From contig JBDRGY010000003.1 of the NCBI GenBank assembly GCA_043817315.1, positions 1 to 57,180 of the forward strand: DNA of 57,180 bases, written 5' to 3'. How positions within the stretch are numbered: position 1 is the first letter of the stretch; every line of letters starts with the position of its first letter. This DNA is from Patescibacteria group bacterium (GTDB lineage Bacteria > Patescibacteriota > Patescibacteriia > JBDRGY01). Made by a program: the position numbers and the translations under genes. The notes below the pieces were generated by a model. The model was not told the DNA's origin, did no database searches, and saw only the letters and a program-made list of their open reading frames with translations. Shown here in pieces: positions 1-57,180 of this stretch.

Positions 1-1208
1 GCGTTGATGAAGTTGAAATATTCGGCTATGCCAAGACCTTAGGAGCTGATTGTTCCGGCACTATCAATGTTGGTGAATCCAAAACCTGTACCATTACCAA
101 TGATGATATCGCTCCTGAATTAACTTTGGTCAAGACAGTGATCAATGACAATGGTGGCATAAAAGAAGTAGCCGACTTCCCATTGTTTATTGATACTGCC
201 GAGGTTGTAAGTGGAGTAACAGAAACCGTAATGGCTAATGTTGAATACACTGCTTCAGAAACTGAAGATCCTAATTATGCTGCTTCTGACTGGAGTGGGG
301 ATTGTGCCGTTGACGGTACAGTTACTTTACAACCAGGTGAAACCAAAACTTGCACCATTACCAATGATGATATTGCACCGGTCTTAACTCTGGTTAAGAC
401 CGTTGATCCTGAGTTAACCAATCCTGGCAAGTTAGTTGTTTACACTGTTGTGGTAGAAAATACCGGTGAGAGCACTGCCTACAACGTTGTCTTGTCAGAT
501 GAATTGCCAGTCGGCTTCACCTTTGCAGATGATGGCGAGAGAACCCGAACTTGGGAATTAGGTGACATGGAGCCTGGTGATAAAATCACTAAAGAATATG
601 AAGTGAACGTTGATAGCAATCAAGCAGCTGGAACCTATGACAATATCGCCGAAGTAGACGCAGATAACCATGAAAAATTATCTGACATCGCTCCGGTTGA
701 AGTAAGAATCCCCATTGTCTTGGGTGAAGAAAGTAAGCCAGAACTAGCCATAGAGAAATCAGTTGATGTCGAATGGACCAACCCTGGAAAAACTGTTAAC
801 TATACTGTGGTTGTTAGCAATATTGGAGATGCTCCGGCTTTGGGAGTAACCTTGACAGATACTCTGCCCGATGGCTTCACTTTTGTCGATACTGGAACCA
901 ATATCAACACTTGGAGCATAGGCGATTTAGTCCCAACCGAAAGCAAAGAAATTGTCTATGAGGTCAAGATTGACGAATCGGTTAAGGCTGGTACTTATGA
1001 AAATCTGGCGGTAGCCAAGGCGGAAAACGCTGATCCGGTATCGGATAAAGTTCCCCTAGAAATCAGGGAAATCGTGGTTTTGGGCGAGGTAGATACCGGA
1101 GCGGGAATTAGAGATTACTTGTTTTTCGGACTTGGCAGCTTGTTCTTGGCAGCCGGTTTATTCTTGTATCGACGAGCCAGTAAACAGATTCTATCTAATA
1201 TTCAATAA
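1..1208 (+). CDS. Cell-surface repeat protein, C-terminal part (5' end lies outside the window)
   Basis: Frame 3 is open from nt 3 (VDEVEIFGYAKTLGADCSGTINVGESKTCTITNDDIAPELTLVKTV), so the track start at 126 is internal. It has the same KTCTITNDD repeat as the next gene, two DUF11-like repeats (TNPGK..Y.V.V.N.G...A..V.L.D.LP.GFTF), and a C-terminal DTGAG motif followed by a hydrophobic stretch and an RRASK tail (sortase-type signal). Confidence 0.8.
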   Translation, partial: VDEVEIFGYAKTLGADCSGTINVGESKTCTITNDDIAPELTLVKTVINDNGGIKEVADFPLFIDTAEVVSGVTETVMANVEYTASETEDPNYAASDWSGDCAVDGTVTLQPGETKTCTITNDDIAPVLTLVKTVDPELTNPGKLVVYTVVVENTGESTAYNVVLSDELPVGFTFADDGERTRTWELGDMEPGDKITKEYEVNVDSNQAAGTYDNIAEVDADNHEKLSDIAPVEVRIPIVLGEESKPELAIEKSVDVEWTNPGKTVNYTVVVSNIGDAPALGVTLTDTLPDGFTFVDTGTNINTWSIGDLVPTESKEIVYEVKIDESVKAGTYENLAVAKAENADPVSDKVPLEIREIVVLGEVDTGAGIRDYLFFGLGSLFLAAGLFLYRRASKQILSNIQ

Positions 1209-1221
1209 AAGTAGCGATTGA

Positions 1222-1249
1222 AAAAAGCCCCGTTTATTCGGGGCTTTTT
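1222..1249 (+). terminator. Rho-independent terminator
   Basis: GCCCCG-tttatt-CGGGGC followed by TTTTT, flanked by an A-run. Confidence 0.8.
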
Positions 1250-1374
1250 GTAATATTGAAACCAGTCTTTCTGAAAAAACTTATCCACAGCCCAATTTTG
1301 GGGCACCTAATCAGGATAACAAATGGCTAATTTTGGCCATTTTTTGTTACATTGAGACCCTGGCCCCCAACCTA

Positions 1375-1403
1375 TTGACAAATCGCTGAAAATGGTGTAG
1401 TAT
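1375..1403 (+). promoter_or_regulatory. Sigma70-type promoter for the surface protein gene
   Basis: TTGACA-N17-TAGTAT. Confidence 0.5.
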
Positions 1404-1638
1404 TACTTGTTAAATTAATAAATAATGTGCTAAGCTAATAAACCGCACATTCGAAAGGAGGAGAGAGTATGCACCTTGTAAAAATTGGAGGAGAAAAACA
1501 AAAAGACCAACAAAAAGTTATAAACAATAGGAAGTACGAAGAAATAAGGTTATTTCTTTATTAGGCTATTTGTAACTTGTCGTTGGTTTTTTTGATAAAA
1601 ATAGTCAATTAATAAGAAGCATTAATAAGGAGAACAAT

Positions 1639-4600
1639 ATGAACACTATCAAAATCGACTTACTACCCAAACAAACACTAAAAAGAAAAGCCCTAAAAAC
1701 TATCAACATCGTGGCCCAAGTTGCTCTAGTTATCAACATGAGCATGGTGGGTGCTATTATAGTTCCGGAAAGAACCGGAGCTGCTGAGTTAGCTCCTACA
1801 GGAACGCTTGGAGCTGTCTGCGATGCCGGAGATGTTAAATATGAAGTAGGAAGTGGCTATGAATATACTGATGGCTCTGCCACTATCAATGTTTTTACAG
1901 TGCCTGGTGATGCTCATAATCGAGTATCCTGGCAAGCTGCTCCGGGTTATAACATTTTATCAATCTGTATTAAAATCGGTGGCCAAGGTGGTTCATTGAT
2001 CCAGGTGAATCCGGTTACCAATTCCGGAGAAGACGGACCTTTCGCTTATGACATTAGTCATGTGGTGATTACTACAGAATCAGTCCAGACACGAAGCCTT
2101 AGGGTTATCAAACACGTCGACAATGATGGAGACGGTATTTATGAAGAGCACAACCCCATTGGTTGGACCTGGGACTTAGACAATGTTAATACTAATTATG
2201 ACATGGGCCACACTGAATGGGTGACCACTGGTTGGCACCATGTTAAAGAAGACCAGCAACCTGGCTATCACGCTGATGGTTGGTATTGTTGCAATGGTAC
2301 TTCCGGTCCTGGCGAGGAGTTGGATGTAAATATTCAAGATGACCTTGTTTGTGAGTTCTGGAATACCAAGGAAAAAGGTTCACTAAAAGTTATCAAACAT
2401 GTAGATAACGGAACAGCTACTCCTGACCAATGGGATTTCACTGTTGCCGGTCAGGGCACTAAATCACCAAACACTGGTGAGAACTTTGTTATCTTCGACG
2501 ACTTACCAGCCGGATCCTACACTGCTACTGAAAGTACAGTTCCTGGTTATCATCCAGTTTCTACAACTTGTAATGATGTTGCCGTGGTGGCTGGCCAGCA
2601 AGCGGTCTGCGAATTCCATAATACTAAAGACACCGAATGTGATTTAGAAATTACCAAATCGGTTGATCTTCAGGCCGCTTATCCCGGAGACATCCTAACC
2701 TATACCATTAACTATGAAAACGTTGGTGACGCCGTTTGTACCGGAACCGGAGTAAAGGTATACGATGAATTACACACCTACCTAACTTACGTAGCCGGTT
2801 CCAAGACCATCCAGATCTTCAACGATGGAGAAGGTGATGGCTACCACGCTACTCAAGGTAACGACTACAACGGAAAGACCAATACCTTACTTTACAACGT
2901 TAACCGAGTCAGCCCGGGTGAATCGGGAGTGATTACTTTAGAGGCTGAGATTACCGACTTATCCTGCGGTGAATACGACATTCCCAATAAAGCCCGAATC
3001 TGGAGTAATGAAACTGGTAACATCTGGAGCAATCAAGTAAACACCCACGTTTCCATTCCTTGCGGAGCGGAATTAACAGTTATTAAACATGTAATAAACG
3101 ATGATGGTGGCACAGCTGTTGCTACTGATTTCACCATGAACGTGACTGGAACTAATGTATCCAACTCTTCTTTCCCTGGCAATGAATCAGGGACTACAGT
3201 TACCCTAGATGCTGGCAGCTATAGTGTTGATGAAAACTATTTCTCCGGTTATGCCAAGACAATTGGCGCTAATTGTTCCGGCAGTATTGCTGATGGGGAA
3301 CACAAAACCTGTACCATTACCAATAATGATAAACCTGCCACCCTGACTTTGATCAAACACGTGATCAATGATGATGGCGGAACCAAGCAAGTTGCTGACT
3401 TCCCCCTATTCATTGATGCTACTCAAGTAACCAGTGGTGTGGCTAACTCAGTTACTCCTGGTACCTATACTGCTTCAGAAACCGAAGATCCTGGTTATCA
3501 GGCTTCTGCTTGGGGTGGTGATTGTGCCGCTGCTGGTGCAGTTACCATCGCACTAGGCGAGCATAAAGTCTGTGAGATTACTAATGATGACATATCATCC
3601 AGCTTGACCTTGATCAAACATGTGATCAACGACGACGGTGGCACTTTGGGTGTAGCTGACTTTAATCTCTATGTTGATTCTACCCAAGTAACCAGCGGGG
3701 TAGCTCACAATGTTGCTCCGGGAACTTATACAGCTTCTGAAGATACCAGTCCCGGTTATTCAGCTTCTCCTTGGAGCGTCGACTGCGCTCCTGACGGTAC
3801 AGTTACTGTGCAAGCTGGTGAACACAAAGTTTGTCATATTACCAATGATGATATGGCACCTCAATTAACTGTTATCAAGCATGTAATAAATGATGATGGT
3901 GGCACTGCTGTAGCAGCTGACTTCACCATGAATGTAACTGGAACCAACGTTTCCAATCCTTCATTCCCTGGTGATGAATCTGGAACTACAGTTACCCTGA
4001 ACCAAGGTTCTTACGTTGTTGATGAAGTGATGGTATCCGGCTACGCCAAGTTAATTGGCGCAGATTGTGTTGGAACTATCAATGTTGGCGAAAGCAAAAC
4101 CTGCACTATCACTAATGACGACGAAGGTCCAACTATCACTCTAGTTAAAGCAGTGATTAACGATAATGGTGGTACAGCCGGAGTTAATGATTTCGGCCTA
4201 ACCATCGGTGCAACTGCCGTTACTTCCGGCCAAACCTTAAACGTTATGGCCAACACTTCCTATGCTTTAGACGAAGCCGGATTGGCTGGCTATAGCTTCG
4301 TTTCCTTAACCGGAGATGAACAATGTCCTGAAGTACTGGGCGGTGAAGTCACCCTGGGCTTAGATGAACACATCACCTGTACCATTACCAACGACGACAT
4401 TGCTCCTGAGCTAACAGTTATCAAACACGTAATAAACGATGACGGCGGCACTGCAGTCGCTGCTGACTTCTTAATGAACGTTACCGGCACCAATGTTTCC
4501 AACGATTCATTTGACGGTGTCGAGTCCCCCGGAGTAACCGTTACTCTGGATCAAGGCTCCTATAGCGTTGACGAAGTCGAAGTAGACGGCTACGCCAAAA

Positions 4601-5814
4601 CTCTTGGCGCTGACTGTTCCGGCACTATCAATGTTGGTGAGCAAAAGACTTGCACTATCACTAATGATGATATTGCTCCAACCCTGACTTTGATCAAAAA
4701 TGTGATCAATGACAACGGTGGCACCAAAGAAGCCGCTGACTTTGAGCTGTTTATCGACAGCCTCCAAGTAGCCAGCGGCGTAACAGAGACTGTAATGGCC
4801 AATGTCCAATATACTGCTTCAGAGAATGAAGACGCTGATTATACAGCTTCTGACTGGAGCGGTGATTGTGCCGCTGATGGTACCGTTACTTTACTGTTGG
4901 GTGAAAATAAAACCTGTGAGATTACCAACAATGATATACCAGAAGAAAAGACCTACGATCCGGTATTGGGAATCACCAAGGCCGTCAATGTAGAATTCAC
5001 CAATCCGGGTAAAGACGTTACCTATACAGCAACCGTTACCAACAATGGTAAGGAAACTGCTTTCAACGTCATCCTGGATGATGATCTGCCTAACGGCTTC
5101 ACCTTTGTAGACGGCGGTGACAACATCAAATCATGGGAATTAGGAGATATGAAAGTCGGTGATGAAATTACCAAGGTGTTTGATGCCCACGTCGATAGTA
5201 ACGAACCGGCCGGCATCTACAACAACGTTGCCTGTACCAAGGCCGATAACCATGGTCAGATTTGCGCCACCGCCCCGGTCGAAATCAGGATCCCCAAAGT
5301 CTTAGCTGAAGAGGCTGACCCCGAATTGACCATTGATAAATCAGTCAATGTGGAATATACCAATCCGGGCAATACCATTACTTATACTTTAGTGATCAGA
5401 AATATCGGAGACGGAGTAGCCGAGGATGTCGAAGTAGTTGACACCTTGCCCGATGGCTTTACCTTCGCTGACACCGGAGTCTACAGCCGCCTGTGGGAAT
5501 TAGGTGATATGGTTCCTGATGAAGAAAGAATCATCACTTATGATGTTAAGGTTGACGTCTCAGTCAAAGCTGGTGTCTATGAAAACCTAGCCATTGTCTC
5601 CGCCAAGGATCTGCCCGACAAATCTGACAAGACAGATGTTGAGGTCAGAATCCCCGAGGTGTTAGGTGCCGAGTTACCTGATACTGGCGGCAATGGAATG
5701 TGGTATCTGATCAGCGGCCTGATGTTGATCATAATGGGTGTGGGAATTACCATGTATCTGAGAAAGAATTCCTTACCCAGATTTGATGGCATGAATTTCC
5801 TGAGCCTGCTTTAA
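1639..5814 (+). CDS. Giant sortase-anchored surface protein (1391 aa) with about 10 tandem ~90-aa repeats and 2 DUF11-type repeats
   Basis: SD aaggag, N-terminal signal/TM segment, and a reiterated L(T/S)(V/L)IKHVINDDGGT...DF...KTCTITNDD unit. Two TNPG...LP(D/N)GFTF repeats. C-terminal LPDTGG followed by a hydrophobic stretch and LRKNS. Confidence 0.85.
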   Translation: MNTIKIDLLPKQTLKRKALKTINIVAQVALVINMSMVGAIIVPERTGAAELAPTGTLGAVCDAGDVKYEVGSGYEYTDGSATINVFTVPGDAHNRVSWQAAPGYNILSICIKIGGQGGSLIQVNPVTNSGEDGPFAYDISHVVITTESVQTRSLRVIKHVDNDGDGIYEEHNPIGWTWDLDNVNTNYDMGHTEWVTTGWHHVKEDQQPGYHADGWYCCNGTSGPGEELDVNIQDDLVCEFWNTKEKGSLKVIKHVDNGTATPDQWDFTVAGQGTKSPNTGENFVIFDDLPAGSYTATESTVPGYHPVSTTCNDVAVVAGQQAVCEFHNTKDTECDLEITKSVDLQAAYPGDILTYTINYENVGDAVCTGTGVKVYDELHTYLTYVAGSKTIQIFNDGEGDGYHATQGNDYNGKTNTLLYNVNRVSPGESGVITLEAEITDLSCGEYDIPNKARIWSNETGNIWSNQVNTHVSIPCGAELTVIKHVINDDGGTAVATDFTMNVTGTNVSNSSFPGNESGTTVTLDAGSYSVDENYFSGYAKTIGANCSGSIADGEHKTCTITNNDKPATLTLIKHVINDDGGTKQVADFPLFIDATQVTSGVANSVTPGTYTASETEDPGYQASAWGGDCAAAGAVTIALGEHKVCEITNDDISSSLTLIKHVINDDGGTLGVADFNLYVDSTQVTSGVAHNVAPGTYTASEDTSPGYSASPWSVDCAPDGTVTVQAGEHKVCHITNDDMAPQLTVIKHVINDDGGTAVAADFTMNVTGTNVSNPSFPGDESGTTVTLNQGSYVVDEVMVSGYAKLIGADCVGTINVGESKTCTITNDDEGPTITLVKAVINDNGGTAGVNDFGLTIGATAVTSGQTLNVMANTSYALDEAGLAGYSFVSLTGDEQCPEVLGGEVTLGLDEHITCTITNDDIAPELTVIKHVINDDGGTAVAADFLMNVTGTNVSNDSFDGVESPGVTVTLDQGSYSVDEVEVDGYAKTLGADCSGTINVGEQKTCTITNDDIAPTLTLIKNVINDNGGTKEAADFELFIDSLQVASGVTETVMANVQYTASENEDADYTASDWSGDCAADGTVTLLLGENKTCEITNNDIPEEKTYDPVLGITKAVNVEFTNPGKDVTYTATVTNNGKETAFNVILDDDLPNGFTFVDGGDNIKSWELGDMKVGDEITKVFDAHVDSNEPAGIYNNVACTKADNHGQICATAPVEIRIPKVLAEEADPELTIDKSVNVEYTNPGNTITYTLVIRNIGDGVAEDVEVVDTLPDGFTFADTGVYSRLWELGDMVPDEERIITYDVKVDVSVKAGVYENLAIVSAKDLPDKSDKTDVEVRIPEVLGAELPDTGGNGMWYLISGLMLIIMGVGITMYLRKNSLPRFDGMNFLSLL

Positions 5815-5835
5815 ATTGAGAGAATAGTCTTCAAT

Positions 5836-5870
5836 AAAACCCCGGCGCTCGCGAGCGACGGGGATTGAGT
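5836..5870. terminator. Bidirectional terminator between convergent genes
   Basis: CCCCGGCGCTCGCGAGCGACGGGG palindrome with an A-run on the left, which reads as a T-run on the minus strand. Confidence 0.6.
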
Positions 5871-5883
5871 TTAATCAGAAAAT

Positions 5884-6846
5884 CTAGACGGTCCTTTTTA
5901 GATTGACGATAGAAAAGATAGCGATGAACATAATGCCAGCCCCAACCCATTGACCGACAGTCAACATTTTATCGTGGATTAGGTATTCGAGCAGGATGGC
6001 GCTTATGGGAAAAAATAACTCATAGATAGTGGCTCGGGAAGCGGTTACTCGCTTTAGTCCCCAGTAGTAGATAAAGATGGCGGTTGCTCCGGTGGTTAAA
6101 GCAATAATGATAAAGAGAAAGATCAGCTGGGAATTGATCATCTTAAAACCATCTAGGCCAGCATAGCTGGTGTTAACTCCGGCTGAGTTTAAACACATGA
6201 TTGCCAAAATAATAACGATCATGACTACGGTGGTAAGCATGAACCGCAGAGCGGTGCCCAGCTGAAAGCTGATTTTGGTAATCGCTTTTTTGGAAAAAAC
6301 AGTAGAAGCAGCAAAAGAAAAAGCGGCCAAGAGAGCAAGCAGGGCGGGAACCAACATGCCTTGAGCAGAAATGTCTGGCTTAGCCCAACCAAAAGTCAGA
6401 AAATAGCTGCCGATTAGGGCAAGGACTGCCCAGCTGTAAAACTTTTTAACGGGACGTTCTTTGAGAATTAGAAAGGCTAGTAGAATGGCAAATAGGGGTT
6501 GTAACTTTTGTAGCAGTAAAACAACAGAAATGTTTAAATGAGCCGAGTGTACTTTTAGGATAGCGGCTACTATAGCCATGGTGCCGACAGCACCACCAAA
6601 AATAGCCACTAACCAAAAAGAACCCCAATCGCTCTTTTGCAGATTCTTCAGTTCCCCCTTTTTCTGGAACAAGAAGGATAAAAGGAAAAATGAGCCCACT
6701 AGATGGAGCAGGAAAACAATGGTGGGGACATCATATAACCCCAGATCTAAAATCTTGGGAGTGAAGAAAACCCCGTCCAGAGCCCATAAAAAAGCGGCCA
6801 GCATAATGGCCAGGGCCCCTAAGATTAGTAAAGATTTTTTAGTCAT
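5884..6846 (-). CDS. EamA/DMT-family transporter
   Basis: 320 aa with about 10 hydrophobic helices in two similar halves, typical of drug/metabolite transporter repeats. Confidence 0.75.
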   Translation of the reverse strand: MTKKSLLILGALAIMLAAFLWALDGVFFTPKILDLGLYDVPTIVFLLHLVGSFFLLSFLFQKKGELKNLQKSDWGSFWLVAIFGGAVGTMAIVAAILKVHSAHLNISVVLLLQKLQPLFAILLAFLILKERPVKKFYSWAVLALIGSYFLTFGWAKPDISAQGMLVPALLALLAAFSFAASTVFSKKAITKISFQLGTALRFMLTTVVMIVIILAIMCLNSAGVNTSYAGLDGFKMINSQLIFLFIIIALTTGATAIFIYYWGLKRVTASRATIYELFFPISAILLEYLIHDKMLTVGQWVGAGIMFIAIFSIVNLKRTV

Positions 6847-7528
6847 TGATAATTTCTTTTCTGCTAATTTCTGTGTAGTGACCGGTCGGCAGGTTGCCCA
6901 GCCTGTAGCTACCGATTCGGACTCTCTTTAAATATACTATATTATGGTTGATTTGTTCAAACATTCTACGAATTTGTCTTTTCCATCCTTGGTGGATTAC
7001 CAGAAAGATCTTTTTATTACCGGAAACTTTTAGCTGATCTGCTTTAGCTAATCCCTCGTCCAGACGTATTCCTCTTTTTAACTGGCCGATTTGATTTTCC
7101 GATATTGGTCTGGTCGTCTCAATCTCATACTCTTTCTGATGTTTGAAGCTGGGATGAGTCAATCTTTGGATCAAGTCTCCATCATCGGTTAAGATCATCA
7201 GTCCTTGCGATTTTTTATCAAGGCGCCCAGCAATCTTTAGCCTGGAACTTCCTGGTATTAACTGATAAACAGTTTTTTCCGATGGAAACTTGGCTCGGGT
7301 GCTGATATAGTCGACAGGCTTATTAAGGGCTAAGTAGCGAAATTGACCGGGAGGAGTCACTTGCCGATTATTGAGGTAGACTATATCTTTTTGAGAATTA
7401 ACCTTGGTTCCCAGCACGGTAACCAATTTTCCATTTAACTTCACTTGGCCACCAGCAATAGCCTGTTCCGCTTGGCGACGTGACAAATCAGTTGATCGAG
7501 AAAGATACTTTTGGAGACGTTCAGGCAT
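6839..7528 (-). CDS. rRNA pseudouridine synthase (RsuA/RluB family) with an N-terminal S4 domain
   Basis: SRR.A...I..G.V.LNG S4-like N-terminus and the catalytic GRLDKKSQGLMILTDDG motif. Overlaps the downstream gene by 8 nt. Confidence 0.85.
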   Translation of the reverse strand: MPERLQKYLSRSTDLSRRQAEQAIAGGQVKLNGKLVTVLGTKVNSQKDIVYLNNRQVTPPGQFRYLALNKPVDYISTRAKFPSEKTVYQLIPGSSRLKIAGRLDKKSQGLMILTDDGDLIQRLTHPSFKHQKEYEIETTRPISENQIGQLKRGIRLDEGLAKADQLKVSGNKKIFLVIHQGWKRQIRRMFEQINHNIVYLKRVRIGSYRLGNLPTGHYTEISRKEIIND

Positions 7529-7553
7529 AATTCTATTATAACAAGAAAACCTC

Positions 7554-7581
7554 TTGACAAGAAAGCCACAGATGCTATACT
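7554..7581 (+). promoter_or_regulatory. Sigma70-type promoter
   Basis: TTGACA-N16-TATACT, about 105 nt upstream of the zinc-ribbon ORF. Confidence 0.5.
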
Positions 7582-7686
7582 GGGCTTACTAATAAACAGC
7601 GTATTTTGTTAGTAACAAGTTCCGAGATTAGCTGAGTAAGTTAGTAGGGAGCAGGTTCAACAAAATACCCATAACGGACATTCAAA

Positions 7687-7860
7687 ATGGACAACCAACA
7701 AGGCTTTGGTCAAAGAAAAATGTACCAAGGCAAATGGACTTGCTCCGAGTGTGGAGCAGAAATCACGGAATTGCCTTTTGAACCGGATGGCGACCGAGCA
7801 ATTTATTGCCGCAAATGCCATCAGGATCGAAGACAGAACCGTGGCGGAAACAAGTTCTAA
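7687..7860 (+). CDS. Small zinc-ribbon protein (57 aa, CxxC-x17/18-CxxC type)
   Basis: Not in the ORF track because it is under 60 aa. Sequence: MDNQQGFGQRKMYQGKWTCSECGAEITELPFEPDGDRAIYCRKCHQDRRQNRGGNKF. A strong terminator follows. It replaces the antisense track ORF 7657..7884. Confidence 0.7.
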   Translation: MDNQQGFGQRKMYQGKWTCSECGAEITELPFEPDGDRAIYCRKCHQDRRQNRGGNKF

Positions 7861-7882
7861 ATAAACTTTTTCCAAATAAAAC

Positions 7883-7920
7883 AAAAAACAAGAACCCCGA
7901 GGACGGGGTTCTTGTTTTGT
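7883..7920. terminator. Bidirectional rho-independent terminator
   Basis: ACAAGAACCCCG-agga-CGGGGTTCTTGT flanked by an A-run and a T-run. Confidence 0.85.
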
Positions 7921-7930
7921 ATAGAATCTT

Positions 7931-8503
7931 TTATTCTAGATCCAGGGTTTGATGATCAATATTGAGATAGACCCAATTGACTTTATTGTTGGCATCCAGG
8001 CTGTAGGCAAAGACTTCTCTGGAGTCAGCTATTCCAATAGTTTTTCCGCCGAAATAATCTGCCATATTAGTCAGCATGGTGACCACGATTTGCTGAGTTT
8101 GGTCAAAGTTAAAGTTAGTAGTGACATTATCGATCCAAGTTAACTGAGTCTGAGCTGCTGTTTTATCGAGGTCACCACAACAACCACTGGCCTCCTTTTC
8201 CAGATGAACGGTATCAGCCAGATAGGTAGCAATGGTGTCGTGGTCATCAGCATTGACAGCGGCTTGAAAGGCAGAGCGCACTTGGCTTGAAGTCATGGTG
8301 GTTGTGGTGTTAACATTTTGGTTGGCTATATTTACGTTTTGGTTCGTTACATTGACATTCTGATTGGTAGTATTAGTGGTTTCTTCAGTTGGCTGCATCC
8401 ACCAATATACCGCGAATATAATTACCACAATAATAACCAATAAGATAAAGCCAGTTGATGATTTTTTTGGTTTTTGCTCTACTGATTTTGCTTGTTCGTC
8501 CAT
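7931..8503 (-). CDS. Membrane-anchored protein with an N/T-rich 7-aa tandem repeat linker
   Basis: MDEQ..EQKPKKSS, then a TM helix, then WW, then TNQNVNV x3, then a globular C-terminal domain. No family recognised. Confidence 0.6.
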   Translation of the reverse strand: MDEQAKSVEQKPKKSSTGFILLVIIVVIIFAVYWWMQPTEETTNTTNQNVNVTNQNVNIANQNVNTTTTMTSSQVRSAFQAAVNADDHDTIATYLADTVHLEKEASGCCGDLDKTAAQTQLTWIDNVTTNFNFDQTQQIVVTMLTNMADYFGGKTIGIADSREVFAYSLDANNKVNWVYLNIDHQTLDLE

Positions 8504-8600
8504 AAAAATTTAGTTTAATTATCCAAGTATTTAAATTAATTATCTACATTAAGTATACCAAGTAATCTCCAATATCTAAAACCTATGTGGATAACCTTTC

Positions 8601-8628
8601 TTGACAGGGGATATCAGGGTGCTAAAGT
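8601..8628 (+). promoter_or_regulatory. Promoter of the nrtR-like gene
   Basis: TTGACA-N16-TAAAGT. Confidence 0.45.
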
Positions 8629-8630
8629 GA

Positions 8631-8649
8631 TAGTGTAAAAGATACACTT
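8631..8649. promoter_or_regulatory. Candidate NrtR operator (imperfect palindrome)
   Basis: TAGTGTAaAAgATACACTt lies just after the -10 and matches the perfect palindrome at 9359 in 16/19 positions. It contains a GT-N7-AC core. Confidence 0.4.
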
Positions 8650-8659
8650 ATTAACAGCC

Positions 8660-9328
8660 ATGATTAAAAAGAGGTATAAACATGTAGTAATAGCCGTCGA
8701 TGTGGTAATTTTTACCATAATCGAAGAGCAGCTACATGTTTTGTTGATTAAGATGAAAAGAAAGCCTTATCTAAAAGCCTGGGCCGCTCCCGGAGGATTA
8801 GTCGATGTTAAAGATTCGGTGGAACAGGCTGCCCAAAAACATCTTCATCTAAAGGCCGGAGTTAAAGACATCTATTTGGAACAGCTTTACACTTTTGGGG
8901 AAGCCAGTCGGGATCCTTTCGGTCGGGTTGTTACGGTGGCTTATTTCGCCTTAATTCCCTCACGGAGCGTTAAACTAAAGACTACCAAAGAATACGGAGG
9001 AGTTAAGTGGTTCCCGGTTGGTAAATTACCTCAATTGGCCTATGACCACCGGCAGATTATTGAATATGCGGTGCACAGATTAAAGCTAAAATTGGAGCGT
9101 TCTAACGTGGTTTACGGCCTATTGCCCCGGGAATTTACCCTGGCCGAGCTGAAAGAGACCTACGAAATAATTTTGGGTAAAAAGATAGATAAAAGGAATT
9201 TCTATAAAAAGGTGAAAACTTTGAAGATTATCAGGGCAACCGGCCGTCTCAGAAGGGGAGAAGCCAACCGGCCGGCTATGCTTTATACTTTTATAACCCG
9301 CCAACCCAAACAGATCAGTGTCCTTTAA
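8660..9328 (+). CDS. nrtR: NrtR-like regulator (degenerate Nudix domain plus C-terminal winged helix)
   Basis: The Nudix box is degenerate: GGLVDVKDSVEQAAQKHLHLKAGV, with KHLHLK in place of REL.EE. The C-terminus, LLPREFTLAELKETYEIILGKKIDKRNFYKKV, is typical of NrtR wHTH domains. Confidence 0.7.
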   Translation: MIKKRYKHVVIAVDVVIFTIIEEQLHVLLIKMKRKPYLKAWAAPGGLVDVKDSVEQAAQKHLHLKAGVKDIYLEQLYTFGEASRDPFGRVVTVAYFALIPSRSVKLKTTKEYGGVKWFPVGKLPQLAYDHRQIIEYAVHRLKLKLERSNVVYGLLPREFTLAELKETYEIILGKKIDKRNFYKKVKTLKIIRATGRLRRGEANRPAMLYTFITRQPKQISVL

Positions 9329-9358
9329 ATATAAGTTATAAAAATTTTTCCCCTTAGT

Positions 9359-9377
9359 TAGTGTATAAAATACACTA
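9359..9377. promoter_or_regulatory. Candidate NrtR operator (perfect 19-bp palindrome)
   Basis: TAGTGTAT-AAA-ATACACTA, located between the nrtR stop codon and the first island promoter. Confidence 0.4.
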
Positions 9378-9435
9378 TACCGAGACCAGTGATTTGGCAC
9401 TTATCAATAATGGAAATTTGTGGGGTAAATGACCA

Positions 9436-9464
9436 TTGACAAATCTAAAGTTTTTAGCTAAGGT
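9436..9464 (+). promoter_or_regulatory. Promoter of the PP2C-kinase-PncA-vWA operon
   Basis: TTGACA-N17-TAAGGT. The -10 lies inside the palindrome at 9455-9470. Confidence 0.45.
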
Positions 9465-9509
9465 TAGCTATTCTCTGGCAAAAAGGCTAAGTTTAGCCTC
9501 ATTCCAGAG
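9455..9509 (+). promoter_or_regulatory. Island leader motif, copy 1 (two hairpins)
   Basis: TAGCTAA-gg-TTAGCTA, then ttc, then CTCTGG..AGGCTAA-gt-TTAGCCT..CCAGAG. Confidence 0.5.
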
Positions 9510-9580
9510 AGTTTGGATATTGGTTTGTACCTTGAAATCCCAGATTAGGCAAAAACACAGGAAAAACGGAGGGGGAAAAG

Positions 9581-10459
9581 ATGACAGAGCTGTTTGAGAT
9601 TGCTGCCGGCTCAGTGGCTGGCCGCGATCATGTCTTGGCCGGCCGTAATAACCAAGACGCCTATGTCTGGTCTATGTCTGACCAGGCAGTAATCGGCGTG
9701 GTTTGTGACGGCTGCTCCAAGGAGAGGCATAGCGAAGTAGGTAGTCAATTGACTGCTCAGCTTCTAGTGGAGACAATCAGACGCCACCATCTTCAGGGTC
9801 TGGCCAGAGGAAATCCCAATCTGCCGTTCATACATAGGGGTGCCTACTTTCCCTTTTGGGAAAAAGTGCGCCTGGATGTGTTAGCCCAGATCCGGGTTCT
9901 GGCCAATGCCATGGGAGAGAGTTTCAGTCGAACTGTCTGGAACTACTTCCTGTTTACTACGATGGGCTTCATAGTGACAGAACTGGGAGCGGCCTTCTTC
10001 TCCATTGGTGACGGAGTTTTCTTTATCAATGATGAGATGGTACGTCTCGGACCCTTTACCGACAACAAGCCGCCGTACCTGGCTTACGACCTGGTCGACT
10101 TGCCCGACGACAGTTTCGAGTCATCTGACTTGAGATTCCGTCTGGACATCTACCCGCCTGGTGCTGTCGATTCATTGTTGATTGGCACCGACGGGATTCT
10201 CGACTTGATCAAGAGTCAAGACCGAGTTATTCCCGGCAAGACAGAGTTGGTTGGCCCCATCAGTCAGTATTGGGAGAGTGATCGTTTCTTCCGCAACCCA
10301 GACAGCGTACGACGTCGCCTGGTTATCATCAACCGGGAGAGCGTACGAGTGGATCCACAGAAGAGAAGCTTGGTCAAGGAAGTGGGTCGTCTGGCTGATG
10401 ACACTACGCTAATCGTCCTGCGTCGCCAAGTCGAGGCAGAAGGGGTGGTAGAGCCATGA
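9581..10459 (+). CDS. PP2C-family protein phosphatase
   Basis: GR.NQDA, VCDGCS, IGDG, IGTDGI and C-terminal DDTTLIVL motifs. SD ggaggggg. Confidence 0.8.
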   Translation: MTELFEIAAGSVAGRDHVLAGRNNQDAYVWSMSDQAVIGVVCDGCSKERHSEVGSQLTAQLLVETIRRHHLQGLARGNPNLPFIHRGAYFPFWEKVRLDVLAQIRVLANAMGESFSRTVWNYFLFTTMGFIVTELGAAFFSIGDGVFFINDEMVRLGPFTDNKPPYLAYDLVDLPDDSFESSDLRFRLDIYPPGAVDSLLIGTDGILDLIKSQDRVIPGKTELVGPISQYWESDRFFRNPDSVRRRLVIINRESVRVDPQKRSLVKEVGRLADDTTLIVLRRQVEAEGVVEP

Positions 10460-12339
10460 AGTATGTCTATGTAAAAGATAGACGTGTTCGGCTCGACCCC
10501 ACTCGTTCGATCGGCAAAGGGGGAGAGGCGGATGTATTCGATGTCGGTGGCGGAGTGGCTCTTAAGCTATTTAAACCACCTAGCCATCCTGACTACCAGG
10601 GACAACCGCATGAGCAGCAAGCAGCTGAGGTACGTATCACCACCCATCAGCAAAAGCTGCCCGAACTGATGACCAGGGCAAATGTGTTACCCGGCAGGGT
10701 AATAACCCCCATTTCTTTGGCCACTAACCAGGCAGGCAGTCAGATTCTCGGCTATACCATGAAGTTTCTTGATGGCAACGAGATTCTGCTGCGCTTTACT
10801 GATCGTGGCTTCAGACAGACGGGAGTGGAAAACCAAGAGGTGGTCGACATCTTTTGCGATCTGCATCCCACCGTAACCGGAATTCATGGTGCCAGTTTCG
10901 TGATCGGTGACTTCAACGACCTCAACATCTTGGTCAGAGGAACTGAAGCTTGGTTGATCGATGCAGATAGCTTCCAGTTTGGGCCGTACAAGTGCACCAT
11001 GTTCACTCAGCGCTTTGTTGACCCCTTGCTCTGTGATCCCAAGAGATCCAGCCTGATGCTAGCCAGGCCCCATAATCAGGGTTCTGACTGGTATTCCTTC
11101 GCCGTGATGCTGATGCAGTGTCTGCTCTTCGTAGACCCCTACGGTGGAATCTATCGTCCCAAGCAAAAGGGCCAGAGGATTCCTCATGGAGCCAGACCTC
11201 TGCACCGCATCACTGTTTTCAATCCTGAGGTCAAGTATCCTAAACCAGCTATTCACTTTGGAGTGCTGCCGGATGAGCTTCTGCATCACTTCCATCTGGT
11301 GTTTGAAAAGGACCAGCGGGATCCATTTCCCCTGTCCTTGCTGCAAGGGATTCGCTGGACCACTTGTCCCAACTGTGGAGCGGAGCATGCCAGGACCCAG
11401 TGTCCCCAGTGTGCTGAAATGGCTCCGGGGATAGTCAAAGAGAGGATCCAAGTGAGGGGCCAAGTGACAGCTACCCGGATTTTCCAGACCGACGGCCAGA
11501 TCCTCTTTGCCGCCTATCAAGGCGGCAGGATGCGCTGGCTCTATCACCAGAACGGTCAGTATCGGCGTGAAGATCAATTAGTTGTCTTTTCCGGAGACTT
11601 GGATCGTAACGTCCGCTACCGTATCCACGGAGATCAAACTCTGTTGGGAAGCGGCAGCAATCTGGTTACCCTGCAAAGGGGGCAAGAACCAGACAAGATC
11701 AGTGTTGATACCTATCACAATCTACCAATCTTTGATGCCAATAGCCGAAGGCGTTACTGGTTGGATCAGGGTCGGTTGTACTGTGATGGTCAGTTCGGAC
11801 GCGATTACCTTGGTGATGTGCTGCGGGGACAGACTCTATTCTGGGTCGGTCCCAAGTTCGGATTCGGTTTCTACCGGGCCGGAACGCTCAACATTGCCTT
11901 TGTTTTCGACGCCGAACACCGGGGTATCAACGACTCGGTCAAGATTCCGGGTCTACGAGGTCAGCTGGTTGATTCGACCTGTTACTTCACCAAGGATCGA
12001 TGCTGGTTCTTGATATCGGTTCAGGAAGGCGGTAAGATATTTAACCGCTGCTACCTGATTCGGCCCGATGGCACTGTGGAAGCTTCAGCTGAAGCTGAAA
12101 GCGGAGATGATTCCTGGTTGGCCCGCTTGCGCGGCAAGTGTGCTGCCGGTCATTTCCTGATGGTAGCCACGGACGAAGGATTGGTTCGAGTGGAGAGGAG
12201 CGGCGATCAGCTGGTTGTCAGCAAAGAGTTTCCGGATACGGAACCGTTTGTCGATGCCGGTTGTCATCTCTTTCCCTGCAAGGAAGGTATCTACGCAGTG
12301 GATCAGCATGAAGTTCGTCTATTGAAGATCAGCAAGTAA
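10456..12339 (+). CDS. Protein kinase-like protein with an internal zinc ribbon and a large beta-rich C-terminal domain
   Basis: IGKGGEADVF...ALKLF (Gly loop and Lys), GDFNDLNIL (catalytic loop-like), LIDADSF (DFG-like), CPNCG..x8..CPQC. The start overlaps the PP2C stop (ATGA). Confidence 0.7.
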   Translation: MKYVYVKDRRVRLDPTRSIGKGGEADVFDVGGGVALKLFKPPSHPDYQGQPHEQQAAEVRITTHQQKLPELMTRANVLPGRVITPISLATNQAGSQILGYTMKFLDGNEILLRFTDRGFRQTGVENQEVVDIFCDLHPTVTGIHGASFVIGDFNDLNILVRGTEAWLIDADSFQFGPYKCTMFTQRFVDPLLCDPKRSSLMLARPHNQGSDWYSFAVMLMQCLLFVDPYGGIYRPKQKGQRIPHGARPLHRITVFNPEVKYPKPAIHFGVLPDELLHHFHLVFEKDQRDPFPLSLLQGIRWTTCPNCGAEHARTQCPQCAEMAPGIVKERIQVRGQVTATRIFQTDGQILFAAYQGGRMRWLYHQNGQYRREDQLVVFSGDLDRNVRYRIHGDQTLLGSGSNLVTLQRGQEPDKISVDTYHNLPIFDANSRRRYWLDQGRLYCDGQFGRDYLGDVLRGQTLFWVGPKFGFGFYRAGTLNIAFVFDAEHRGINDSVKIPGLRGQLVDSTCYFTKDRCWFLISVQEGGKIFNRCYLIRPDGTVEASAEAESGDDSWLARLRGKCAAGHFLMVATDEGLVRVERSGDQLVVSKEFPDTEPFVDAGCHLFPCKEGIYAVDQHEVRLLKISK

Positions 12340-12450
12340 CCATCACTCAACCAAGGAGGCTGGTATGTCAGTACGAGACGGCCCGCCCTAGCGGACCCAG
12401 ACATTGGTAGCAGTTCAGGATCAAGAACCTCTTACAGAAAGGAAGAGGAA

Positions 12451-13551
12451 ATGAGCAAGATTCAGACCATTCCGATGCCTTCTTTCTTCAGCGCTGCTAA
12501 TGCCGGAGAATGGGGCTACCGGCCCGATGTGGCCAGGCTGGCTGAGCTGGCCCCCAACTGGGCAGCTGAGCACGGTATCAAGGCTTCCGGCACGGATGAT
12601 TTCCGGCTGCATGTCCTGGGTATCGACCAGCAGCGGGATTTCTGCTTCCCCGAAGGAACTCTGTTCGTAGGGGGCAGGAGCGGCAGCGGAGCTATTGACG
12701 ACAGCGCTCGGTTTGCCGAGTACATCTACAGGAATTTGGGCATCATCACCCGGATTGATCTGACCTTCGACACCCACTTCGCCTTCCAGATCTTCTTCCC
12801 CTGGTTCTGGGTGGATACGGCTGGCAAGACTTTGCAAGCTCACACCCTGATCGTGGTCAGTGACGACGGTAAGTCACTTTCCAACATCGGTCTGGATGGC
12901 AGCCTGCTGCACGAGGATGTCAGGCCTAATCCGGCCATGACCTCCTGGCTGGCCAACGGCAACTACGGTTTCCTCTGCCAGTACGCCCTGCACTACTGTA
13001 AGCAGCTCAAGGAAGGCGGCAAGTACACGCTTTATCTCTGGCCGCCGCATTGTCTGCTGGGTGGCGAGGGACATGCCCTGGTCGGAGTGATCCACGAGGC
13101 GCATATGTTCCACGCCCTGGTCAGAGGATCTCAGAACAATGCCGAGGTTAAGGGAGGTAACCCCTTCACCGAGAACTACAGTGTCTTCCGGTCGGAGGTA
13201 CTGACTCGACAGGATGGCCAGGCAATCGCTCAGCGCAACACCCACTTCCTGAAGACGCTGACTGATGCTGATGCCGTGGTCATCGGAGGACAAGCCGCCA
13301 GCCACTGTGTCAAGAGCTCAATCGACGATCTGTTGGACGAGATCATGGCTCAGGACGCGGGATTGGCTCGCAAGGTCTATATCCTCAAGGACTGCATGTC
13401 CTCAGTGGCCATTCCTGACGGATCAGGCGGATTCGCCGTCGACTTCACGGACGAGACTGAAAAGGCGTTCGAGCGATTCACTGCTGCTGGCATGCATCTG
13501 GTGCTGTCGACCGATCCGATGGACACCTGGCCGGATCTCAATCTGGCCTGA
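12451..13551 (+). CDS. Nicotinamidase (PncA/isochorismatase family) with a ~100-aa insertion
   Basis: GIDQQRDFC, FDTH, WPPHCLLGGEGH, VKGGNPFTENYSVF and GGQAASHCV align to the PncA catalytic Asp/Lys/Cys and metal ligands. Confidence 0.7.
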   Translation: MSKIQTIPMPSFFSAANAGEWGYRPDVARLAELAPNWAAEHGIKASGTDDFRLHVLGIDQQRDFCFPEGTLFVGGRSGSGAIDDSARFAEYIYRNLGIITRIDLTFDTHFAFQIFFPWFWVDTAGKTLQAHTLIVVSDDGKSLSNIGLDGSLLHEDVRPNPAMTSWLANGNYGFLCQYALHYCKQLKEGGKYTLYLWPPHCLLGGEGHALVGVIHEAHMFHALVRGSQNNAEVKGGNPFTENYSVFRSEVLTRQDGQAIAQRNTHFLKTLTDADAVVIGGQAASHCVKSSIDDLLDEIMAQDAGLARKVYILKDCMSSVAIPDGSGGFAVDFTDETEKAFERFTAAGMHLVLSTDPMDTWPDLNLA

Positions 13552-13609
13552 TTTCTGGGGCAGTAAGTGGCAGTAGTCAATTTCTACATCAGAAACAGGA
13601 GGTAATCAG

Positions 13610-14431
13610 ATGAGTCAGGCCCCAGATGTTAAGGAACTGCTGAGTTCAGCCAAGGAAGAGGGAAGTATCTCCCAGTCGACCTTCGAGCTGCTCAGTGATG
13701 TCGATATCGGCGCCCGGATCCAGGCTGGACTGGGACTGACCGTGGATGATGTCCAGGCCAGTGAGGTCTTTCTGGTCACTCTGCTGATCGATGACTCAGG
13801 TTCCATCCGCTTTGCCGGCAATACGCAAGTGATGCGAGATGGCAACAACCTGATCATCGATTCCCTGATAGCCACTAAGCAGGTGGACAACATCCTGATG
13901 TCGACCCGCTACCTCAACGGCGACATCATCAGCCCCTTCGTCCTCATCGATCAGGCGGTGCGTCTTGACACCAGCAACTACGACCCCAACGGTGGTACTC
14001 CGCTTTACGACATGACTCTGGAGACCCTGGGCACAGTACTGGTCAAGTCCCAGGAGTTTGCTGATCAGGGCGTAATGGTGCGGTCGATCACGGTCATTGT
14101 CTCCGATGGCAATGACCAGCATTCACCGCGTCAGCACGGTGGTCGGGGAACTGCTCCGGCTGACTGTGCGGAGCTGGTCAAGAAGATGTTGCTGTCAGAA
14201 CAGCACATCGTGGCGGCCATGGGCATCGATGATGGCACAACGGACTTCAAGGATGTGTTCCGGTCAATGGGTATCCACGATGAGTGGGTTCTGACACCGG
14301 GCAACAACGAGAGTGAGATCCGCCACGCCTGGGGGTTCGTCTCCCAGTCAGCGGTTCGGGCTTCTCAGGGAGCAGCCAGCTTCTCGGAGACGGCTCTGGG
14401 CGGCTTCGGCGAGGAAGACGACGGCAGTTAG
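13610..14431 (+). CDS. vWA-domain protein (TerY-like)
   Basis: MIDAS motif LLIDDSGSI, GGTPLYD, VIVSDGNDQ. Confidence 0.75.
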   Translation: MSQAPDVKELLSSAKEEGSISQSTFELLSDVDIGARIQAGLGLTVDDVQASEVFLVTLLIDDSGSIRFAGNTQVMRDGNNLIIDSLIATKQVDNILMSTRYLNGDIISPFVLIDQAVRLDTSNYDPNGGTPLYDMTLETLGTVLVKSQEFADQGVMVRSITVIVSDGNDQHSPRQHGGRGTAPADCAELVKKMLLSEQHIVAAMGIDDGTTDFKDVFRSMGIHDEWVLTPGNNESEIRHAWGFVSQSAVRASQGAASFSETALGGFGEEDDGS

Positions 14432-14462
14432 CCTAATCAGGAGGGATTTGTACCTTTGGGAA

Positions 14463-14499
14463 GGGGGGTAGCCATCTTGGCTCCCCCCACCCCTTTTTA
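14463..14499 (+). terminator. Rho-independent terminator
   Basis: GGGGGGTAGCCA-tct-TGGCTCCCCCC followed by TTTTT. Confidence 0.7.
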
Positions 14500-14509
14500 C
14501 CTAAGACCC

Positions 14510-14538
14510 TTGACAAATCCTAGAAAATATGTTAAGTT
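14510..14538 (+). promoter_or_regulatory. Promoter of the NMNAT-NADK operon
   Basis: TTGACA-N17-TAAGTT. Confidence 0.55.
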
Positions 14539-14558
14539 TTGTTGTTTCTAAGAGAGGT

Positions 14559-14611
14559 TTAACTAAGTAATCTTGGTTAAATATCTCTGGCCTTAAACCG
14601 AGTTTGAGGCC
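14559..14611 (+). promoter_or_regulatory. Island leader motif, copy 2
   Basis: TTAACTAA-gtaatc-TTGGTTAA, then atatc, then TCTGG within GGCCTTAAA-ccgag-TTTGAGGCC. Lies downstream of the predicted -10, so it should be transcribed. Confidence 0.55.
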
Positions 14612-14677
14612 AAATAAACGGAGGAAACTTGGTATTCTTTGGATCGTCCTTTGAGATATTAATGAGAGGAGGCTGTA

Positions 14678-16060
14678 ATGGCCGAGCGAATTGCTCTCTT
14701 CGGAGGCAGTTTCAATCCGCCTGGGATGCACCATCGTTTGGTGGTGGAGCGGTTGCTACAGTCTTTTGAACGAGTGGTGATCATCCCCTGTGGTTTCCGT
14801 CCCGACAAGGAAACGACTAATGATGTGGAACCGATCCACCGTGCGGTAATGGCTGATCTGGCTTTCGGAGATTTACCGGGAGCAGAAGTAGTCCTTGATG
14901 ATCTGGAACAGGGAATCTTCACCAGAACCCATCAGTTGGATCAGATTTACCGGGAACAGGGTGAGGTTTGGCATGTGGTTGGTGGCGATCTGATCAAGGA
15001 AGGTAAAGATCGTCGGTCGGTGATCCAGAGGGAATGGCAGAAAGGACCGCAGGTTTGGCAAGACTGCAATTTTGCAGTTGTAGCCCGGCCCGGATACCGC
15101 TATTCCCAGGATGATCTGCCGCCACACAACCAGATGATGACCCCGATTGTTGAAGGCTCCAGTTCGGAGATTCGACAGAGAGCGTTCAACCACTTGCCTT
15201 ATGGGGATCTGGTGACTGCTAGGGTGGCCCAATACATCGAGCGCTACGCTCTGTACCGGGGTCGCCCCCCCTATCATTCAGCCCGTTTCAGTCTGGAGGA
15301 GCCTCGTCCTTTTGTCTTCTGCGATACGCAGAACTCACGAGCCTGTGAGTTGGCCAGAGGACTTGATAGCTTCCCCAGCCCCAACTGTATTCTGGTCCTG
15401 GGCGGCGATGGTACTATGCTGCGGGCTATCCGTGAGCACTGGCGCCTGAGGCTGCCCTTTATCGGCATTAACCTGGGGCACTACGGATTCAAGCTCAACG
15501 AAGATGATGGTTCTATCATCGACGGTGACCAGGTTAGGCTGCAAGACTTGGTGATAAGAAACTTGCCCTTGCTCTACGTGCAGACTTCTGATAATCAGGG
15601 ATCTGTAACAGATCATCTGGCTTTCAATGACGTCTGGATAGAGAGACAAGGAGGCCAGACTGCCTGGATCGAAGTTGCGGTTGACAAGGTGGTGCGTCTC
15701 CACAAGCTAGTCGGTGACGGCGTACTGATTGCAACAGCGGCTGGTTCCACTGCCTATGCTAGTGCTATGGGTGCCTCGGCCTTGCCGGTTGACGCTCCGG
15801 TTCTGATCATGGCGGGATCCAACGTTTTCTCGCCGGCCGGCTGGAAAGTGGCCAACTTACCACTTGAGGCTGATATCGAACTACGCGGTTTGGACACCGG
15901 CAAGCGGCCCCTGGATGGCTTTGTGGACGGAGAGCCTCTAGGTGAAGTTGTCCGCCTGTGCGCCAGGATAAGTCGGACTGCTTCAGCCGAAGTGGCTTTT
16001 GTGCCTACTTATGATATTGCTGAGAAGCTGACTCGAATCCAGTTTCCGGAGGGAGGGTAA
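14678..16060 (+). CDS. Fusion of NMN/NaMN adenylyltransferase (NMNAT-like) and NAD kinase
   Basis: N-terminus: FGGSFNPPGMHHR, HRAVMADLA, SSSEIR. C-terminus: ILVLGGDGTMLRAI, NDVWIER, GDGVLIATAAGSTAYASAMGA (NadK motifs). Confidence 0.8.
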   Translation: MAERIALFGGSFNPPGMHHRLVVERLLQSFERVVIIPCGFRPDKETTNDVEPIHRAVMADLAFGDLPGAEVVLDDLEQGIFTRTHQLDQIYREQGEVWHVVGGDLIKEGKDRRSVIQREWQKGPQVWQDCNFAVVARPGYRYSQDDLPPHNQMMTPIVEGSSSEIRQRAFNHLPYGDLVTARVAQYIERYALYRGRPPYHSARFSLEEPRPFVFCDTQNSRACELARGLDSFPSPNCILVLGGDGTMLRAIREHWRLRLPFIGINLGHYGFKLNEDDGSIIDGDQVRLQDLVIRNLPLLYVQTSDNQGSVTDHLAFNDVWIERQGGQTAWIEVAVDKVVRLHKLVGDGVLIATAAGSTAYASAMGASALPVDAPVLIMAGSNVFSPAGWKVANLPLEADIELRGLDTGKRPLDGFVDGEPLGEVVRLCARISRTASAEVAFVPTYDIAEKLTRIQFPEGG

Positions 16061-16062
16061 CC

Positions 16063-16365
16063 ATGTCCAAGTCAGAACTGGCGGTGAAGTTGACCATTAA
16101 GCGGGAAGGTGACAACGTCTTTGTCATCGGTCTGCTTGGTCATCAGGGTGCTCTACAGATTGTGCCCAGCCTGCGTGACGAGGATTTGATCATCGAGCCG
16201 GGTGGACGGGCCCACCTGGAGTTCCGTACCATTACTCAGAAGCCGATGGTTCAGATCTGCCGCAGCGACGGTGAGGTAATACTGACCCGGGACCTGGATC
16301 GCGATGAGATTCTGATCACCTTCGATCCCTGGGATCATATCGCCTCGGTCCCCGTCTCCTGGTAA
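16063..16365 (+). CDS. Hypothetical 100-aa protein, tightly coupled to the fusion gene
   Basis: ATG 2 nt after the upstream stop, island-like G+C, no family recognised. Confidence 0.5.
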   Translation: MSKSELAVKLTIKREGDNVFVIGLLGHQGALQIVPSLRDEDLIIEPGGRAHLEFRTITQKPMVQICRSDGEVILTRDLDRDEILITFDPWDHIASVPVSW

Positions 16366-16379
16366 GAAGCTCTTCTCTT

Positions 16380-16426
16380 GTCTGGCAGTAGACCCTAGCG
16401 GGTTGCTGCCAGACAGATTATTTTTT
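16380..16426 (+). terminator. Rho-independent terminator
   Basis: GTCTGGCAG...CTGCCAGAC followed by TTATTTTTT. Confidence 0.7.
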
Positions 16427-16485
16427 CAGAAAAGGGTAACTAAATACTTGGTTATCGCTTTCTGGTCTCAAAGCGATTTGAGACT
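16425..16485 (+). promoter_or_regulatory. Island leader motif, copy 3
   Basis: TAACTAA-atac-TTGGTTA (16437-16454), then tcgctt, then TCTGG within GGTCTCAAA-gcga-TTTGAGACT (16464-16485). 56/61 identical to copy 4. Confidence 0.55.
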
Positions 16486-16537
16486 ATCGATCATTACAAT
16501 TGACAAGGATAAACCCCCAAGAACAGGGAGGAATAAA

Positions 16538-17326
16538 ATGGAGCAGAGATCTTCTGTTACCGTTCCTTCCTTGTTCATTCAGACAAGGGGGGAAGATTCG
16601 TTTAAGGTAGCACTGCAGCTGACCACAGCTGCCAGCCGGTTTGTAGTTAGACTAACCGGTGGTTGTGGTTACATGAGAGAAGCTGACGCTAGGGGGATGT
16701 ACGATCTGTTCAGGGGTGCCTTTGCTGGTTACCTGGGAGCTTTGCTCTTTGGGGGAACCAGAATGGTACGTAAAGACGATCACTCTGTGGTGGTGCCTGG
16801 GATTACAGAAGTAGCACCGCTAATCGGTCAACATTGCCCTGGTTCTATGGTTATGGGTGTCATTCCTCGCACTCAGGATCTCAAGGTTTCTGAAGCGGGG
16901 TTGATTGTCCACCAAGAACCAGACAACGACTTCCTGACCGTTATTCATCCAGACCAGCAGGTCTGTGTGGTGGTCCAGAAATCAGCTGACCAGGAAGTTC
17001 CCTGGGAGGCTGAATACCTGGAGTGCCTGCGGATTATGCATAATCTAAGGGAGCATGCCAAGTTTGCTTCTCTGCTTATCAGCTACAACGGCGGTTCAGT
17101 AACCGAGAAGGAAATCCTAGCAACCGCCAAACTAGGTTGGCCGGTTCTGCTGATCAACGGCAGCGGTCGAATCTCTGACCAGTATGCCAATGATCAAGAC
17201 TTCCTGGAGCAATACCCCAACGTAGCAGTGGCTTGGAGGGACGTTGCTTCGTTCCGAGAACAACTGGTTCGTTTGGGCGCTCTGCATGGCGTTAACCCTG
17301 AGTTATCCCAGGTTGAAAGGGGGTAG
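16538..17326 (+). CDS. SLOG-superfamily protein, TRPM-type (LSDAT-like), paralog 1
   Basis: Start moved from 16403 to the ATG behind SD gggagg, because the track extension covers the leader motif. Motifs: LTGGCG, LFGGTR, SYNGGSVTEKEI, WPVLLINGSGRISDQYA (compare TRPM GSGR.AD). Confidence 0.65.
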   Translation: MEQRSSVTVPSLFIQTRGEDSFKVALQLTTAASRFVVRLTGGCGYMREADARGMYDLFRGAFAGYLGALLFGGTRMVRKDDHSVVVPGITEVAPLIGQHCPGSMVMGVIPRTQDLKVSEAGLIVHQEPDNDFLTVIHPDQQVCVVVQKSADQEVPWEAEYLECLRIMHNLREHAKFASLLISYNGGSVTEKEILATAKLGWPVLLINGSGRISDQYANDQDFLEQYPNVAVAWRDVASFREQLVRLGALHGVNPELSQVERG

Positions 17327-17386
17327 GAAGGCGTATCACCTCTAGGCACTATAGGCCAAGGGAAGGGCTACAGAAAGGGAGGTTGT

Positions 17387-18166
17387 GTGAAAGGACCATA
17401 CGCGGTAACGGCACCAGGTGGCAAGCTCAACCTGATGGTGATGGATGCATCGGACGGTGTTCCTGCCGCTTTTGCCCTGATGGGCACCCTGGCCGAGCGC
17501 AAGGTAGCGCTGCGTCTAGGAGGCGGCTGCAAGGGTATGGACACCAACGACAAGGCAGCAATGCTGGCCTACTTCCGGGATGCCCTACGGGGCTTCAACG
17601 GCTTGATCTGGTCTGGCGGCACTCGTCAGGTCGATGGGAACGACCAGGTGAACCCCATGGTCACCGACGTGCCCGGCGTGATTGCCGCTGAGAACCCCGG
17701 CGCTGTGGCTCTGGGTACAGTACCCCGGGTCGAGATGCTGACCCTACAACAGGATTCCCGACTGGTTCTGGACCAGTGGGGCACCGTGCCCAATCCGACT
17801 ATGTCCGGTATCCTGGTGGTACAGAACGGCCCGGACGGTGAGTTGGACTGGGACGGCGATGTAGATACCTACATCGCCATGATGGAGAGCTGGCGTACCT
17901 ACGCTAACTTCACGGCCCTGGGCTTGGTCGCCTGGAACGGCGGAGCGGTCACCGAGCAGGAGATTATCAAGGCCGCCAGCAAGGGCTGGCCCGTGATCCT
18001 GATCAAGGGATCGGGTAGGGTGACCGACGAGATCGCCACCAAGCTGGCGGCGGACGATCCGGCGCTGATCGCCAAGCTACCGCAGGAGTTCAAGATCATC
18101 GTGGCCGACATCGCCGATCCCAACACGCTGCGAGTGGCCCTGACCGAGCACGGCTTCCTGGGATAG
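17387..18166 (+). CDS. SLOG-superfamily protein, TRPM-type (LSDAT-like), paralog 2
   Basis: GTG start behind gggagg. Motifs: LGGGCKG, WSGGTR, AWNGGAVTEQEI, WPVILIKGSGRVTDEIA. Collinear with paralog 1. Confidence 0.65.
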   Translation: MKGPYAVTAPGGKLNLMVMDASDGVPAAFALMGTLAERKVALRLGGGCKGMDTNDKAAMLAYFRDALRGFNGLIWSGGTRQVDGNDQVNPMVTDVPGVIAAENPGAVALGTVPRVEMLTLQQDSRLVLDQWGTVPNPTMSGILVVQNGPDGELDWDGDVDTYIAMMESWRTYANFTALGLVAWNGGAVTEQEIIKAASKGWPVILIKGSGRVTDEIATKLAADDPALIAKLPQEFKIIVADIADPNTLRVALTEHGFLG

Positions 18167-18180
18167 ACATTCTTGTCGAC

Positions 18181-18216
18181 AGGAGGAGGGGTGAGCATGG
18201 CTCATCCCTCCTACCT
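18181..18216 (+). terminator. Rho-independent terminator (weak T-tract)
   Basis: GGAGGGGTGAGC-atg-GCTCATCCCTCC followed by TACCTATTTATT. Confidence 0.5.
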
Positions 18217-18221
18217 ATTTA

Positions 18222-18282
18222 TTCAGAAAATGGTAACTAAATATTTAGTTATCGCTTTCTGGTCTCAAAGAGATTTGAGGCT
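18222..18282 (+). promoter_or_regulatory. Island leader motif, copy 4
   Basis: Perfect 18-nt palindrome TAACTAAATATTTAGTTA (18234-18251), then tcgctt, then TCTGG within GGTCTCAAA-gaga-TTTGAGGCT (18261-18282). Confidence 0.55.
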
Positions 18283-18346
18283 TGCGTACCTTACAATGTA
18301 GCTAAGTAGGAAAACACCTATGGCGACTAGCCAGGAGGTTAGTGTT

Positions 18347-19591
18347 ATGTTTGAGCCGATCATCCGCACCCTGATGGATATTGATTTCTACAAGTTCACT
18401 ATGGGACATCTGATTTTCCTGATTCCCAGCTACCGTCGTTTGCGCGTCAAATTCGCCTTCAGGAACCGCACCCCTGGCGTGGCTCTGGCCGATATTATGT
18501 CAGAAGAGGCTTTGCGTTGGCAGCTAGATCAGGCGATGACTCTGCGCTTCAACAACTCAGACTTGCATTACCTGCGGGGAACCAACGAGTACGGTCGTCG
18601 TATGTTCGACGAACAGTATTTGGAGTTCCTGCGGGGATACAGCCTGCCTTCTTATCACCTGGAGCGATCTGGCGACACCTATGTCCTGGAGTTCGAAGGC
18701 CCCTGGGCTGAGGTGACCTACTGGGAAACCATTGCCCTGGCTATCATCAACGAGCTGTACACTCAGGCAATGATCAGCGGCTTCAGCTCCTTCGATCAGG
18801 ATGTGGTCATGGCCGAAGGCCGGATGAGGCTGGCAGACAAGATCTCCAGACTGCGAGCGGCACCTTTCGACCTGACTCTCTCTGATTTCGGGACGCGACG
18901 TCGTTGGAGCCGGTTCTGGCAAGAATATGTAGTCAGGACTCTGGCCGAAGAACTGCCCCGTCATCTGCTGGGTACTTCTAACACCTGGCTGGCCATGAAG
19001 CTCGGCTTGCTGCCGATGGGCACCTCGGCTCATGAGCTGCCCATGGCTGTATCCGGACTGTTTCATGACAGCGACGAAGGGATTCTTCATTCCCAGATGC
19101 AGGTGCTGGATGACTGGTGGGAGCTTTACGGCGAAGGCCTGTCCATTGCCTTGCCTGATACCTATGGTACGGAATCGTTTTTCCGAGCCATGGGAGAGAA
19201 AAGGGCTAGGGACTGGAAGGGTACCCGCCAGGATTCAGGCGATCCCTTCGAGATTGGAGAGATGACCATTGCCTTCTACGAGGGCCTGGGCATCGATCCC
19301 AAGGACAAGCTGCTGGTGTTCAGCGACGGACTGGATGTGGATACCATACTGGCTCTGTTCGAGCGGTTCCAGGGCCGGATTCGTCCCACCTTTGGTTGGG
19401 GCACTAACCTGACCAACGATCTGGGCATTAAGCCGCTTTCTCTGGTGATCAAGGTGGTGGAGAGTAATGGCCACGGTACGGTCAAGCTGTCTGACAACCT
19501 GGCCAAGGCCATTGGAACGTCGGATGATGTGGAGCGTTTCAAGCACATCTTCGGCTACACCAAGAACACCTACACCCCAGTTACCTACTAG
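18347..19591 (+). CDS. pncB: Nicotinate phosphoribosyltransferase
   Basis: Collinear with E. coli-type PncB: DFYKFTM, DFGTRRR, GTSN, MGTSAHE, RQDSGDP, VFSDGLD, GWGTNLT, KLSDN. Start placed at the ATG 8 nt after AGGAGG; the track start at 18320 adds 9 aa. Confidence 0.9.
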   Translation: MFEPIIRTLMDIDFYKFTMGHLIFLIPSYRRLRVKFAFRNRTPGVALADIMSEEALRWQLDQAMTLRFNNSDLHYLRGTNEYGRRMFDEQYLEFLRGYSLPSYHLERSGDTYVLEFEGPWAEVTYWETIALAIINELYTQAMISGFSSFDQDVVMAEGRMRLADKISRLRAAPFDLTLSDFGTRRRWSRFWQEYVVRTLAEELPRHLLGTSNTWLAMKLGLLPMGTSAHELPMAVSGLFHDSDEGILHSQMQVLDDWWELYGEGLSIALPDTYGTESFFRAMGEKRARDWKGTRQDSGDPFEIGEMTIAFYEGLGIDPKDKLLVFSDGLDVDTILALFERFQGRIRPTFGWGTNLTNDLGIKPLSLVIKVVESNGHGTVKLSDNLAKAIGTSDDVERFKHIFGYTKNTYTPVTY

Positions 19592-19600
19592 GCTACAACT

Positions 19601-19647
19601 GGTGGGAGAGAAACCTCGCGTTTCCCTCCCACCACAATATTTTCTTC
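19601..19647 (+). terminator. Rho-independent terminator
   Basis: GGTGGGAGAGAAAC-ctcgc-GTTTCCCTCCCACC followed by a T-rich tract. Confidence 0.6.
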
Positions 19648-19753
19648 TGACTATACCCCCTTACTTATTAAGAGGTTGCAGTGAGGAGGAAAGTAGATCA
19701 TTCACAAACGGATTCTCAGTTCAGCTGAGAATCAAAGGAAAGGAGCCAATCTG

Positions 19754-20692
19754 ATGGCTTGGTTGACTATGGACGAAATTCCCAGCTTCCTGCGGATTGA
19801 TGCGAAAAAGGAAGTCGAGATCATCGTACAGAGGATGACAGAGTTCCGAGACCGAGAACTTCTCATGACTGGCAAAGAGAAAATGGCCATTGTCTTGGGG
19901 CTTTCCGGGGGCCTGGACTCTGCCGTCGTTTGTCGTCTCTGGACGGAAGTGGTTGGCCCGGAGAACGTCTATCCGGTGATCATGCCCGGTCCTACTTCCA
20001 ATAGTGACAGCGACGATCTGGCCCGGCTACTGGCCATTAGACTGCAGACACCACAAGCAAATCGGGTCAAACTGCCGATTTCTGAGGCTGATATTACTCA
20101 CGCCCTGGGTGCGGATCTGGATTCCGAGGGTCCGGGCGGCCTGACGCGTCGCGGTAATGTGATGGCCCGGTTGAGGATGCTACGACTGAGAGATCGAGTG
20201 TCTCAGCTGGCCGAGGAGCATCCAGAAGTGATGTTCCGACTGGCCGGAACCGAGAACGCTTCGGAGCACTGGATGGCTTTCTTCACCATCTCTGGCGACC
20301 AGTCATCAGATATTGAGATACTGACCGGTTACCTGAAGACACAGGTCTGGCAGTTGGGTAAGCACTTCTGCCTTTCTCCAGAGATCCTGGATCGGGATCC
20401 TTCGCCGGAGCTGGGAGACTGCCAGACGGATGAAGAGGCCCTGCCCTCGGTTTACTGGCAGGTTGATTCGGTACTTTTCCACTTGCTGCGGATGGGAGAC
20501 GATCCGGCGGATGTACGCCGCATGCTCCGGGAAGAGAAGCTCAGGGATCTGCTGGAGCTGGTGCATTCACCTCTCCACACCTTTATCCAGTACGACACCG
20601 CTGAGCGGATCCTGCAGTGGATCATCGACCACCTGGGCAAGCTGGAGATTCCCTATGAGTTAACCGGGGATCGGTTGTACCACCAGAGTTAG
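19754..20692 (+). CDS. nadE: NH3-dependent NAD+ synthetase
   Basis: PP-loop GLSGGLDS, GNVMARLRM, GTENASE....FFT..GD...D...L.GL.K, DPSPEL. Confidence 0.75.
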   Translation: MAWLTMDEIPSFLRIDAKKEVEIIVQRMTEFRDRELLMTGKEKMAIVLGLSGGLDSAVVCRLWTEVVGPENVYPVIMPGPTSNSDSDDLARLLAIRLQTPQANRVKLPISEADITHALGADLDSEGPGGLTRRGNVMARLRMLRLRDRVSQLAEEHPEVMFRLAGTENASEHWMAFFTISGDQSSDIEILTGYLKTQVWQLGKHFCLSPEILDRDPSPELGDCQTDEEALPSVYWQVDSVLFHLLRMGDDPADVRRMLREEKLRDLLELVHSPLHTFIQYDTAERILQWIIDHLGKLEIPYELTGDRLYHQS

Positions 20693-20701
20693 GAGGTCAA
20701 G

Positions 20702-21136
20702 ATGGCACTTGATGCCAGTACTCATGTGGTCAGGCTTCTCCGCTGCTCTTTCTGCGGCAGCTATCATGGTAGTACCAAGGAAGCGGAAAGACACGGTTGC
20801 CTGGCCGGTGAACTTCCGAAGGACTTCACGGTCGGCGATCGGGTGATCGCCGACTTCACCGTCGGTGAGGGAATGTCTGCAGTTGGCCACCAGAAGGTTG
20901 TCGGAGTGATCAAGGAGATTGCCCCGCCGCACAGTGAGGAACTGAAGCCTGAGCTGACTGTACAGCGACCTCCCTGGGCACCTCCTGGTATCGGTATCCA
21001 GCCCTTTCCCATCCAGGCTCCCCTTAAGCTTCATGAGTGGGTGGCCCTGGTTGAGCCGACTGAGCAACCAGAAGAACCACGCTACATTCGGGAGGAGAGG
21101 TTTTTCTTTTCTGATCTGATACCCGCTGAGGGTTAG
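20702..21136 (+). CDS. Hypothetical protein (144 aa)
   Basis: SD aggagg, island-like G+C, N-terminal CSFCG...H..C possible metal site, no family recognised. Confidence 0.5.
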   Translation: MALDASTHVVRLLRCSFCGSYHGSTKEAERHGCLAGELPKDFTVGDRVIADFTVGEGMSAVGHQKVVGVIKEIAPPHSEELKPELTVQRPPWAPPGIGIQPFPIQAPLKLHEWVALVEPTEQPEEPRYIREERFFFSDLIPAEG

Positions 21137-21150
21137 AAGATCGTATTACA

Positions 21151-21180
21151 AGGAGCGCAAAGCAACGCGCTCCTTTTTCT
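21151..21180 (+). terminator. Rho-independent terminator
   Basis: AGGAGCGC-aaagcaac-GCGCTCCT followed by TTTTCTTTT. Confidence 0.75.
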
Positions 21181-21185
21181 TTTCC

Positions 21186-21214
21186 TTGACGGATAATTAT
21201 CATATTGATAAGGT
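21186..21214 (+). promoter_or_regulatory. Promoter with an embedded 10-bp palindrome
   Basis: TTGACG-N17-TAAGGT. The GATAATTATC palindrome sits directly after the -35. Confidence 0.5.
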
Positions 21215-21297
21215 AATAAACTGTCCTTTTAACCAGGGGCGCTGAGAGGCAGCCCCCGCTCTGGAGACGGAGCGAGTCCTTCGAGAGGAGGAGGCAG

Positions 21298-22101
21298 ATG
21301 GCAAGAACGTGTGACCTGGCACTGGCCCAGTGGCATCTTTTCGGTCGTAAGGTCGATAAACTGAGCCTCAGGGTCCATACCCTGTTGTCGCGAGTAGGAC
21401 AGCCAGGTGGACCCAAAACCGTTGAGGATATCTACGACGACGTTATCCAAGCCTGTTTTACAATCAGGCCTGATGGAACCCCGCTGGAAAGCGTGGAGCG
21501 AATTGCCACCATCTTTGTGGCAGTAGCTGAGGCCAATTCCGATTTGGCTCACCACTGGCTGAGGAAGGTGGATTCCTCTATCGCGGAAGGAGTACCCGAA
21601 GGCAAGATCAATTCCAACTACGTCTTCGGCATGCTCTTGGGTATCTTCCGGGCGGCGGCCCAAATCGACAGCAGCCGTTGTGATCTGCCGGAATTCAAGA
21701 AACAGATGCCCCATGTAGTTCTCAGTATGATTAAGGAGTGGAAGCACGGGGTACCTAGAGACGACAGATGGACCCTACGTGAATTCGGCCGCAAGTATCC
21801 TGGGCTACTTTCAGAATCGATCAAGAAGTGGGTAGGCATGGCCTGGAACAGAATGAACACCCTGAGAGTTTATCGCCAGACTGACTTGCATTTGATCATG
21901 CTGGAGCTGGACAGGTGGTTGTCCCAACGACCACATCCCAAGCTTTCTGCGTTTACCTCTCTGATTGTCAACGAGCTGACTGGAGCTCAGTTTGTGAGAG
22001 GGGATGCCCGTAATAGGGCCCTCATCTTAGCTCACTGGGAACAGAAGCAGGATGACGAAGTGAGAGCCAGAGGGGAAGTTGAGAAAGGCGAAGATTCATA
22101 G
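21298..22101 (+). CDS. Hypothetical helical protein (267 aa)
   Basis: SD gaggagg, island-like G+C, no family recognised. Confidence 0.5.
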   Translation: MARTCDLALAQWHLFGRKVDKLSLRVHTLLSRVGQPGGPKTVEDIYDDVIQACFTIRPDGTPLESVERIATIFVAVAEANSDLAHHWLRKVDSSIAEGVPEGKINSNYVFGMLLGIFRAAAQIDSSRCDLPEFKKQMPHVVLSMIKEWKHGVPRDDRWTLREFGRKYPGLLSESIKKWVGMAWNRMNTLRVYRQTDLHLIMLELDRWLSQRPHPKLSAFTSLIVNELTGAQFVRGDARNRALILAHWEQKQDDEVRARGEVEKGEDS

Positions 22102-22110
22102 TTCCTTCAG

Positions 22111-22138
22111 CGGGCAACTGGATAGTTGCCCGTTTTTT
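22111..22138 (+). terminator. Rho-independent terminator
   Basis: CGGGCAACT-ggat-AGTTGCCCG followed by TTTTTT. Confidence 0.8.
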
Positions 22139-22206
22139 ATATATAAAAAATGCCATAAAATTGGCATCTTTTTGGGCCTTGAGCCCGTCGTTCGCGAACG
22201 ACGGGC

Positions 22207-22234
22207 TTGACAAAATAAAAATATGTGCTAAGAT
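22207..22234 (+). promoter_or_regulatory. Promoter of the lipoprotein gene
   Basis: TTGACA-N16-TAAGAT. The -35 is overlapped by the perfect 24-bp palindrome GCCCGTCGTTCGCGAACGACGGGC. Confidence 0.5.
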
Positions 22235-22292
22235 GGCCTGTTCGGCAATTTGCGGAATAATAGCCTAATAACACCGAAGGAGGGTACAGACG

Positions 22293-22850
22293 ATGAAGCG
22301 AGGATTGTGGCTATTACTGCTGATCGGCCTGGTAGTCGTCTGTCTGTTCGGCTGCATGCCGGAGGTGGAACAGCCGACAGACCGGCAGACCATTGCTGCT
22401 GTCATTAGCCGACCGGATGAGTGTCTGACTGACAAGCTGACCGAGTACAAAGGTGGCGTTGTTGTCCAGATGCACAAGAAGGGCAATAAGGCCATCGTAG
22501 TGGTGGCCCCGCTGCCCCTTCCTGATCTCCAGGAAAAAGGACAGTCGGCTAAGCGTTTATTGGTCGTCAGTATTCCGTCTTGGCAGTTCGGGGACCTGAG
22601 CATCGGGTCGATCATCAAGGCCACGGGTCGCCTGAAAACTATCGACCTTCAAAGCAGGACCATGTTCTACGTCGATGCTGCAGACGTTGAGGTGATCGAC
22701 CAGATCGACATCCATATGCCTGATTTCATGGCTATCACCGATGCTCTGATGCCTGATGGCAGTGGCTCCAACGACGACGACTTCTTCCTGATGCCCTTTA
22801 TGAACTCTCTCAATCCAACCCAAGATCTCTTGGACGATGACGGTTGGTAA
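22293..22850 (+). CDS. Putative lipoprotein (185 aa)
   Basis: Signal peptide with lipobox LFGC. Last G+C-rich gene of the island. Confidence 0.55.
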   Translation: MKRGLWLLLLIGLVVVCLFGCMPEVEQPTDRQTIAAVISRPDECLTDKLTEYKGGVVVQMHKKGNKAIVVVAPLPLPDLQEKGQSAKRLLVVSIPSWQFGDLSIGSIIKATGRLKTIDLQSRTMFYVDAADVEVIDQIDIHMPDFMAITDALMPDGSGSNDDDFFLMPFMNSLNPTQDLLDDDGW

Positions 22851-22876
22851 GAGAAACTTGGCGAGTTTCGGCTCGC

Positions 22877-22911
22877 GACCATTCAGTCAAGTGACTGGGT
22901 GGTCTTTTTTT
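22877..22911 (+). terminator. Rho-independent terminator at the right edge of the island
   Basis: About 12-bp stem (GACCATTCAGTC..GACTGGGTGGTC, includes G-U pairs) followed by TTTTTTT. Confidence 0.7.
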
Positions 22912-22969
22912 GTAACAAAAAACCACCCTGATTAGGGATGATTTTTTGATAAAAGCTTTTATCAAGCAG

Positions 22970-23110
22970 CTAGAGTACCCACCAGATAACTAGACCAATA
23001 ATGACCAGAGCTATGATAATCCCCCACATCATACCGGCTGATGATTTTTTTGGTTTTTGTTCCGCTGGCTGCTCTGCTTGAGGTTGTTGCTGTGGTTGTT
23101 GTTCGTCCAT
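22970..23110 (-). CDS. Small membrane protein (46 aa), paralog of the N-terminal module of 7931..8503
   Basis: Not in the track. MDEQQPQQQPQAEQPAEQKPKKSSAGMMWGIIIALVIIGLVIWWVL. Shares a 21-nt identical DNA stretch and the first 10 nt with the 5' end of the gene at 8503. Confidence 0.45.
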   Translation of the reverse strand: MDEQQPQQQPQAEQPAEQKPKKSSAGMMWGIIIALVIIGLVIWWVL

Positions 23111-23262
23111 TTTTCCTATTTAATGTTAATTTTCAATATATTAACCTAAGTTTAGTATAGCAGATTATTGACAAATATGGAAAGGGCCACTTTTTTCCTT
23201 ATTTTCTTGATATTTTAGCCACATTATTATAAGGTAATAGGGTAATAATTAACCCCAAAAAT

Positions 23263-23598
23263 ATGTCCGAAGAATGGCCCAGATCGAATCGCCCGGATCT
23301 GAATAATCGACCCGGGGAAAGAGACAGAATTCCCAGATCAAATCGGGCGGCAGTTTGGATAATTTCTGCCGTCATTCTAATTCTCCTCTTTGTGATGTGG
23401 TGGTGGTTGTGGGGTAACGAGGAAGAAACAAACACAAATATTAACACCAATACCTCTATTATGGACGAGATTACAGAAACCAACACCAATACAGACATTG
23501 CTGAAGAAACGGTTAATGAAACTGTAGATGAAGCTGGATTTACCAATGCCCCGATTCCTGAATTGATTTTTGAAGAAACGGTTCCCCCTGGACCCTAA
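23263..23598 (+). CDS. Membrane-anchored protein with a TNTN-rich linker
   Basis: One TM helix followed by WWW and N/T/E-rich low complexity. Confidence 0.45.
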   Translation: MSEEWPRSNRPDLNNRPGERDRIPRSNRAAVWIISAVILILLFVMWWWLWGNEEETNTNINTNTSIMDEITETNTNTDIAEETVNETVDEAGFTNAPIPELIFEETVPPGP

Positions 23599-23648
23599 GC
23601 AGATATCAAAAAACCACTCTAATTAGTAAGGGTGGTTTTTTAATAGCT

Positions 23649-24035
23649 TTATTCCTTCGATAACTCCATTTCCAATTTTTGCAGCTCTTCTTTTAAGTCA
23701 GCATTTTCCGCAAATTCTAAATACTCCTTTACTAATTCAAGTGTCTTAGTCTTTCCTTCTGCATCGAGCCCGCTAAGAAATATTTCTCTTGATTTTCGGA
23801 TTTCTTCTAAAAGTTCCCGTTCCATTCGGGCGTTAATCATCTCAACCTCTTCTTGGGCGGGAGGTTCTTCTCCTCCGTATTCTGCCGCAATGTCCTGATA
23901 AATCTTTCTATTGCCTACCAGAATTTCTAATTTTTCCGTTACATCACCTTTGGCAAAAGCTGATTCGGGATTACTGGGCATGTCCTCAAGGTTAGGCAAT
24001 GCAGGGGCAGCTTCTTTGCTCATAGTATTATGCAA
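23649..24035 (-). CDS. Hypothetical acidic coiled-coil protein
   Basis: The only long ORF here; no family recognised. Confidence 0.45.
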   Translation of the reverse strand: MHNTMSKEAAPALPNLEDMPSNPESAFAKGDVTEKLEILVGNRKIYQDIAAEYGGEEPPAQEEVEMINARMERELLEEIRKSREIFLSGLDAEGKTKTLELVKEYLEFAENADLKEELQKLEMELSKE

Positions 24036-24045
24036 TTAATTATTA

Positions 24046-24267
24046 TTAAGGAGAAGGATCTCGTTTACCTTCGACGTATTTTGTAATTTCTTCTTCTACT
24101 TCATTTTCATCCCATTCGGTTAGTTCCATAATTTCTTCAATGGCACGTTTTCTCAATCTAGCAGCCACTGCCGGATCCAGTTCCTTATCGGATTGTTCGA
24201 TTATGGCCAGTCGCTCAATGACTCGGAAATCCATTTCCCCTTTTGGTTCGCTTTCTCGACTTTTCAT
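24046..24267 (-). CDS. Hypothetical acidic protein (73 aa)
   Basis: In the same operon orientation, 10 nt upstream of the next gene. Confidence 0.4.
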   Translation of the reverse strand: MKSRESEPKGEMDFRVIERLAIIEQSDKELDPAVAARLRKRAIEEIMELTEWDENEVEEEITKYVEGKRDPSP

Positions 24268-24269
24268 AA

Positions 24270-24761
24270 CTATTGACCTTTCACTTGGTTAATAAATTGA
24301 TCAGGATTTTGAGGAGTAATCACATAATGTTCTTTATTCCGAGTGGTGATTAAGACTCCATCTTGGAAATTGGTCATAGCTACCCAGGCCCTACCGATCC
24401 CCGGCAGATAATAACGACCACCAACAAAGCTGCCGCCCCATAAACGAATTCCAAAGGGAATTGAGGAACGCTTAATTTCTTCAATATCAGAAAGCTTGAC
24501 CACATTTTTATTAAAAGCACCAAAAATAGTAATCTCGCCATTTTTAACCAGATATCTCATGTGGTAAATGCGGTAGAGGACGATAATAAACCAGATTAAA
24601 ACGATGGCAAAAGCCAGGCGAAACACGTTAGCTTCAAGCGACGACATATCATCTTTGGACCAGTATGGAATACCAATTAGCATTACGGTCAAGAATATCG
24701 GTATGCTCCAATACATAGCCAGAATACCCTTTGATTTTTTGGTGGTAAATTCTTGGTTCAT
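24270..24761 (-). CDS. Membrane protein with a bacterial PH (YdbT-like) domain
   Basis: Start moved to MNQEF, since the track start overlaps the upstream gene by 150 nt. Two TM helices followed by a beta-rich domain. Confidence 0.5.
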   Translation of the reverse strand: MNQEFTTKKSKGILAMYWSIPIFLTVMLIGIPYWSKDDMSSLEANVFRLAFAIVLIWFIIVLYRIYHMRYLVKNGEITIFGAFNKNVVKLSDIEEIKRSSIPFGIRLWGGSFVGGRYYLPGIGRAWVAMTNFQDGVLITTRNKEHYVITPQNPDQFINQVKGQ

Positions 24762-24768
24762 GCAGTTA

Positions 24769-25548
24769 TTATAACTCTTTTTTAATAATCTGATAAAATC
24801 TATCCTTGGCCCCCTTTTCCCGCCAGGGATCATGTCCGCATTTGGCCAGCAAAATGAATTTGAAATCATGAACAACAGAAGACAGGGGAGTTTTGACTCC
24901 CTCGGCTGGTCTGGGGTCATAATCACCGTGGATGGCTACAACTGGACATTGAATGTTTTCACCCAGGGCTACAAGCTCACCGCTGCGCCTTAAGGCTTCT
25001 GCTTCTGCCCAAACTTGTTTATAGATTTCATATTGAACTTTTGGCTTTTCATGGTTATCGGGTAAGGGGTTTAAAAGATCAACCCGGGAAATCATCTGGC
25101 CCAGTTCGGAAAAAGTTCTATCTTTATGGGCATTATCAGGATCGTTTAAGCTAAAGAGTAATTGATCGATCTTGTTTCTATCTTCTTCAGTCAGCCGGCT
25201 TAAACGGGTTGGCATAATATCTGCTGCATAACTATCTTTAAAAACAGCACTGCTGACTAAAATCAGTTTTTTTACCAAATTAGGATAATTAGCAGTAAGG
25301 ACAAAACTTAAGATCGCTCCCCAGGAAAAACCGATTAAGGTTATCGGTGCTTGCCCCTGCTTTACAATTACTTCTACTAATTCGTCCACCTGATCAGCAA
25401 TGGTGTTCTTGGTTTGTAGCGGTTCCAGAACGCCATGGTCTTTTGCCAACTCTTCGGCAACTGGTTTCATTTCGCCGGGTGCTCCTGGACCGCCATGAAT
25501 GACAGCGACACGATAGGGGGGTTGGCCGTGTTTTCTTAGATTATCCAT
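24769..25548 (-). CDS. Alpha/beta hydrolase
   Basis: HGGPG oxyanion motif and nucleophile elbow GFSWG. Start moved to MDNLRK, 4 nt after the upstream stop. Confidence 0.75.
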   Translation of the reverse strand: MDNLRKHGQPPYRVAVIHGGPGAPGEMKPVAEELAKDHGVLEPLQTKNTIADQVDELVEVIVKQGQAPITLIGFSWGAILSFVLTANYPNLVKKLILVSSAVFKDSYAADIMPTRLSRLTEEDRNKIDQLLFSLNDPDNAHKDRTFSELGQMISRVDLLNPLPDNHEKPKVQYEIYKQVWAEAEALRRSGELVALGENIQCPVVAIHGDYDPRPAEGVKTPLSSVVHDFKFILLAKCGHDPWREKGAKDRFYQIIKKEL

Positions 25549-25552
25549 ATAA

Positions 25553-26224
25553 TTATTGACAGACATATAAACAAGGATCCAGCCAATTATCCAGTTCGGC
25601 TTGAGAACTGACATAACCGCGAATGTTTAAATCGGTTCCTTGGTGCAGGGCCAAATGCAAATGCTTGCGCTCTCCGTCAGTTTCGCTGCTTAGGTTGGCA
25701 CCCAGAACCCCGATAGTTTGTCCCTTGGTAATTTCTTCATCCAAAGCCCATTCAACGCTGGATAATCTCAAATGTCCGTAAGTGATAGTTATTGATTCAC
25801 CCTCCAACTGGCATTTTTGGATAACGACACCGCCATAACCATTAGATTGTTGTTTCAAAAGCAACTGACCGGTACAAATAGCGTGGACCGATACATCACT
25901 ATCTAGTTCTTCCGTGAAAATTTCGAAATCAGTTCCGGTGTGATAACCCTGAAATCTTTCCGGTTGAACTGGCGAAGTACCCGGAGTGATGTAATCACCG
26001 AATTCTTTTTTAGTGACCCTTTCTTTGGTTCGGATTAGGGGAGGCGAAAATTCACCAGTATCGTCAACTGTTATTGATTCGTTAACCGGCAAGGGAAGGT
26101 TAACTGAAAGATTGGCATTCGTTTCTATGGCCTGATTGATGTCCTCAACCGCAGTATCTTTAGTTAAAAAGAAAATGGCCACTGCGATAAGTAGAATAAT
26201 GGTTATCAATAGTACCTTTTTCAT
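25553..26224 (-). CDS. M23-family metallopeptidase
   Basis: HTGTDF and KHLHLALH motifs, with an N-terminal signal anchor. Confidence 0.8.
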   Translation of the reverse strand: MKKVLLITIILLIAVAIFFLTKDTAVEDINQAIETNANLSVNLPLPVNESITVDDTGEFSPPLIRTKERVTKKEFGDYITPGTSPVQPERFQGYHTGTDFEIFTEELDSDVSVHAICTGQLLLKQQSNGYGGVVIQKCQLEGESITITYGHLRLSSVEWALDEEITKGQTIGVLGANLSSETDGERKHLHLALHQGTDLNIRGYVSSQAELDNWLDPCLYVCQ

Positions 26225-26230
26225 GACATT

Positions 26231-26239
26231 AGTATACCA
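26231..26239 (-). promoter_or_regulatory. Extended -10 promoter (TGGTATACT) 6 nt from the ATG: leaderless arrangement
   Basis: Minus strand reads TGGTATACT-aatgtc-ATG. Confidence 0.5.
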
Positions 26240-26333
26240 TTAGACAACCAAAAAACCACACGATTTTATTATAAACCACCCCGAAAAATACTTGTCAAAA
26301 TATTGAACCATAGTACAATAAGGCTTACTGAAT

Positions 26334-27053
26334 ATGCATTATAATTCCACATTAATAATCGGGATAGTAGTCGTTTTGTATCTGACTACCTGGTTGTTGG
26401 TCAAATTTAAAAAATTACAGCTGGCCACCCATAGAAAGATCTGGAATGTTCTGATGGCGGCCTTTTTTTTGATTTCCGCCCTGCTTGGCTTATTAATGGC
26501 AATCAGTTTGGACAACAAACTATCGCTGTCTTGGTACCGGGAAGTTCTCTGGGTTCATGTAGAGCTGGGAATCGCCATGGCGGTTATAGCAATTTTTCAC
26601 TTTGCCTGGCACTTGCGCTATTTTGCAGCGGCTTTGGGAGGTATTTGGGGAAAAAACAACGAACCCAATAACAAAATAATCAGCCGGGGAAAAAAATTAT
26701 TGTGGCTAGGAATTCCGGTTTTAGCCTTAGTTACTTATTTGATAATCATGGCCCGTGGCGACTCAACTAATAACGATCAAAATGAAAGCAAAGATACTGT
26801 TATCCAATCCCAGGACGATCAAACAGCAGATAATGAAGCTGTGATTACTAATGCAGCAACTGATGATTATGATCAGCTTAAGGTGAGTTCCGCCTGTATC
26901 GGCTGCGGTCGCTGTGTTCTAACTGACCCGGAGCATTTTGCCTTTGATTATTCAGTGCGTCAGGCCGAAGTAATTTCGGAATCCAATCTTGATTCAGCTA
27001 AGTTAGACAGTGCTATTCGCAATTGTCCGGCTCGGGCCATTATTCGGACATAG
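26334..27053 (+). CDS. Membrane protein with a C-terminal ferredoxin-like domain
   Basis: Four TM helices with His residues, then CIGCGRC...CPARAI. Confidence 0.55.
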   Translation: MHYNSTLIIGIVVVLYLTTWLLVKFKKLQLATHRKIWNVLMAAFFLISALLGLLMAISLDNKLSLSWYREVLWVHVELGIAMAVIAIFHFAWHLRYFAAALGGIWGKNNEPNNKIISRGKKLLWLGIPVLALVTYLIIMARGDSTNNDQNESKDTVIQSQDDQTADNEAVITNAATDDYDQLKVSSACIGCGRCVLTDPEHFAFDYSVRQAEVISESNLDSAKLDSAIRNCPARAIIRT

Positions 27054-27086
27054 TTTTTTACCAATAAAAAAACACCCAATTTGGGC

Positions 27087-27115
27087 TTGACAAGGGATGT
27101 TATTCATGATAAAGT
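27087..27115 (+). promoter_or_regulatory. Promoter of the cold-shock gene (long 5' UTR)
   Basis: TTGACA-N17-TAAAGT, about 120 nt upstream of the start codon. Confidence 0.5.
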
Positions 27116-27236
27116 ATTGACGAACTGTTAATAACAACTAAAAACTGGTGTTAACGGTTCAAGGGTATAGTAAGCATAGAAATATAGTCGAATTTCGAGG
27201 TTACTATATGATAAAATTAATTTGATTATTATCTCT

Positions 27237-27434
27237 ATGCAAGGAGAAATCAAAAAATTGACTGACAAAAACTTTGGTTTCATCAGTGCTGAAGGACAGG
27301 ACAAAGACCTGTTTTTCCACGCTAATGAAGTTGAAGGTGTCCAGTTCAGCGAGTTGAACGAAGGGGACGCAGTCACTTTTGAAGTATCAGATACCCCAAA
27401 AGGGCCTGCTGCTACTAAAGTCAACAAAGCCTAA
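27237..27434 (+). CDS. Cold-shock domain protein
   Basis: GEIKKLTDKNFGFI...DLFFH..EV (RNP1/RNP2-like). Start taken at MQGEIKK. Confidence 0.85.
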   Translation: MQGEIKKLTDKNFGFISAEGQDKDLFFHANEVEGVQFSELNEGDAVTFEVSDTPKGPAATKVNKA

Positions 27435-27450
27435 AATAACTTAGGAAAAC

Positions 27451-27486
27451 AAAAAACGCCCGTTTAACGACGGGTGTTTTTTGTTT
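27451..27486 (+). terminator. Rho-independent terminator
   Basis: ACGCCCGT-ttaacg-ACGGGTGT followed by a T-run. Confidence 0.75.
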
Positions 27487-27588
27487 TATCTATATTAATA
27501 GCTACTTTTATTATACACCAATTTCTAGGTTGACAAAGTCGGTAGGGGTAGTAAGCTTGAATTGGATTTTAGCAAATAACCAAAAAAT

Positions 27589-28137
27589 ATGATAGAACGA
27601 GGACCAGGAGGACCAGATAGAAAAGATATAGAATTTTCAGCCGAGTCTACTGATCAAGAAAATGCAGAATCGGGCCAAGAGGACGAAATAAAAGTGGGGG
27701 ATATTGCCAGAGTCGATGGCACAGCGGCCACCTACCGGAACGGCCAAGGCACTGAATGTGAAGTGCTGGAGGTTACTGAGGATAGAGTCAAGGTGAGGCT
27801 AAGGGAGGGTAAATATGTCGGTGAAGATGGCTGGACTTTTATGAAGAGTGAAGTAAAATCAACCGGCAGAACAATAGCACAAATAAGGGAGCAAGATAGA
27901 GAAGAAATGAGATTGCGTGATGAAAAAACAAGAAAGTCTCACGAGGGAGCCAAAGTCGGTGATACGGTGATTGGCCGGGGAACGTCTATTACTAGAGATG
28001 GTACTCGAGCTGAAATATTAAGCATTGATCCTGATGATGATATGAGGGTAGTGGTAAGGATTACAGAGGGTAAGCGAACGGGTTTTGAGATTGAGCTCTA
28101 TGGTTCTGAGTGGAAATTAGATGAAGAACAACAATAA
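27589..28137 (+). CDS. Hypothetical protein with two similar halves
   Basis: The G..A.V......T.....G.E.EVL....D.RV.VR..EGK pattern occurs twice. No family recognised. Confidence 0.45.
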   Translation: MIERGPGGPDRKDIEFSAESTDQENAESGQEDEIKVGDIARVDGTAATYRNGQGTECEVLEVTEDRVKVRLREGKYVGEDGWTFMKSEVKSTGRTIAQIREQDREEMRLRDEKTRKSHEGAKVGDTVIGRGTSITRDGTRAEILSIDPDDDMRVVVRITEGKRTGFEIELYGSEWKLDEEQQ

Positions 28138-28212
28138 ATACATAAAAATACCTCCTTTGATTTTTTGTGATGTAGGGAGTAGGATAGAAATATGATTACT
28201 AAATAAATACTT

Positions 28213-28365
28213 ATGCCAAAGTGTCCACATTGCAAGGGAGAAGTTAACTTCGAAAACGTTAAACGAGAAGTAAAAGGCAAGGGTGTTGTAAAAGAGGAAA
28301 TCCTTTACTATTGCCCACACTGTGAAAAAATATTGGGTTTCAGTCGGGGTAAATATATTGGGTAA
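28213..28365 (+). CDS. Small zinc-ribbon protein (50 aa)
   Basis: Not in the track. MPKCPHCKGEVNFENVKREVKGKGVVKEEILYYCPHCEKILGFSRGKYIG, with two CPHC pairs. Confidence 0.45.
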   Translation: MPKCPHCKGEVNFENVKREVKGKGVVKEEILYYCPHCEKILGFSRGKYIG

Positions 28366-28392
28366 ATAAGTTAGATTACTAATTTTAAGACT

Positions 28393-28689
28393 ATGCCCAA
28401 GACAAAATTAGGAAAATGGTCTGTCAGTCTCTGCGGAGCTTTTATCGTTTTTCTGGCTCTGTTTTATGTCCTAGTGGCAACAGGTCAGAGAGGTGGTGAT
28501 ACTTTCTTTAGCAACTGGGCCCTGACTATTCCCATCCTGTTGGCAGCAATTGGTGGTATTGGTGGATTCGTAATTGGCCTGATGGCCATTTTTAAGCAAC
28601 GGGAACGTAGTTGGCTTGTCTACCTGGCTGTGGTTATCGGGGCTCTGGTAACCTTTTTCACCGCTGCCGAGTTACTTTTTCCGCATTAG
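28393..28689 (+). CDS. Small membrane protein (3 TM)
   Basis: Hydrophobic ORF followed by a terminator. Confidence 0.5.
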   Translation: MPKTKLGKWSVSLCGAFIVFLALFYVLVATGQRGGDTFFSNWALTIPILLAAIGGIGGFVIGLMAIFKQRERSWLVYLAVVIGALVTFFTAAELLFPH

Positions 28690-28695
28690 ATGAAA

Positions 28696-28729
28696 TAAAA
28701 AACATCTCTGGTTCAAGAGATGTTTTTTT
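28696..28729 (+). terminator. Rho-independent terminator (ACATCTC/GAGATGT family)
   Basis: AACATCTCT-ggttca-AGAGATGTT followed by TTTTT. Confidence 0.8.
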
Positions 28730-28762
28730 GATTAATGGCTAGGTAAAGGGTAAAATTAAGCT

Positions 28763-30205
28763 ATGAAAAAAACAATCATCATTACCATTATTATCCTCAT
28801 CATCCTGGGCGGTGGGTACCTGACTTACAGTCAGCTAATAAAGGATGACCCAACCGAAAACACCAAAACCACCGATGTAGCTAAAAACACAAATTCTAAA
28901 CCAAAGCTGGTAATTACCTGGGATCCAGCTAATGAGCTAACCCACTTGAGCCAAGTTGATGTATCTACCGAGCAGGCCTATTTCTTCCGGGGCGGGTGGT
29001 TTTGGTGGAATGCCGTAGAAGAGAAGGAAGGGACCTACAACTGGGATTCTTTTGATGAGCAGATAACCAGGTTCCAGGACTCAGGCGCTATGGTCTTGCC
29101 GGTTATTTTTCCCTACACCAACTGGGATCAGGAGGCCTGCCATCCGGAGGAAAAATATATAGCGGTCTTTGATCCAAAAAAAGGCGGCAAGGTAAAAGTG
29201 GGCGCACCTTGCGATCTGACGGCCTACGCCGATTTCCTGGCGGCCACGGTAGAGCGCTATGACGGTGACGGGGTGGACGACATGCCCGGGCTGGTCATTC
29301 CTATCAAGTACTGGGAAATTATGAATGAACCGGTGATGCAAGGGGGCGGCACCGGCGGGATGGGCGAAGAACTCAAATTTTTTGTGGGGACATCAGCTGA
29401 GTATCTGGAAATTTTGCAGACTTCCTACCAAACCATCAAACAAGCCGATCCCGAGGCCCAGGTGCTGCACGCCGGCATGGCCAGTTTAGCTGCTGAACAT
29501 ACGGATTTTTGGGATCCGATTTTCCAGGCCGGAGCCGGTGACTATTTCGACATCGCTAATATTCATACCATCAGTACCGATAGCCGACGGGAAGATCTAT
29601 ATATGGTAAAAGCTAAAGAATATTTTAAGAAGTATGGCTTGGAGGAAAAACCGATTTGGATAACCGAGGTGCAATTTGGAGAATTAGCCGATCGGCCAGC
29701 GGATATTGAGGAATTTGATCAGTTGGTGGCCCGAGCTTCGGTGTTGGCTTTAGCCCAGGGGGCGGAGAGGCTCTTCTACATAGAGAACTGGCTGTTCTGG
29801 AATGATATCCGGGAAGAGTTGGATAAAGATAAAGAATCCTCCCAAGGCGGATCCGCCTCTGGCGGAGAAGATAAGAAAAAGGAGGAGTTCAAGGAAATAG
29901 CTGACGACAATACTACCCACCAGGTTTATTTGAACCTGGTCGATAAAATCAACAGTTTTGATTCAGTAACAATTATCAATCAAGAACTTGAAGAAAACTT
30001 TAATGATCATGATGGGGTAACTTCGCTAGTCGGCCAGTATGCCTTTGATACCGGCAATGATACGATTTACGTTCTCTGGGGCCAGGCCGACCTGCCCGCG
30101 GCTATTTCCGGAACGATAAAGGTAACCGATATTTACGGCCAAGCCCAAACCATGGAAGCAGATCAATTGGTCTTAACCGATAGTCCGGTGTTTGTGGAGT
30201 TATGA
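28763..30205 (+). CDS. Secreted or anchored clan GH-A-type glycoside hydrolase
   Basis: N-terminal TM and T/N-rich linker. WEIMNEP (acid/base) and IWITEVQ (nucleophile) motifs of (beta/alpha)8 glycosidases. Confidence 0.55.
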   Translation: MKKTIIITIIILIILGGGYLTYSQLIKDDPTENTKTTDVAKNTNSKPKLVITWDPANELTHLSQVDVSTEQAYFFRGGWFWWNAVEEKEGTYNWDSFDEQITRFQDSGAMVLPVIFPYTNWDQEACHPEEKYIAVFDPKKGGKVKVGAPCDLTAYADFLAATVERYDGDGVDDMPGLVIPIKYWEIMNEPVMQGGGTGGMGEELKFFVGTSAEYLEILQTSYQTIKQADPEAQVLHAGMASLAAEHTDFWDPIFQAGAGDYFDIANIHTISTDSRREDLYMVKAKEYFKKYGLEEKPIWITEVQFGELADRPADIEEFDQLVARASVLALAQGAERLFYIENWLFWNDIREELDKDKESSQGGSASGGEDKKKEEFKEIADDNTTHQVYLNLVDKINSFDSVTIINQELEENFNDHDGVTSLVGQYAFDTGNDTIYVLWGQADLPAAISGTIKVTDIYGQAQTMEADQLVLTDSPVFVEL

Positions 30206-30271
30206 CCCTTTTGCTACACAACCGTAATATGATAGATTTTATCCATAAGTAATAATAATCAAGACTAAATT

Positions 30272-30676
30272 ATGGAAGAACAAACTCAACAACAACCCAA
30301 AAGAATTTATCAGAGATTTGGATTACTTTACTGGTTGTTTGGACTGATTTATTTTTTAATATTACCGATATTATTTACTGTTTTGGACTCTTCTCCTGAT
30401 AGATGGCATTGTCCATCAGGAATAACAAAAGTGACTGTATTTTTGTTTACTCCACCCGTATCATTCATAGTACTCATTGTGATGTTAATCATTGCACTGA
30501 TAGTAATTGTCCTGAGAAATTTTTCAAAATATAAAAATCACCCCAGCATAATTCTACTTTACAAAAAAATAAATATAATCACCATTTTAGTTATGGTAGT
30601 TTTATTTATTTTTGCTTTATTTATTGCCCAACCCCTGGAGTTTGTTCCTGGAGAAGGATGGATCTCTCCGTGCTGA
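30272..30676 (+). CDS. Membrane protein (4 TM)
   Basis: Hydrophobic ORF. Confidence 0.45.
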   Translation: MEEQTQQQPKRIYQRFGLLYWLFGLIYFLILPILFTVLDSSPDRWHCPSGITKVTVFLFTPPVSFIVLIVMLIIALIVIVLRNFSKYKNHPSIILLYKKINIITILVMVVLFIFALFIAQPLEFVPGEGWISPC

Positions 30677-30735
30677 CAAAACTAGTTTTTCTTGACCAAA
30701 AACACCTTCTTTTTCGGAGATGTTTTTAATTCTTT

Positions 30736-31395
30736 TTATTTAGTACCAATAACCGACCATTGTCCGTGTTTATTCTTGGTCATTTTCAGCTTAGCAAATT
30801 GGTCAAACATTTTTGTTAACTCAGCTTTACCATAGAAACTATGAGGAGTACCGATTTCCGGGCCGACCAAAGGGACTACCGTGTTTTTGTTTAACCGCCT
30901 GTATTTTTTACAGGTCCGCCAGATCTTTAAGGCCCCTTGATCGGGAATGGAGATAAAAGTCTGGCCGTCGGGTAATAGAGCTTGGTGAATGTTGTTTATT
31001 AATTTCTGCAAATCCTTCTTGGGACCATGTTGGACTGTAGAAATAGAAATAATTAAATCGTATTTGTTTTTAGGTATGGTCATCTTAAACATATCAGCCC
31101 GCCAAATCCGGCCGGCTTCTTTGCCCAAAGCTTTTTTTGTCATCTTTACTGCAGTTTGGCTGGAGTCAACTCCGTCGGTTTGAAAGCCCAAAGAAGACAG
31201 ATAAACCAAGTAGCGCCCCTGGCCGCAACCAATATCCAGAACGTACTTTTTAGTAAGTTTAGTCTGCTTAATAAATTTTCTAAATTCGGGACTAACCTTT
31301 TCAATAAAACAAAAAGGAGTAACTCCGTCTCTAAGAGTTTTCCAAGTCTGGCCGCCTTTGTTTTTGGCTTGATAAATTTTATCCCAAGTGGTCAT
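30736..31395 (-). CDS. Class I SAM-dependent methyltransferase
   Basis: VLDIGCGQGRY motif I. Confidence 0.75.
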   Translation of the reverse strand: MTTWDKIYQAKNKGGQTWKTLRDGVTPFCFIEKVSPEFRKFIKQTKLTKKYVLDIGCGQGRYLVYLSSLGFQTDGVDSSQTAVKMTKKALGKEAGRIWRADMFKMTIPKNKYDLIISISTVQHGPKKDLQKLINNIHQALLPDGQTFISIPDQGALKIWRTCKKYRRLNKNTVVPLVGPEIGTPHSFYGKAELTKMFDQFAKLKMTKNKHGQWSVIGTK

Positions 31396-31396
31396 A

Positions 31397-31789
31397 TTAA
31401 TATTCTAAACACAAAGACTCTTGATTTACCGTTCCATTTAATACCTGCTTAACGCAATCTCTAACCAATTCTTCCGGATAGCAACTGCCAGTTAAGTTAG
31501 ACACTTCATTGCCCGCATCAATTGTCGTCTGCTGGTCAGCTGTTAGCTCGGGCGGGAAGCAAACCCCGGATTGGCATTGGCCGCCGTCAACACAGGCTTC
31601 CCCAGCTGGTCGGCTGGACAAAATACAGGTTTCTGCCTCGGCTTGCCATTCCCCCCAAGATTGCTCACAGGCCTCTTTACTTCTTTCCGGGTGATGCACA
31701 TCCAGTTGGGAATACCAAAAACCCAGGCCGATGCCGCCTATGCATATTACGGCAATAATTATTATGGGATTGCGTAGATTCTTATTCAT
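31397..31789 (-). CDS. Secreted Cys-rich protein
   Basis: Signal anchor and 8 Cys residues. Confidence 0.45.
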   Translation of the reverse strand: MNKNLRNPIIIIAVICIGGIGLGFWYSQLDVHHPERSKEACEQSWGEWQAEAETCILSSRPAGEACVDGGQCQSGVCFPPELTADQQTTIDAGNEVSNLTGSCYPEELVRDCVKQVLNGTVNQESLCLEY

Positions 31790-31795
31790 GATTTT

Positions 31796-32461
31796 TTAAT
31801 AAGGTTCGTCTAATTCACCTGTATTGGAATAACCCCGGCTTTCCCAATAACCTTCATAGTTCTCATCAGCCGAAAACTCGATCTGGTCAATCCACTTGAT
31901 CCATTTATAACCCCACTTGGTTTCAGCTATCAGCTGAAAAGGCCAGCCGCGTTCCGCCGGCAAGGTCACCTCATTCATTTTATAGGCCAGCAGGATATCG
32001 TTATCATAAAAATATTCTAAAGGAAAAGAAGTGGTATAACCATCCACCGCGTGCAAGATAACCACTTTAGTTTCCGTTTTGGGTTGCGCTTGATCTAATA
32101 GATCGCGCAGCAGAATACCTTCCCATAAAATTTTTGCCTCCCATCCTTCCACACAATAAAGAGTAACTACTTTTTTATAACTGGTATAGTCATTAATTAC
32201 TTGGTTATAAGTTAAAGATAGTGGCTGTTCAGCTAAGCCGGTGATACTTAGGCGGTAAGTTTCCTGATCTACCTGTTGCGGTCCTTTGATGGAGTTTTCC
32301 CGAAAGTCGTTGACGGAGGATAAATTTTCTCCTTCGTATTCCCTAACTTCAACAGTATCCAAGACAAGCTCGTTTTCCTGAGAAAATGTGAAATAATAAA
32401 TAGCACTAAGCACAAGGGCTATTGCTATAAAAGCGAGGATGATATTTCTTTTTTCTTTCAT
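31796..32461 (-). CDS. Molybdopterin-dependent oxidoreductase-like protein (sulfite oxidase fold)
   Basis: LYCVEGWEAKILWEGILLRDLL and WGYKWIKW motifs. Confidence 0.65.
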   Translation of the reverse strand: MKEKRNIILAFIAIALVLSAIYYFTFSQENELVLDTVEVREYEGENLSSVNDFRENSIKGPQQVDQETYRLSITGLAEQPLSLTYNQVINDYTSYKKVVTLYCVEGWEAKILWEGILLRDLLDQAQPKTETKVVILHAVDGYTTSFPLEYFYDNDILLAYKMNEVTLPAERGWPFQLIAETKWGYKWIKWIDQIEFSADENYEGYWESRGYSNTGELDEPY

Positions 32462-32529
32462 ATAGTTAGTATACTCTCTTTCTATAATATCAAAAGCACC
32501 CCGTATGCTCGCACTTTCCCGGGGTGGTT

Positions 32530-33258
32530 TTATTTAATGCCAGCTAACAGCAAGCTTTCTAGAGGAATGCCCTGATACTGCTGCTTGCTGATTGCTTTAT
32601 TTTCATTTAGTATTTTAACCTGAAAACCGGCTTGTTTAGCGATATTGATGTAGTCATCTCTAAGTAAAGCTCCGCCGACGCAGCCGGCCAGTAGTTCCTG
32701 ATCCTTCTTTTGTTCCTCACTTAGCTCTTCTAATAGCACAATATCAGACACAAAAATCTGGCCACCTGGTTTTAAGACTCGGAAAGCCTCCTGAAAAACT
32801 TTAGCTTTATCCGGGGCCAGGTTGATGACGCAATTGGAGATGATAATATCAGCTGAATTATCAGGTAGCGGCAAAGTATCGATGTCAGCCAGGATGAATT
32901 CAACATTATGGATATTATCTTTGGCAGCATTAGCTTTGGCCTTAGTCACCATTTCTTCCGTAAAATCAATGCCGATCACCTTTCCTTTATCTCCAACTTT
33001 TTTAGCAGCCAGAAAGCAATCAATACCGGCTCCGCTGCCCAGGTCAATAACCGTATTGCCTTCTTTTATACTGCTAAAAGCCACAGGATTACCACAACCT
33101 AGGCCCAGATCCGCTTCACCTACTTGCTGCAGTTGTTCCTCGCTATAGCCGATATTCTGAAAAATATTATCAGAGCAGGAACAAGAGCAGCCGCAGCCTT
33201 TACTTTGCTGCTTAGCGATCTGGGAATATTTATCTTTGACGATTTTTTTGGTGTCCAT
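32530..33258 (-). CDS. arsM: Arsenite S-adenosylmethyltransferase
   Basis: N-terminal Cys cluster GCGCSCSCS, LGLGCGNP, VIDLGSGAGIDCF. Confidence 0.8.
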   Translation of the reverse strand: MDTKKIVKDKYSQIAKQQSKGCGCSCSCSDNIFQNIGYSEEQLQQVGEADLGLGCGNPVAFSSIKEGNTVIDLGSGAGIDCFLAAKKVGDKGKVIGIDFTEEMVTKAKANAAKDNIHNVEFILADIDTLPLPDNSADIIISNCVINLAPDKAKVFQEAFRVLKPGGQIFVSDIVLLEELSEEQKKDQELLAGCVGGALLRDDYINIAKQAGFQVKILNENKAISKQQYQGIPLESLLLAGIK

Positions 33259-33321
33259 ATTGTTATTATTATAGCATATATAAAAACACCTCCCTTAGTT
33301 GGGAGATGTTTTTTGATCTGT

Positions 33322-33930
33322 TTAATCGTCGCCGTCCAAAAAACTATCAGACTGGAAGCTGGCCAGCATCTCGTCGAAATTATCGGCAACAGTTTCTCTA
33401 TCCTCGTTATTGGCAAATACACAATAAAAACCCAATCCGGTGGCTTCACCCAAAGCATAAACTGCCTCATTTATTTTGTTATCGCTTTCGGTAACAATTC
33501 TGACAGCGATATTATCAGCCAGCGTGGTGGTTGTTCGTTCCACCAGCGTTTCACTTTCTAAAATGAAATCAACGTATTCATCCAAAGTTTGGGCTAGGGC
33601 GTTGTTGAAACCGTAAGCCATACAGGTAATATCTTCTTCTGGTGATATAAATGTCCGACCGTCGTTATTGGTGGGCGGATCAGCTAAAGTCCAGCTTGCC
33701 GGATAGTTAAGGCTAAAACCGTAACGACTATTTTCATAAATGGACCATTGGGTTTCCTCAACCCCTTTATTAACTGTTGTGTTTTTTATTGCTGTTGTGT
33801 TGGTGTTGGTTACGTTGGTTTCTTCTCTGAGCTGATAGTTAAGGTCTATATACCCCCAGACAACAACTCCGATAATAACCACGGCGATGATAATTATTAT
33901 TACCAGTTGTTTTGTTCCTTGTTGGTTCAT
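33322..33930 (-). CDS. Membrane-anchored protein with an N/T-rich linker
   Basis: TM helix, then TNVTNTNTT linker, then a globular domain. Confidence 0.5.
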   Translation of the reverse strand: MNQQGTKQLVIIIIIAVVIIGVVVWGYIDLNYQLREETNVTNTNTTAIKNTTVNKGVEETQWSIYENSRYGFSLNYPASWTLADPPTNNDGRTFISPEEDITCMAYGFNNALAQTLDEYVDFILESETLVERTTTTLADNIAVRIVTESDNKINEAVYALGEATGLGFYCVFANNEDRETVADNFDEMLASFQSDSFLDGDD

Positions 33931-34012
33931 GGGGCTATGGTTAATGAATAGTATTTAAAGTATAGCAAAAAACCATCCTGGTGTTGAGGATGGTTTTTTT
34001 ATCTAGTATTGA

Positions 34013-35323
34013 TTATTCGTAGCGTAAGGCCTTAATCGGATCCAGCTTGGAAGCACGAATAGCGGGGGCGACTCCAAACACTATGCCGACCAGCGCGGTA
34101 AAACTGTAAGCCAGCAGAACAGTTTGCAAATTAATAGTGGGAGCAAAACCGAATTGAACGTCCATAATGGTAGCACCGGCAAAAGCCAGAGCTACTCCGA
34201 TAGTCCCGCCCAAAAAGGTTAAGAAAATCGCTTCTACTAAAAATTGAATCAAAACATCATTATCCGAAGCACCGATAGCTTTACGCAAACCGATTTCGTA
34301 GGTTCGTTCGGTAACAGAAACCAGCATGATGTTCATCACTCCAATGCCGCCGACTAGCAGAGAGATTGCGGCAATGCCGCCCAACATAGTAGTTAAGACG
34401 GATAGGATCTGATCAAGCATGCTCAAAATTTCCTCTTGAGTAGTGATGGAAAAATCTTCAACCCCTTCTCTTGCTTCCAGTAAAGCCAGGCGGATATCCT
34501 CTTTGATCGTATCAATAGCTTCAGCATCGGTCACAGAAACTACCATTTGGGAAATAGCAGTTGAATCAGCCAGGGCGAAAGCGGTACTCATGGGAATGAT
34601 GACTACGTTGGACATACTGCTTTGGCCGGCAAAGAGATCACCTGATTCGTCCGGTGTCTGGGCTCCGATTATGGCAAACGGTTCCTTGCCGATATAGATG
34701 GTACGGCCAAGAGCATCCTCGGCAGAAGTGTCAGGAAATAATTGATCCAAAGCTCCCGAGAGAACAGTGGCTACTCTAGCTTCGTTGTCATATTCTTCCT
34801 GAGTAAATCTCCGGCCCAAAATTGGTTGATCAAAAAATAAATCAGATCCTTCAGATATAAATTTCATATCTGTGGTACTGCCAGCGGCCAGTACTTGCTG
34901 GTGCATCTGGCCCATTAAGCCGGAGTCTCCTGTCGAATCGTCTGATAATAAAGCTAGCTGATCCGGGCTAAGTTCTGAGGGGGCAATCGGGGCTGTGTCA
35001 GCCACGGGGAGAGGCACTATAGCCATGGGCACAACGTAATCCAAACCAGCTACTCCCTTTACCGTTTCCAGGTCTTCCGGAGAGAAAGAACCGCTATTGG
35101 CAGTCGGCGGACCACCCAAAGATCCGGGCATGACCATCAGCATATTGGAGCCGAAACCTTCAATTTGGCCGGTAACTTCATCCTTAACTCCTTCGCCGAT
35201 GCCGATCAACAGAACAATGGAAAAAACGCCGATAATAATTCCTAGCATAGTTAAGAAGGAACGTATCTTTTTTCCCATGATGGCTTTGATTGCCAACCTA
35301 ACGTTTCCCAAAAATTTATACAT
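34013..35323 (-). CDS. ABC transporter permease (MacB/FtsX type)
   Basis: N-terminal TM, large periplasmic domain, and a C-terminal FtsX 3-TM bundle ending LDPIKALRYE. Confidence 0.85.
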   Translation of the reverse strand: MYKFLGNVRLAIKAIMGKKIRSFLTMLGIIIGVFSIVLLIGIGEGVKDEVTGQIEGFGSNMLMVMPGSLGGPPTANSGSFSPEDLETVKGVAGLDYVVPMAIVPLPVADTAPIAPSELSPDQLALLSDDSTGDSGLMGQMHQQVLAAGSTTDMKFISEGSDLFFDQPILGRRFTQEEYDNEARVATVLSGALDQLFPDTSAEDALGRTIYIGKEPFAIIGAQTPDESGDLFAGQSSMSNVVIIPMSTAFALADSTAISQMVVSVTDAEAIDTIKEDIRLALLEAREGVEDFSITTQEEILSMLDQILSVLTTMLGGIAAISLLVGGIGVMNIMLVSVTERTYEIGLRKAIGASDNDVLIQFLVEAIFLTFLGGTIGVALAFAGATIMDVQFGFAPTINLQTVLLAYSFTALVGIVFGVAPAIRASKLDPIKALRYE

Positions 35324-35328
35324 ATGAT

Positions 35329-36000
35329 TTATTGTTCAATTTTCCCATCTTGTATCTTGATGATCCGCTTAGCTTGTGCTGCAATTTTCGGATCGTGAGT
35401 GACAGTAATAATTGTCGTACCCTGTTGATTGAGATTATTTAATATTTCCATGACCTGCTCACCGCTTTTAGAATCTAAATTACCGGTTGGTTCATCAGCC
35501 AATATTATAGCCGGATCGTTAACTAGGGCCCGGGCAATGGCTACTCGCTGTTTTTCTCCACCGGAAAGCATATTGGGCATGTGCCGCTGCCTTTTTTCTA
35601 AACCGACTTTGGTCATAACTTCTCTGGCTTTTTGCCGCATCTCTTTAGGTCTCACCCCCTTATAAAAAAGAGGCATTTCCACGTTGGTAACAGCTTGTAC
35701 TCTGGGCAGTAAATTAAAATTCTGAAAGACAAAACCGATCTTATTGCGTCTGATTTTGACCAGATCCTTTTTGTCTAATTTGGCAATCTCTTCTCCATCA
35801 AATTTATAGACGCCGGAGGTAGGTTTATCCAGGCAACCGATAATGTTCATCAGGGTTGATTTGCCGGAACCGGAAACTCCCATGATTGCTACCATCTCCC
35901 CCTTGTCTATATTCAAAGAAACGCCATCCAGGGCAGCAAACTCATTGGCCTTTTCTTCAAAATAGATCTTTTTAATATTTTCTAGCTCTAAAAGTGACAT
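35329..36000 (-). CDS. ABC transporter ATP-binding protein (MacB/LolD type)
   Basis: Walker [10 protein letters not shown], signature LSGGEKQR, Walker B ILADEPT. Confidence 0.9.
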
Positions 36001-36024
36001 TGATTGATAATTGGTTATTACTGA

Positions 36025-36285
36025 TTATTTCTTTGGTTTTGCCAACTTCTTTATTTTATTTACTGCTTTTTGGCCTTCTTTTTTGAACTGTTCGAACATA
36101 GAGATCATCCAGGCGGCTTCCGACTCAGGTATCATGCTAATAATCTGGGGGATTCTAGAAAATACTATCAAGGAATCTCCGGTATTAATGCCCAATTTCT
36201 TCCGTAAACTTACCGGAATAACCACTTGACCCTGGGACCCCACTTTCACTGATCCATGAATTTCAGGAGGGGTAGGTTGTTCCAT
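36025..36285 (-). CDS. AbrB/SpoVT-type DNA-binding protein
   Basis: GQVVIPVSLRKKLGINTGDSLIV swapped-hairpin motif. Confidence 0.6.
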   Translation of the reverse strand: MEQPTPPEIHGSVKVGSQGQVVIPVSLRKKLGINTGDSLIVFSRIPQIISMIPESEAAWMISMFEQFKKEGQKAVNKIKKLAKPKK

Positions 36286-36310
36286 GGTATTAGCCCTGGT
36301 TAAATATTAA

Positions 36311-36346
36311 TCTTATATTTCTTATATTTCTTATATTTCTTATAAT
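36311..36346. repeat. Tandem 9-bp repeat (TCTTATATT x3 plus TCTTATAAT)
   Basis: Read directly from the sequence. Lies 26 nt upstream of the AbrB-like start codon on the minus strand. Confidence 0.85.
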
Positions 36347-36449
36347 TAGTCTATATCAGCTGAAACTGCTGTCAACAATATTCTGTGGATAACCAAAAAC
36401 ATCTCCCGTTACAAGAGAGATGTTTTGATTAGTTTGATTTTTGAAAATT

Positions 36450-36752
36450 TTACAATCCTAGGTATTTAAACAATCCATGAATCAAAAAGGCCGGCCAAAC
36501 GATCGCTTTTAAAATTCCGAGTACACCAACCCAAAAGGTTGTGGCTGTTCCGATATAATAAACGGCCGCTCCGATAAAACCAAGACACCAGACACCACCA
36601 CCAGCCCCAGATTTGTACATTTTGTTTTTCTTGGATGTTTTGCAATTGTCGTCTTGGCAACATTCTCCGGAAAATTTATTCTTTATCCATTCCTCAACCT
36701 TTTTCTCGCTAATTTCTTCGCCCATTTTACTTTCGTTGTTTTCTTCTTCCAT
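36450..36752 (-). CDS. Small membrane protein
   Basis: Acidic N-terminus, CCQDDNC, then two TM helices. Confidence 0.5.
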   Translation of the reverse strand: MEEENNESKMGEEISEKKVEEWIKNKFSGECCQDDNCKTSKKNKMYKSGAGGGVWCLGFIGAAVYYIGTATTFWVGVLGILKAIVWPAFLIHGLFKYLGL

Positions 36753-36843
36753 GGTTATATCTTAATGATCTTACTCTTAGTATACCAAAAAACCACCCCT
36801 TTTGGGAATGATTTTCTGATTGTAACGTAAAATCGCTAATAAA

Positions 36844-36993
36844 TTATTTCTTCTTCTTATGCTTCTTTTTTCCCTTGTTTTTGTTCTTCTTGGCTTTGGC
36901 TTCAAGCATAAGTTTCTTTGCCGCTAGCCTCTTCTTTGTTTTACGGGATTTTGATTTCTGGGGCCGGCCGATAGCGTGGTCTCTTTTTGCCAT
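36844..36993 (-). CDS. Possible very basic 49-aa protein
   Basis: Not in the track. MAKRDHAIGRPQKSKSRKTKKRLAAKKLMLEAKAKKNKNKGKKKHKKKK. Support is composition only. Confidence 0.3.
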   Translation of the reverse strand: MAKRDHAIGRPQKSKSRKTKKRLAAKKLMLEAKAKKNKNKGKKKHKKKK

Positions 36994-37045
36994 ATAAGTT
37001 TATTAAAGGTAAGTAGAACTATCTTAGCTGATTATGGAGAAAAAA

Positions 37046-37411
37046 TCAATATTTAAGTATTTTATCCACAAAAATCATTATTACTGCTCCGACAACCATC
37101 AGATGAACAAAACGCAGCTGAAATTTCTTATAAATAGTTGCTATCGAAATCATAATTAGCCATATCGTAATTACAGCGATGATCATGGGAATACCGACCC
37201 TGATAACTTCGGGGATTATTTCATCAAGACCAGCAGTAAAGAAGGGCGGATAGAATACCACCTCACCATGGTAGATATGTTCTGGTATAAGCCAGGCCGC
37301 TCCTCCCCAAAGCAAGGCAAGAAGCCATTCAATGTGGTAACGAGATGGAATTTTTTTCTTGGCTGCAGTTACAATGATTGCTGCAGCGGTCGGAGCAATG
37401 AAACAAGCCAT
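37046..37411 (-). CDS. Membrane protein (4 TM)
   Basis: Hydrophobic ORF. Confidence 0.5.
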   Translation of the reverse strand: MACFIAPTAAAIIVTAAKKKIPSRYHIEWLLALLWGGAAWLIPEHIYHGEVVFYPPFFTAGLDEIIPEVIRVGIPMIIAVITIWLIMISIATIYKKFQLRFVHLMVVGAVIMIFVDKILKY

Positions 37412-37480
37412 AAGGATTATTAAATAGTAGGTAAAATTAGTTTAGCTGATTTTTGAAATATAATCAATTTTTTTAACTTA

Positions 37481-37735
37481 TTAAAGATAAATTTCGGCTA
37501 AGGCGCCCACTGCTAGAGTTATCCAGATTATAATTATCGCCAAGATTATTTTTATCACCGGCGGAATTGCCAAACCGAACTTTTTCTGGAAGGTAACGTT
37601 TAGCGGAGGAAAATAAACTAAAGAAAGAAGTAGAAAAGCAACTCCCAAACCAGGATCGTTACCCCGAAACAGGTTTAATAGACCGTTGGCCAAAACAACT
37701 AGACCAAATAGCCAACTGATTATTTTTGTTATCAT
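37481..37735 (-). CDS. Small membrane protein (leaderless start)
   Basis: Start moved to MITKIISW. The track extension (MVFWYNGV) is translated from the TGGTATAAT promoter itself. Confidence 0.5.
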   Translation of the reverse strand: MITKIISWLFGLVVLANGLLNLFRGNDPGLGVAFLLLSLVYFPPLNVTFQKKFGLAIPPVIKIILAIIIIWITLAVGALAEIYL

Positions 37736-37741
37736 GACGCC

Positions 37742-37750
37742 ATTATACCA
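37742..37750 (-). promoter_or_regulatory. Extended -10 promoter (TGGTATAAT) 6 nt from the ATG
   Basis: Minus strand reads hairpin-TTTTTTGGTATAAT-ggcgtc-ATG. Confidence 0.55.
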
Positions 37751-37781
37751 AAAAACCACCCTGAGTGAAATCGAAGGGTGA

Positions 37782-37800
37782 TTTTTTGATGGGGTGGCTA
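37782..37800. repeat. Left 19-bp direct repeat of the arsenic island (tRNA-His 3' end plus trailer)
   Basis: ttttttgatggggtggcta is identical to 41977-41995. Imperfect similarity extends about 40 nt further left. Confidence 0.85.
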
Positions 37801-37804
37801 TCGG

Positions 37805-37819
37805 TCGCTTATTTTAACT
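37805..37819. repeat. Inner 15-bp direct repeat, left copy
   Basis: tcgcttattttaact is identical to 40852-40866. Confidence 0.8.
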
Positions 37820-37939
37820 CGTACATATAAGACAATCAAAAATAAACCATATTTAGACCACTTACTCAACCTATTTAATTTAATTCATAACTACCAATCA
37901 AATTGACTTGTCACCCGAATTAATAGATGATATTATAAC

Positions 37940-37961
37940 AATATCAACGGCCATTGATATT
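37940..37961. promoter_or_regulatory. Candidate ArsR operator
   Basis: AATATCAA-cggcca-TTGATATT inverted repeat 15 nt upstream of the arsR ATG. Confidence 0.5.
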
Positions 37962-37975
37962 AATTACAAATTTCT

Positions 37976-38287
37976 ATGCAAAAAAGCTGCTGTCAAGCAA
38001 ATTCCTCCCAAAGTCAGAAGATCAAACAAACATCCTCGTTTATAAGGTTGCTCAATGAACCAAATCGTTTGCGGATCCTCTGTCTCTTAAAGCAAGGGGA
38101 GTTGTGCGTTTGTGAGATATTCCAAGCCCTCAATTTGCCCCAAAATCTGACTTCCCACCACCTCAAAGTATTAAAGGATTTTGGTTTGATTTCTTCAAAA
38201 AAAGAGGGCCTGAAAGTTTTTTATAAATTAAACCGAGCCATATTAACAAGATATGCGGAATCATTAAATAAATTATTTAAACAATGA
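37976..38287 (+). CDS. arsR: ArsR/SmtB-family metalloregulator
   Basis: R..IL.LL..GELCVCE....L......SHHLK.L...GL motif. Confidence 0.85.
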   Translation: MQKSCCQANSSQSQKIKQTSSFIRLLNEPNRLRILCLLKQGELCVCEIFQALNLPQNLTSHHLKVLKDFGLISSKKEGLKVFYKLNRAILTRYAESLNKLFKQ

Positions 38288-38580
38288 AAAGACAATCAAT
38301 TCAAGTTTTGGGCTCTGGCTGCCCGACTTGCAAACAGCTCTTAGAAACTACTAAAAAAATTGCCAAAGAATTAAACATTGATACAGAAATTGAATATATC
38401 ACCGATGTGGCCAAATTAGTGGAAATGGGCGTAATGACCAGTCCCGCCTTAGCTGTTAATGGTAAACCGGTTTTAAGCGGAGGCGGCCATAGCGAAAACG
38501 ACATCAGGCAAGCCTTACAAAATAACTCCAGTCAAGAAAACGACGTTTCGACCGGTTGCTCTTGTGGTGGTAAATGTTAA
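38284..38580 (+). CDS. Thioredoxin-fold protein (redox-active disulfide protein 2 type)
   Basis: GSGCPTCK motif and a C-terminal CSCGGKC. Overlaps the arsR stop by 4 nt. Confidence 0.7.
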   Translation: MKRQSIQVLGSGCPTCKQLLETTKKIAKELNIDTEIEYITDVAKLVEMGVMTSPALAVNGKPVLSGGGHSENDIRQALQNNSSQENDVSTGCSCGGKC

Positions 38581-38595
38581 TTTAATCTATTAATT

Positions 38596-39576
38596 ATGGA
38601 TATATTTAGACCTGTTCAAATATTGGCTGATACGGCCACTAACAATTGGTTGGGCATCACTGATCATTATTGGGGTGAAGCCATCAATTTTTTTATTTAT
38701 GATGTAATCAAAATTGGTTTGCTTTTGATTGTGATAAATTTCGTTATGGCTATTACTCGTTACTATTTTCCAGTTGAAAAAATAAGAAGTATTTTAACGG
38801 GCCGTAAATGGTATGGTCTCGATTATTTCTTTGCCGCCCTGCTGGGAGTAATAACGCCTTTTTGCTCCTGCTCTTCCATCCCTTTATTTATCGGGTTTGT
38901 CAGCGCCGGCATACCTTTGGGCGTAACCTTCGCTTTTCTGATCGCTTCGCCGCTGGTCAACGAAGCTTCGCTTTTTATTTTCCCTTCTATTTTCGGGCTG
39001 AAGATGACCTTAACTTATAACAGTATCGGTATCGCCATTGCCATGCTGGCGGGGATGGTTATCCAAAGGTTAAAAATGGACAAGAATGTCAATCAAAATT
39101 TTCTGAAATTTAAAACCCAAAAGGAAGCCGTTAAAGATAACCAGGGCAGGGCCATTCCTTTAAAGAAAAGGCTGAAAATCTGGTGGCAGGACGGCCTGCA
39201 CATCTCCAAAAGCATCTTCCCCTACGTGATAGCCGGTGTCGGCTTAGGTGCTTTAATTCACGGATTTGTCCCCAGAGATTTTGTGGAAACATATTTGTCG
39301 ATAAAAGATTGGTGGGCAGTTCCAATGGCAGTGATTTTGGGAATGCCTCTATATGCAAATTCAGTAAGTGTAATTCCTGTTGTCGAAGCTATGACTGGCA
39401 AAGGCATACCACTTGGTACCTCTCTGGCTTTTATGACTGCCACAGTAACCCTGTCAATCCCCGGACTCTTAATTCTCAAAAAAGCTATGAACTGGAAATT
39501 ATTATCCGCCTTTATAGTTATTACAGCAATAGGGATTATGATTATTGGTTACTTTTTTAATTTCTTTAATTTTTAG
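38596..39576 (+). CDS. Permease (COG0701/ArsP-like)
   Basis: About 8 TM helices with a conserved TPFCSCSSIP motif. The context beside arsR and the thioredoxin-like gene is typical. Confidence 0.65.
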   Translation: MDIFRPVQILADTATNNWLGITDHYWGEAINFFIYDVIKIGLLLIVINFVMAITRYYFPVEKIRSILTGRKWYGLDYFFAALLGVITPFCSCSSIPLFIGFVSAGIPLGVTFAFLIASPLVNEASLFIFPSIFGLKMTLTYNSIGIAIAMLAGMVIQRLKMDKNVNQNFLKFKTQKEAVKDNQGRAIPLKKRLKIWWQDGLHISKSIFPYVIAGVGLGALIHGFVPRDFVETYLSIKDWWAVPMAVILGMPLYANSVSVIPVVEAMTGKGIPLGTSLAFMTATVTLSIPGLLILKKAMNWKLLSAFIVITAIGIMIIGYFFNFFNF

Positions 39577-39584
39577 ATAACAAT

Positions 39585-40031
39585 ATGCTGAAAAAATCAC
39601 TTTTTCTTTTCTTATTAAGTTTATCTGTTTTAATTCTTGCCGGTTGTGGTCAAACAGGTGGTAATCAATCGGTAGAAAGTAGTTCAGTCGATCTTGGGGC
39701 CGACAGAATTGAGGTTGTTCATTTTCACGCCACTCAGCAGTGTTGGTCGTGTATTACGGTTGGGGAACTTGCCTTGAAGACAATTCAAGAAAAATTTCCA
39801 GAGGAATATAAAAATGGACTTATTGTTTTTAAGGACATTAACGGCGAACTGCCGGAAAACAAAAACATTGTAATTAAATATCAAGCTAGTGGCTCATCGC
39901 TTTTTATTAACGCAATTACAAACGGAAGTGATAACATTCAAGAAGATACGACTGTTTGGCGCTATGTTTCCAATGAGACTCAATTCATTAACTATTTAGA
40001 AAATATATTAAAAACTCTTTTAGGCAAATGA
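39585..40031 (+). CDS. Lipoprotein with a CxxC motif (thioredoxin-like)
   Basis: Lipobox LAGC and CWSC. Confidence 0.5.
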   Translation: MLKKSLFLFLLSLSVLILAGCGQTGGNQSVESSSVDLGADRIEVVHFHATQQCWSCITVGELALKTIQEKFPEEYKNGLIVFKDINGELPENKNIVIKYQASGSSLFINAITNGSDNIQEDTTVWRYVSNETQFINYLENILKTLLGK

Positions 40032-40035
40032 CACG

Positions 40036-40752
40036 ATGGATTTTATCAATGTTTTAATAGACAATTACAATATTCCTATTGCAACTTCTTTCTTATTGGG
40101 AATTTTGACCTCAATAAGTCCCTGCCCCCTTGCTACAAACGTCACGGCTGTTGCCTATATTTCTAAAGAAATAAAGACGGTCAAAAACACTTTGCTTAAT
40201 GGCTTGTATTACACTTTGGGTCGGGGCATTAGCTACACGCTTTTGGCTACTTTAATTTATTTCGGCTTGTCATCGTTTCAGATTTCGGGAATTTTTCAAG
40301 GTTGGGGCGACAAAATTTTGGGACCCGTTTTGATTATTATCGGCCTGATAATTTTCGGAGTGATAAAGATCAAACTCAACGGACACAACCAGAAGATTGA
40401 AAATCTGAAAGAATGGCTGGCCGGCAAAGGATATATTGGCTCGTTGCTTTTGGGAGTTTTATTTGCTTTGGCTTTTTGTCCTTATAGCGGAGTTATATTC
40501 TTTGGTATATTGATGCCTTTGATTTTACGATCTAGCGAGGGTTTGTTACTGCCCCCTTTGTTTGCCCTCGGAACGGGACTGCCTGTAATAATTTTTTCAT
40601 TTCTGATTGCTTTTAGTATGCAAAAAGTGAGTAAAGCCTTCCAAGTCGTTCAGAGGGTAGAAAAGTTTATGCGGTATGCTGTTGCTTCCATATTTATTAT
40701 TACAGGGATTTATTATTTGCAGATTTTATTCAGATATTTAGCAAACTTGTAA
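40036..40752 (+). CDS. CcdA/DsbD-family thiol-disulfide transporter
   Basis: Six TM helices with SISPCPL and FCPYS motifs. Confidence 0.6.
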   Translation: MDFINVLIDNYNIPIATSFLLGILTSISPCPLATNVTAVAYISKEIKTVKNTLLNGLYYTLGRGISYTLLATLIYFGLSSFQISGIFQGWGDKILGPVLIIIGLIIFGVIKIKLNGHNQKIENLKEWLAGKGYIGSLLLGVLFALAFCPYSGVIFFGILMPLILRSSEGLLLPPLFALGTGLPVIIFSFLIAFSMQKVSKAFQVVQRVEKFMRYAVASIFIITGIYYLQILFRYLANL

Positions 40753-40851
40753 TAATTTGAACACTCATAATAAAAACACCTCCTATTTTAAAGGAGATGT
40801 TTTTTCCTTTGACTTCGAACACTTTGGTTCAGAGGCAAAGGTCCCTACCGA

Positions 40852-40866
40852 TCGCTTATTTTAACT
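40852..40866. repeat. Inner 15-bp direct repeat, right copy
   Basis: tcgcttattttaact, overlapping the acr3 stop codon. Confidence 0.8.
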
Positions 40867-41935
40867 AATTTGATGAGGATGTCGGAAACTGAAACTGTTT
40901 TTGATGGCGTTTCATTATACCAACAAGAGAAAGCATTACAGGAACTTCCACAAGTACGCCAACAACTGTAGCAAGTGTTGCACCCGAATTCATCCCAAAA
41001 AGGATAAGAGCAACTGCAACTGAAAGTTCAAAAAAATTGCTAGCTCCGATGAATACTGATGGAGCAGCCTCTTTGAATGAAATCTTTAATTTCCTTGCTC
41101 CAAGATACCCAAGGTAAAAAATAATGTATGTTTGTAGTACTAATGGAATTGCAATAAGTAGAATGTGAAGCGGATGTTGAATAATTCTTTCTCCTTGAAA
41201 GATGAAAAGTAAAACAAGCGTAACAAGTAAACCAGCTGGTGTGACCCATTCAATTTTTTTAATAAATTTTTCTTCAAGCCACGAAACACCTATTTTATGT
41301 ATAGTGATAAAACGTGTTGCCATGGCCAATCCGAGTGGTAGAGCTACATAGAATAGTATTGAGAAAAAAATCGTATCCAGAGGCACTGGAAAATCAGTTG
41401 TTACTCCAAGGAGTAATTTTCCAAGTGGTGCAAATAAGATAAGTATTATTAAATCATTAACTGTGACTTGCATTAGTGCATAGTTAAGATTTCCTCGTGC
41501 TAAATATGTCCAAACAAAAACCATAGCTGTGCACGGCGCTAAGCCTAGTAGAATCATACCGGCAATGTACTCGCTTTGAAGTGCCACCGGAATAAAGTTG
41601 GCAAAAATAAACCTCATAAATAGCCAGGCAATAAAGGCCATCGTAAACGGTTTGATGGCCCAGTTGACAACTAACGTAAGCCAGAGCGGTTTTGTATTAT
41701 TGCGTAGTTTTTTTATCTCACCAAAATTTATCTTAAGCATAATCGGATACATCATCAAGAGAAGCACTATAGCAACCGGAATTGAAACGTTTGCAATCTC
41801 AAAAGAACCCAGTGTGTTAGAGATTCTTGGAAAAGAATATCCAATAGCTGTGCCAATTGCTATACAGAGGAATACCCACAATGACAGGTATCGATTGAAG
41901 AAATCAATTTTTCTTTCGTCTTCGAATTCTTTCAT
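40865..41935 (-). CDS. acr3: Arsenite efflux transporter ACR3
   Basis: The N-terminus (FFNRYLSLWVF) and the 10-TM layout are typical of ACR3. Start moved to MKEFEDE, 6 nt after TGGTATAGT. Confidence 0.8.
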   Translation of the reverse strand: MKEFEDERKIDFFNRYLSLWVFLCIAIGTAIGYSFPRISNTLGSFEIANVSIPVAIVLLLMMYPIMLKINFGEIKKLRNNTKPLWLTLVVNWAIKPFTMAFIAWLFMRFIFANFIPVALQSEYIAGMILLGLAPCTAMVFVWTYLARGNLNYALMQVTVNDLIILILFAPLGKLLLGVTTDFPVPLDTIFFSILFYVALPLGLAMATRFITIHKIGVSWLEEKFIKKIEWVTPAGLLVTLVLLFIFQGERIIQHPLHILLIAIPLVLQTYIIFYLGYLGARKLKISFKEAAPSVFIGASNFFELSVAVALILFGMNSGATLATVVGVLVEVPVMLSLVGIMKRHQKQFQFPTSSSN

Positions 41936-41941
41936 AGTTTT

Positions 41942-41950
41942 ACTATACCA
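41942..41950 (-). promoter_or_regulatory. Extended -10 promoter (TGGTATAGT) 6 nt from the acr3 ATG
   Basis: Minus strand reads hairpin-TTTTTTGGTATAGT-aaaact-ATG. It is a duplicate of the 37742 module. Confidence 0.55.
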
Positions 41951-41976
41951 AAAAACCATCCTAACAAATAGCATGG

Positions 41977-41995
41977 TTTTTTGATGGGGTGGCTA
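41977..41995. repeat. Right 19-bp direct repeat of the arsenic island
   Basis: Identical to 37782-37800. Confidence 0.85.
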
Positions 41996-42024
41996 GAGGG
42001 AATTGAACCCTCATCACCAGTGCC
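41985..42024 (-). pseudogene. Orphan 3' half of a second tRNA-His (anticodon loop to CCA)
   Basis: 39/40 identical to 42091-42130. The single change (G to A in CUAGCCACC) is complementary to the change in the 5' fragment at 42238-42299. Confidence 0.7.
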
Positions 42025-42090
42025 ATCCCGCAACCAGTCGCTACGCTCCGGTGCGGGACAGGCAGACTTCGTATCCAGAAAGGTGGCCAC

Positions 42091-42166
42091 TGGGGTGGCC
42101 AGAGGGAATTGAACCCTCATCACCAGTGCCACAGACTGGTGCACTAACCATTGTGCTATGGCCACC
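42091..42166 (-). tRNA. tRNA-His (GUG), with encoded G-1 and CCA
   Basis: Hand-folded cloverleaf: G-1, GUGGCCA/UGGCCAC acceptor, GCAC/GUGC D stem, CCAGU-CUGUGGC-ACUGG anticodon arm, GAGGG-UUCAAUU-CCCUC T arm, C73-CCA. Confidence 0.9.
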
Positions 42167-42237
42167 TTTCTGGATATAAGTTTATAATATACTTGTGCCC
42201 TGCCCTGAACTGCGAGCGGTAGTGAGCTAGTTTAGGG

Positions 42238-42299
42238 ACTAACCATTGCCCGCCTCGCGTCGGCTCGCAACGCGAGTCGAGGCGGGTGCTATAGCCACC
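42238..42299 (-). pseudogene. Orphan 5' part of the second tRNA-His, carrying a 38-nt G+C-rich hairpin in the D arm
   Basis: GGUGGCUAUAGCA, then the insert 42249-42286 (CCCGCCUCG...CGAGGCGGG), then CAAUGGUUAGU. Similarity to the intact gene ends after that point. Confidence 0.65.
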
Positions 42300-42352
42300 A
42301 TAATAGTAACTTAGAATAAAAAATACAAAATGTAAAATGTCATTATTTGTTT

Positions 42353-43198
42353 CTATGCACGAAAATACCTTTTGAAATCTTTCTTTTTTTGTTCATCCCA
42401 ATCACGTGATTTTTCTTCCCACGATCCTGTTGCTTTGTCAATGGTCTCTTGATCTAAACCAGAAAATTTGTCTATTATGACGCCAAGTTCAGCACCAAGA
42501 CCAGCTTCCAATAAGGCGTTGGCGATTTCTGGGTGATCCGACTCTTGGAAATTAAAGTTGTCAAAATATCCTATAATATTAGCAGATTCTCCCACTCCCG
42601 CCTTTCCCGCCTCTATTATTTTAAGAGCGGTATCTTTGTGATTAAGGCCTGGAAATTTTTCTAAATTTCTAAGAACTACTCCTCCTTGACCGACACCAAT
42701 TAGATTGGTAGCAGCTTCTTCTGAATCAAGACCTTGAAATTTTTCCAGATTATCTTCTATCGCCATTGCTATCTGTTTAGCTTTAGCAGGATTGCTTTTT
42801 ATTTCTTCAATCAATAGCGAAAAAGCCGCTCGATGGTCAGTGCCTCTAAATTTATCTATATTTGCGGGTACCGTTTCCCCATGCTTTGATTCTATAAGCG
42901 CTCGAATAAAATCTGGATGATCATTTTCATCAAAATGTTTTAGATTATTAAATAAGGGTGCACCACCAAAAAGCCAGGCAAGATTTAAGCCGAATTCTTT
43001 ATGTAGAGCAGGATCCAATTCACGAAGGATAGGTTTCACTTGGAAAATTGCTCTTGAATAACCTTCATTCTGCAGATAATTCATAACCTTACCGATAGAC
43101 TTTCTCTGTTCTTCGGTCAATTCATTTTGGTCGGTTGGTGTTTGTTCTCCAGTTAATTCATCAGGATTAACCAGTTGTTGTTCTGGCTTTTCAGGCAT
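42353..43198 (-). CDS. Hypothetical repeat protein (281 aa)
   Basis: Reiterated ~35-aa units (..KF.GLD/N....A..LI..G.G..). No family recognised. Confidence 0.5.
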   Translation of the reverse strand: MPEKPEQQLVNPDELTGEQTPTDQNELTEEQRKSIGKVMNYLQNEGYSRAIFQVKPILRELDPALHKEFGLNLAWLFGGAPLFNNLKHFDENDHPDFIRALIESKHGETVPANIDKFRGTDHRAAFSLLIEEIKSNPAKAKQIAMAIEDNLEKFQGLDSEEAATNLIGVGQGGVVLRNLEKFPGLNHKDTALKIIEAGKAGVGESANIIGYFDNFNFQESDHPEIANALLEAGLGAELGVIIDKFSGLDQETIDKATGSWEEKSRDWDEQKKKDFKRYFRA

Positions 43199-43218
43199 AG
43201 TTTTATGATTAATTATTT

Positions 43219-43365
43219 TCGTCTGGTACCCTCGAGAGCCCGCCTACTCCCACGTCCGCGGGATTCGGCGGATCTCCGCTGCGCTCCGAGAATCTCACTT
43301 TCCGCCCGACTCGCCTGGTACCCTCGAGAGGAATCCCCGCCAGAGGCGGGTCCGCCGTACCTTTT
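43219..43365. repeat. G+C-rich structured segment with two 16-nt direct repeats
   Basis: CTGGTACCCTCGAGAG occurs at 43223-43238 and 43315-43330. CCCGCC...GGCGGG hairpins are present. TCGTCTGGTA also matches the 3' end and trailer of tRNA-Arg at 43415-43424. Confidence 0.5.
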
Positions 43366-43418
43366 ACATCTAAATTTAAAGTGGCGGAGAACCTCTCGTA
43401 TTTAGATTTTTTATCGTC

Positions 43419-43493
43419 TGGTATCCCCAGTAGGAATCGAACCTACATCTAGGGCTTAGAAGGCCCTCGTTCTATCCATTGAACTATGGGGAC
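43419..43493 (-). tRNA. tRNA-Arg (UCU), with encoded CCA
   Basis: Hand-folded: GUCCCCA/UGGGGAU acceptor, AGGGC-CUUCUAA-GCCCU anticodon arm, GUAGG-UUCGAUU-CCUAC T arm. Confidence 0.9.
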
Positions 43494-43536
43494 ATATTTT
43501 TGGTAGAAGTAAATTTATCAGATATATTTTAAAAGG

Positions 43537-44490
43537 TCAAGACTTCTTGCGGCGTTTATCATGGAATGATTGAAACACTTCTTTTAGCTTTTTGTCGGTA
43601 ACATGAGTATAGATTTGAGTAGTGGTGATGGAAGCATGACCCAACAGTGCTTGAACCGAACGGATATCAGCACCGGAAGACAGAAGGTCAGTGGCGTAAG
43701 TATGCCTTAGGGTATGGGGAGTGATTCTTTTAGTGATGCCGGCAACTTTAGCGTATTTATTTACCATCCTTTGAATAGAGCGAGGCGTTAATCTGGTATC
43801 CTTCTCTTGATTTCTTTTGAAGGCGCGGTCGTGGCGGACAAACAGTGACGGAAAAACGTCATTTCTTTTATCTTGATATTGTTTTAGCCAGTACTTAGCC
43901 TGGTTAGATATAAAGACTACTCTTAATTTTCCGCCTTTGCCCCGAACGGTGAATTCATCCTTTTTTAAACTGACATGCTCGATGTCCAAGTTGGATAATT
44001 CAGAAACTCGTAAACCGGTAGAAAAAAGCATTTCCAAAATCGCTTTGTCACGCAGTTGGATAATTCGGGCCTCTTTAGTTTTTAGGGGAGCTTCCAAAAA
44101 TCTTTCCAAATCATCTCCTTCCAGAAATTCCACTTGGCGGTCCGGTTGTTTGCTCAGTTCTATTTTTTCTGCGGCTAAAGATTTGATGTCTCTTTTAGAA
44201 AGATATTTCAAAAAGGCGCGTAAAGCAATCAAATGATAATTTTGGGTAGACTTTTTGAGATGCTGGTCTTTGGGATCGGGTGATTGAGTATTAGTCAACC
44301 GATTTAGATAAAGACGGAACTCCCGCACTTTATCTTGAGTGATCTGCTCTGGTTTTTGAATTTTTGCCCAGATAATAAAACGAGTCAGATAAAAATCATA
44401 ATTCTGCCGGGTGCGCTGGCTGCGGCCTCGTTCGATTTCTAGATAGTCTAGAAAGTCTTCGAGCAGGGAGTTGAGGTTGGGGGATGGCAT
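43537..44490 (-). CDS. Tyrosine recombinase (XerC/XerD-like)
   Basis: HTLRHTYATDLL...GADIRSVQALLGHASITTTQIYTHV and an N-terminal SAM-like domain. Start taken at MPSPNL; the first 16 codons of the track ORF fall in a heptamer-repeat region. Confidence 0.85.
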   Translation of the reverse strand: MPSPNLNSLLEDFLDYLEIERGRSQRTRQNYDFYLTRFIIWAKIQKPEQITQDKVREFRLYLNRLTNTQSPDPKDQHLKKSTQNYHLIALRAFLKYLSKRDIKSLAAEKIELSKQPDRQVEFLEGDDLERFLEAPLKTKEARIIQLRDKAILEMLFSTGLRVSELSNLDIEHVSLKKDEFTVRGKGGKLRVVFISNQAKYWLKQYQDKRNDVFPSLFVRHDRAFKRNQEKDTRLTPRSIQRMVNKYAKVAGITKRITPHTLRHTYATDLLSSGADIRSVQALLGHASITTTQIYTHVTDKKLKEVFQSFHDKRRKKS

Positions 44491-44512
44491 AGTTTGATTT
44501 AGTTTACAAGTT

Positions 44513-44577
44513 GGTAAGTTTGTAAGTTTATAAGGCAATAAAAACCCCTTATTAACTTACTAACTTTTAAACTTACC
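44513..44577. repeat. Inverted heptamer repeats upstream of the recombinase gene
   Basis: GTAAGTT at 44514 and 44522. AACTTAC at 44554 and 44570. The imperfect inverted repeat is centred near 44543. Confidence 0.6.
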
Positions 44578-44700
44578 GACTAATCACCATTTTACGACAC
44601 TTTTACTCTTTTGACAAGGGGGTTGCCAAGAATCGGCCTTTATGCTAAACTTTTCCTACTAGAGAATTAACGGTGATGACTCGGTACCGCCAAGAATAAA

Positions 44701-44729
44701 TTGACAGGACGCTACTTGGTTATCACAAT
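44701..44729 (+). promoter_or_regulatory. Promoter of rpsO
   Basis: TTGACA-N17-CACAAT. Confidence 0.4.
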
Positions 44730-44743
44730 AAGGATATTGAAAT

Positions 44744-45019
44744 ATGGTCAAAACAAAGGACAAAGGCAAAAAAGCCAAGCTAATCCAAGAATTTAAAATT
44801 CACGAATCTGACACTGGTTCAGCTGAAGTACAGATTGCTATTCTATCTAATGAGGTTAATCAATTAACTTCTCACCTCAAGAGTCATAAGAAGGATTTTT
44901 CATCGAGAAGAGGTCTCCTACGCAAAATCGGGCAAAGAAGGAGACTTTTAAAATTCCTGGAAAAAGACAATCCGGAAGGTTACGAGAAGTTAGTTAAGAA
45001 GTTAAAGTTAAAAAAATAA
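44744..45019 (+). CDS. rpsO: 30S ribosomal protein S15
   Basis: DTGS.EVQIA.L...I..L..HLK.HKKD..SRRGLL....QRR.LL.YL. Confidence 0.95.
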   Translation: MVKTKDKGKKAKLIQEFKIHESDTGSAEVQIAILSNEVNQLTSHLKSHKKDFSSRRGLLRKIGQRRRLLKFLEKDNPEGYEKLVKKLKLKK

Positions 45020-45036
45020 ATTAGGAATATTTTCAT

Positions 45037-45558
45037 ATGATCAAACATAAAGACCAAAGAGTCGGCGTTTTCGTCGATGTTCAGAACATGTATTATTCGG
45101 CCAAGAATTTGTATAAATCTAAAGTTAATTTTGGAGCAATCTTGAAAACTGCCGTGGGCAATCGTGAACTTATCAGATCCATCGCCTATGTTATTAAAGC
45201 CTCAGCCCCGGAAGAGCAAAGTTTTTTTGAGGCCCTAGACAAGCAAGGTTTTGAATTACAGATGAAGGATTTGCAGGTTTTTTTCGGTGGCCACAAAAAA
45301 GGTGACTGGGACATTGGCATGGCAGTGGATGCCATTCGATTATCCGACCGGTTGGATGCCATAGTCTTGGTGACCGGCGATGGTGATTTCGCCCCTTTGG
45401 TTGATTATCTGAAATACAACCGTGGTTGCCAAGTGGAAGTGATAGCTTTTGGAGAATCCTGTTCCTCACAGTTGAAAGAATTAGCCGATGAGTTTTCTGA
45501 TTTGAGCAGCAATAGGCAACGCTTTTTGATAAGAGATATCAGAAGAAGAAAAAAATAA
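45037..45558 (+). CDS. NYN-domain (LabA-like) protein
   Basis: VGVFVDVQNMYYS ... VLVTGDGDFAPLV. Confidence 0.75.
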   Translation: MIKHKDQRVGVFVDVQNMYYSAKNLYKSKVNFGAILKTAVGNRELIRSIAYVIKASAPEEQSFFEALDKQGFELQMKDLQVFFGGHKKGDWDIGMAVDAIRLSDRLDAIVLVTGDGDFAPLVDYLKYNRGCQVEVIAFGESCSSQLKELADEFSDLSSNRQRFLIRDIRRRKK

Positions 45559-45652
45559 TATAATAACTTGGTCTTCAGACAAGTTAGACTTTTTGCCTTT
45601 TGGGGCAGTAGTCTAAAAGTCTGGGGATCAGGACGCAAGAAAGGATCTTATT

Positions 45653-47878
45653 ATGGAACCTCAAAAATTTGAGACTGATCTCGGAGGTAAAAAATTAATA
45701 ATAGAGGTGGGAAGGTATGCCAGCCAGGCTCACGGTTCTTGTACTGTCCAGTACGGAGATACTGTGATTTTAGCCACGGCAGTGATGAATGAAGGTATTC
45801 GAGAAGGAGTCGATTACTTCCCCCTGATGGTAGACTACGAAGAGAAGCTTTATGCTGCGGGAAAAATAAAAGGTTCCCGTTTTATTAAACGCGAAGGCAG
45901 ACCTTCAACCGAAGCGGTTCTCTCTGGTCGTTTGATCGATCGGTCTATTAGGCCGCTTTTTGATAATACTGTCAGGCAAGATGTCCAGGTGATTTTGACC
46001 ATTTTGTCAGTTGACCAGGAGAATGATCCTGATATTCTGTCGCTAATCGCTGCTTCAGCAGCGGTAGCTATTTCACCGATTCCCTGGGCCGGGCCGATAG
46101 CTGGTGTTAGAGTAGGCCAGATCGAAGACGAGTGGGTGCTTAATCCCACTTACGAAGCTCGGGAAAAAACTGACTTTGAATTAGTAATTGTGGGGCGGGA
46201 AGAGGAAGCGATTATGATCGAAGCTTCCGGCAATCAAATTTCCGAGGATACCATATTGGGAGCCATCAAATTTGGCCAGAAACACCTTAATGTAGCCTTG
46301 AAGTTGATTGAGGAAGTGGTCGGTAAAGTAGGAGAAGCCAAGAAAATAATTACTATTGGCGAAGACGACGAAGAAGAAAAAGCCAAACTGGAAAAAATCC
46401 GCCTCAAAGTAGCTGACAATATTAAAAGTAAATTCGCTGCAATATTTAAGGAAACTGATAATAAAAAGCGTAAAGAAATAGTTAATCAATACAAAGACGA
46501 ACTGGAAGAGAATTTGAAGGAAGATAGCGAAGTGACTAAAGAGCAGCGGTTATACGGAGTCGGCCTGGTTGATGAATTCGTGGATGACGAGGCCCGTCGC
46601 CTGGTTCTGGAAGATGAAACAAGAGTGGACGGTCGGAAACTGGACGAAATTCGTCCCCTGTCGGCTCAAGTTGGTTTATTGCCCCGGACCCATGGGTCAG
46701 GACTGTTCAACCGGGGAGAAACTCAGGTTTTATCCGTAGTCACCCTGGGGGCACCTGGCGATGAACTGGTTCTGGACACCATGGAAGAAAGTGGCAAACG
46801 TCGCTACATGCATCACTACAATTTTCCCGGATTTTCAGTGGGAGAAGTAGCTCCTCTGAGGGGGCCGGGTCGCCGCGAAATCGGTCACGGCGCTTTGGCT
46901 GAAAAAGCCATTGTTCCCTTATTGCCCGATGAAGAAAAGTTCCCATACACTATCAGGGTAGTTTCCGAAGTCTTATCCAGTAACGGTTCCACTTCTCAAG
47001 CTTCGGCCTGTGGTTCTTCCTTGGCCCTGATGGACGCTGGCGTGCCGTTAAAGGAAGCAGTTGCCGGGATTGCCATGGGTTTAATTACCGATAAAGAATC
47101 CGGTAAGTATAAGATCTTAACTGACATTCAGGGAATTGAAGATCACGCGGGAGATATGGACTTTAAAGTAGCCGGCACTAAAAACGGTGTTACCGCCATT
47201 CAAATGGATACCAAACTACACGGTTTGAAATTTGCCATAGTTGAAGAGACATTAGCCAAGGCCAAAGAAGCCAGGTTAAAAATCTTAGAAGTAATGAATA
47301 AAGTAATTGCTGAACCGAGAGCCGAGATGTCTCCCTATGCACCGCGGATTGTAACCCTAATGATCGATCCCGATAAAATCAGAGACGTCATCGGTCCCGG
47401 AGGCAAGATTATCAATAAAATTATCGACGACACCGGAGTGGCTATTGATATCGAAAAAGACGGAACAGTGATGATCACTTCGGAGAATGCCGAAGGATTA
47501 AAAGAAGCGGTTCAAACGGTTAAGGATATTACCCGTGAGGTGGTAGTCGGAGAAGTCTACGAGGGTGAAGTTACCAATATTGTTAAAGACAGAAATTCCG
47601 GCAAAGAGATCGGTGCCATCGTGGAACTGTTGCCCAGTCAGGATGGCATGGTACACATTTCCGCGTTTTCCCACGAGAGGATAGATAGAGTATCTGATGT
47701 AGTTAAGGTTGGAGAGAAGCTAAAAGTAAAAGTGATGGGAATCGATAAAGAGAAAGGACGGATTGAACTGTCACATAAAGTTTTTGAGGAAAACGCCGAA
47801 GAGAGACCCAATAGACCAAAAAGTCCGTTTAAGAAACCTTTCGGTAAATCGGACAGACCATATAAGCCAAGACATTAA
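45653..47878 (+). CDS. pnp: Polyribonucleotide nucleotidyltransferase
   Basis: Two RNase PH domains, KH (GPGGK.I) and S1 domains, in synteny with rpsO. Confidence 0.95.
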   Translation: MEPQKFETDLGGKKLIIEVGRYASQAHGSCTVQYGDTVILATAVMNEGIREGVDYFPLMVDYEEKLYAAGKIKGSRFIKREGRPSTEAVLSGRLIDRSIRPLFDNTVRQDVQVILTILSVDQENDPDILSLIAASAAVAISPIPWAGPIAGVRVGQIEDEWVLNPTYEAREKTDFELVIVGREEEAIMIEASGNQISEDTILGAIKFGQKHLNVALKLIEEVVGKVGEAKKIITIGEDDEEEKAKLEKIRLKVADNIKSKFAAIFKETDNKKRKEIVNQYKDELEENLKEDSEVTKEQRLYGVGLVDEFVDDEARRLVLEDETRVDGRKLDEIRPLSAQVGLLPRTHGSGLFNRGETQVLSVVTLGAPGDELVLDTMEESGKRRYMHHYNFPGFSVGEVAPLRGPGRREIGHGALAEKAIVPLLPDEEKFPYTIRVVSEVLSSNGSTSQASACGSSLALMDAGVPLKEAVAGIAMGLITDKESGKYKILTDIQGIEDHAGDMDFKVAGTKNGVTAIQMDTKLHGLKFAIVEETLAKAKEARLKILEVMNKVIAEPRAEMSPYAPRIVTLMIDPDKIRDVIGPGGKIINKIIDDTGVAIDIEKDGTVMITSENAEGLKEAVQTVKDITREVVVGEVYEGEVTNIVKDRNSGKEIGAIVELLPSQDGMVHISAFSHERIDRVSDVVKVGEKLKVKVMGIDKEKGRIELSHKVFEENAEERPNRPKSPFKKPFGKSDRPYKPRH

Positions 47879-48435
47879 TGATAATATCCATCTCGGGTCA
47901 ACCCGGCTCCGGCAAGTCAACCATTGCCAAAAAGTTAGCCAAGGAGTTTGGCCTGAAGCGTTATTACATGGGAGGGATTCGCCGGAAGATGGCCAAAGAG
48001 CGAGGCATGACCTTGGAAGAATTCAACCAGTTGGGTGAGCAGGAAGCTTTTACTGATAAAGAAGTAGACCAGTATCAGGAGAAACTGGGCAAAGAGCAAG
48101 ACAATTTCGTGATTGAAGGGCGCACTTCATATTTCTGCATCCCGCATTCTATTAAAATTTTTCTGGAAGTTGAAGAACAAGAAGGAGCCAAGCGGATCTT
48201 CGGACATTTAAAAGAAGAGGCCCACGGAAGAAATGAGGGTCATAATCTGGATAGTGTGGAAGCGGTGCTGCGCAGCAACCGGGCCAGGATGAAATCAGAC
48301 AAGGCCCGATACCAGAAATGGTATCAATGTGACCCCTTTGACCATCAACATTACGATTTTGTTCTAGATACTACCAATCTATCGATTGACCAAGTTTTCC
48401 ACAAGGTGGCTGAATATGTAAAAAGCCAGGTCTAA
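47878..48435 (+). CDS. Cytidylate kinase-like P-loop kinase
   Basis: ISGQPGSGKSTIAKKLA P-loop in a small NMP-kinase-sized protein. The start overlaps the pnp stop. Confidence 0.65.
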   Translation: MIISISGQPGSGKSTIAKKLAKEFGLKRYYMGGIRRKMAKERGMTLEEFNQLGEQEAFTDKEVDQYQEKLGKEQDNFVIEGRTSYFCIPHSIKIFLEVEEQEGAKRIFGHLKEEAHGRNEGHNLDSVEAVLRSNRARMKSDKARYQKWYQCDPFDHQHYDFVLDTTNLSIDQVFHKVAEYVKSQV

Positions 48436-48436
48436 T

Positions 48437-50056
48437 ATGGTAACCAAAGTGCTCAAAAGGAGAAAAAGGCTTATATTAGCCTTTTTTATTTCGATTCTCG
48501 CCTTAGCCCTACTTTTTAAGCTGGGGATGTTTATCTATGAGCGCTATTTCAAAGATGTAGACACTTTAGTCCAGTTAGTGCCTCAAAGTGCCCATTTTTA
48601 TAGTCATCTAAATTATGATCAACGCCGTGATCCTTTTAAGACCTTAAATCAGAATTTGGTCGCCACCAAGACCGCCATAACCCTTGAAGACAAACTAGCC
48701 ACTCAGATGCAGGGTTATTTACGGAATTTCGGTTTGGATTGGCGGGAAGAGGTGATTCCCCAGATCGAACAAGAGATTGCTTATGCCACCCTCAATATTA
48801 AAAATCAGGACTTCCCTCTGGTTCTTCTCAAAACAAAAGAAGCAGATCAATTCAGTCGATTGGTAATGGAGAAGATAAGGAATGACAATCCTCTAATGTC
48901 AGATGAATACTTAGAGATAAGAATAAATAATTTTGAGATTGCTCCATCATTGCTGACCGGAGATACGGCATCGCCCCCGCTTCTTAATTGGGACAAGATT
49001 TTTTATACTAACATTGGCAATGACTTCATTATTTCCTCGGCCCAGGATCCTATCGAGGCTGTTATTGATACCTACAAGGAAAGAAATCAATCCCTAGAAT
49101 CTAAGATCGCGGCTCGCTATACGTCTAAAGTTTTTTACAGTTACCTGGAACTAGACAAATGGAAATCAGATTCTGATCAGAACCAATGGCTTAGTTCTTG
49201 GCAGCAGATCTTAGAAGACAATAATGTGGAACAGATTTTTCTCTTTTTGGAATCAGAGACTGACTATACTCGATTGGTGATCGAAAGTCCCAAAGGAATT
49301 TTCAGCGGCCTGAGCTCTGCTGAAGGAATAGATTTAAACTTTTTTAATTATCTGCCAGCCGATTTCCAGCTGGCAGTCTATCAAGAAAACATCGGAGAGA
49401 AACTAAAGCAGTCACAACAAAGTTTTCTGAAAACAAAATTAACTCAACTTGACGTCAACAGCCTCTCGACTATTACGGCTATGTTGCCTCAACAAGATAT
49501 TTTTTCCCAGCTATTGAATAACCCAGCTCTAGTCGTACAAGATGAAAGCGGTAATTACCTGATTATCATTCAGAGCCAGCGTGAAGAAATTGATCAGTCC
49601 TTTAATCAACTAGAAGAACAGCTGAAAGAGATAGCCTCTCTATTCCACCCCAGTGAGCAAGAAATAATATTCGATGACCAGGATAGAGCGATTGAACTAG
49701 TCCCCAACAAAGATAACATAACGGCCAGCCAGGAAGGGGGACTGGGTGATACTTTTTTCTCCATTGACTTTGGGTCAACCAAAATAATTTATGGCCAAGG
49801 AGGAGATTATATTTTTTTAAGTAATTCCTTTCAACTAGTCCAATCTTCTTTGACCAGCCAAGAAGAATCACAACAATATAGTCAGTCGTATCAAAAATGT
49901 CCGGATCTTTTACAGAATGAGATAATGCTCTGGCCGCTGGCCAATCTGCAATTACCTTTACTGGGCACTGTTGGCCAACCATCCAATGTGTTGATAGCCG
50001 GCAGTGATCTCAACAATAAATACTTTCTTTTAGAAGGGTGCCTTTTTTTGGAATAG
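48437..50056 (+). CDS. Membrane-anchored hypothetical protein (539 aa)
   Basis: N-terminal TM and a long ORF with host-like composition. No family recognised with confidence. Confidence 0.55.
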   Translation: MVTKVLKRRKRLILAFFISILALALLFKLGMFIYERYFKDVDTLVQLVPQSAHFYSHLNYDQRRDPFKTLNQNLVATKTAITLEDKLATQMQGYLRNFGLDWREEVIPQIEQEIAYATLNIKNQDFPLVLLKTKEADQFSRLVMEKIRNDNPLMSDEYLEIRINNFEIAPSLLTGDTASPPLLNWDKIFYTNIGNDFIISSAQDPIEAVIDTYKERNQSLESKIAARYTSKVFYSYLELDKWKSDSDQNQWLSSWQQILEDNNVEQIFLFLESETDYTRLVIESPKGIFSGLSSAEGIDLNFFNYLPADFQLAVYQENIGEKLKQSQQSFLKTKLTQLDVNSLSTITAMLPQQDIFSQLLNNPALVVQDESGNYLIIIQSQREEIDQSFNQLEEQLKEIASLFHPSEQEIIFDDQDRAIELVPNKDNITASQEGGLGDTFFSIDFGSTKIIYGQGGDYIFLSNSFQLVQSSLTSQEESQQYSQSYQKCPDLLQNEIMLWPLANLQLPLLGTVGQPSNVLIAGSDLNNKYFLLEGCLFLE

Positions 50057-50132
50057 CCTGGGGATAAGTATGATATAGTAATCAATGGTTTTGGCTTGGC
50101 CTAGCCATTTTTTTATAGTGAGGCCATACTAT

Positions 50133-50161
50133 TTGACATAATCAATTTTGTATGCTATACT
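50133..50161 (+). promoter_or_regulatory. Strong sigma70-type promoter without a downstream ORF
   Basis: TTGACA-N17-TATACT. Confidence 0.55.
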
Positions 50162-50167
50162 TTTACC

Positions 50168-50580
50168 GAGAATTAAGAACATTGAAAAATCCACCAATCA
50201 TAGTAGGGAAGAAGTTGTCCTCAAGGCTATTGAGGCTAGCTTTTTCTCTACTATTCGAACTGGCAACCGACAGCCTGCAAATAAAACAAAAACAAAGCTT
50301 TTTTTCCTCAAAAATTTTAGTGAAAAAGAGACAAAAAGGTAAGCTCATATAAAAAATGAGTGTTACCATAAGAATGGTGGAGAAAATTGCTTTTTGAAAA
50401 AGTCGGAAGTCAAAAAGCATCAAATGGTCTTCGGTGCTATTGTTTGTAACTGCCTTTCTTGAACCCAAAACATTTTGGATTCAGAAAAGGCGGTTGCAAG
50501 CTGGCCCGTGGGGCCCAGGGCGTGTAACCGTTAAATAATAACTTTGTTATGTAACGAGATCGACACGCCCTCTTCTTTTT
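50168..50580 (+). ncRNA. Candidate non-coding RNA (~410 nt, identity unknown)
   Basis: Bounded by a promoter and a terminator-like stem. Hairpins: GCTTTTTGA..TCAAAAAGC, GAACCCAAAA..TTTTGGATTC, CTGGCCC..GGGCCCAG, and AGGGCGTGT..ACACGCCCT followed by a T-tract. Only low-complexity ORFs that start upstream of the predicted TSS. Confidence 0.3.
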
Positions 50581-50611
50581 GTGAAAATATTTGATAGGTG
50601 GATAGCAGCTA

Positions 50612-50640
50612 TTGACAAAAAAGTCCCATGCCGGTAAGAT
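50612..50640 (+). promoter_or_regulatory. Promoter of the dksA-like/lspA operon
   Basis: TTGACA-N17-TAAGAT. Confidence 0.5.
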
Positions 50641-50776
50641 AATAGAGTTACAACTAACCTGTTTCATTTAGTCTTTAAGAAAAAACAAAACTAGTCCAAA
50701 AATAAAACTTATTATCTGGACTAAACAACTGACTAAAATAGAACAGGTTTTATTGTTTTAAGAATTAAGCAACATC

Positions 50777-51136
50777 ATGGACAAGAAAACCATAAAAGAA
50801 TATAAGGCGATATTGGTTGAGGAGCAGGCTGCTCTCAAGCATCAACTGGCAGACGTGCAGCGTACAGCCATGGGGGACCAAGAGAAAAGTTCTGCTATGT
50901 TTCCGGATTACGGAAACAAAGACGACGAGAACGCAGCTGAGGTGGCTACCTTTGCCGATAATATTTCAATCGAAGCGGATCTCAAGAATAATTTGAAAAA
51001 CGTGGAGCACGCTCTACAGCACATTGAAGATGATGAGTTCGGGATTTGTGAGCTTTGCGGCAAAGATATAAATTTGGAGAGACTGAAAATCTATCCCTCA
51101 GCCACTCTTTGTGTTATCTGCAGCGCCAAAAAATAA
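50777..51136 (+). CDS. DksA/TraR-family C4 zinc-finger protein
   Basis: CELCGKDI..x..LCVICS C4 finger after a coiled-coil region. Confidence 0.8.
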   Translation: MDKKTIKEYKAILVEEQAALKHQLADVQRTAMGDQEKSSAMFPDYGNKDDENAAEVATFADNISIEADLKNNLKNVEHALQHIEDDEFGICELCGKDINLERLKIYPSATLCVICSAKK

Positions 51137-51606
51137 TGTGGCGGAAGAAGATAGTCTTTTATAATATCATATTTGTTTTTGCCTTCCTGGCAGATAGACT
51201 GACTAAATGGTTGGCCAATACCTATTGGAATCAGGAAGGCTTTTTTGTTATCGATAATTTTTGGGAAACTAAGTTATACCAGAATTATTATCTTTCTTTC
51301 AGCATTCCTTTACGTTACCCGATCAGTTTACTAATAACCCTACCGGTTCTGCTGCTGGTTATTTATTTATTACTCCGGGCTTACCAAAAAAAGAAAATTA
51401 TATTACTAAGTGCCTTCTCCTTGGTTACCATCGGAGCCATTAGTAATTTAATCGATCGGGTACGCTATGGGTATGTAATTGATTTTATCAATTGGAACTT
51501 CGGTTTCTTAGGAAATCCTTCATTTAATATTGCCGATGCCTACATCTTCTTAGGCATTGTTATAATAATATTCGGCTATTTGTTGAGAAAAAAGTCTACT
51601 GGTTAG
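51136..51606 (+). CDS. lspA: Lipoprotein signal peptidase II
   Basis: DRLTKW, NLIDR, FNIADAYIFLG motifs. Start at the ATG overlapping the upstream stop (TAATG); the track start is an upstream extension. Confidence 0.85.
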   Translation: MWRKKIVFYNIIFVFAFLADRLTKWLANTYWNQEGFFVIDNFWETKLYQNYYLSFSIPLRYPISLLITLPVLLLVIYLLLRAYQKKKIILLSAFSLVTIGAISNLIDRVRYGYVIDFINWNFGFLGNPSFNIADAYIFLGIVIIIFGYLLRKKSTG

Positions 51607-51685
51607 CCTAATTGCCATATCTGTTTTTAAATAGGATTAGCCCCGTCGAGCTTAGCCTGTTTGCCGATAGGCAGGCTCGATAAGG

Positions 51686-51714
51686 TTGACAAATCCTATT
51701 TTTTGTGATAGGAT
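51686..51714 (+). promoter_or_regulatory. Promoter with an embedded inverted repeat
   Basis: TTGACA-N17-TAGGAT. AATCCTAT-N8-ATAGGATT (51692-51715) fills the spacer and the -10. Confidence 0.45.
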
Positions 51715-51772
51715 TCTATGTTCTGAAGGATAATCTACTGCTCATACGAAACAAGGAAGGGGGGTGTTGGTC

Positions 51773-52204
51773 ATGAGTATCCCGATTGTGTGTTGCTTCG
51801 TGGTTGCCATGCTGTGCCTCCTAGTCTGTCTGGTTCTAATCAGGCGGCGACATGGTAACTTCAGCCTGGCCTATGGTCGGCTGTTGCGCCTGGCAACCAG
51901 CTGCTACCTGGTCGGTCTGCTGTTGACTTGGTTAGGCAACCGTCATCTAGCCGAATGGATCTGGATCCTGGGTTGCATCTCCCTTTACTGCTTGCTCCGC
52001 CAGGGCATGATCTTGTATCGGATTGATGGTGCTCGGCAAGCTCTGGCTGTGACCCAAGACGTTCATGATCTTGTGGAACGTCACAATGCCGAGAGTACCC
52101 TCTACCGCGATGCCCCATCTATCTTCGGCTATCATCTGGTTACTACCTTGGGCCTGATGGCGGTGGTGGCCATCTTCACTCCCGAATTCCTCAGTGTGTT
52201 CTAG
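51773..52204 (+). CDS. G+C-rich membrane protein (4 TM)
   Basis: High-G+C ORF. ATG placed 9 nt after ggaagggggg. Confidence 0.5.
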   Translation: MSIPIVCCFVVAMLCLLVCLVLIRRRHGNFSLAYGRLLRLATSCYLVGLLLTWLGNRHLAEWIWILGCISLYCLLRQGMILYRIDGARQALAVTQDVHDLVERHNAESTLYRDAPSIFGYHLVTTLGLMAVVAIFTPEFLSVF

Positions 52205-52275
52205 GCACACCGACCCGATCTTTAAGTACCGCCCGGTTTGCTTCTTCGCGAGCTGGGCGGTTTTCTTATCCCTTG

Positions 52276-52431
52276 ACCCCGTTAGAGATTTTCAATTTCT
52301 AGTCTCTTTTTAGTTCATCCATTGAATTAGCTTTTTAAAGTTGAGAAGCGGTGCATCGTTTCTGGTTATAATCGCATATAAGAGGTAGAATACCAAAAAT
52401 AATTTATGATTCAGAAAATCTCTAACGGGGT
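52276..52431. repeat. 156-bp element bounded by perfect 18-bp inverted repeats
   Basis: ACCCCGTTAGAGATTTTC (52276-52293) and GAAAATCTCTAACGGGGT (52414-52431). Each arm abuts a TTGAC box. Confidence 0.8.
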
Positions 52432-52459
52432 TGACAAATTCTAATTTTTATTATAAGGT
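52431..52459 (+). promoter_or_regulatory. Promoter of the nuclease gene
   Basis: TTGACA-N17-TAAGGT. Confidence 0.5.
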
Positions 52460-52549
52460 AGCCTATTACGTTCTTTGCAGTTACAAGGAGTTTCCAACCA
52501 AGGAGGGCTAACCTTGGCTACACGATTGCAAAAAAGAGAAAAGAGGTAC

Positions 52550-53536
52550 ATGAAAGGGATTTGGTCTGCTTCCGCTTTGCGGAACATCCTGACCTGCCCC
52601 TTGATGTTCTACCTGGATCGTTTGCTACGTAGCCCGGTTCCTTACAGAGCTGACCGGGCCTTTGGCGGGATGGTGCATTTCTGCATGAAGCGGTTCTTCA
52701 GTGTGCGCTACAAATCTTTCAGCACCTTCCTCAACTTTGCCCTGGGATTCTGGGAGGGTGTGGTCAATGGAGATCACGGACCCGACAGCTTTTCGCCTCA
52801 AGTTTCTCGGCCACACGATATTCAGTGGATCGGCAGACGCGACGCCGAGTTCTATACCGAGAGACTGGTTTGGGTACTGTGGTTGTTCTGGGAAATAAAC
52901 ATCGAGATGCGGGATATCCCAGAGTTACAGCCGGAAGTGGAAAAACACATCAGCTACCGCTTTGGCCCCTTTAGTCTTCGGGGAACCATTGACCGGCTAC
53001 AGCCGCATGAGGCTGGCGGAGTGGAAATCTGGGATTACAAAACCTGGCCGCTGGATGATTTACGGACGGTTAATGATCTGCAGATGACTACTTACGATCT
53101 CTGGTATCGGATTGAAAACGGTCTGATACCCCGTGGCCTTTACATTTACAGTTACTATGAAGGAAGAGATGTCCCGGTTCCCCTGAGATCAGATGCGGAC
53201 TTCCAGTTTTTCTTCCGCTTGCTACAGGAAGCCACTGCGTATGTCCGGGCGGTTCTGCTGCAAAGTGAGGCCGATGCCGAGATCCTGGACCGCAGTCATT
53301 TCCAGCACTGGCGCTTGGATGCTGAGCTGGGCACCTTCTGTCCCCGCTACGTGGAATGTCCCATTCCTTTCTGTCCCCATCGCGATGAGTGTCTCAAATG
53401 GTTTGAGGATCACCGCAACGGTCTGCCCATGGTCAAAGCCAGCCAGCTAATGACCGCTGAGTTCCAGGCCAGGGTCGAGGCTAAAGACGCCGAAAAAGGA
53501 CATCCCCATCAGGAAACACTCATTCTGGAGGAATGA
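52550..53536 (+). CDS. PD-(D/E)XK nuclease, Cas4/RecB-like, with a four-Cys cluster
   Basis: N-terminal CPLMFYL, GTIDRL...VEIWDYKT core, C-terminal CPRYVECPIPFCPHRDEC. An alternative TTG start at 52514 follows AGGAGG. Confidence 0.7.
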   Translation: MKGIWSASALRNILTCPLMFYLDRLLRSPVPYRADRAFGGMVHFCMKRFFSVRYKSFSTFLNFALGFWEGVVNGDHGPDSFSPQVSRPHDIQWIGRRDAEFYTERLVWVLWLFWEINIEMRDIPELQPEVEKHISYRFGPFSLRGTIDRLQPHEAGGVEIWDYKTWPLDDLRTVNDLQMTTYDLWYRIENGLIPRGLYIYSYYEGRDVPVPLRSDADFQFFFRLLQEATAYVRAVLLQSEADAEILDRSHFQHWRLDAELGTFCPRYVECPIPFCPHRDECLKWFEDHRNGLPMVKASQLMTAEFQARVEAKDAEKGHPHQETLILEE

Positions 53537-53571
53537 TCAATACGAGGACGAGTCAATCGTCCTCTTTTTTA

Positions 53572-53601
53572 TTGACAGAATGATTAGGTTTGTGATAAAG
53601 T
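53572..53601 (+). promoter_or_regulatory. Promoter of comM
   Basis: TTGACA-N18-TAAAGT, immediately after the terminator GAGGACGA..TCGTCCTC-TTTTTT. Confidence 0.45.
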
Positions 53602-53641
53602 ATATTTAAGGACGGGCCAATGACGGGTCCGTATTTTTAAT

Positions 53642-55162
53642 TTGAAAAAGGTGTCAGCCAAAGTATTTTCCGCTGCAGTAATCGGCCTGGACAGCGAATT
53701 AATCGAGGTAGAAGTAGATATTTCCTCGGGGCTGCCTAATTTTTTGATCGTAGGTTTACCCGATGCCGCTGTTCAAGAATCCAGAGAAAGAGTAAGGTCA
53801 GCTATCAAAAATTCCGGTTTTGATTTTCCCAAAACCCGGGTAACTGTAAACTTAGCCCCGGCTGATCTCAAAAAAGTTGGACCGGCTTATGATCTACCCA
53901 TTGCCCTTTCTATCTTGATTCAAAGAAAGGTGGTTGATTTCGACTTTTATCAAAAAATATTTATAGGCGAATTAGCTCTTGACGGCAGCCTGAGGAAAGT
54001 AAACGGGATTTTACCAATTGTATTATTGGCCAAGCAACTGGCAATAGGAGAAGTCTATCTTCCAGTGGACAATGCCAAAGAGGCAAGCCTGGTTGAAGGT
54101 ATGAAAATTTTTTCCGTTAATAATTTAAAACAGCTTGTTGGTCATTTTAAAAGAAAGCCTCTGGACCGGTATCAGCCGAAACAGATTAAACCCCCATTAT
54201 TAAACTACGCTCACGACTTTTCCCGGATCAGAGCCCAGGATCATGCCAAGCGGGCTTTAGAAATCGCCGCAGCTGGAGGACACAACGTTTTATTGTCAGG
54301 ACCTCCGGGCTCGGGAAAAACCTTATTAGCCAAATCTCTGCCCTCGATACTGCCCATCTTGACTAACGACGAATCTTTACAGGTTACCAAGATCTACTCA
54401 GTATCCGGCTTGATCCGGACCGATAAACCGTTAATTTCTCAGAGACCCTTCCGTTCTCCCCATCATACTTCCTCCGGAGTTTCCCTGATTGGCGGAGGCA
54501 GTTTTCCCAAACCTGGTGAGATTTCTTTGGCCCACCGCGGCGTTTTGTTCTTAGACGAACTAAGTGAATTCCCCCGCAAGGTTTTAGAAAACTTGCGTCA
54601 GCCCCTGGAAGACGGAATAATAACTGTAGCCAGAGCAGCCGGCACTGTTACTTACCCGGCCGAATTTATTTTAGTAGCAGCCACTAACCCTTGTCCCTGT
54701 GGCTTTGCCACTGATCCGGAGAAAGAGTGTGTTTGTACTCCGGCCCAAATCATCAAATACCAGAAAAAGATTTCAGGACCCCTGCTGGATCGTATTGACT
54801 TACACGTGGAAGTACCCCGGCTCAGCTTCCAGAAGATTACCAGGGATAAACGAACTGAATCTTCAGACACTATCCGTCAACGGGTGGAAGCGGCCAGACA
54901 AATTCAAAAAAAACGTTTTGCAGACGAGAAGACAATCAGTAACGCCGAAATGGACAACCGCTTAATTGAGAAATTTTGTGATTTAGATAAGCAATGTACT
55001 CAATTATTAAAGAAGGCAGTTAACCAATTTTTTCTATCAGTCCGTTCTTACATGAGAATCTTGAAAATGGCTCGGACCATCGCTGATCTGGAGAACAGTA
55101 ATAAAATTTCAATTACTCATATTGCTGAAGCTCTACAATATCGATTGAAGGATTACCATTAG
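53642..55162 (+). CDS. comM: Mg-chelatase-like ATPase ComM/YifB
   Basis: N-terminal Lon-like domain, Walker A GPPGSGKT, VLFLDE, C-terminal ChlI-like region. Confidence 0.9.
   Translation: MKKVSAKVFSAAVIGLDSELIEVEVDISSGLPNFLIVGLPDAAVQESRERVRSAIKNSGFDFPKTRVTVNLAPADLKKVGPAYDLPIALSILIQRKVVDFDFYQKIFIGELALDGSLRKVNGILPIVLLAKQLAIGEVYLPVDNAKEASLVEGMKIFSVNNLKQLVGHFKRKPLDRYQPKQIKPPLLNYAHDFSRIRAQDHAKRALEIAAAGGHNVLLSGPPGSGKTLLAKSLPSILPILTNDESLQVTKIYSVSGLIRTDKPLISQRPFRSPHHTSSGVSLIGGGSFPKPGEISLAHRGVLFLDELSEFPRKVLENLRQPLEDGIITVARAAGTVTYPAEFILVAATNPCPCGFATDPEKECVCTPAQIIKYQKKISGPLLDRIDLHVEVPRLSFQKITRDKRTESSDTIRQRVEAARQIQKKRFADEKTISNAEMDNRLIEKFCDLDKQCTQLLKKAVNQFFLSVRSYMRILKMARTIADLENSNKISITHIAEALQYRLKDYH
55108..55156. 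repeat. 49-bp direct repeat, copy 1 (native-looking 3' end of comM)
   Basis: Identical to 56057-56105 when checked base by base. Confidence 0.95.
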
Positions 55163-56056
55163 CCCTGAACATAATCCAACATACTTTGAGTTCGAATTGA
55201 CCAAAAGACTACCAAAAGCATATAATTAAGCCGTAAAATGAGTTGACGGGGGCAGTGGAGTAAGATAGGTCGAGATTGTATACGTTGATGGCGGGGGTAT
55301 ACTACAGAGGGGGTACTAGTCAGTCTAATAACTATATTACGATACTTTGACTGTAATATTATTAAGACATAAAGACGTTAGGACAATATCATGAAAAAAA
55401 CATCAATCAACGGGTTTAAATTTATTGGCAATACAGTTGGCGGTTTTTTAGGAGGGGGTCTCGTTGGTCTAGCACTTTTATTTTGGATAGTATCGTGGAT
55501 GGAGTTACTTGAAAAAAAAATAGGTTGGTACTCAATTCCAGTGGCCATTGGCATTCTGATTTTCATACTTGTCCTGTTGTCTTTTATATTCTCAGACATT
55601 CGTAATTATATTAAAAAGAAAAAAGGGATTAAGAAAATAGACAATCAAGAAAAAAAGGTTTTTATGAAGAAACCCTTCCTTTGGGGACTAATTATTGGTA
55701 TCGTAATGTTTTTCCTTATTATTGGAATTTATTTGTGGCCGTATTTATTTGACCATGACGATAATTTATTGTTTATAGAATACAGAGAGTATAAAGCCGA
55801 TATCACTAACTTTGACTACATCGACACATCTAAAAGTTCATTTATTGAAGGCGCTTGGTTTGATGCCGATAATGAGTATATGATTATTAATCTAAATGGT
55901 AAAAATTATCAGAAATGTCGTTTACCTGAAAAAATCTGGGAAGAGTTTAAAGTAGCGAACTCGTTTGGGACATATTACAATTCACAAATAGAAGGAAAAT
56001 ATACGTGCACGTTTGGAAGTGTTCCAGACACCCCTGGTAAACCCGCAAATCGATAA
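55157..56056. mobile_element. 900-bp cassette inserted in the 3' end of comM
   Basis: Lies between two perfect 49-bp repeats and carries one gene. No recombinase. Confidence 0.55.
55391..56056 (+). CDS. Membrane protein with a C-terminal KTSC-like domain
   Basis: Three TM helices, then SSFIEGAWFDADNEYMIINLNGKNYQKCRLPEKIWEEFKVANSFGTYYNSQI. Confidence 0.6.
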   Translation: MKKTSINGFKFIGNTVGGFLGGGLVGLALLFWIVSWMELLEKKIGWYSIPVAIGILIFILVLLSFIFSDIRNYIKKKKGIKKIDNQEKKVFMKKPFLWGLIIGIVMFFLIIGIYLWPYLFDHDDNLLFIEYREYKADITNFDYIDTSKSSFIEGAWFDADNEYMIINLNGKNYQKCRLPEKIWEEFKVANSFGTYYNSQIEGKYTCTFGSVPDTPGKPANR

Positions 56057-56105
56057 TTCAATTACTCATATTGCTGAAGCTCTACAATATCGATTGAAGG
56101 ATTAC
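56057..56105. repeat. 49-bp direct repeat, copy 2 (displaced comM 3' end, reads ...KDY stop)
   Basis: Identical to 55108-55156. Confidence 0.95.
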
Positions 56106-56137
56106 TAATTTTGGCTGTTTTGTTATAATACAGACAA

Positions 56138-57046
56138 ATGGCTAAACAGAAACAATTTTATGTAATTGTTAATCCCACGGCTAATCGGGGAGACGCCGCT
56201 GCTATGATTCCACAATTGGAATCTCTTTTTAATACCAAAAAGATAGAGTACAAAATGGAAGTGACCAAAGCTCCGCTGCATGCTACCGAGCTAGCCAGGC
56301 AGGCAGCCAGTTCCGGTTACCCGGTTATCATTGCCGCCGGAGGTGACGGGACCGTTAATGAAGTAGTCAATGGCCTGGTTGGTTCCGATTCTGTTTTGGG
56401 GGTGCTGCCTTTGGGGTCGGGTAACGATTTTAGTAAGAATTTGGCCTTAAGAAAACAAGATCTTGATTTTGACTTGAAAGTGCTGCTTAAAAAGAAAGTA
56501 AAAAAAATAGATTTGGGTATTATTAACGATCATTATTTTGCTTCTCAAACCAGCATGGGGTTTACCGGCCGGGTAAATAATTACGTTAAGCAATCACCAG
56601 CCTTTTTGCGGGGCTACTCCATGATGATCTACTCTATAATGAGAATATTGATCGATTATTATCCGCACCATCTCCAGATAACCATGAAGGATGATAAGGA
56701 CAAGACAATAAAGTTGGACGGTGATTATACAATTTGTGACGTGGGCAATGGTCGCTACGAGGGTGATGGTTTTCAATTGACCCCGGATGCCAGATTGGAT
56801 GACGGTATTTTGGACGTCTGCCTGGCTGACACTGTCACCCGCAAGTATATTTTGAGGTTATTGCCCAAAATAATGCAGGGACAACACGTCAATATGCCCC
56901 ATATCTCCATGTATAAAGTAAAAGAAATTACGGTAGAATCAGATAAAATAATCCCCCTTCATTACGACGGAGAGCTAAACAATCAATACAAAAAGGTAGT
57001 TATCAAAGTTGTGCCGGCCGCCCTCAAAGTGATTAGCCACGATTAA
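56138..57046 (+). CDS. Diacylglycerol/lipid kinase (YegS/DagK family)
   Basis: AAGGDGTVNEVVNGL and LPLGSGNDFSK motifs. Confidence 0.85.
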   Translation: MAKQKQFYVIVNPTANRGDAAAMIPQLESLFNTKKIEYKMEVTKAPLHATELARQAASSGYPVIIAAGGDGTVNEVVNGLVGSDSVLGVLPLGSGNDFSKNLALRKQDLDFDLKVLLKKKVKKIDLGIINDHYFASQTSMGFTGRVNNYVKQSPAFLRGYSMMIYSIMRILIDYYPHHLQITMKDDKDKTIKLDGDYTICDVGNGRYEGDGFQLTPDARLDDGILDVCLADTVTRKYILRLLPKIMQGQHVNMPHISMYKVKEITVESDKIIPLHYDGELNNQYKKVVIKVVPAALKVISHD

Positions 57047-57051
57047 GTATC

Positions 57052-57083
57052 AAAAAAACAGTCGAGCCAGGGACTGTTTTTTC
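57052..57083. terminator. Bidirectional terminator
   Basis: ACAGTC-gagccagg-GACTGT flanked by an A-run and a T-run. Confidence 0.7.
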
Positions 57084-57089
57084 TTTTAT

Positions 57090-57180
57090 TTACAGATAGC
57101 TTAAGGGATTGACCTTGCTGCCATTGATAAATACTTCAAAGTGAAGGTGGGTGCCAGTGCACCAGCCAGTACAGCCCTGC
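57090..57180 (-). CDS. M23 peptidase, C-terminal end only (continues outside the window)
   Basis: Minus-strand frame reads ...GTHLHFEVFINGSKVNPLSYL stop. Confidence 0.7.
   Translation of the reverse strand, partial: QGCTGWCTGTHLHFEVFINGSKVNPLSYL

Follow-up and report, generated by a model that had tools for sequence, protein, structure and literature searches.

The tRNA-His locus of the 57,180-nt stretch of DNA analyzed here (hereafter, the window), whose pnp and Xer homologues place the genome in the Patescibacteria (CPR), is in our opinion best read, at a probability of about 0.6, as the fossil of a mobile tRNA-carrying cassette of the homing endonuclease type that is without its nuclease gene. 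An intact tRNA-His(GUG) gene (42166-42091; minus strand, as are all the features described below) is found there, flanked by the remains of a second tRNA-His gene, with a 5′ piece (42299-42238) on one side and a 3′ piece (42025-41985) on the other. The spot was formerly held by an ancestral gene with a U6:A67 pair, along with the upstream region and the terminator of that gene. In the anticodon stem of this old gene, after C27, there is a 125-nt cassette in which a complete tRNA-His is preceded by an A+T-rich leader and followed by a trailer that pairs with this leader, and the function is supplied by the cassette’s own tRNA-His copy. The old (outer) gene is a pseudogene, the split pieces of which are unable to make a tRNA. 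All parts of the four-part layout described in the first-pass annotation of this DNA were recovered on the minus strand, with just the start of the 3′ piece having to be moved by 1 nt, from 42024 to 42025 (U35).

The inner gene was called at 42165/42166-42091 by both ARAGORN and Rfam (70.7 bits, the threshold being 29) and looks like a regular bacterial tRNA (RF00005), called as tRNA-His(gtg) by ARAGORN and with G-1 and C73 being read directly from the sequence; it has a C6:G67 pair and an encoded CCA and is presumed to be the working gene. A repeat search returned a 41-nt direct repeat (41985-42025 versus 42091-42131) with a single mismatch, A67/G67, as well as 14-nt and 11-nt repeats of the intact gene within the 5′ piece, again with a single mismatch (U6/C6), and a 38-nt hairpin at 42249-42286. 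A 25-nt pattern representing the tRNA-His 3′ end had two matches in the window, whereas none of 100 shuffles contained any match; in metagenomes, the same pattern hit 96 loci, each of them a single plain gene, with none nested and none close to the window. No candidate passed a promoter consensus scan for either of the tRNA-His copies.

When followed in its own direction, the old gene begins with positions -1 to 12 (GGTGGCTATAGCA, with U6; 42287-42299), a homologous counterpart of which, upstream region included, is found in the relatives L179 and L180. It is then interrupted in its D-loop, between positions 12/13 and 14, by the 38-nt G+C-rich hairpin mentioned above (H1; fold of -23 kcal/mol, z = -3.2), resumes with positions 13-23 (CAATGGTTAGT, 42238-42248; found by the repeat search and the parsing of the pieces), and is interrupted once more, between positions 23 and 24, by a 39-nt insert that forms a weak hairpin (H2, 42199-42237; -9.6 kcal/mol). 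GCAC (positions 24-27, 42195-42198) follows and makes up the left cassette junction, which is the same in L179, L181 and L177. The cassette consists of the leader (42167-42194), homologous in L181 and L177 and bearing the conserved motif ATATTnnAAAC; the intact tRNA gene (42091-42166); a 12-nt near-tandem duplication of the tRNA 3′ end (CCAGTGGCCACC, 42082-42093), which is the source of the encoded CCA and is absent in L177 and L181; and the trailer (42070-42081), i.e., TTTCTGGATA followed by CG. Beyond it lie AAGTCTG (42063-42069), a probable, though uncertain, fourth piece of the old gene that would represent positions 28-34 with A28 instead of C28, a 37-nt G+C-rich hairpin between G34 and U35 (H3, 42026-42062; -18.6 kcal/mol), the last piece (positions 35-76 including CCA, with A67; 41985-42025, from the repeat search) and the old gene’s terminator (hairpin and U-run, 41949-41983; seen as an inverted repeat), which is common to the whole nest and has homologues downstream of tRNA-His in L177, L179 and L181.

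Two of the initial statements about the locus have to be revised in view of this parse. What had been taken for 71 nt of unrelated sequence after the 5′ piece is in fact the 39-nt hairpin insert, then GCAC, then the 28-nt leader conserved in relatives. The 12 nt of the anticodon arm that had been thought missing are mostly present, as GCAC (42198-42195), 39 nt past the 5′ piece, and AAGTCTG (42069-42063), 37 nt ahead of the 3′ piece; since these two blocks largely supply the “missing” nucleotides, the old gene is essentially complete, being interrupted by the 125-nt cassette with the intact gene and by three inserted hairpins (38, 39 and 37 nt). Its five pieces, when joined, amount to 76 nt that ARAGORN recognizes as tRNA-His(GTG) with one mismatch, A28·G42, and that differ from the inner tRNA-His at positions 6, 28 and 67 only. 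Finding at least 10 of the 11 nucleotides in two ordered blocks anywhere had a probability of 0.028 in a shuffle test, and finding both blocks at 37-39-nt offsets a probability of 1.5e-5, in a test that was, admittedly, picked post hoc. The GCAC block is corroborated by L179, where the sequence is a continuous GGTTAGTGCAC, and by L181, where a similar clean insertion is located two positions off; the AAGTCTG block is less certain, as its AAGT overlaps the trailer motif CTGGRTASGAAG, which is conserved in relatives. AAGT is also seen at the left end of the cassette (42194-42191), and its occurrence at both cassette ends may represent a 4-nt target duplication. The proposal that the two fragments stem from one former gene holds, with both of them keeping U6:A67, the state that is also seen in L177, L179, L113, L165 and others; the fragments are therefore fossils of the ancestral allele, and the C6:G67 of the intact copy is derived.

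The gene order pnp-NYN-S15-Xer-tRNA-Arg-tRNA-His is conserved in many CPR lineages, and its Xer, tRNA-Arg and tRNA-His part is an ancestral arrangement that is normally simple. Relatives with nests were located via their Xer genes (88-92% identical to the one in the window), and nests with homologous junctions are present at tRNA-His in L179 and L181. The one in L181 comprises an outer 5′ fragment with a hairpin, GTGCACC, the homologous leader, an intact tRNA-His, a mere 15 nt of the outer 3′ fragment and the same terminator; L179 and L180 share the window’s outer 5′ fragment including H1, but have at the same junction a TTGACA/TAAAAT promoter and a 158-aa HNH ORF, 6 nt downstream of which there is a different intact tRNA-His. 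The outer gene has decayed to a different extent in each relative, there being no 3′ piece in L179 and nothing but CAC in L177, and the old sequence breaks off at GTGCAC in L179, at GTGCACC in L181 and at CAC in L177. The junction after C27 is thus occupied by a nuclease-free cassette in the window, L181 and L177, and by the HNH gene with a different tRNA-His in L179, which bears out the suggestion that a tRNA gene had been carried in on an insertion and amounts to the presence/absence polymorphism at one defined site among close relatives that is expected of a homing cassette. Such a polymorphism, along with short contigs that break inside the nests, fits an active mobile element. The best pnp relative among genome contigs (L001, 86%) is on a contig that stops at pnp; no relatives surfaced when metagenome contigs were scanned with ORF281, and exact look-ups of the window proteins ORF281, ACR3 (with two start codons) and pnp returned no record. 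A phage origin was considered and rejected, given that none of 50,697 phage records matched the locus in blastn and that the 3′-end pattern is absent from viral contigs.

The association of the HNH gene with tRNA-His extends well beyond L179, into distant CPR lineages. The family numbers 458 homologues found, shares the invariant residues HH-D-N-N-CH-H and, in the 32 homologues scanned, contains Pfam HNH_3 in 27 and TRASH zinc fingers in 16, while the Pfam scores of the L179 protein itself are under the gathering threshold. In every context read (L179, L182-184, L185-194, L171 and L195-202, i.e., L179 and four further CPR lineages), the HNH gene is on the same strand as an intact tRNA-His and is positioned from a 4-nt overlap to about 11 nt upstream of it. 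The region upstream of the HNH gene can be aligned across five lineages and comprises a 5′ fragment of tRNA-His, the motif TCCACAG and a promoter. This 5′ fragment-HNH-tRNA-His arrangement could partly reflect vertical inheritance instead of repeated mobility. GIY-YIG homologues are encoded directly upstream of tRNA-Arg in three lineages; small GIY-YIG proteins, it should be said, need not be homing enzymes. The nuclease ORF to be expected in a homing cassette is thus present in all of the HNH contexts listed above and missing from the window, where tblastn detected neither an HNH nor a GIY-YIG homologue. The HNH-linked tRNA-His genes of L179, L171 and L182 are strongly divergent from the fragments they displaced, whereas the inner gene of the window differs from the outer one by only 3 nt and is, therefore, no obviously cleavage-resistant variant.

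The mechanism that we envisage is that of free-standing homing endonuclease cassettes: the nuclease would cut, within or close to the anticodon arm, those tRNA-His alleles that have no nuclease, and a genome with the cassette would serve as the template for repair, by which the nuclease gene would be copied in together with the linked tRNA copy. The cassette of the window would have either lost its nuclease gene or been installed by a nuclease acting in trans. As its leader is unrelated to the L179 cassette, its derivation from a nuclease cassette rests solely on the shared junction and locus. The inner tRNA would probably be freed by RNase P and 3′ processing, with the transcript ending at the old gene’s terminator.

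The first-pass annotation had offered serial integrase-type events at the anticodon loop and the 3′ end as one of two readings. Spelled out, tyrosine integrase-mediated integrations into tRNA-His would have brought partial tRNA copies along, the elements having later been nearly completely deleted and att-like repeats left behind. Integrative elements do target tRNA genes and restore their 3′ part (attL/attR repeats), the 41-nt direct repeat from the anticodon loop to CCA has the extent of a classical tRNA att site, a foreign copy restores the disrupted gene here as well, a tyrosine recombinase gene is only 1.2 kb off, and the window and L008 each have tRNA-Arg 3′-end repeats downstream of an intact tRNA-Arg. 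Integration at a 3′ end, however, gives no 5′ fragment upstream of an intact gene; what was brought in here is a complete tRNA gene, the 66 nt between the repeats hold no element genes and no integrase, and the nests of relatives contain HNH or GIY-YIG genes instead of integrases. As to the recombinase, many CPR lineages with plain tandem tRNA genes have it as a conserved chromosomal neighbour, and it was rejected as the integrase of an element on account of this conserved synteny. We regard a history of integrations as decidedly improbable. A local rearrangement without any mobile element, in which slippage, template switching or break repair interleaved pieces of one tRNA-His and left hairpins and the inverted repeat as repair footprints, would account for the inner and outer genes differing at just 3 of 76 positions, for the 12-nt tandem duplication, for the perfect palindrome based on the self-complementary GGTGGCCACC and for the possible AAGT duplication at the cassette ends. 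It is nonetheless unlikely: the inner gene has a leader that shows no relation to what lies upstream of the outer one, which speaks against a simple duplication, and this kind of layout, with nuclease genes occupying the junction, is met again at another tRNA gene and in several lineages.

Could the outer gene still be functional, with the hairpins and the cassette being new bacterial tRNA introns that are excised from the transcript in the manner of multi-intron archaeal tRNAs? The pieces do join to a full-length tRNA-His with only one stem pair broken and with almost no point mutations, and the three short inserts are precise, 37-39 nt long, hairpin-forming and devoid of target duplications; yet Rfam (41850-42450, E up to 10) revealed no group I, other ribozyme or intron family, the splice junctions, checked by eye, lie outside bulge-helix-bulge motifs, and the joined tRNA has the A28·G42 mismatch. 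The outer gene, moreover, decays differently in L179, L181 and L177, the hairpin inserts vary between relatives within already dead fragments, and ARAGORN, run without intron search, found 148 uninterrupted tRNA genes in the loci and the window, inserts being seen in dead fragments only. The earlier opinion that a simple intron is unlikely stands, and we consider the intron explanation very improbable indeed. An assembly artefact, with two tRNA-His strain variants interleaved by the assembler, might come to mind for what is probably a metagenome-assembled contig, all the more so as contigs of relatives break in this region, but it is hardly credible when nests homologous to this one, sharing its junctions and its H1 insert, are present in independent ENA and JGI assemblies (L179, L180, L181 and L177), and the unique sequence inserted between the repeats is not explained by a collapse of strain variants.

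The genomes of CPR bacteria are tiny and usually have one gene per tRNA. For a mobile element that cuts such a gene, bringing a replacement is the only way to survive; in the literature searched, such a gene-drive-like solution has not been described for cellular tRNA genes. We would tentatively, and with less conviction than for the locus itself, go as far as to suggest that CPR may harbour widespread and hitherto undescribed selfish cassettes, in which a small zinc-finger HNH (tRNA-His) or a GIY-YIG (tRNA-Arg) nuclease is combined with its own copy of the target tRNA, and which overwrite the essential single-copy tRNA gene by landing inside it and leave nested fossils behind; the dead pieces would then be very densely colonized by short G+C-rich hairpins that seem to seek out tRNA-like sequence (within some 100 nt, at least five independent inserts are seen across four close relatives), and the leader/trailer helix of the nuclease-free copies might be a new pre-tRNA processing or insulating signal.

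The nest looks like a new variant of free-standing homing endonuclease biology, for which phage T4 SegB provides the nearest precedent: SegB (Brok-Volchanskaya et al. 2008, PMC2330249) is a free-standing GIY-YIG homing endonuclease encoded among tRNA genes, recognizes tRNA-gene sequence at a site that includes the T-psi-C motif and drives the inheritance of itself and of neighbouring tRNA genes. The likeness consists in HNH or GIY-YIG genes that lie right next to tRNA-His or tRNA-Arg and whose presence varies among close relatives, whereas the differences are that the host replicon is a CPR chromosome rather than a phage, that cleavage by the HNH family is a prediction, that the cassette lies inside a resident gene for the same tRNA, brings a complete substitute for it and leaves it as 5′ and 3′ pieces of a pseudogene in a nested arrangement, and that the window’s copy has no nuclease gene. 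Archaeal tRNA genes disrupted by mobile elements, as at the tRNA-Thr locus of Caldiarchaeum subterraneum (Sugahara et al. 2012, PMC3293823), resemble the present case in the population heterogeneity at one tRNA locus; there, however, the inserts are introns of the bulge-helix-bulge type that EndA splices out, and a recombinase is encoded by the element (PMC3293823), whereas here the host is bacterial, no bulge-helix-bulge was seen, the interrupted copy is dead and the associated nucleases are HNH and GIY-YIG. Split or multi-intron archaeal tRNAs are a related case. If the cassette reading is true, fragmented and nested bacterial tRNA genes would be explained without introns, archaeal models of tRNA gene disruption would have a bacterial counterpart, and a small-nuclease family with tRNA-gene specificity would be at hand, along with a leader/trailer helix testable as a processing signal. 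There is also a warning for annotators in this, as a CPR metagenome-assembled genome that contains fragments of tRNAs, or an assembly that breaks close to a tRNA gene, can reflect genuine biology.

This helix was initially noticed as a perfect 17-nt inverted repeat flanking the intact gene; the repeat is real, but 18 nt long (42072-42089 and 42159-42176). It is not a one-off, since its core is a leader/trailer helix that has been kept by compensatory changes in three lineages: the last 10 nt of the cassette leader (TATCCAGAAA, 42176-42167) form the 5′ arm and TTTCTGGATA the 3′ arm of a conserved 10-bp helix, which in the window is extended to 18 nt by the 12-nt duplication. Of the 10 pairs, 8 have changed on both sides while pairing remains at 100%, and none of 500 shuffles did as well. 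The covarying helix belongs to the nuclease-free tRNA-His copies of the window and two close relatives, and the 18-nt repeat is unique, given that complementarity between leader and trailer does not exceed 8 nt in any of the other 147 tRNA genes read in the loci and the window. The helix might clamp the ends of the new tRNA or serve as a site for a double-strand RNase. Bacterial rRNAs are flanked by leader/trailer processing stems, namely the RNase III stems, and what is shared with these is a long 5′/3′ helix that surrounds a stable RNA and is maintained by compensatory change; unlike them, the helix here flanks one tRNA and extends its acceptor stem.

The 37-39-nt G+C-rich hairpins are secondary, lineage-specific insertions into dead pieces. 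In L179, the corresponding site is occupied by a homologue of H1 that has identical ends and an internal indel of 20 nt; the outer fragment of L181 is free of H1. H2 is specific to the lineage of the window, as L179 has the uninterrupted GGTTAGTGCAC and L181 a different, 23-nt hairpin at positions 21/22. The possibility that H2 is a remnant of the left end of the L179 cassette, on account of TTCAGGGCAGG resembling TTCCACAGGGCGG, was rejected because, in the window as well as in L181, the tRNA sequence picks up again at exactly the next position, as would fit two clean insertions at separate sites. H1 is paired from its first to its last base, and H1 and H3 are largely self-contained, whereas H2 folds weakly and has an unpaired 4-nt 3′ tail. 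The three inserts were also compared with REP- or MITE-like palindromic elements, which would be expected in several related copies per genome and, in the case of MITEs, with terminal inverted repeats and target-site duplications. They neither align with one another nor have target duplications, and neither the 57-kb window nor any of 176 loci gave a further copy; a CCCGCC/GGCGGG stem recurs in the hairpins of the window, L177, L179 and L181.

The intact tRNA-Arg(UCU) (43419-43493; ARAGORN and Rfam), the upstream member of the conserved Arg-His tandem, is followed in the window by two G+C-rich units (43219-43413), both of which terminate with the 3′ end of a different tRNA-Arg allele (CTCTCGAGGGTACCAGRCGA, located at 43330-43311 and 43238-43219), and these units are the remains of an equivalent nest. 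A complete interrupted tRNA-Arg downstream of the intact one was considered and rejected, as its spliced alignment did no better than shuffles; nothing but 3′ ends is left there, and Rfam had no match in this G+C-rich region. In L177 and L179/L180, tRNA-Arg is nested likewise, with the matching 5′ half and the complementary leader still there, and the 5′ half in L179 has acquired an additional 41-nt insert that is absent from L177.

Re-reading of the window sequence bears out the four-part, minus-strand layout that the first-pass annotation had proposed for the tRNA-His locus, with a single intact tRNA-His(GTG) gene at 42166-42091, on which ARAGORN and Rfam (70.7 bits) agree. A repeat search found the 3' part of this inner gene directly repeated over 41 nt (42025-41985; A67 for G67 is the sole mismatch), and its 5' part repeated at 42299-42286 (14 nt) and 42248-42238 (11 nt), again with one mismatch (U6 for C6), these two stretches being separated by a 38-nt G+C-rich hairpin; the tRNA-His 3'-end pattern has two copies in the window vs. 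no match in any of 100 shuffles. The 12 nt earlier taken to be missing from the anticodon arm of the outer, interrupted gene are mostly in place, as a GCAC and an AAGTCTG block, and the minus strand can be read as outer-gene piece E1 (42299-42287, 13 nt), hairpin insert H1 (42286-42249, 38 nt), outer piece E2 (42248-42238, 11 nt), insert H2 (42237-42199, 39 nt), the GCAC block (42198-42195, 4 nt), a 125-nt cassette (42194-42070) made up of a 28-nt leader, the 76-nt tRNA and a 21-nt trailer, the AAGTCTG block (42069-42063, 7 nt), insert H3 (42062-42026, 37 nt) and outer piece E5 (42025-41985, 41 nt). Joined, the five outer pieces come to 76 nt (the length of the inner gene), differ from it at positions 6, 28 and 67 only, and are called by ARAGORN as tRNA-His(GTG), A28·G42 being the one mismatch. 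In shuffles, coverage of 10 or all 11 of the missing nt by two ordered blocks lying anywhere has p = 0.028, and both blocks lying at 37-39-nt offsets p = 1.5e-5, the latter being a test picked after the sizes were known; the parse of H3 and AAGTCTG is less secure than that of H2 and GCAC, since its AAGT overlaps a trailer motif conserved in relatives. Upon folding, H1 and H3 form stable hairpins and H2 a weak one; the three cannot be aligned with one another and have no further copies in the window or in 176 retrieved loci.

Close relatives were represented by four proteins 88-92% identical to the Xer of the window, whose short contigs were retrieved and read. One of them (L181) has a nest like that of the window: its outer 5' fragment reads GGTGACCATAGCACAATGGTTA and is followed by 23 inserted nt (a 19-nt hairpin and CAAG) at position 21/22 of the outer gene and by GTGCACC; next come a window-homologous leader, intact tRNA-His, trailer and G+C hairpins, and last an outer 3' fragment of 15 nt and the terminator that the window has too. 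L179/L180 share their outer 5' fragment with the window, down to an H1 homologue that has identical ends and differs by a 20-nt indel, read GGTTAGTGCAC without H2, and carry, at exactly the window's junction, a TTGACA-17-TAAAAT promoter and a 158-aa ORF, 6 nt after which a quite different intact tRNA-His starts; in L177 the outer gene is almost wholly lost (CAC is left), and the one tRNA-His has U6:A67. These comparisons indicate that the outer tRNA-His is a pseudogene whose decay has taken its own course in each lineage, that U6:A67 is ancestral and the C6:G67 of the window's inner gene derived, that H2 is a separate insertion confined to the lineage of the window, and that hairpin inserts are gained and lost inside pieces already dead. 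The same relatives effectively exclude both the reading of the outer gene as one split by introns and that of the nest as an assembly artefact; serial integrase-type integration and a local rearrangement, also weighed as rivals, are judged less likely than a landed cassette. Both acceptor pairs occur, always correctly paired, in normal metagenome tRNA-His genes, and none of the 96 metagenome loci matching the tRNA-His 3'-end pattern is nested. An identical hairpin, CCCGCCGTATGGCGGGG, lies directly 5' of the tRNA-Arg and tRNA-His 3' fragments of L181 (1618-1640 and 1886-1908), which indicates that hairpin modules were copied between its two nests. L179 has a ~75-nt direct repeat (3189-3262 and 3957-4038), made up, in this order, of the tRNA-His 3' end CCCCA, hairpin ATCGCCTCGCTGAAGTCTTCGGCGAAGCGGG and the terminator, on either side of a 173-aa ORF with no assigned function, which looks like a further insertion targeting a tRNA 3' end and terminator.

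The 158-aa ORF of L179 has an HNH motif at its C terminus and sub-threshold Pfam scores of its own; some of its 458 homologues are labelled HNH endonuclease by NCBI, and the 32 scanned match HNH_3 (27/32), HNH (23/32) and TRASH zinc fingers (16/32). The residues H-H-D-N-N-C-H-H are invariant in this family, which weakly matches the HNH domains of IscB, ZorE, YajD and a group II intron maturase. In all contexts read (L179; L182-184, with the same pnp-Xer synteny; L185-194, Woesebacteria, beside HisRS; L171; L195-202), the gene is followed on its own strand by an intact tRNA-His, which it overlaps by 4 nt at one extreme and precedes by ~11 nt at the other, and in L182 and L171 the cassette is preceded by a 5' fragment of a different tRNA-His extending to G37. 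Five lineages can be aligned over the 100 nt preceding the HNH start, in the order tRNA-His D-arm fragment, TTTA-TCCACAG, TTGACAT, ~17 nt, TAtAAT, ATG. A GIY-YIG ORF occupies the equivalent place at tRNA-Arg in L195/196, flanked by interrupted tRNA-Arg copies, and its homologues likewise lie at tRNA-Arg in L088/L129 and L171. A homologue search found neither an HNH nor a GIY-YIG homologue anywhere in the window. Where the 5' fragment of the resident tRNA-His meets the HNH cassette (L182, about 2430-2460; L171, about 1478-1500), the anticodon CTGTGG is followed 3-6 nt on by its complement CCACAG/CCACAA, forming a small hairpin; CCACAG stays upstream of the HNH gene where the anticodon part is lost (L179, L196), and could be the footprint of a repaired break or an operator for the nuclease.

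According to the best-supported reading, the anticodon stem of a resident tRNA-His gene was the landing site of a cassette that brought a tRNA-His of its own; the halves of the resident gene would have been left as fossils, with the hairpin insertions arriving later. By inference from the relatives, this cassette may be tied to homing endonucleases, as argued by the shared junction and the recurrent nuclease-tRNA pairing, by presence/absence among near relatives together with contig breaks inside the nests, and by the precedent of SegB in phage T4. Against such a tie stand the lack of a nuclease gene in the window and the near identity of the inner tRNA-His to the outer one, which makes it not obviously a resistant allele; the L179-type HNH family, too, is not known to have any enzyme activity. 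The window locus would be a decayed, nuclease-free member of this kind of nuclease-tRNA cassette. The literature searched contained no account of nuclease-tRNA cassettes or of nested tRNA genes in CPR bacteria, the closest precedents being SegB (PMC2330249) and archaeal tRNA disruption driven by a mobile element (PMC3293823).

The inverted repeat reported around the intact tRNA-His is indeed perfect, its length being 18 nt (42072-42089 and 42159-42176) and not 17, which makes it an outlier, as leader/trailer complementarity is at most 8 nt in the other 147 tRNA genes read. The 10 nt preceding G-1 are perfectly complementary to the 10 nt that follow C73 in L177 and L181, lengthening the acceptor stem. 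Leaving aside a 12-nt near-tandem duplication of the tRNA 3' end (CCAGTGGCCACC, 42093-42082), which supplies the encoded CCA, this 10-bp helix is present in the window as well (TATCCAGAAA / TTTCTGGATA); as GGTGGCCACC is self-complementary, the duplication also extends the inverted repeat to 18 nt. In an alignment of only three sequences, with the window's duplication taken out by hand, the helix is 100% paired, both partners have changed in 8 of the 10 pairs, and none of 500 shuffles is as good, so it is complementarity that is maintained, not sequence. This points to a putative RNA (or single-strand DNA) structure under selection; alternatively, the helix could be preserved by template-switching correction of the palindrome.

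Nests are also seen at tRNA-Arg: in L177 and L179/L180, the 5' half of another tRNA-Arg allele is cut in the anticodon by a leader and an intact tRNA-Arg, and its 3' end (CTCTCGAGGGYACCA) is found downstream, L179 having an additional 41-nt hairpin and one more outer copy. The window keeps only two copies of the other allele's 3' end (43330-43311 and 43238-43219). They belong to ~200 nt of G+C-rich sequence directly after tRNA-Arg (43219-43413, minus strand), which matches no Rfam family and is built of two units that both finish with CTCTCGAGGGTACCAGRCGA, the 3'-terminal sequence of another tRNA-Arg allele; in the first of them, a ~52-nt double hairpin lies in an apparent T-loop (UUC|insert|GAUUCC). 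In L008 (oriented segment about 1045-1135), a 23-nt tRNA-Arg 3'-end copy (GTTCGATTCCTAGCAGGGGTACA) lies ~64 nt downstream of the intact gene, beyond a partly G+C-rich filler, which is the same phenomenon on a small scale, in a distant CPR lineage.

By its PNPase and Xer homologues, the window belongs to Patescibacteria/CPR, and the nest has as neighbours ACR3 and ArsG (arsenic cluster), a 281-aa ORF, tRNA-Arg(UCU), the Xer-like tyrosine recombinase, S15, an NYN protein and PNPase. The order pnp-NYN-S15-Xer-tRNA-Arg-tRNA-His is kept across many CPR loci, in which the two tRNA genes as a rule stand side by side and are plain; this makes the recombinase a chromosomal neighbour, ruled out as the integrase of an inserted element. 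In L177, the closest relative, a gene for a 23S rRNA intervening-sequence protein (PF05635; 248-808) lies just upstream of Xer, taking the place of the usual S15 side on that short contig. The 281-aa ORF (42353-43198, minus strand), which separates the nest at tRNA-Arg from that at tRNA-His, has a motif resembling N-[LI]-[ED]-K-F-x-G-[LT]-[DN] in repeated form, but no Pfam/NCBIfam match and no relatives among metagenome contigs; as it is absent at this position in L177, L179 and L181, it must have been inserted in the lineage of the window. The arsenic-resistance cluster (37976-41974: ArsR, thioredoxin-like protein, permease, ArsG and ACR3) lies directly 3' of the tRNA-His terminator, the true ACR3 start probably being the ATG at 41935 rather than 41974. 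A ~13-kb block (about 10000-23000) has 50-58% G+C vs. ~40% in the rest of the window, which suggests horizontally acquired DNA. Lastly, ~40 nt after tRNA-His (AACGGTATCTAATATAACCGAGTYCGGTTGATTRGAT) are conserved in otherwise divergent CPR loci (L007, 6985-7020; L117, about 953-990; L083; L137), and may represent an undescribed small RNA or processing element.
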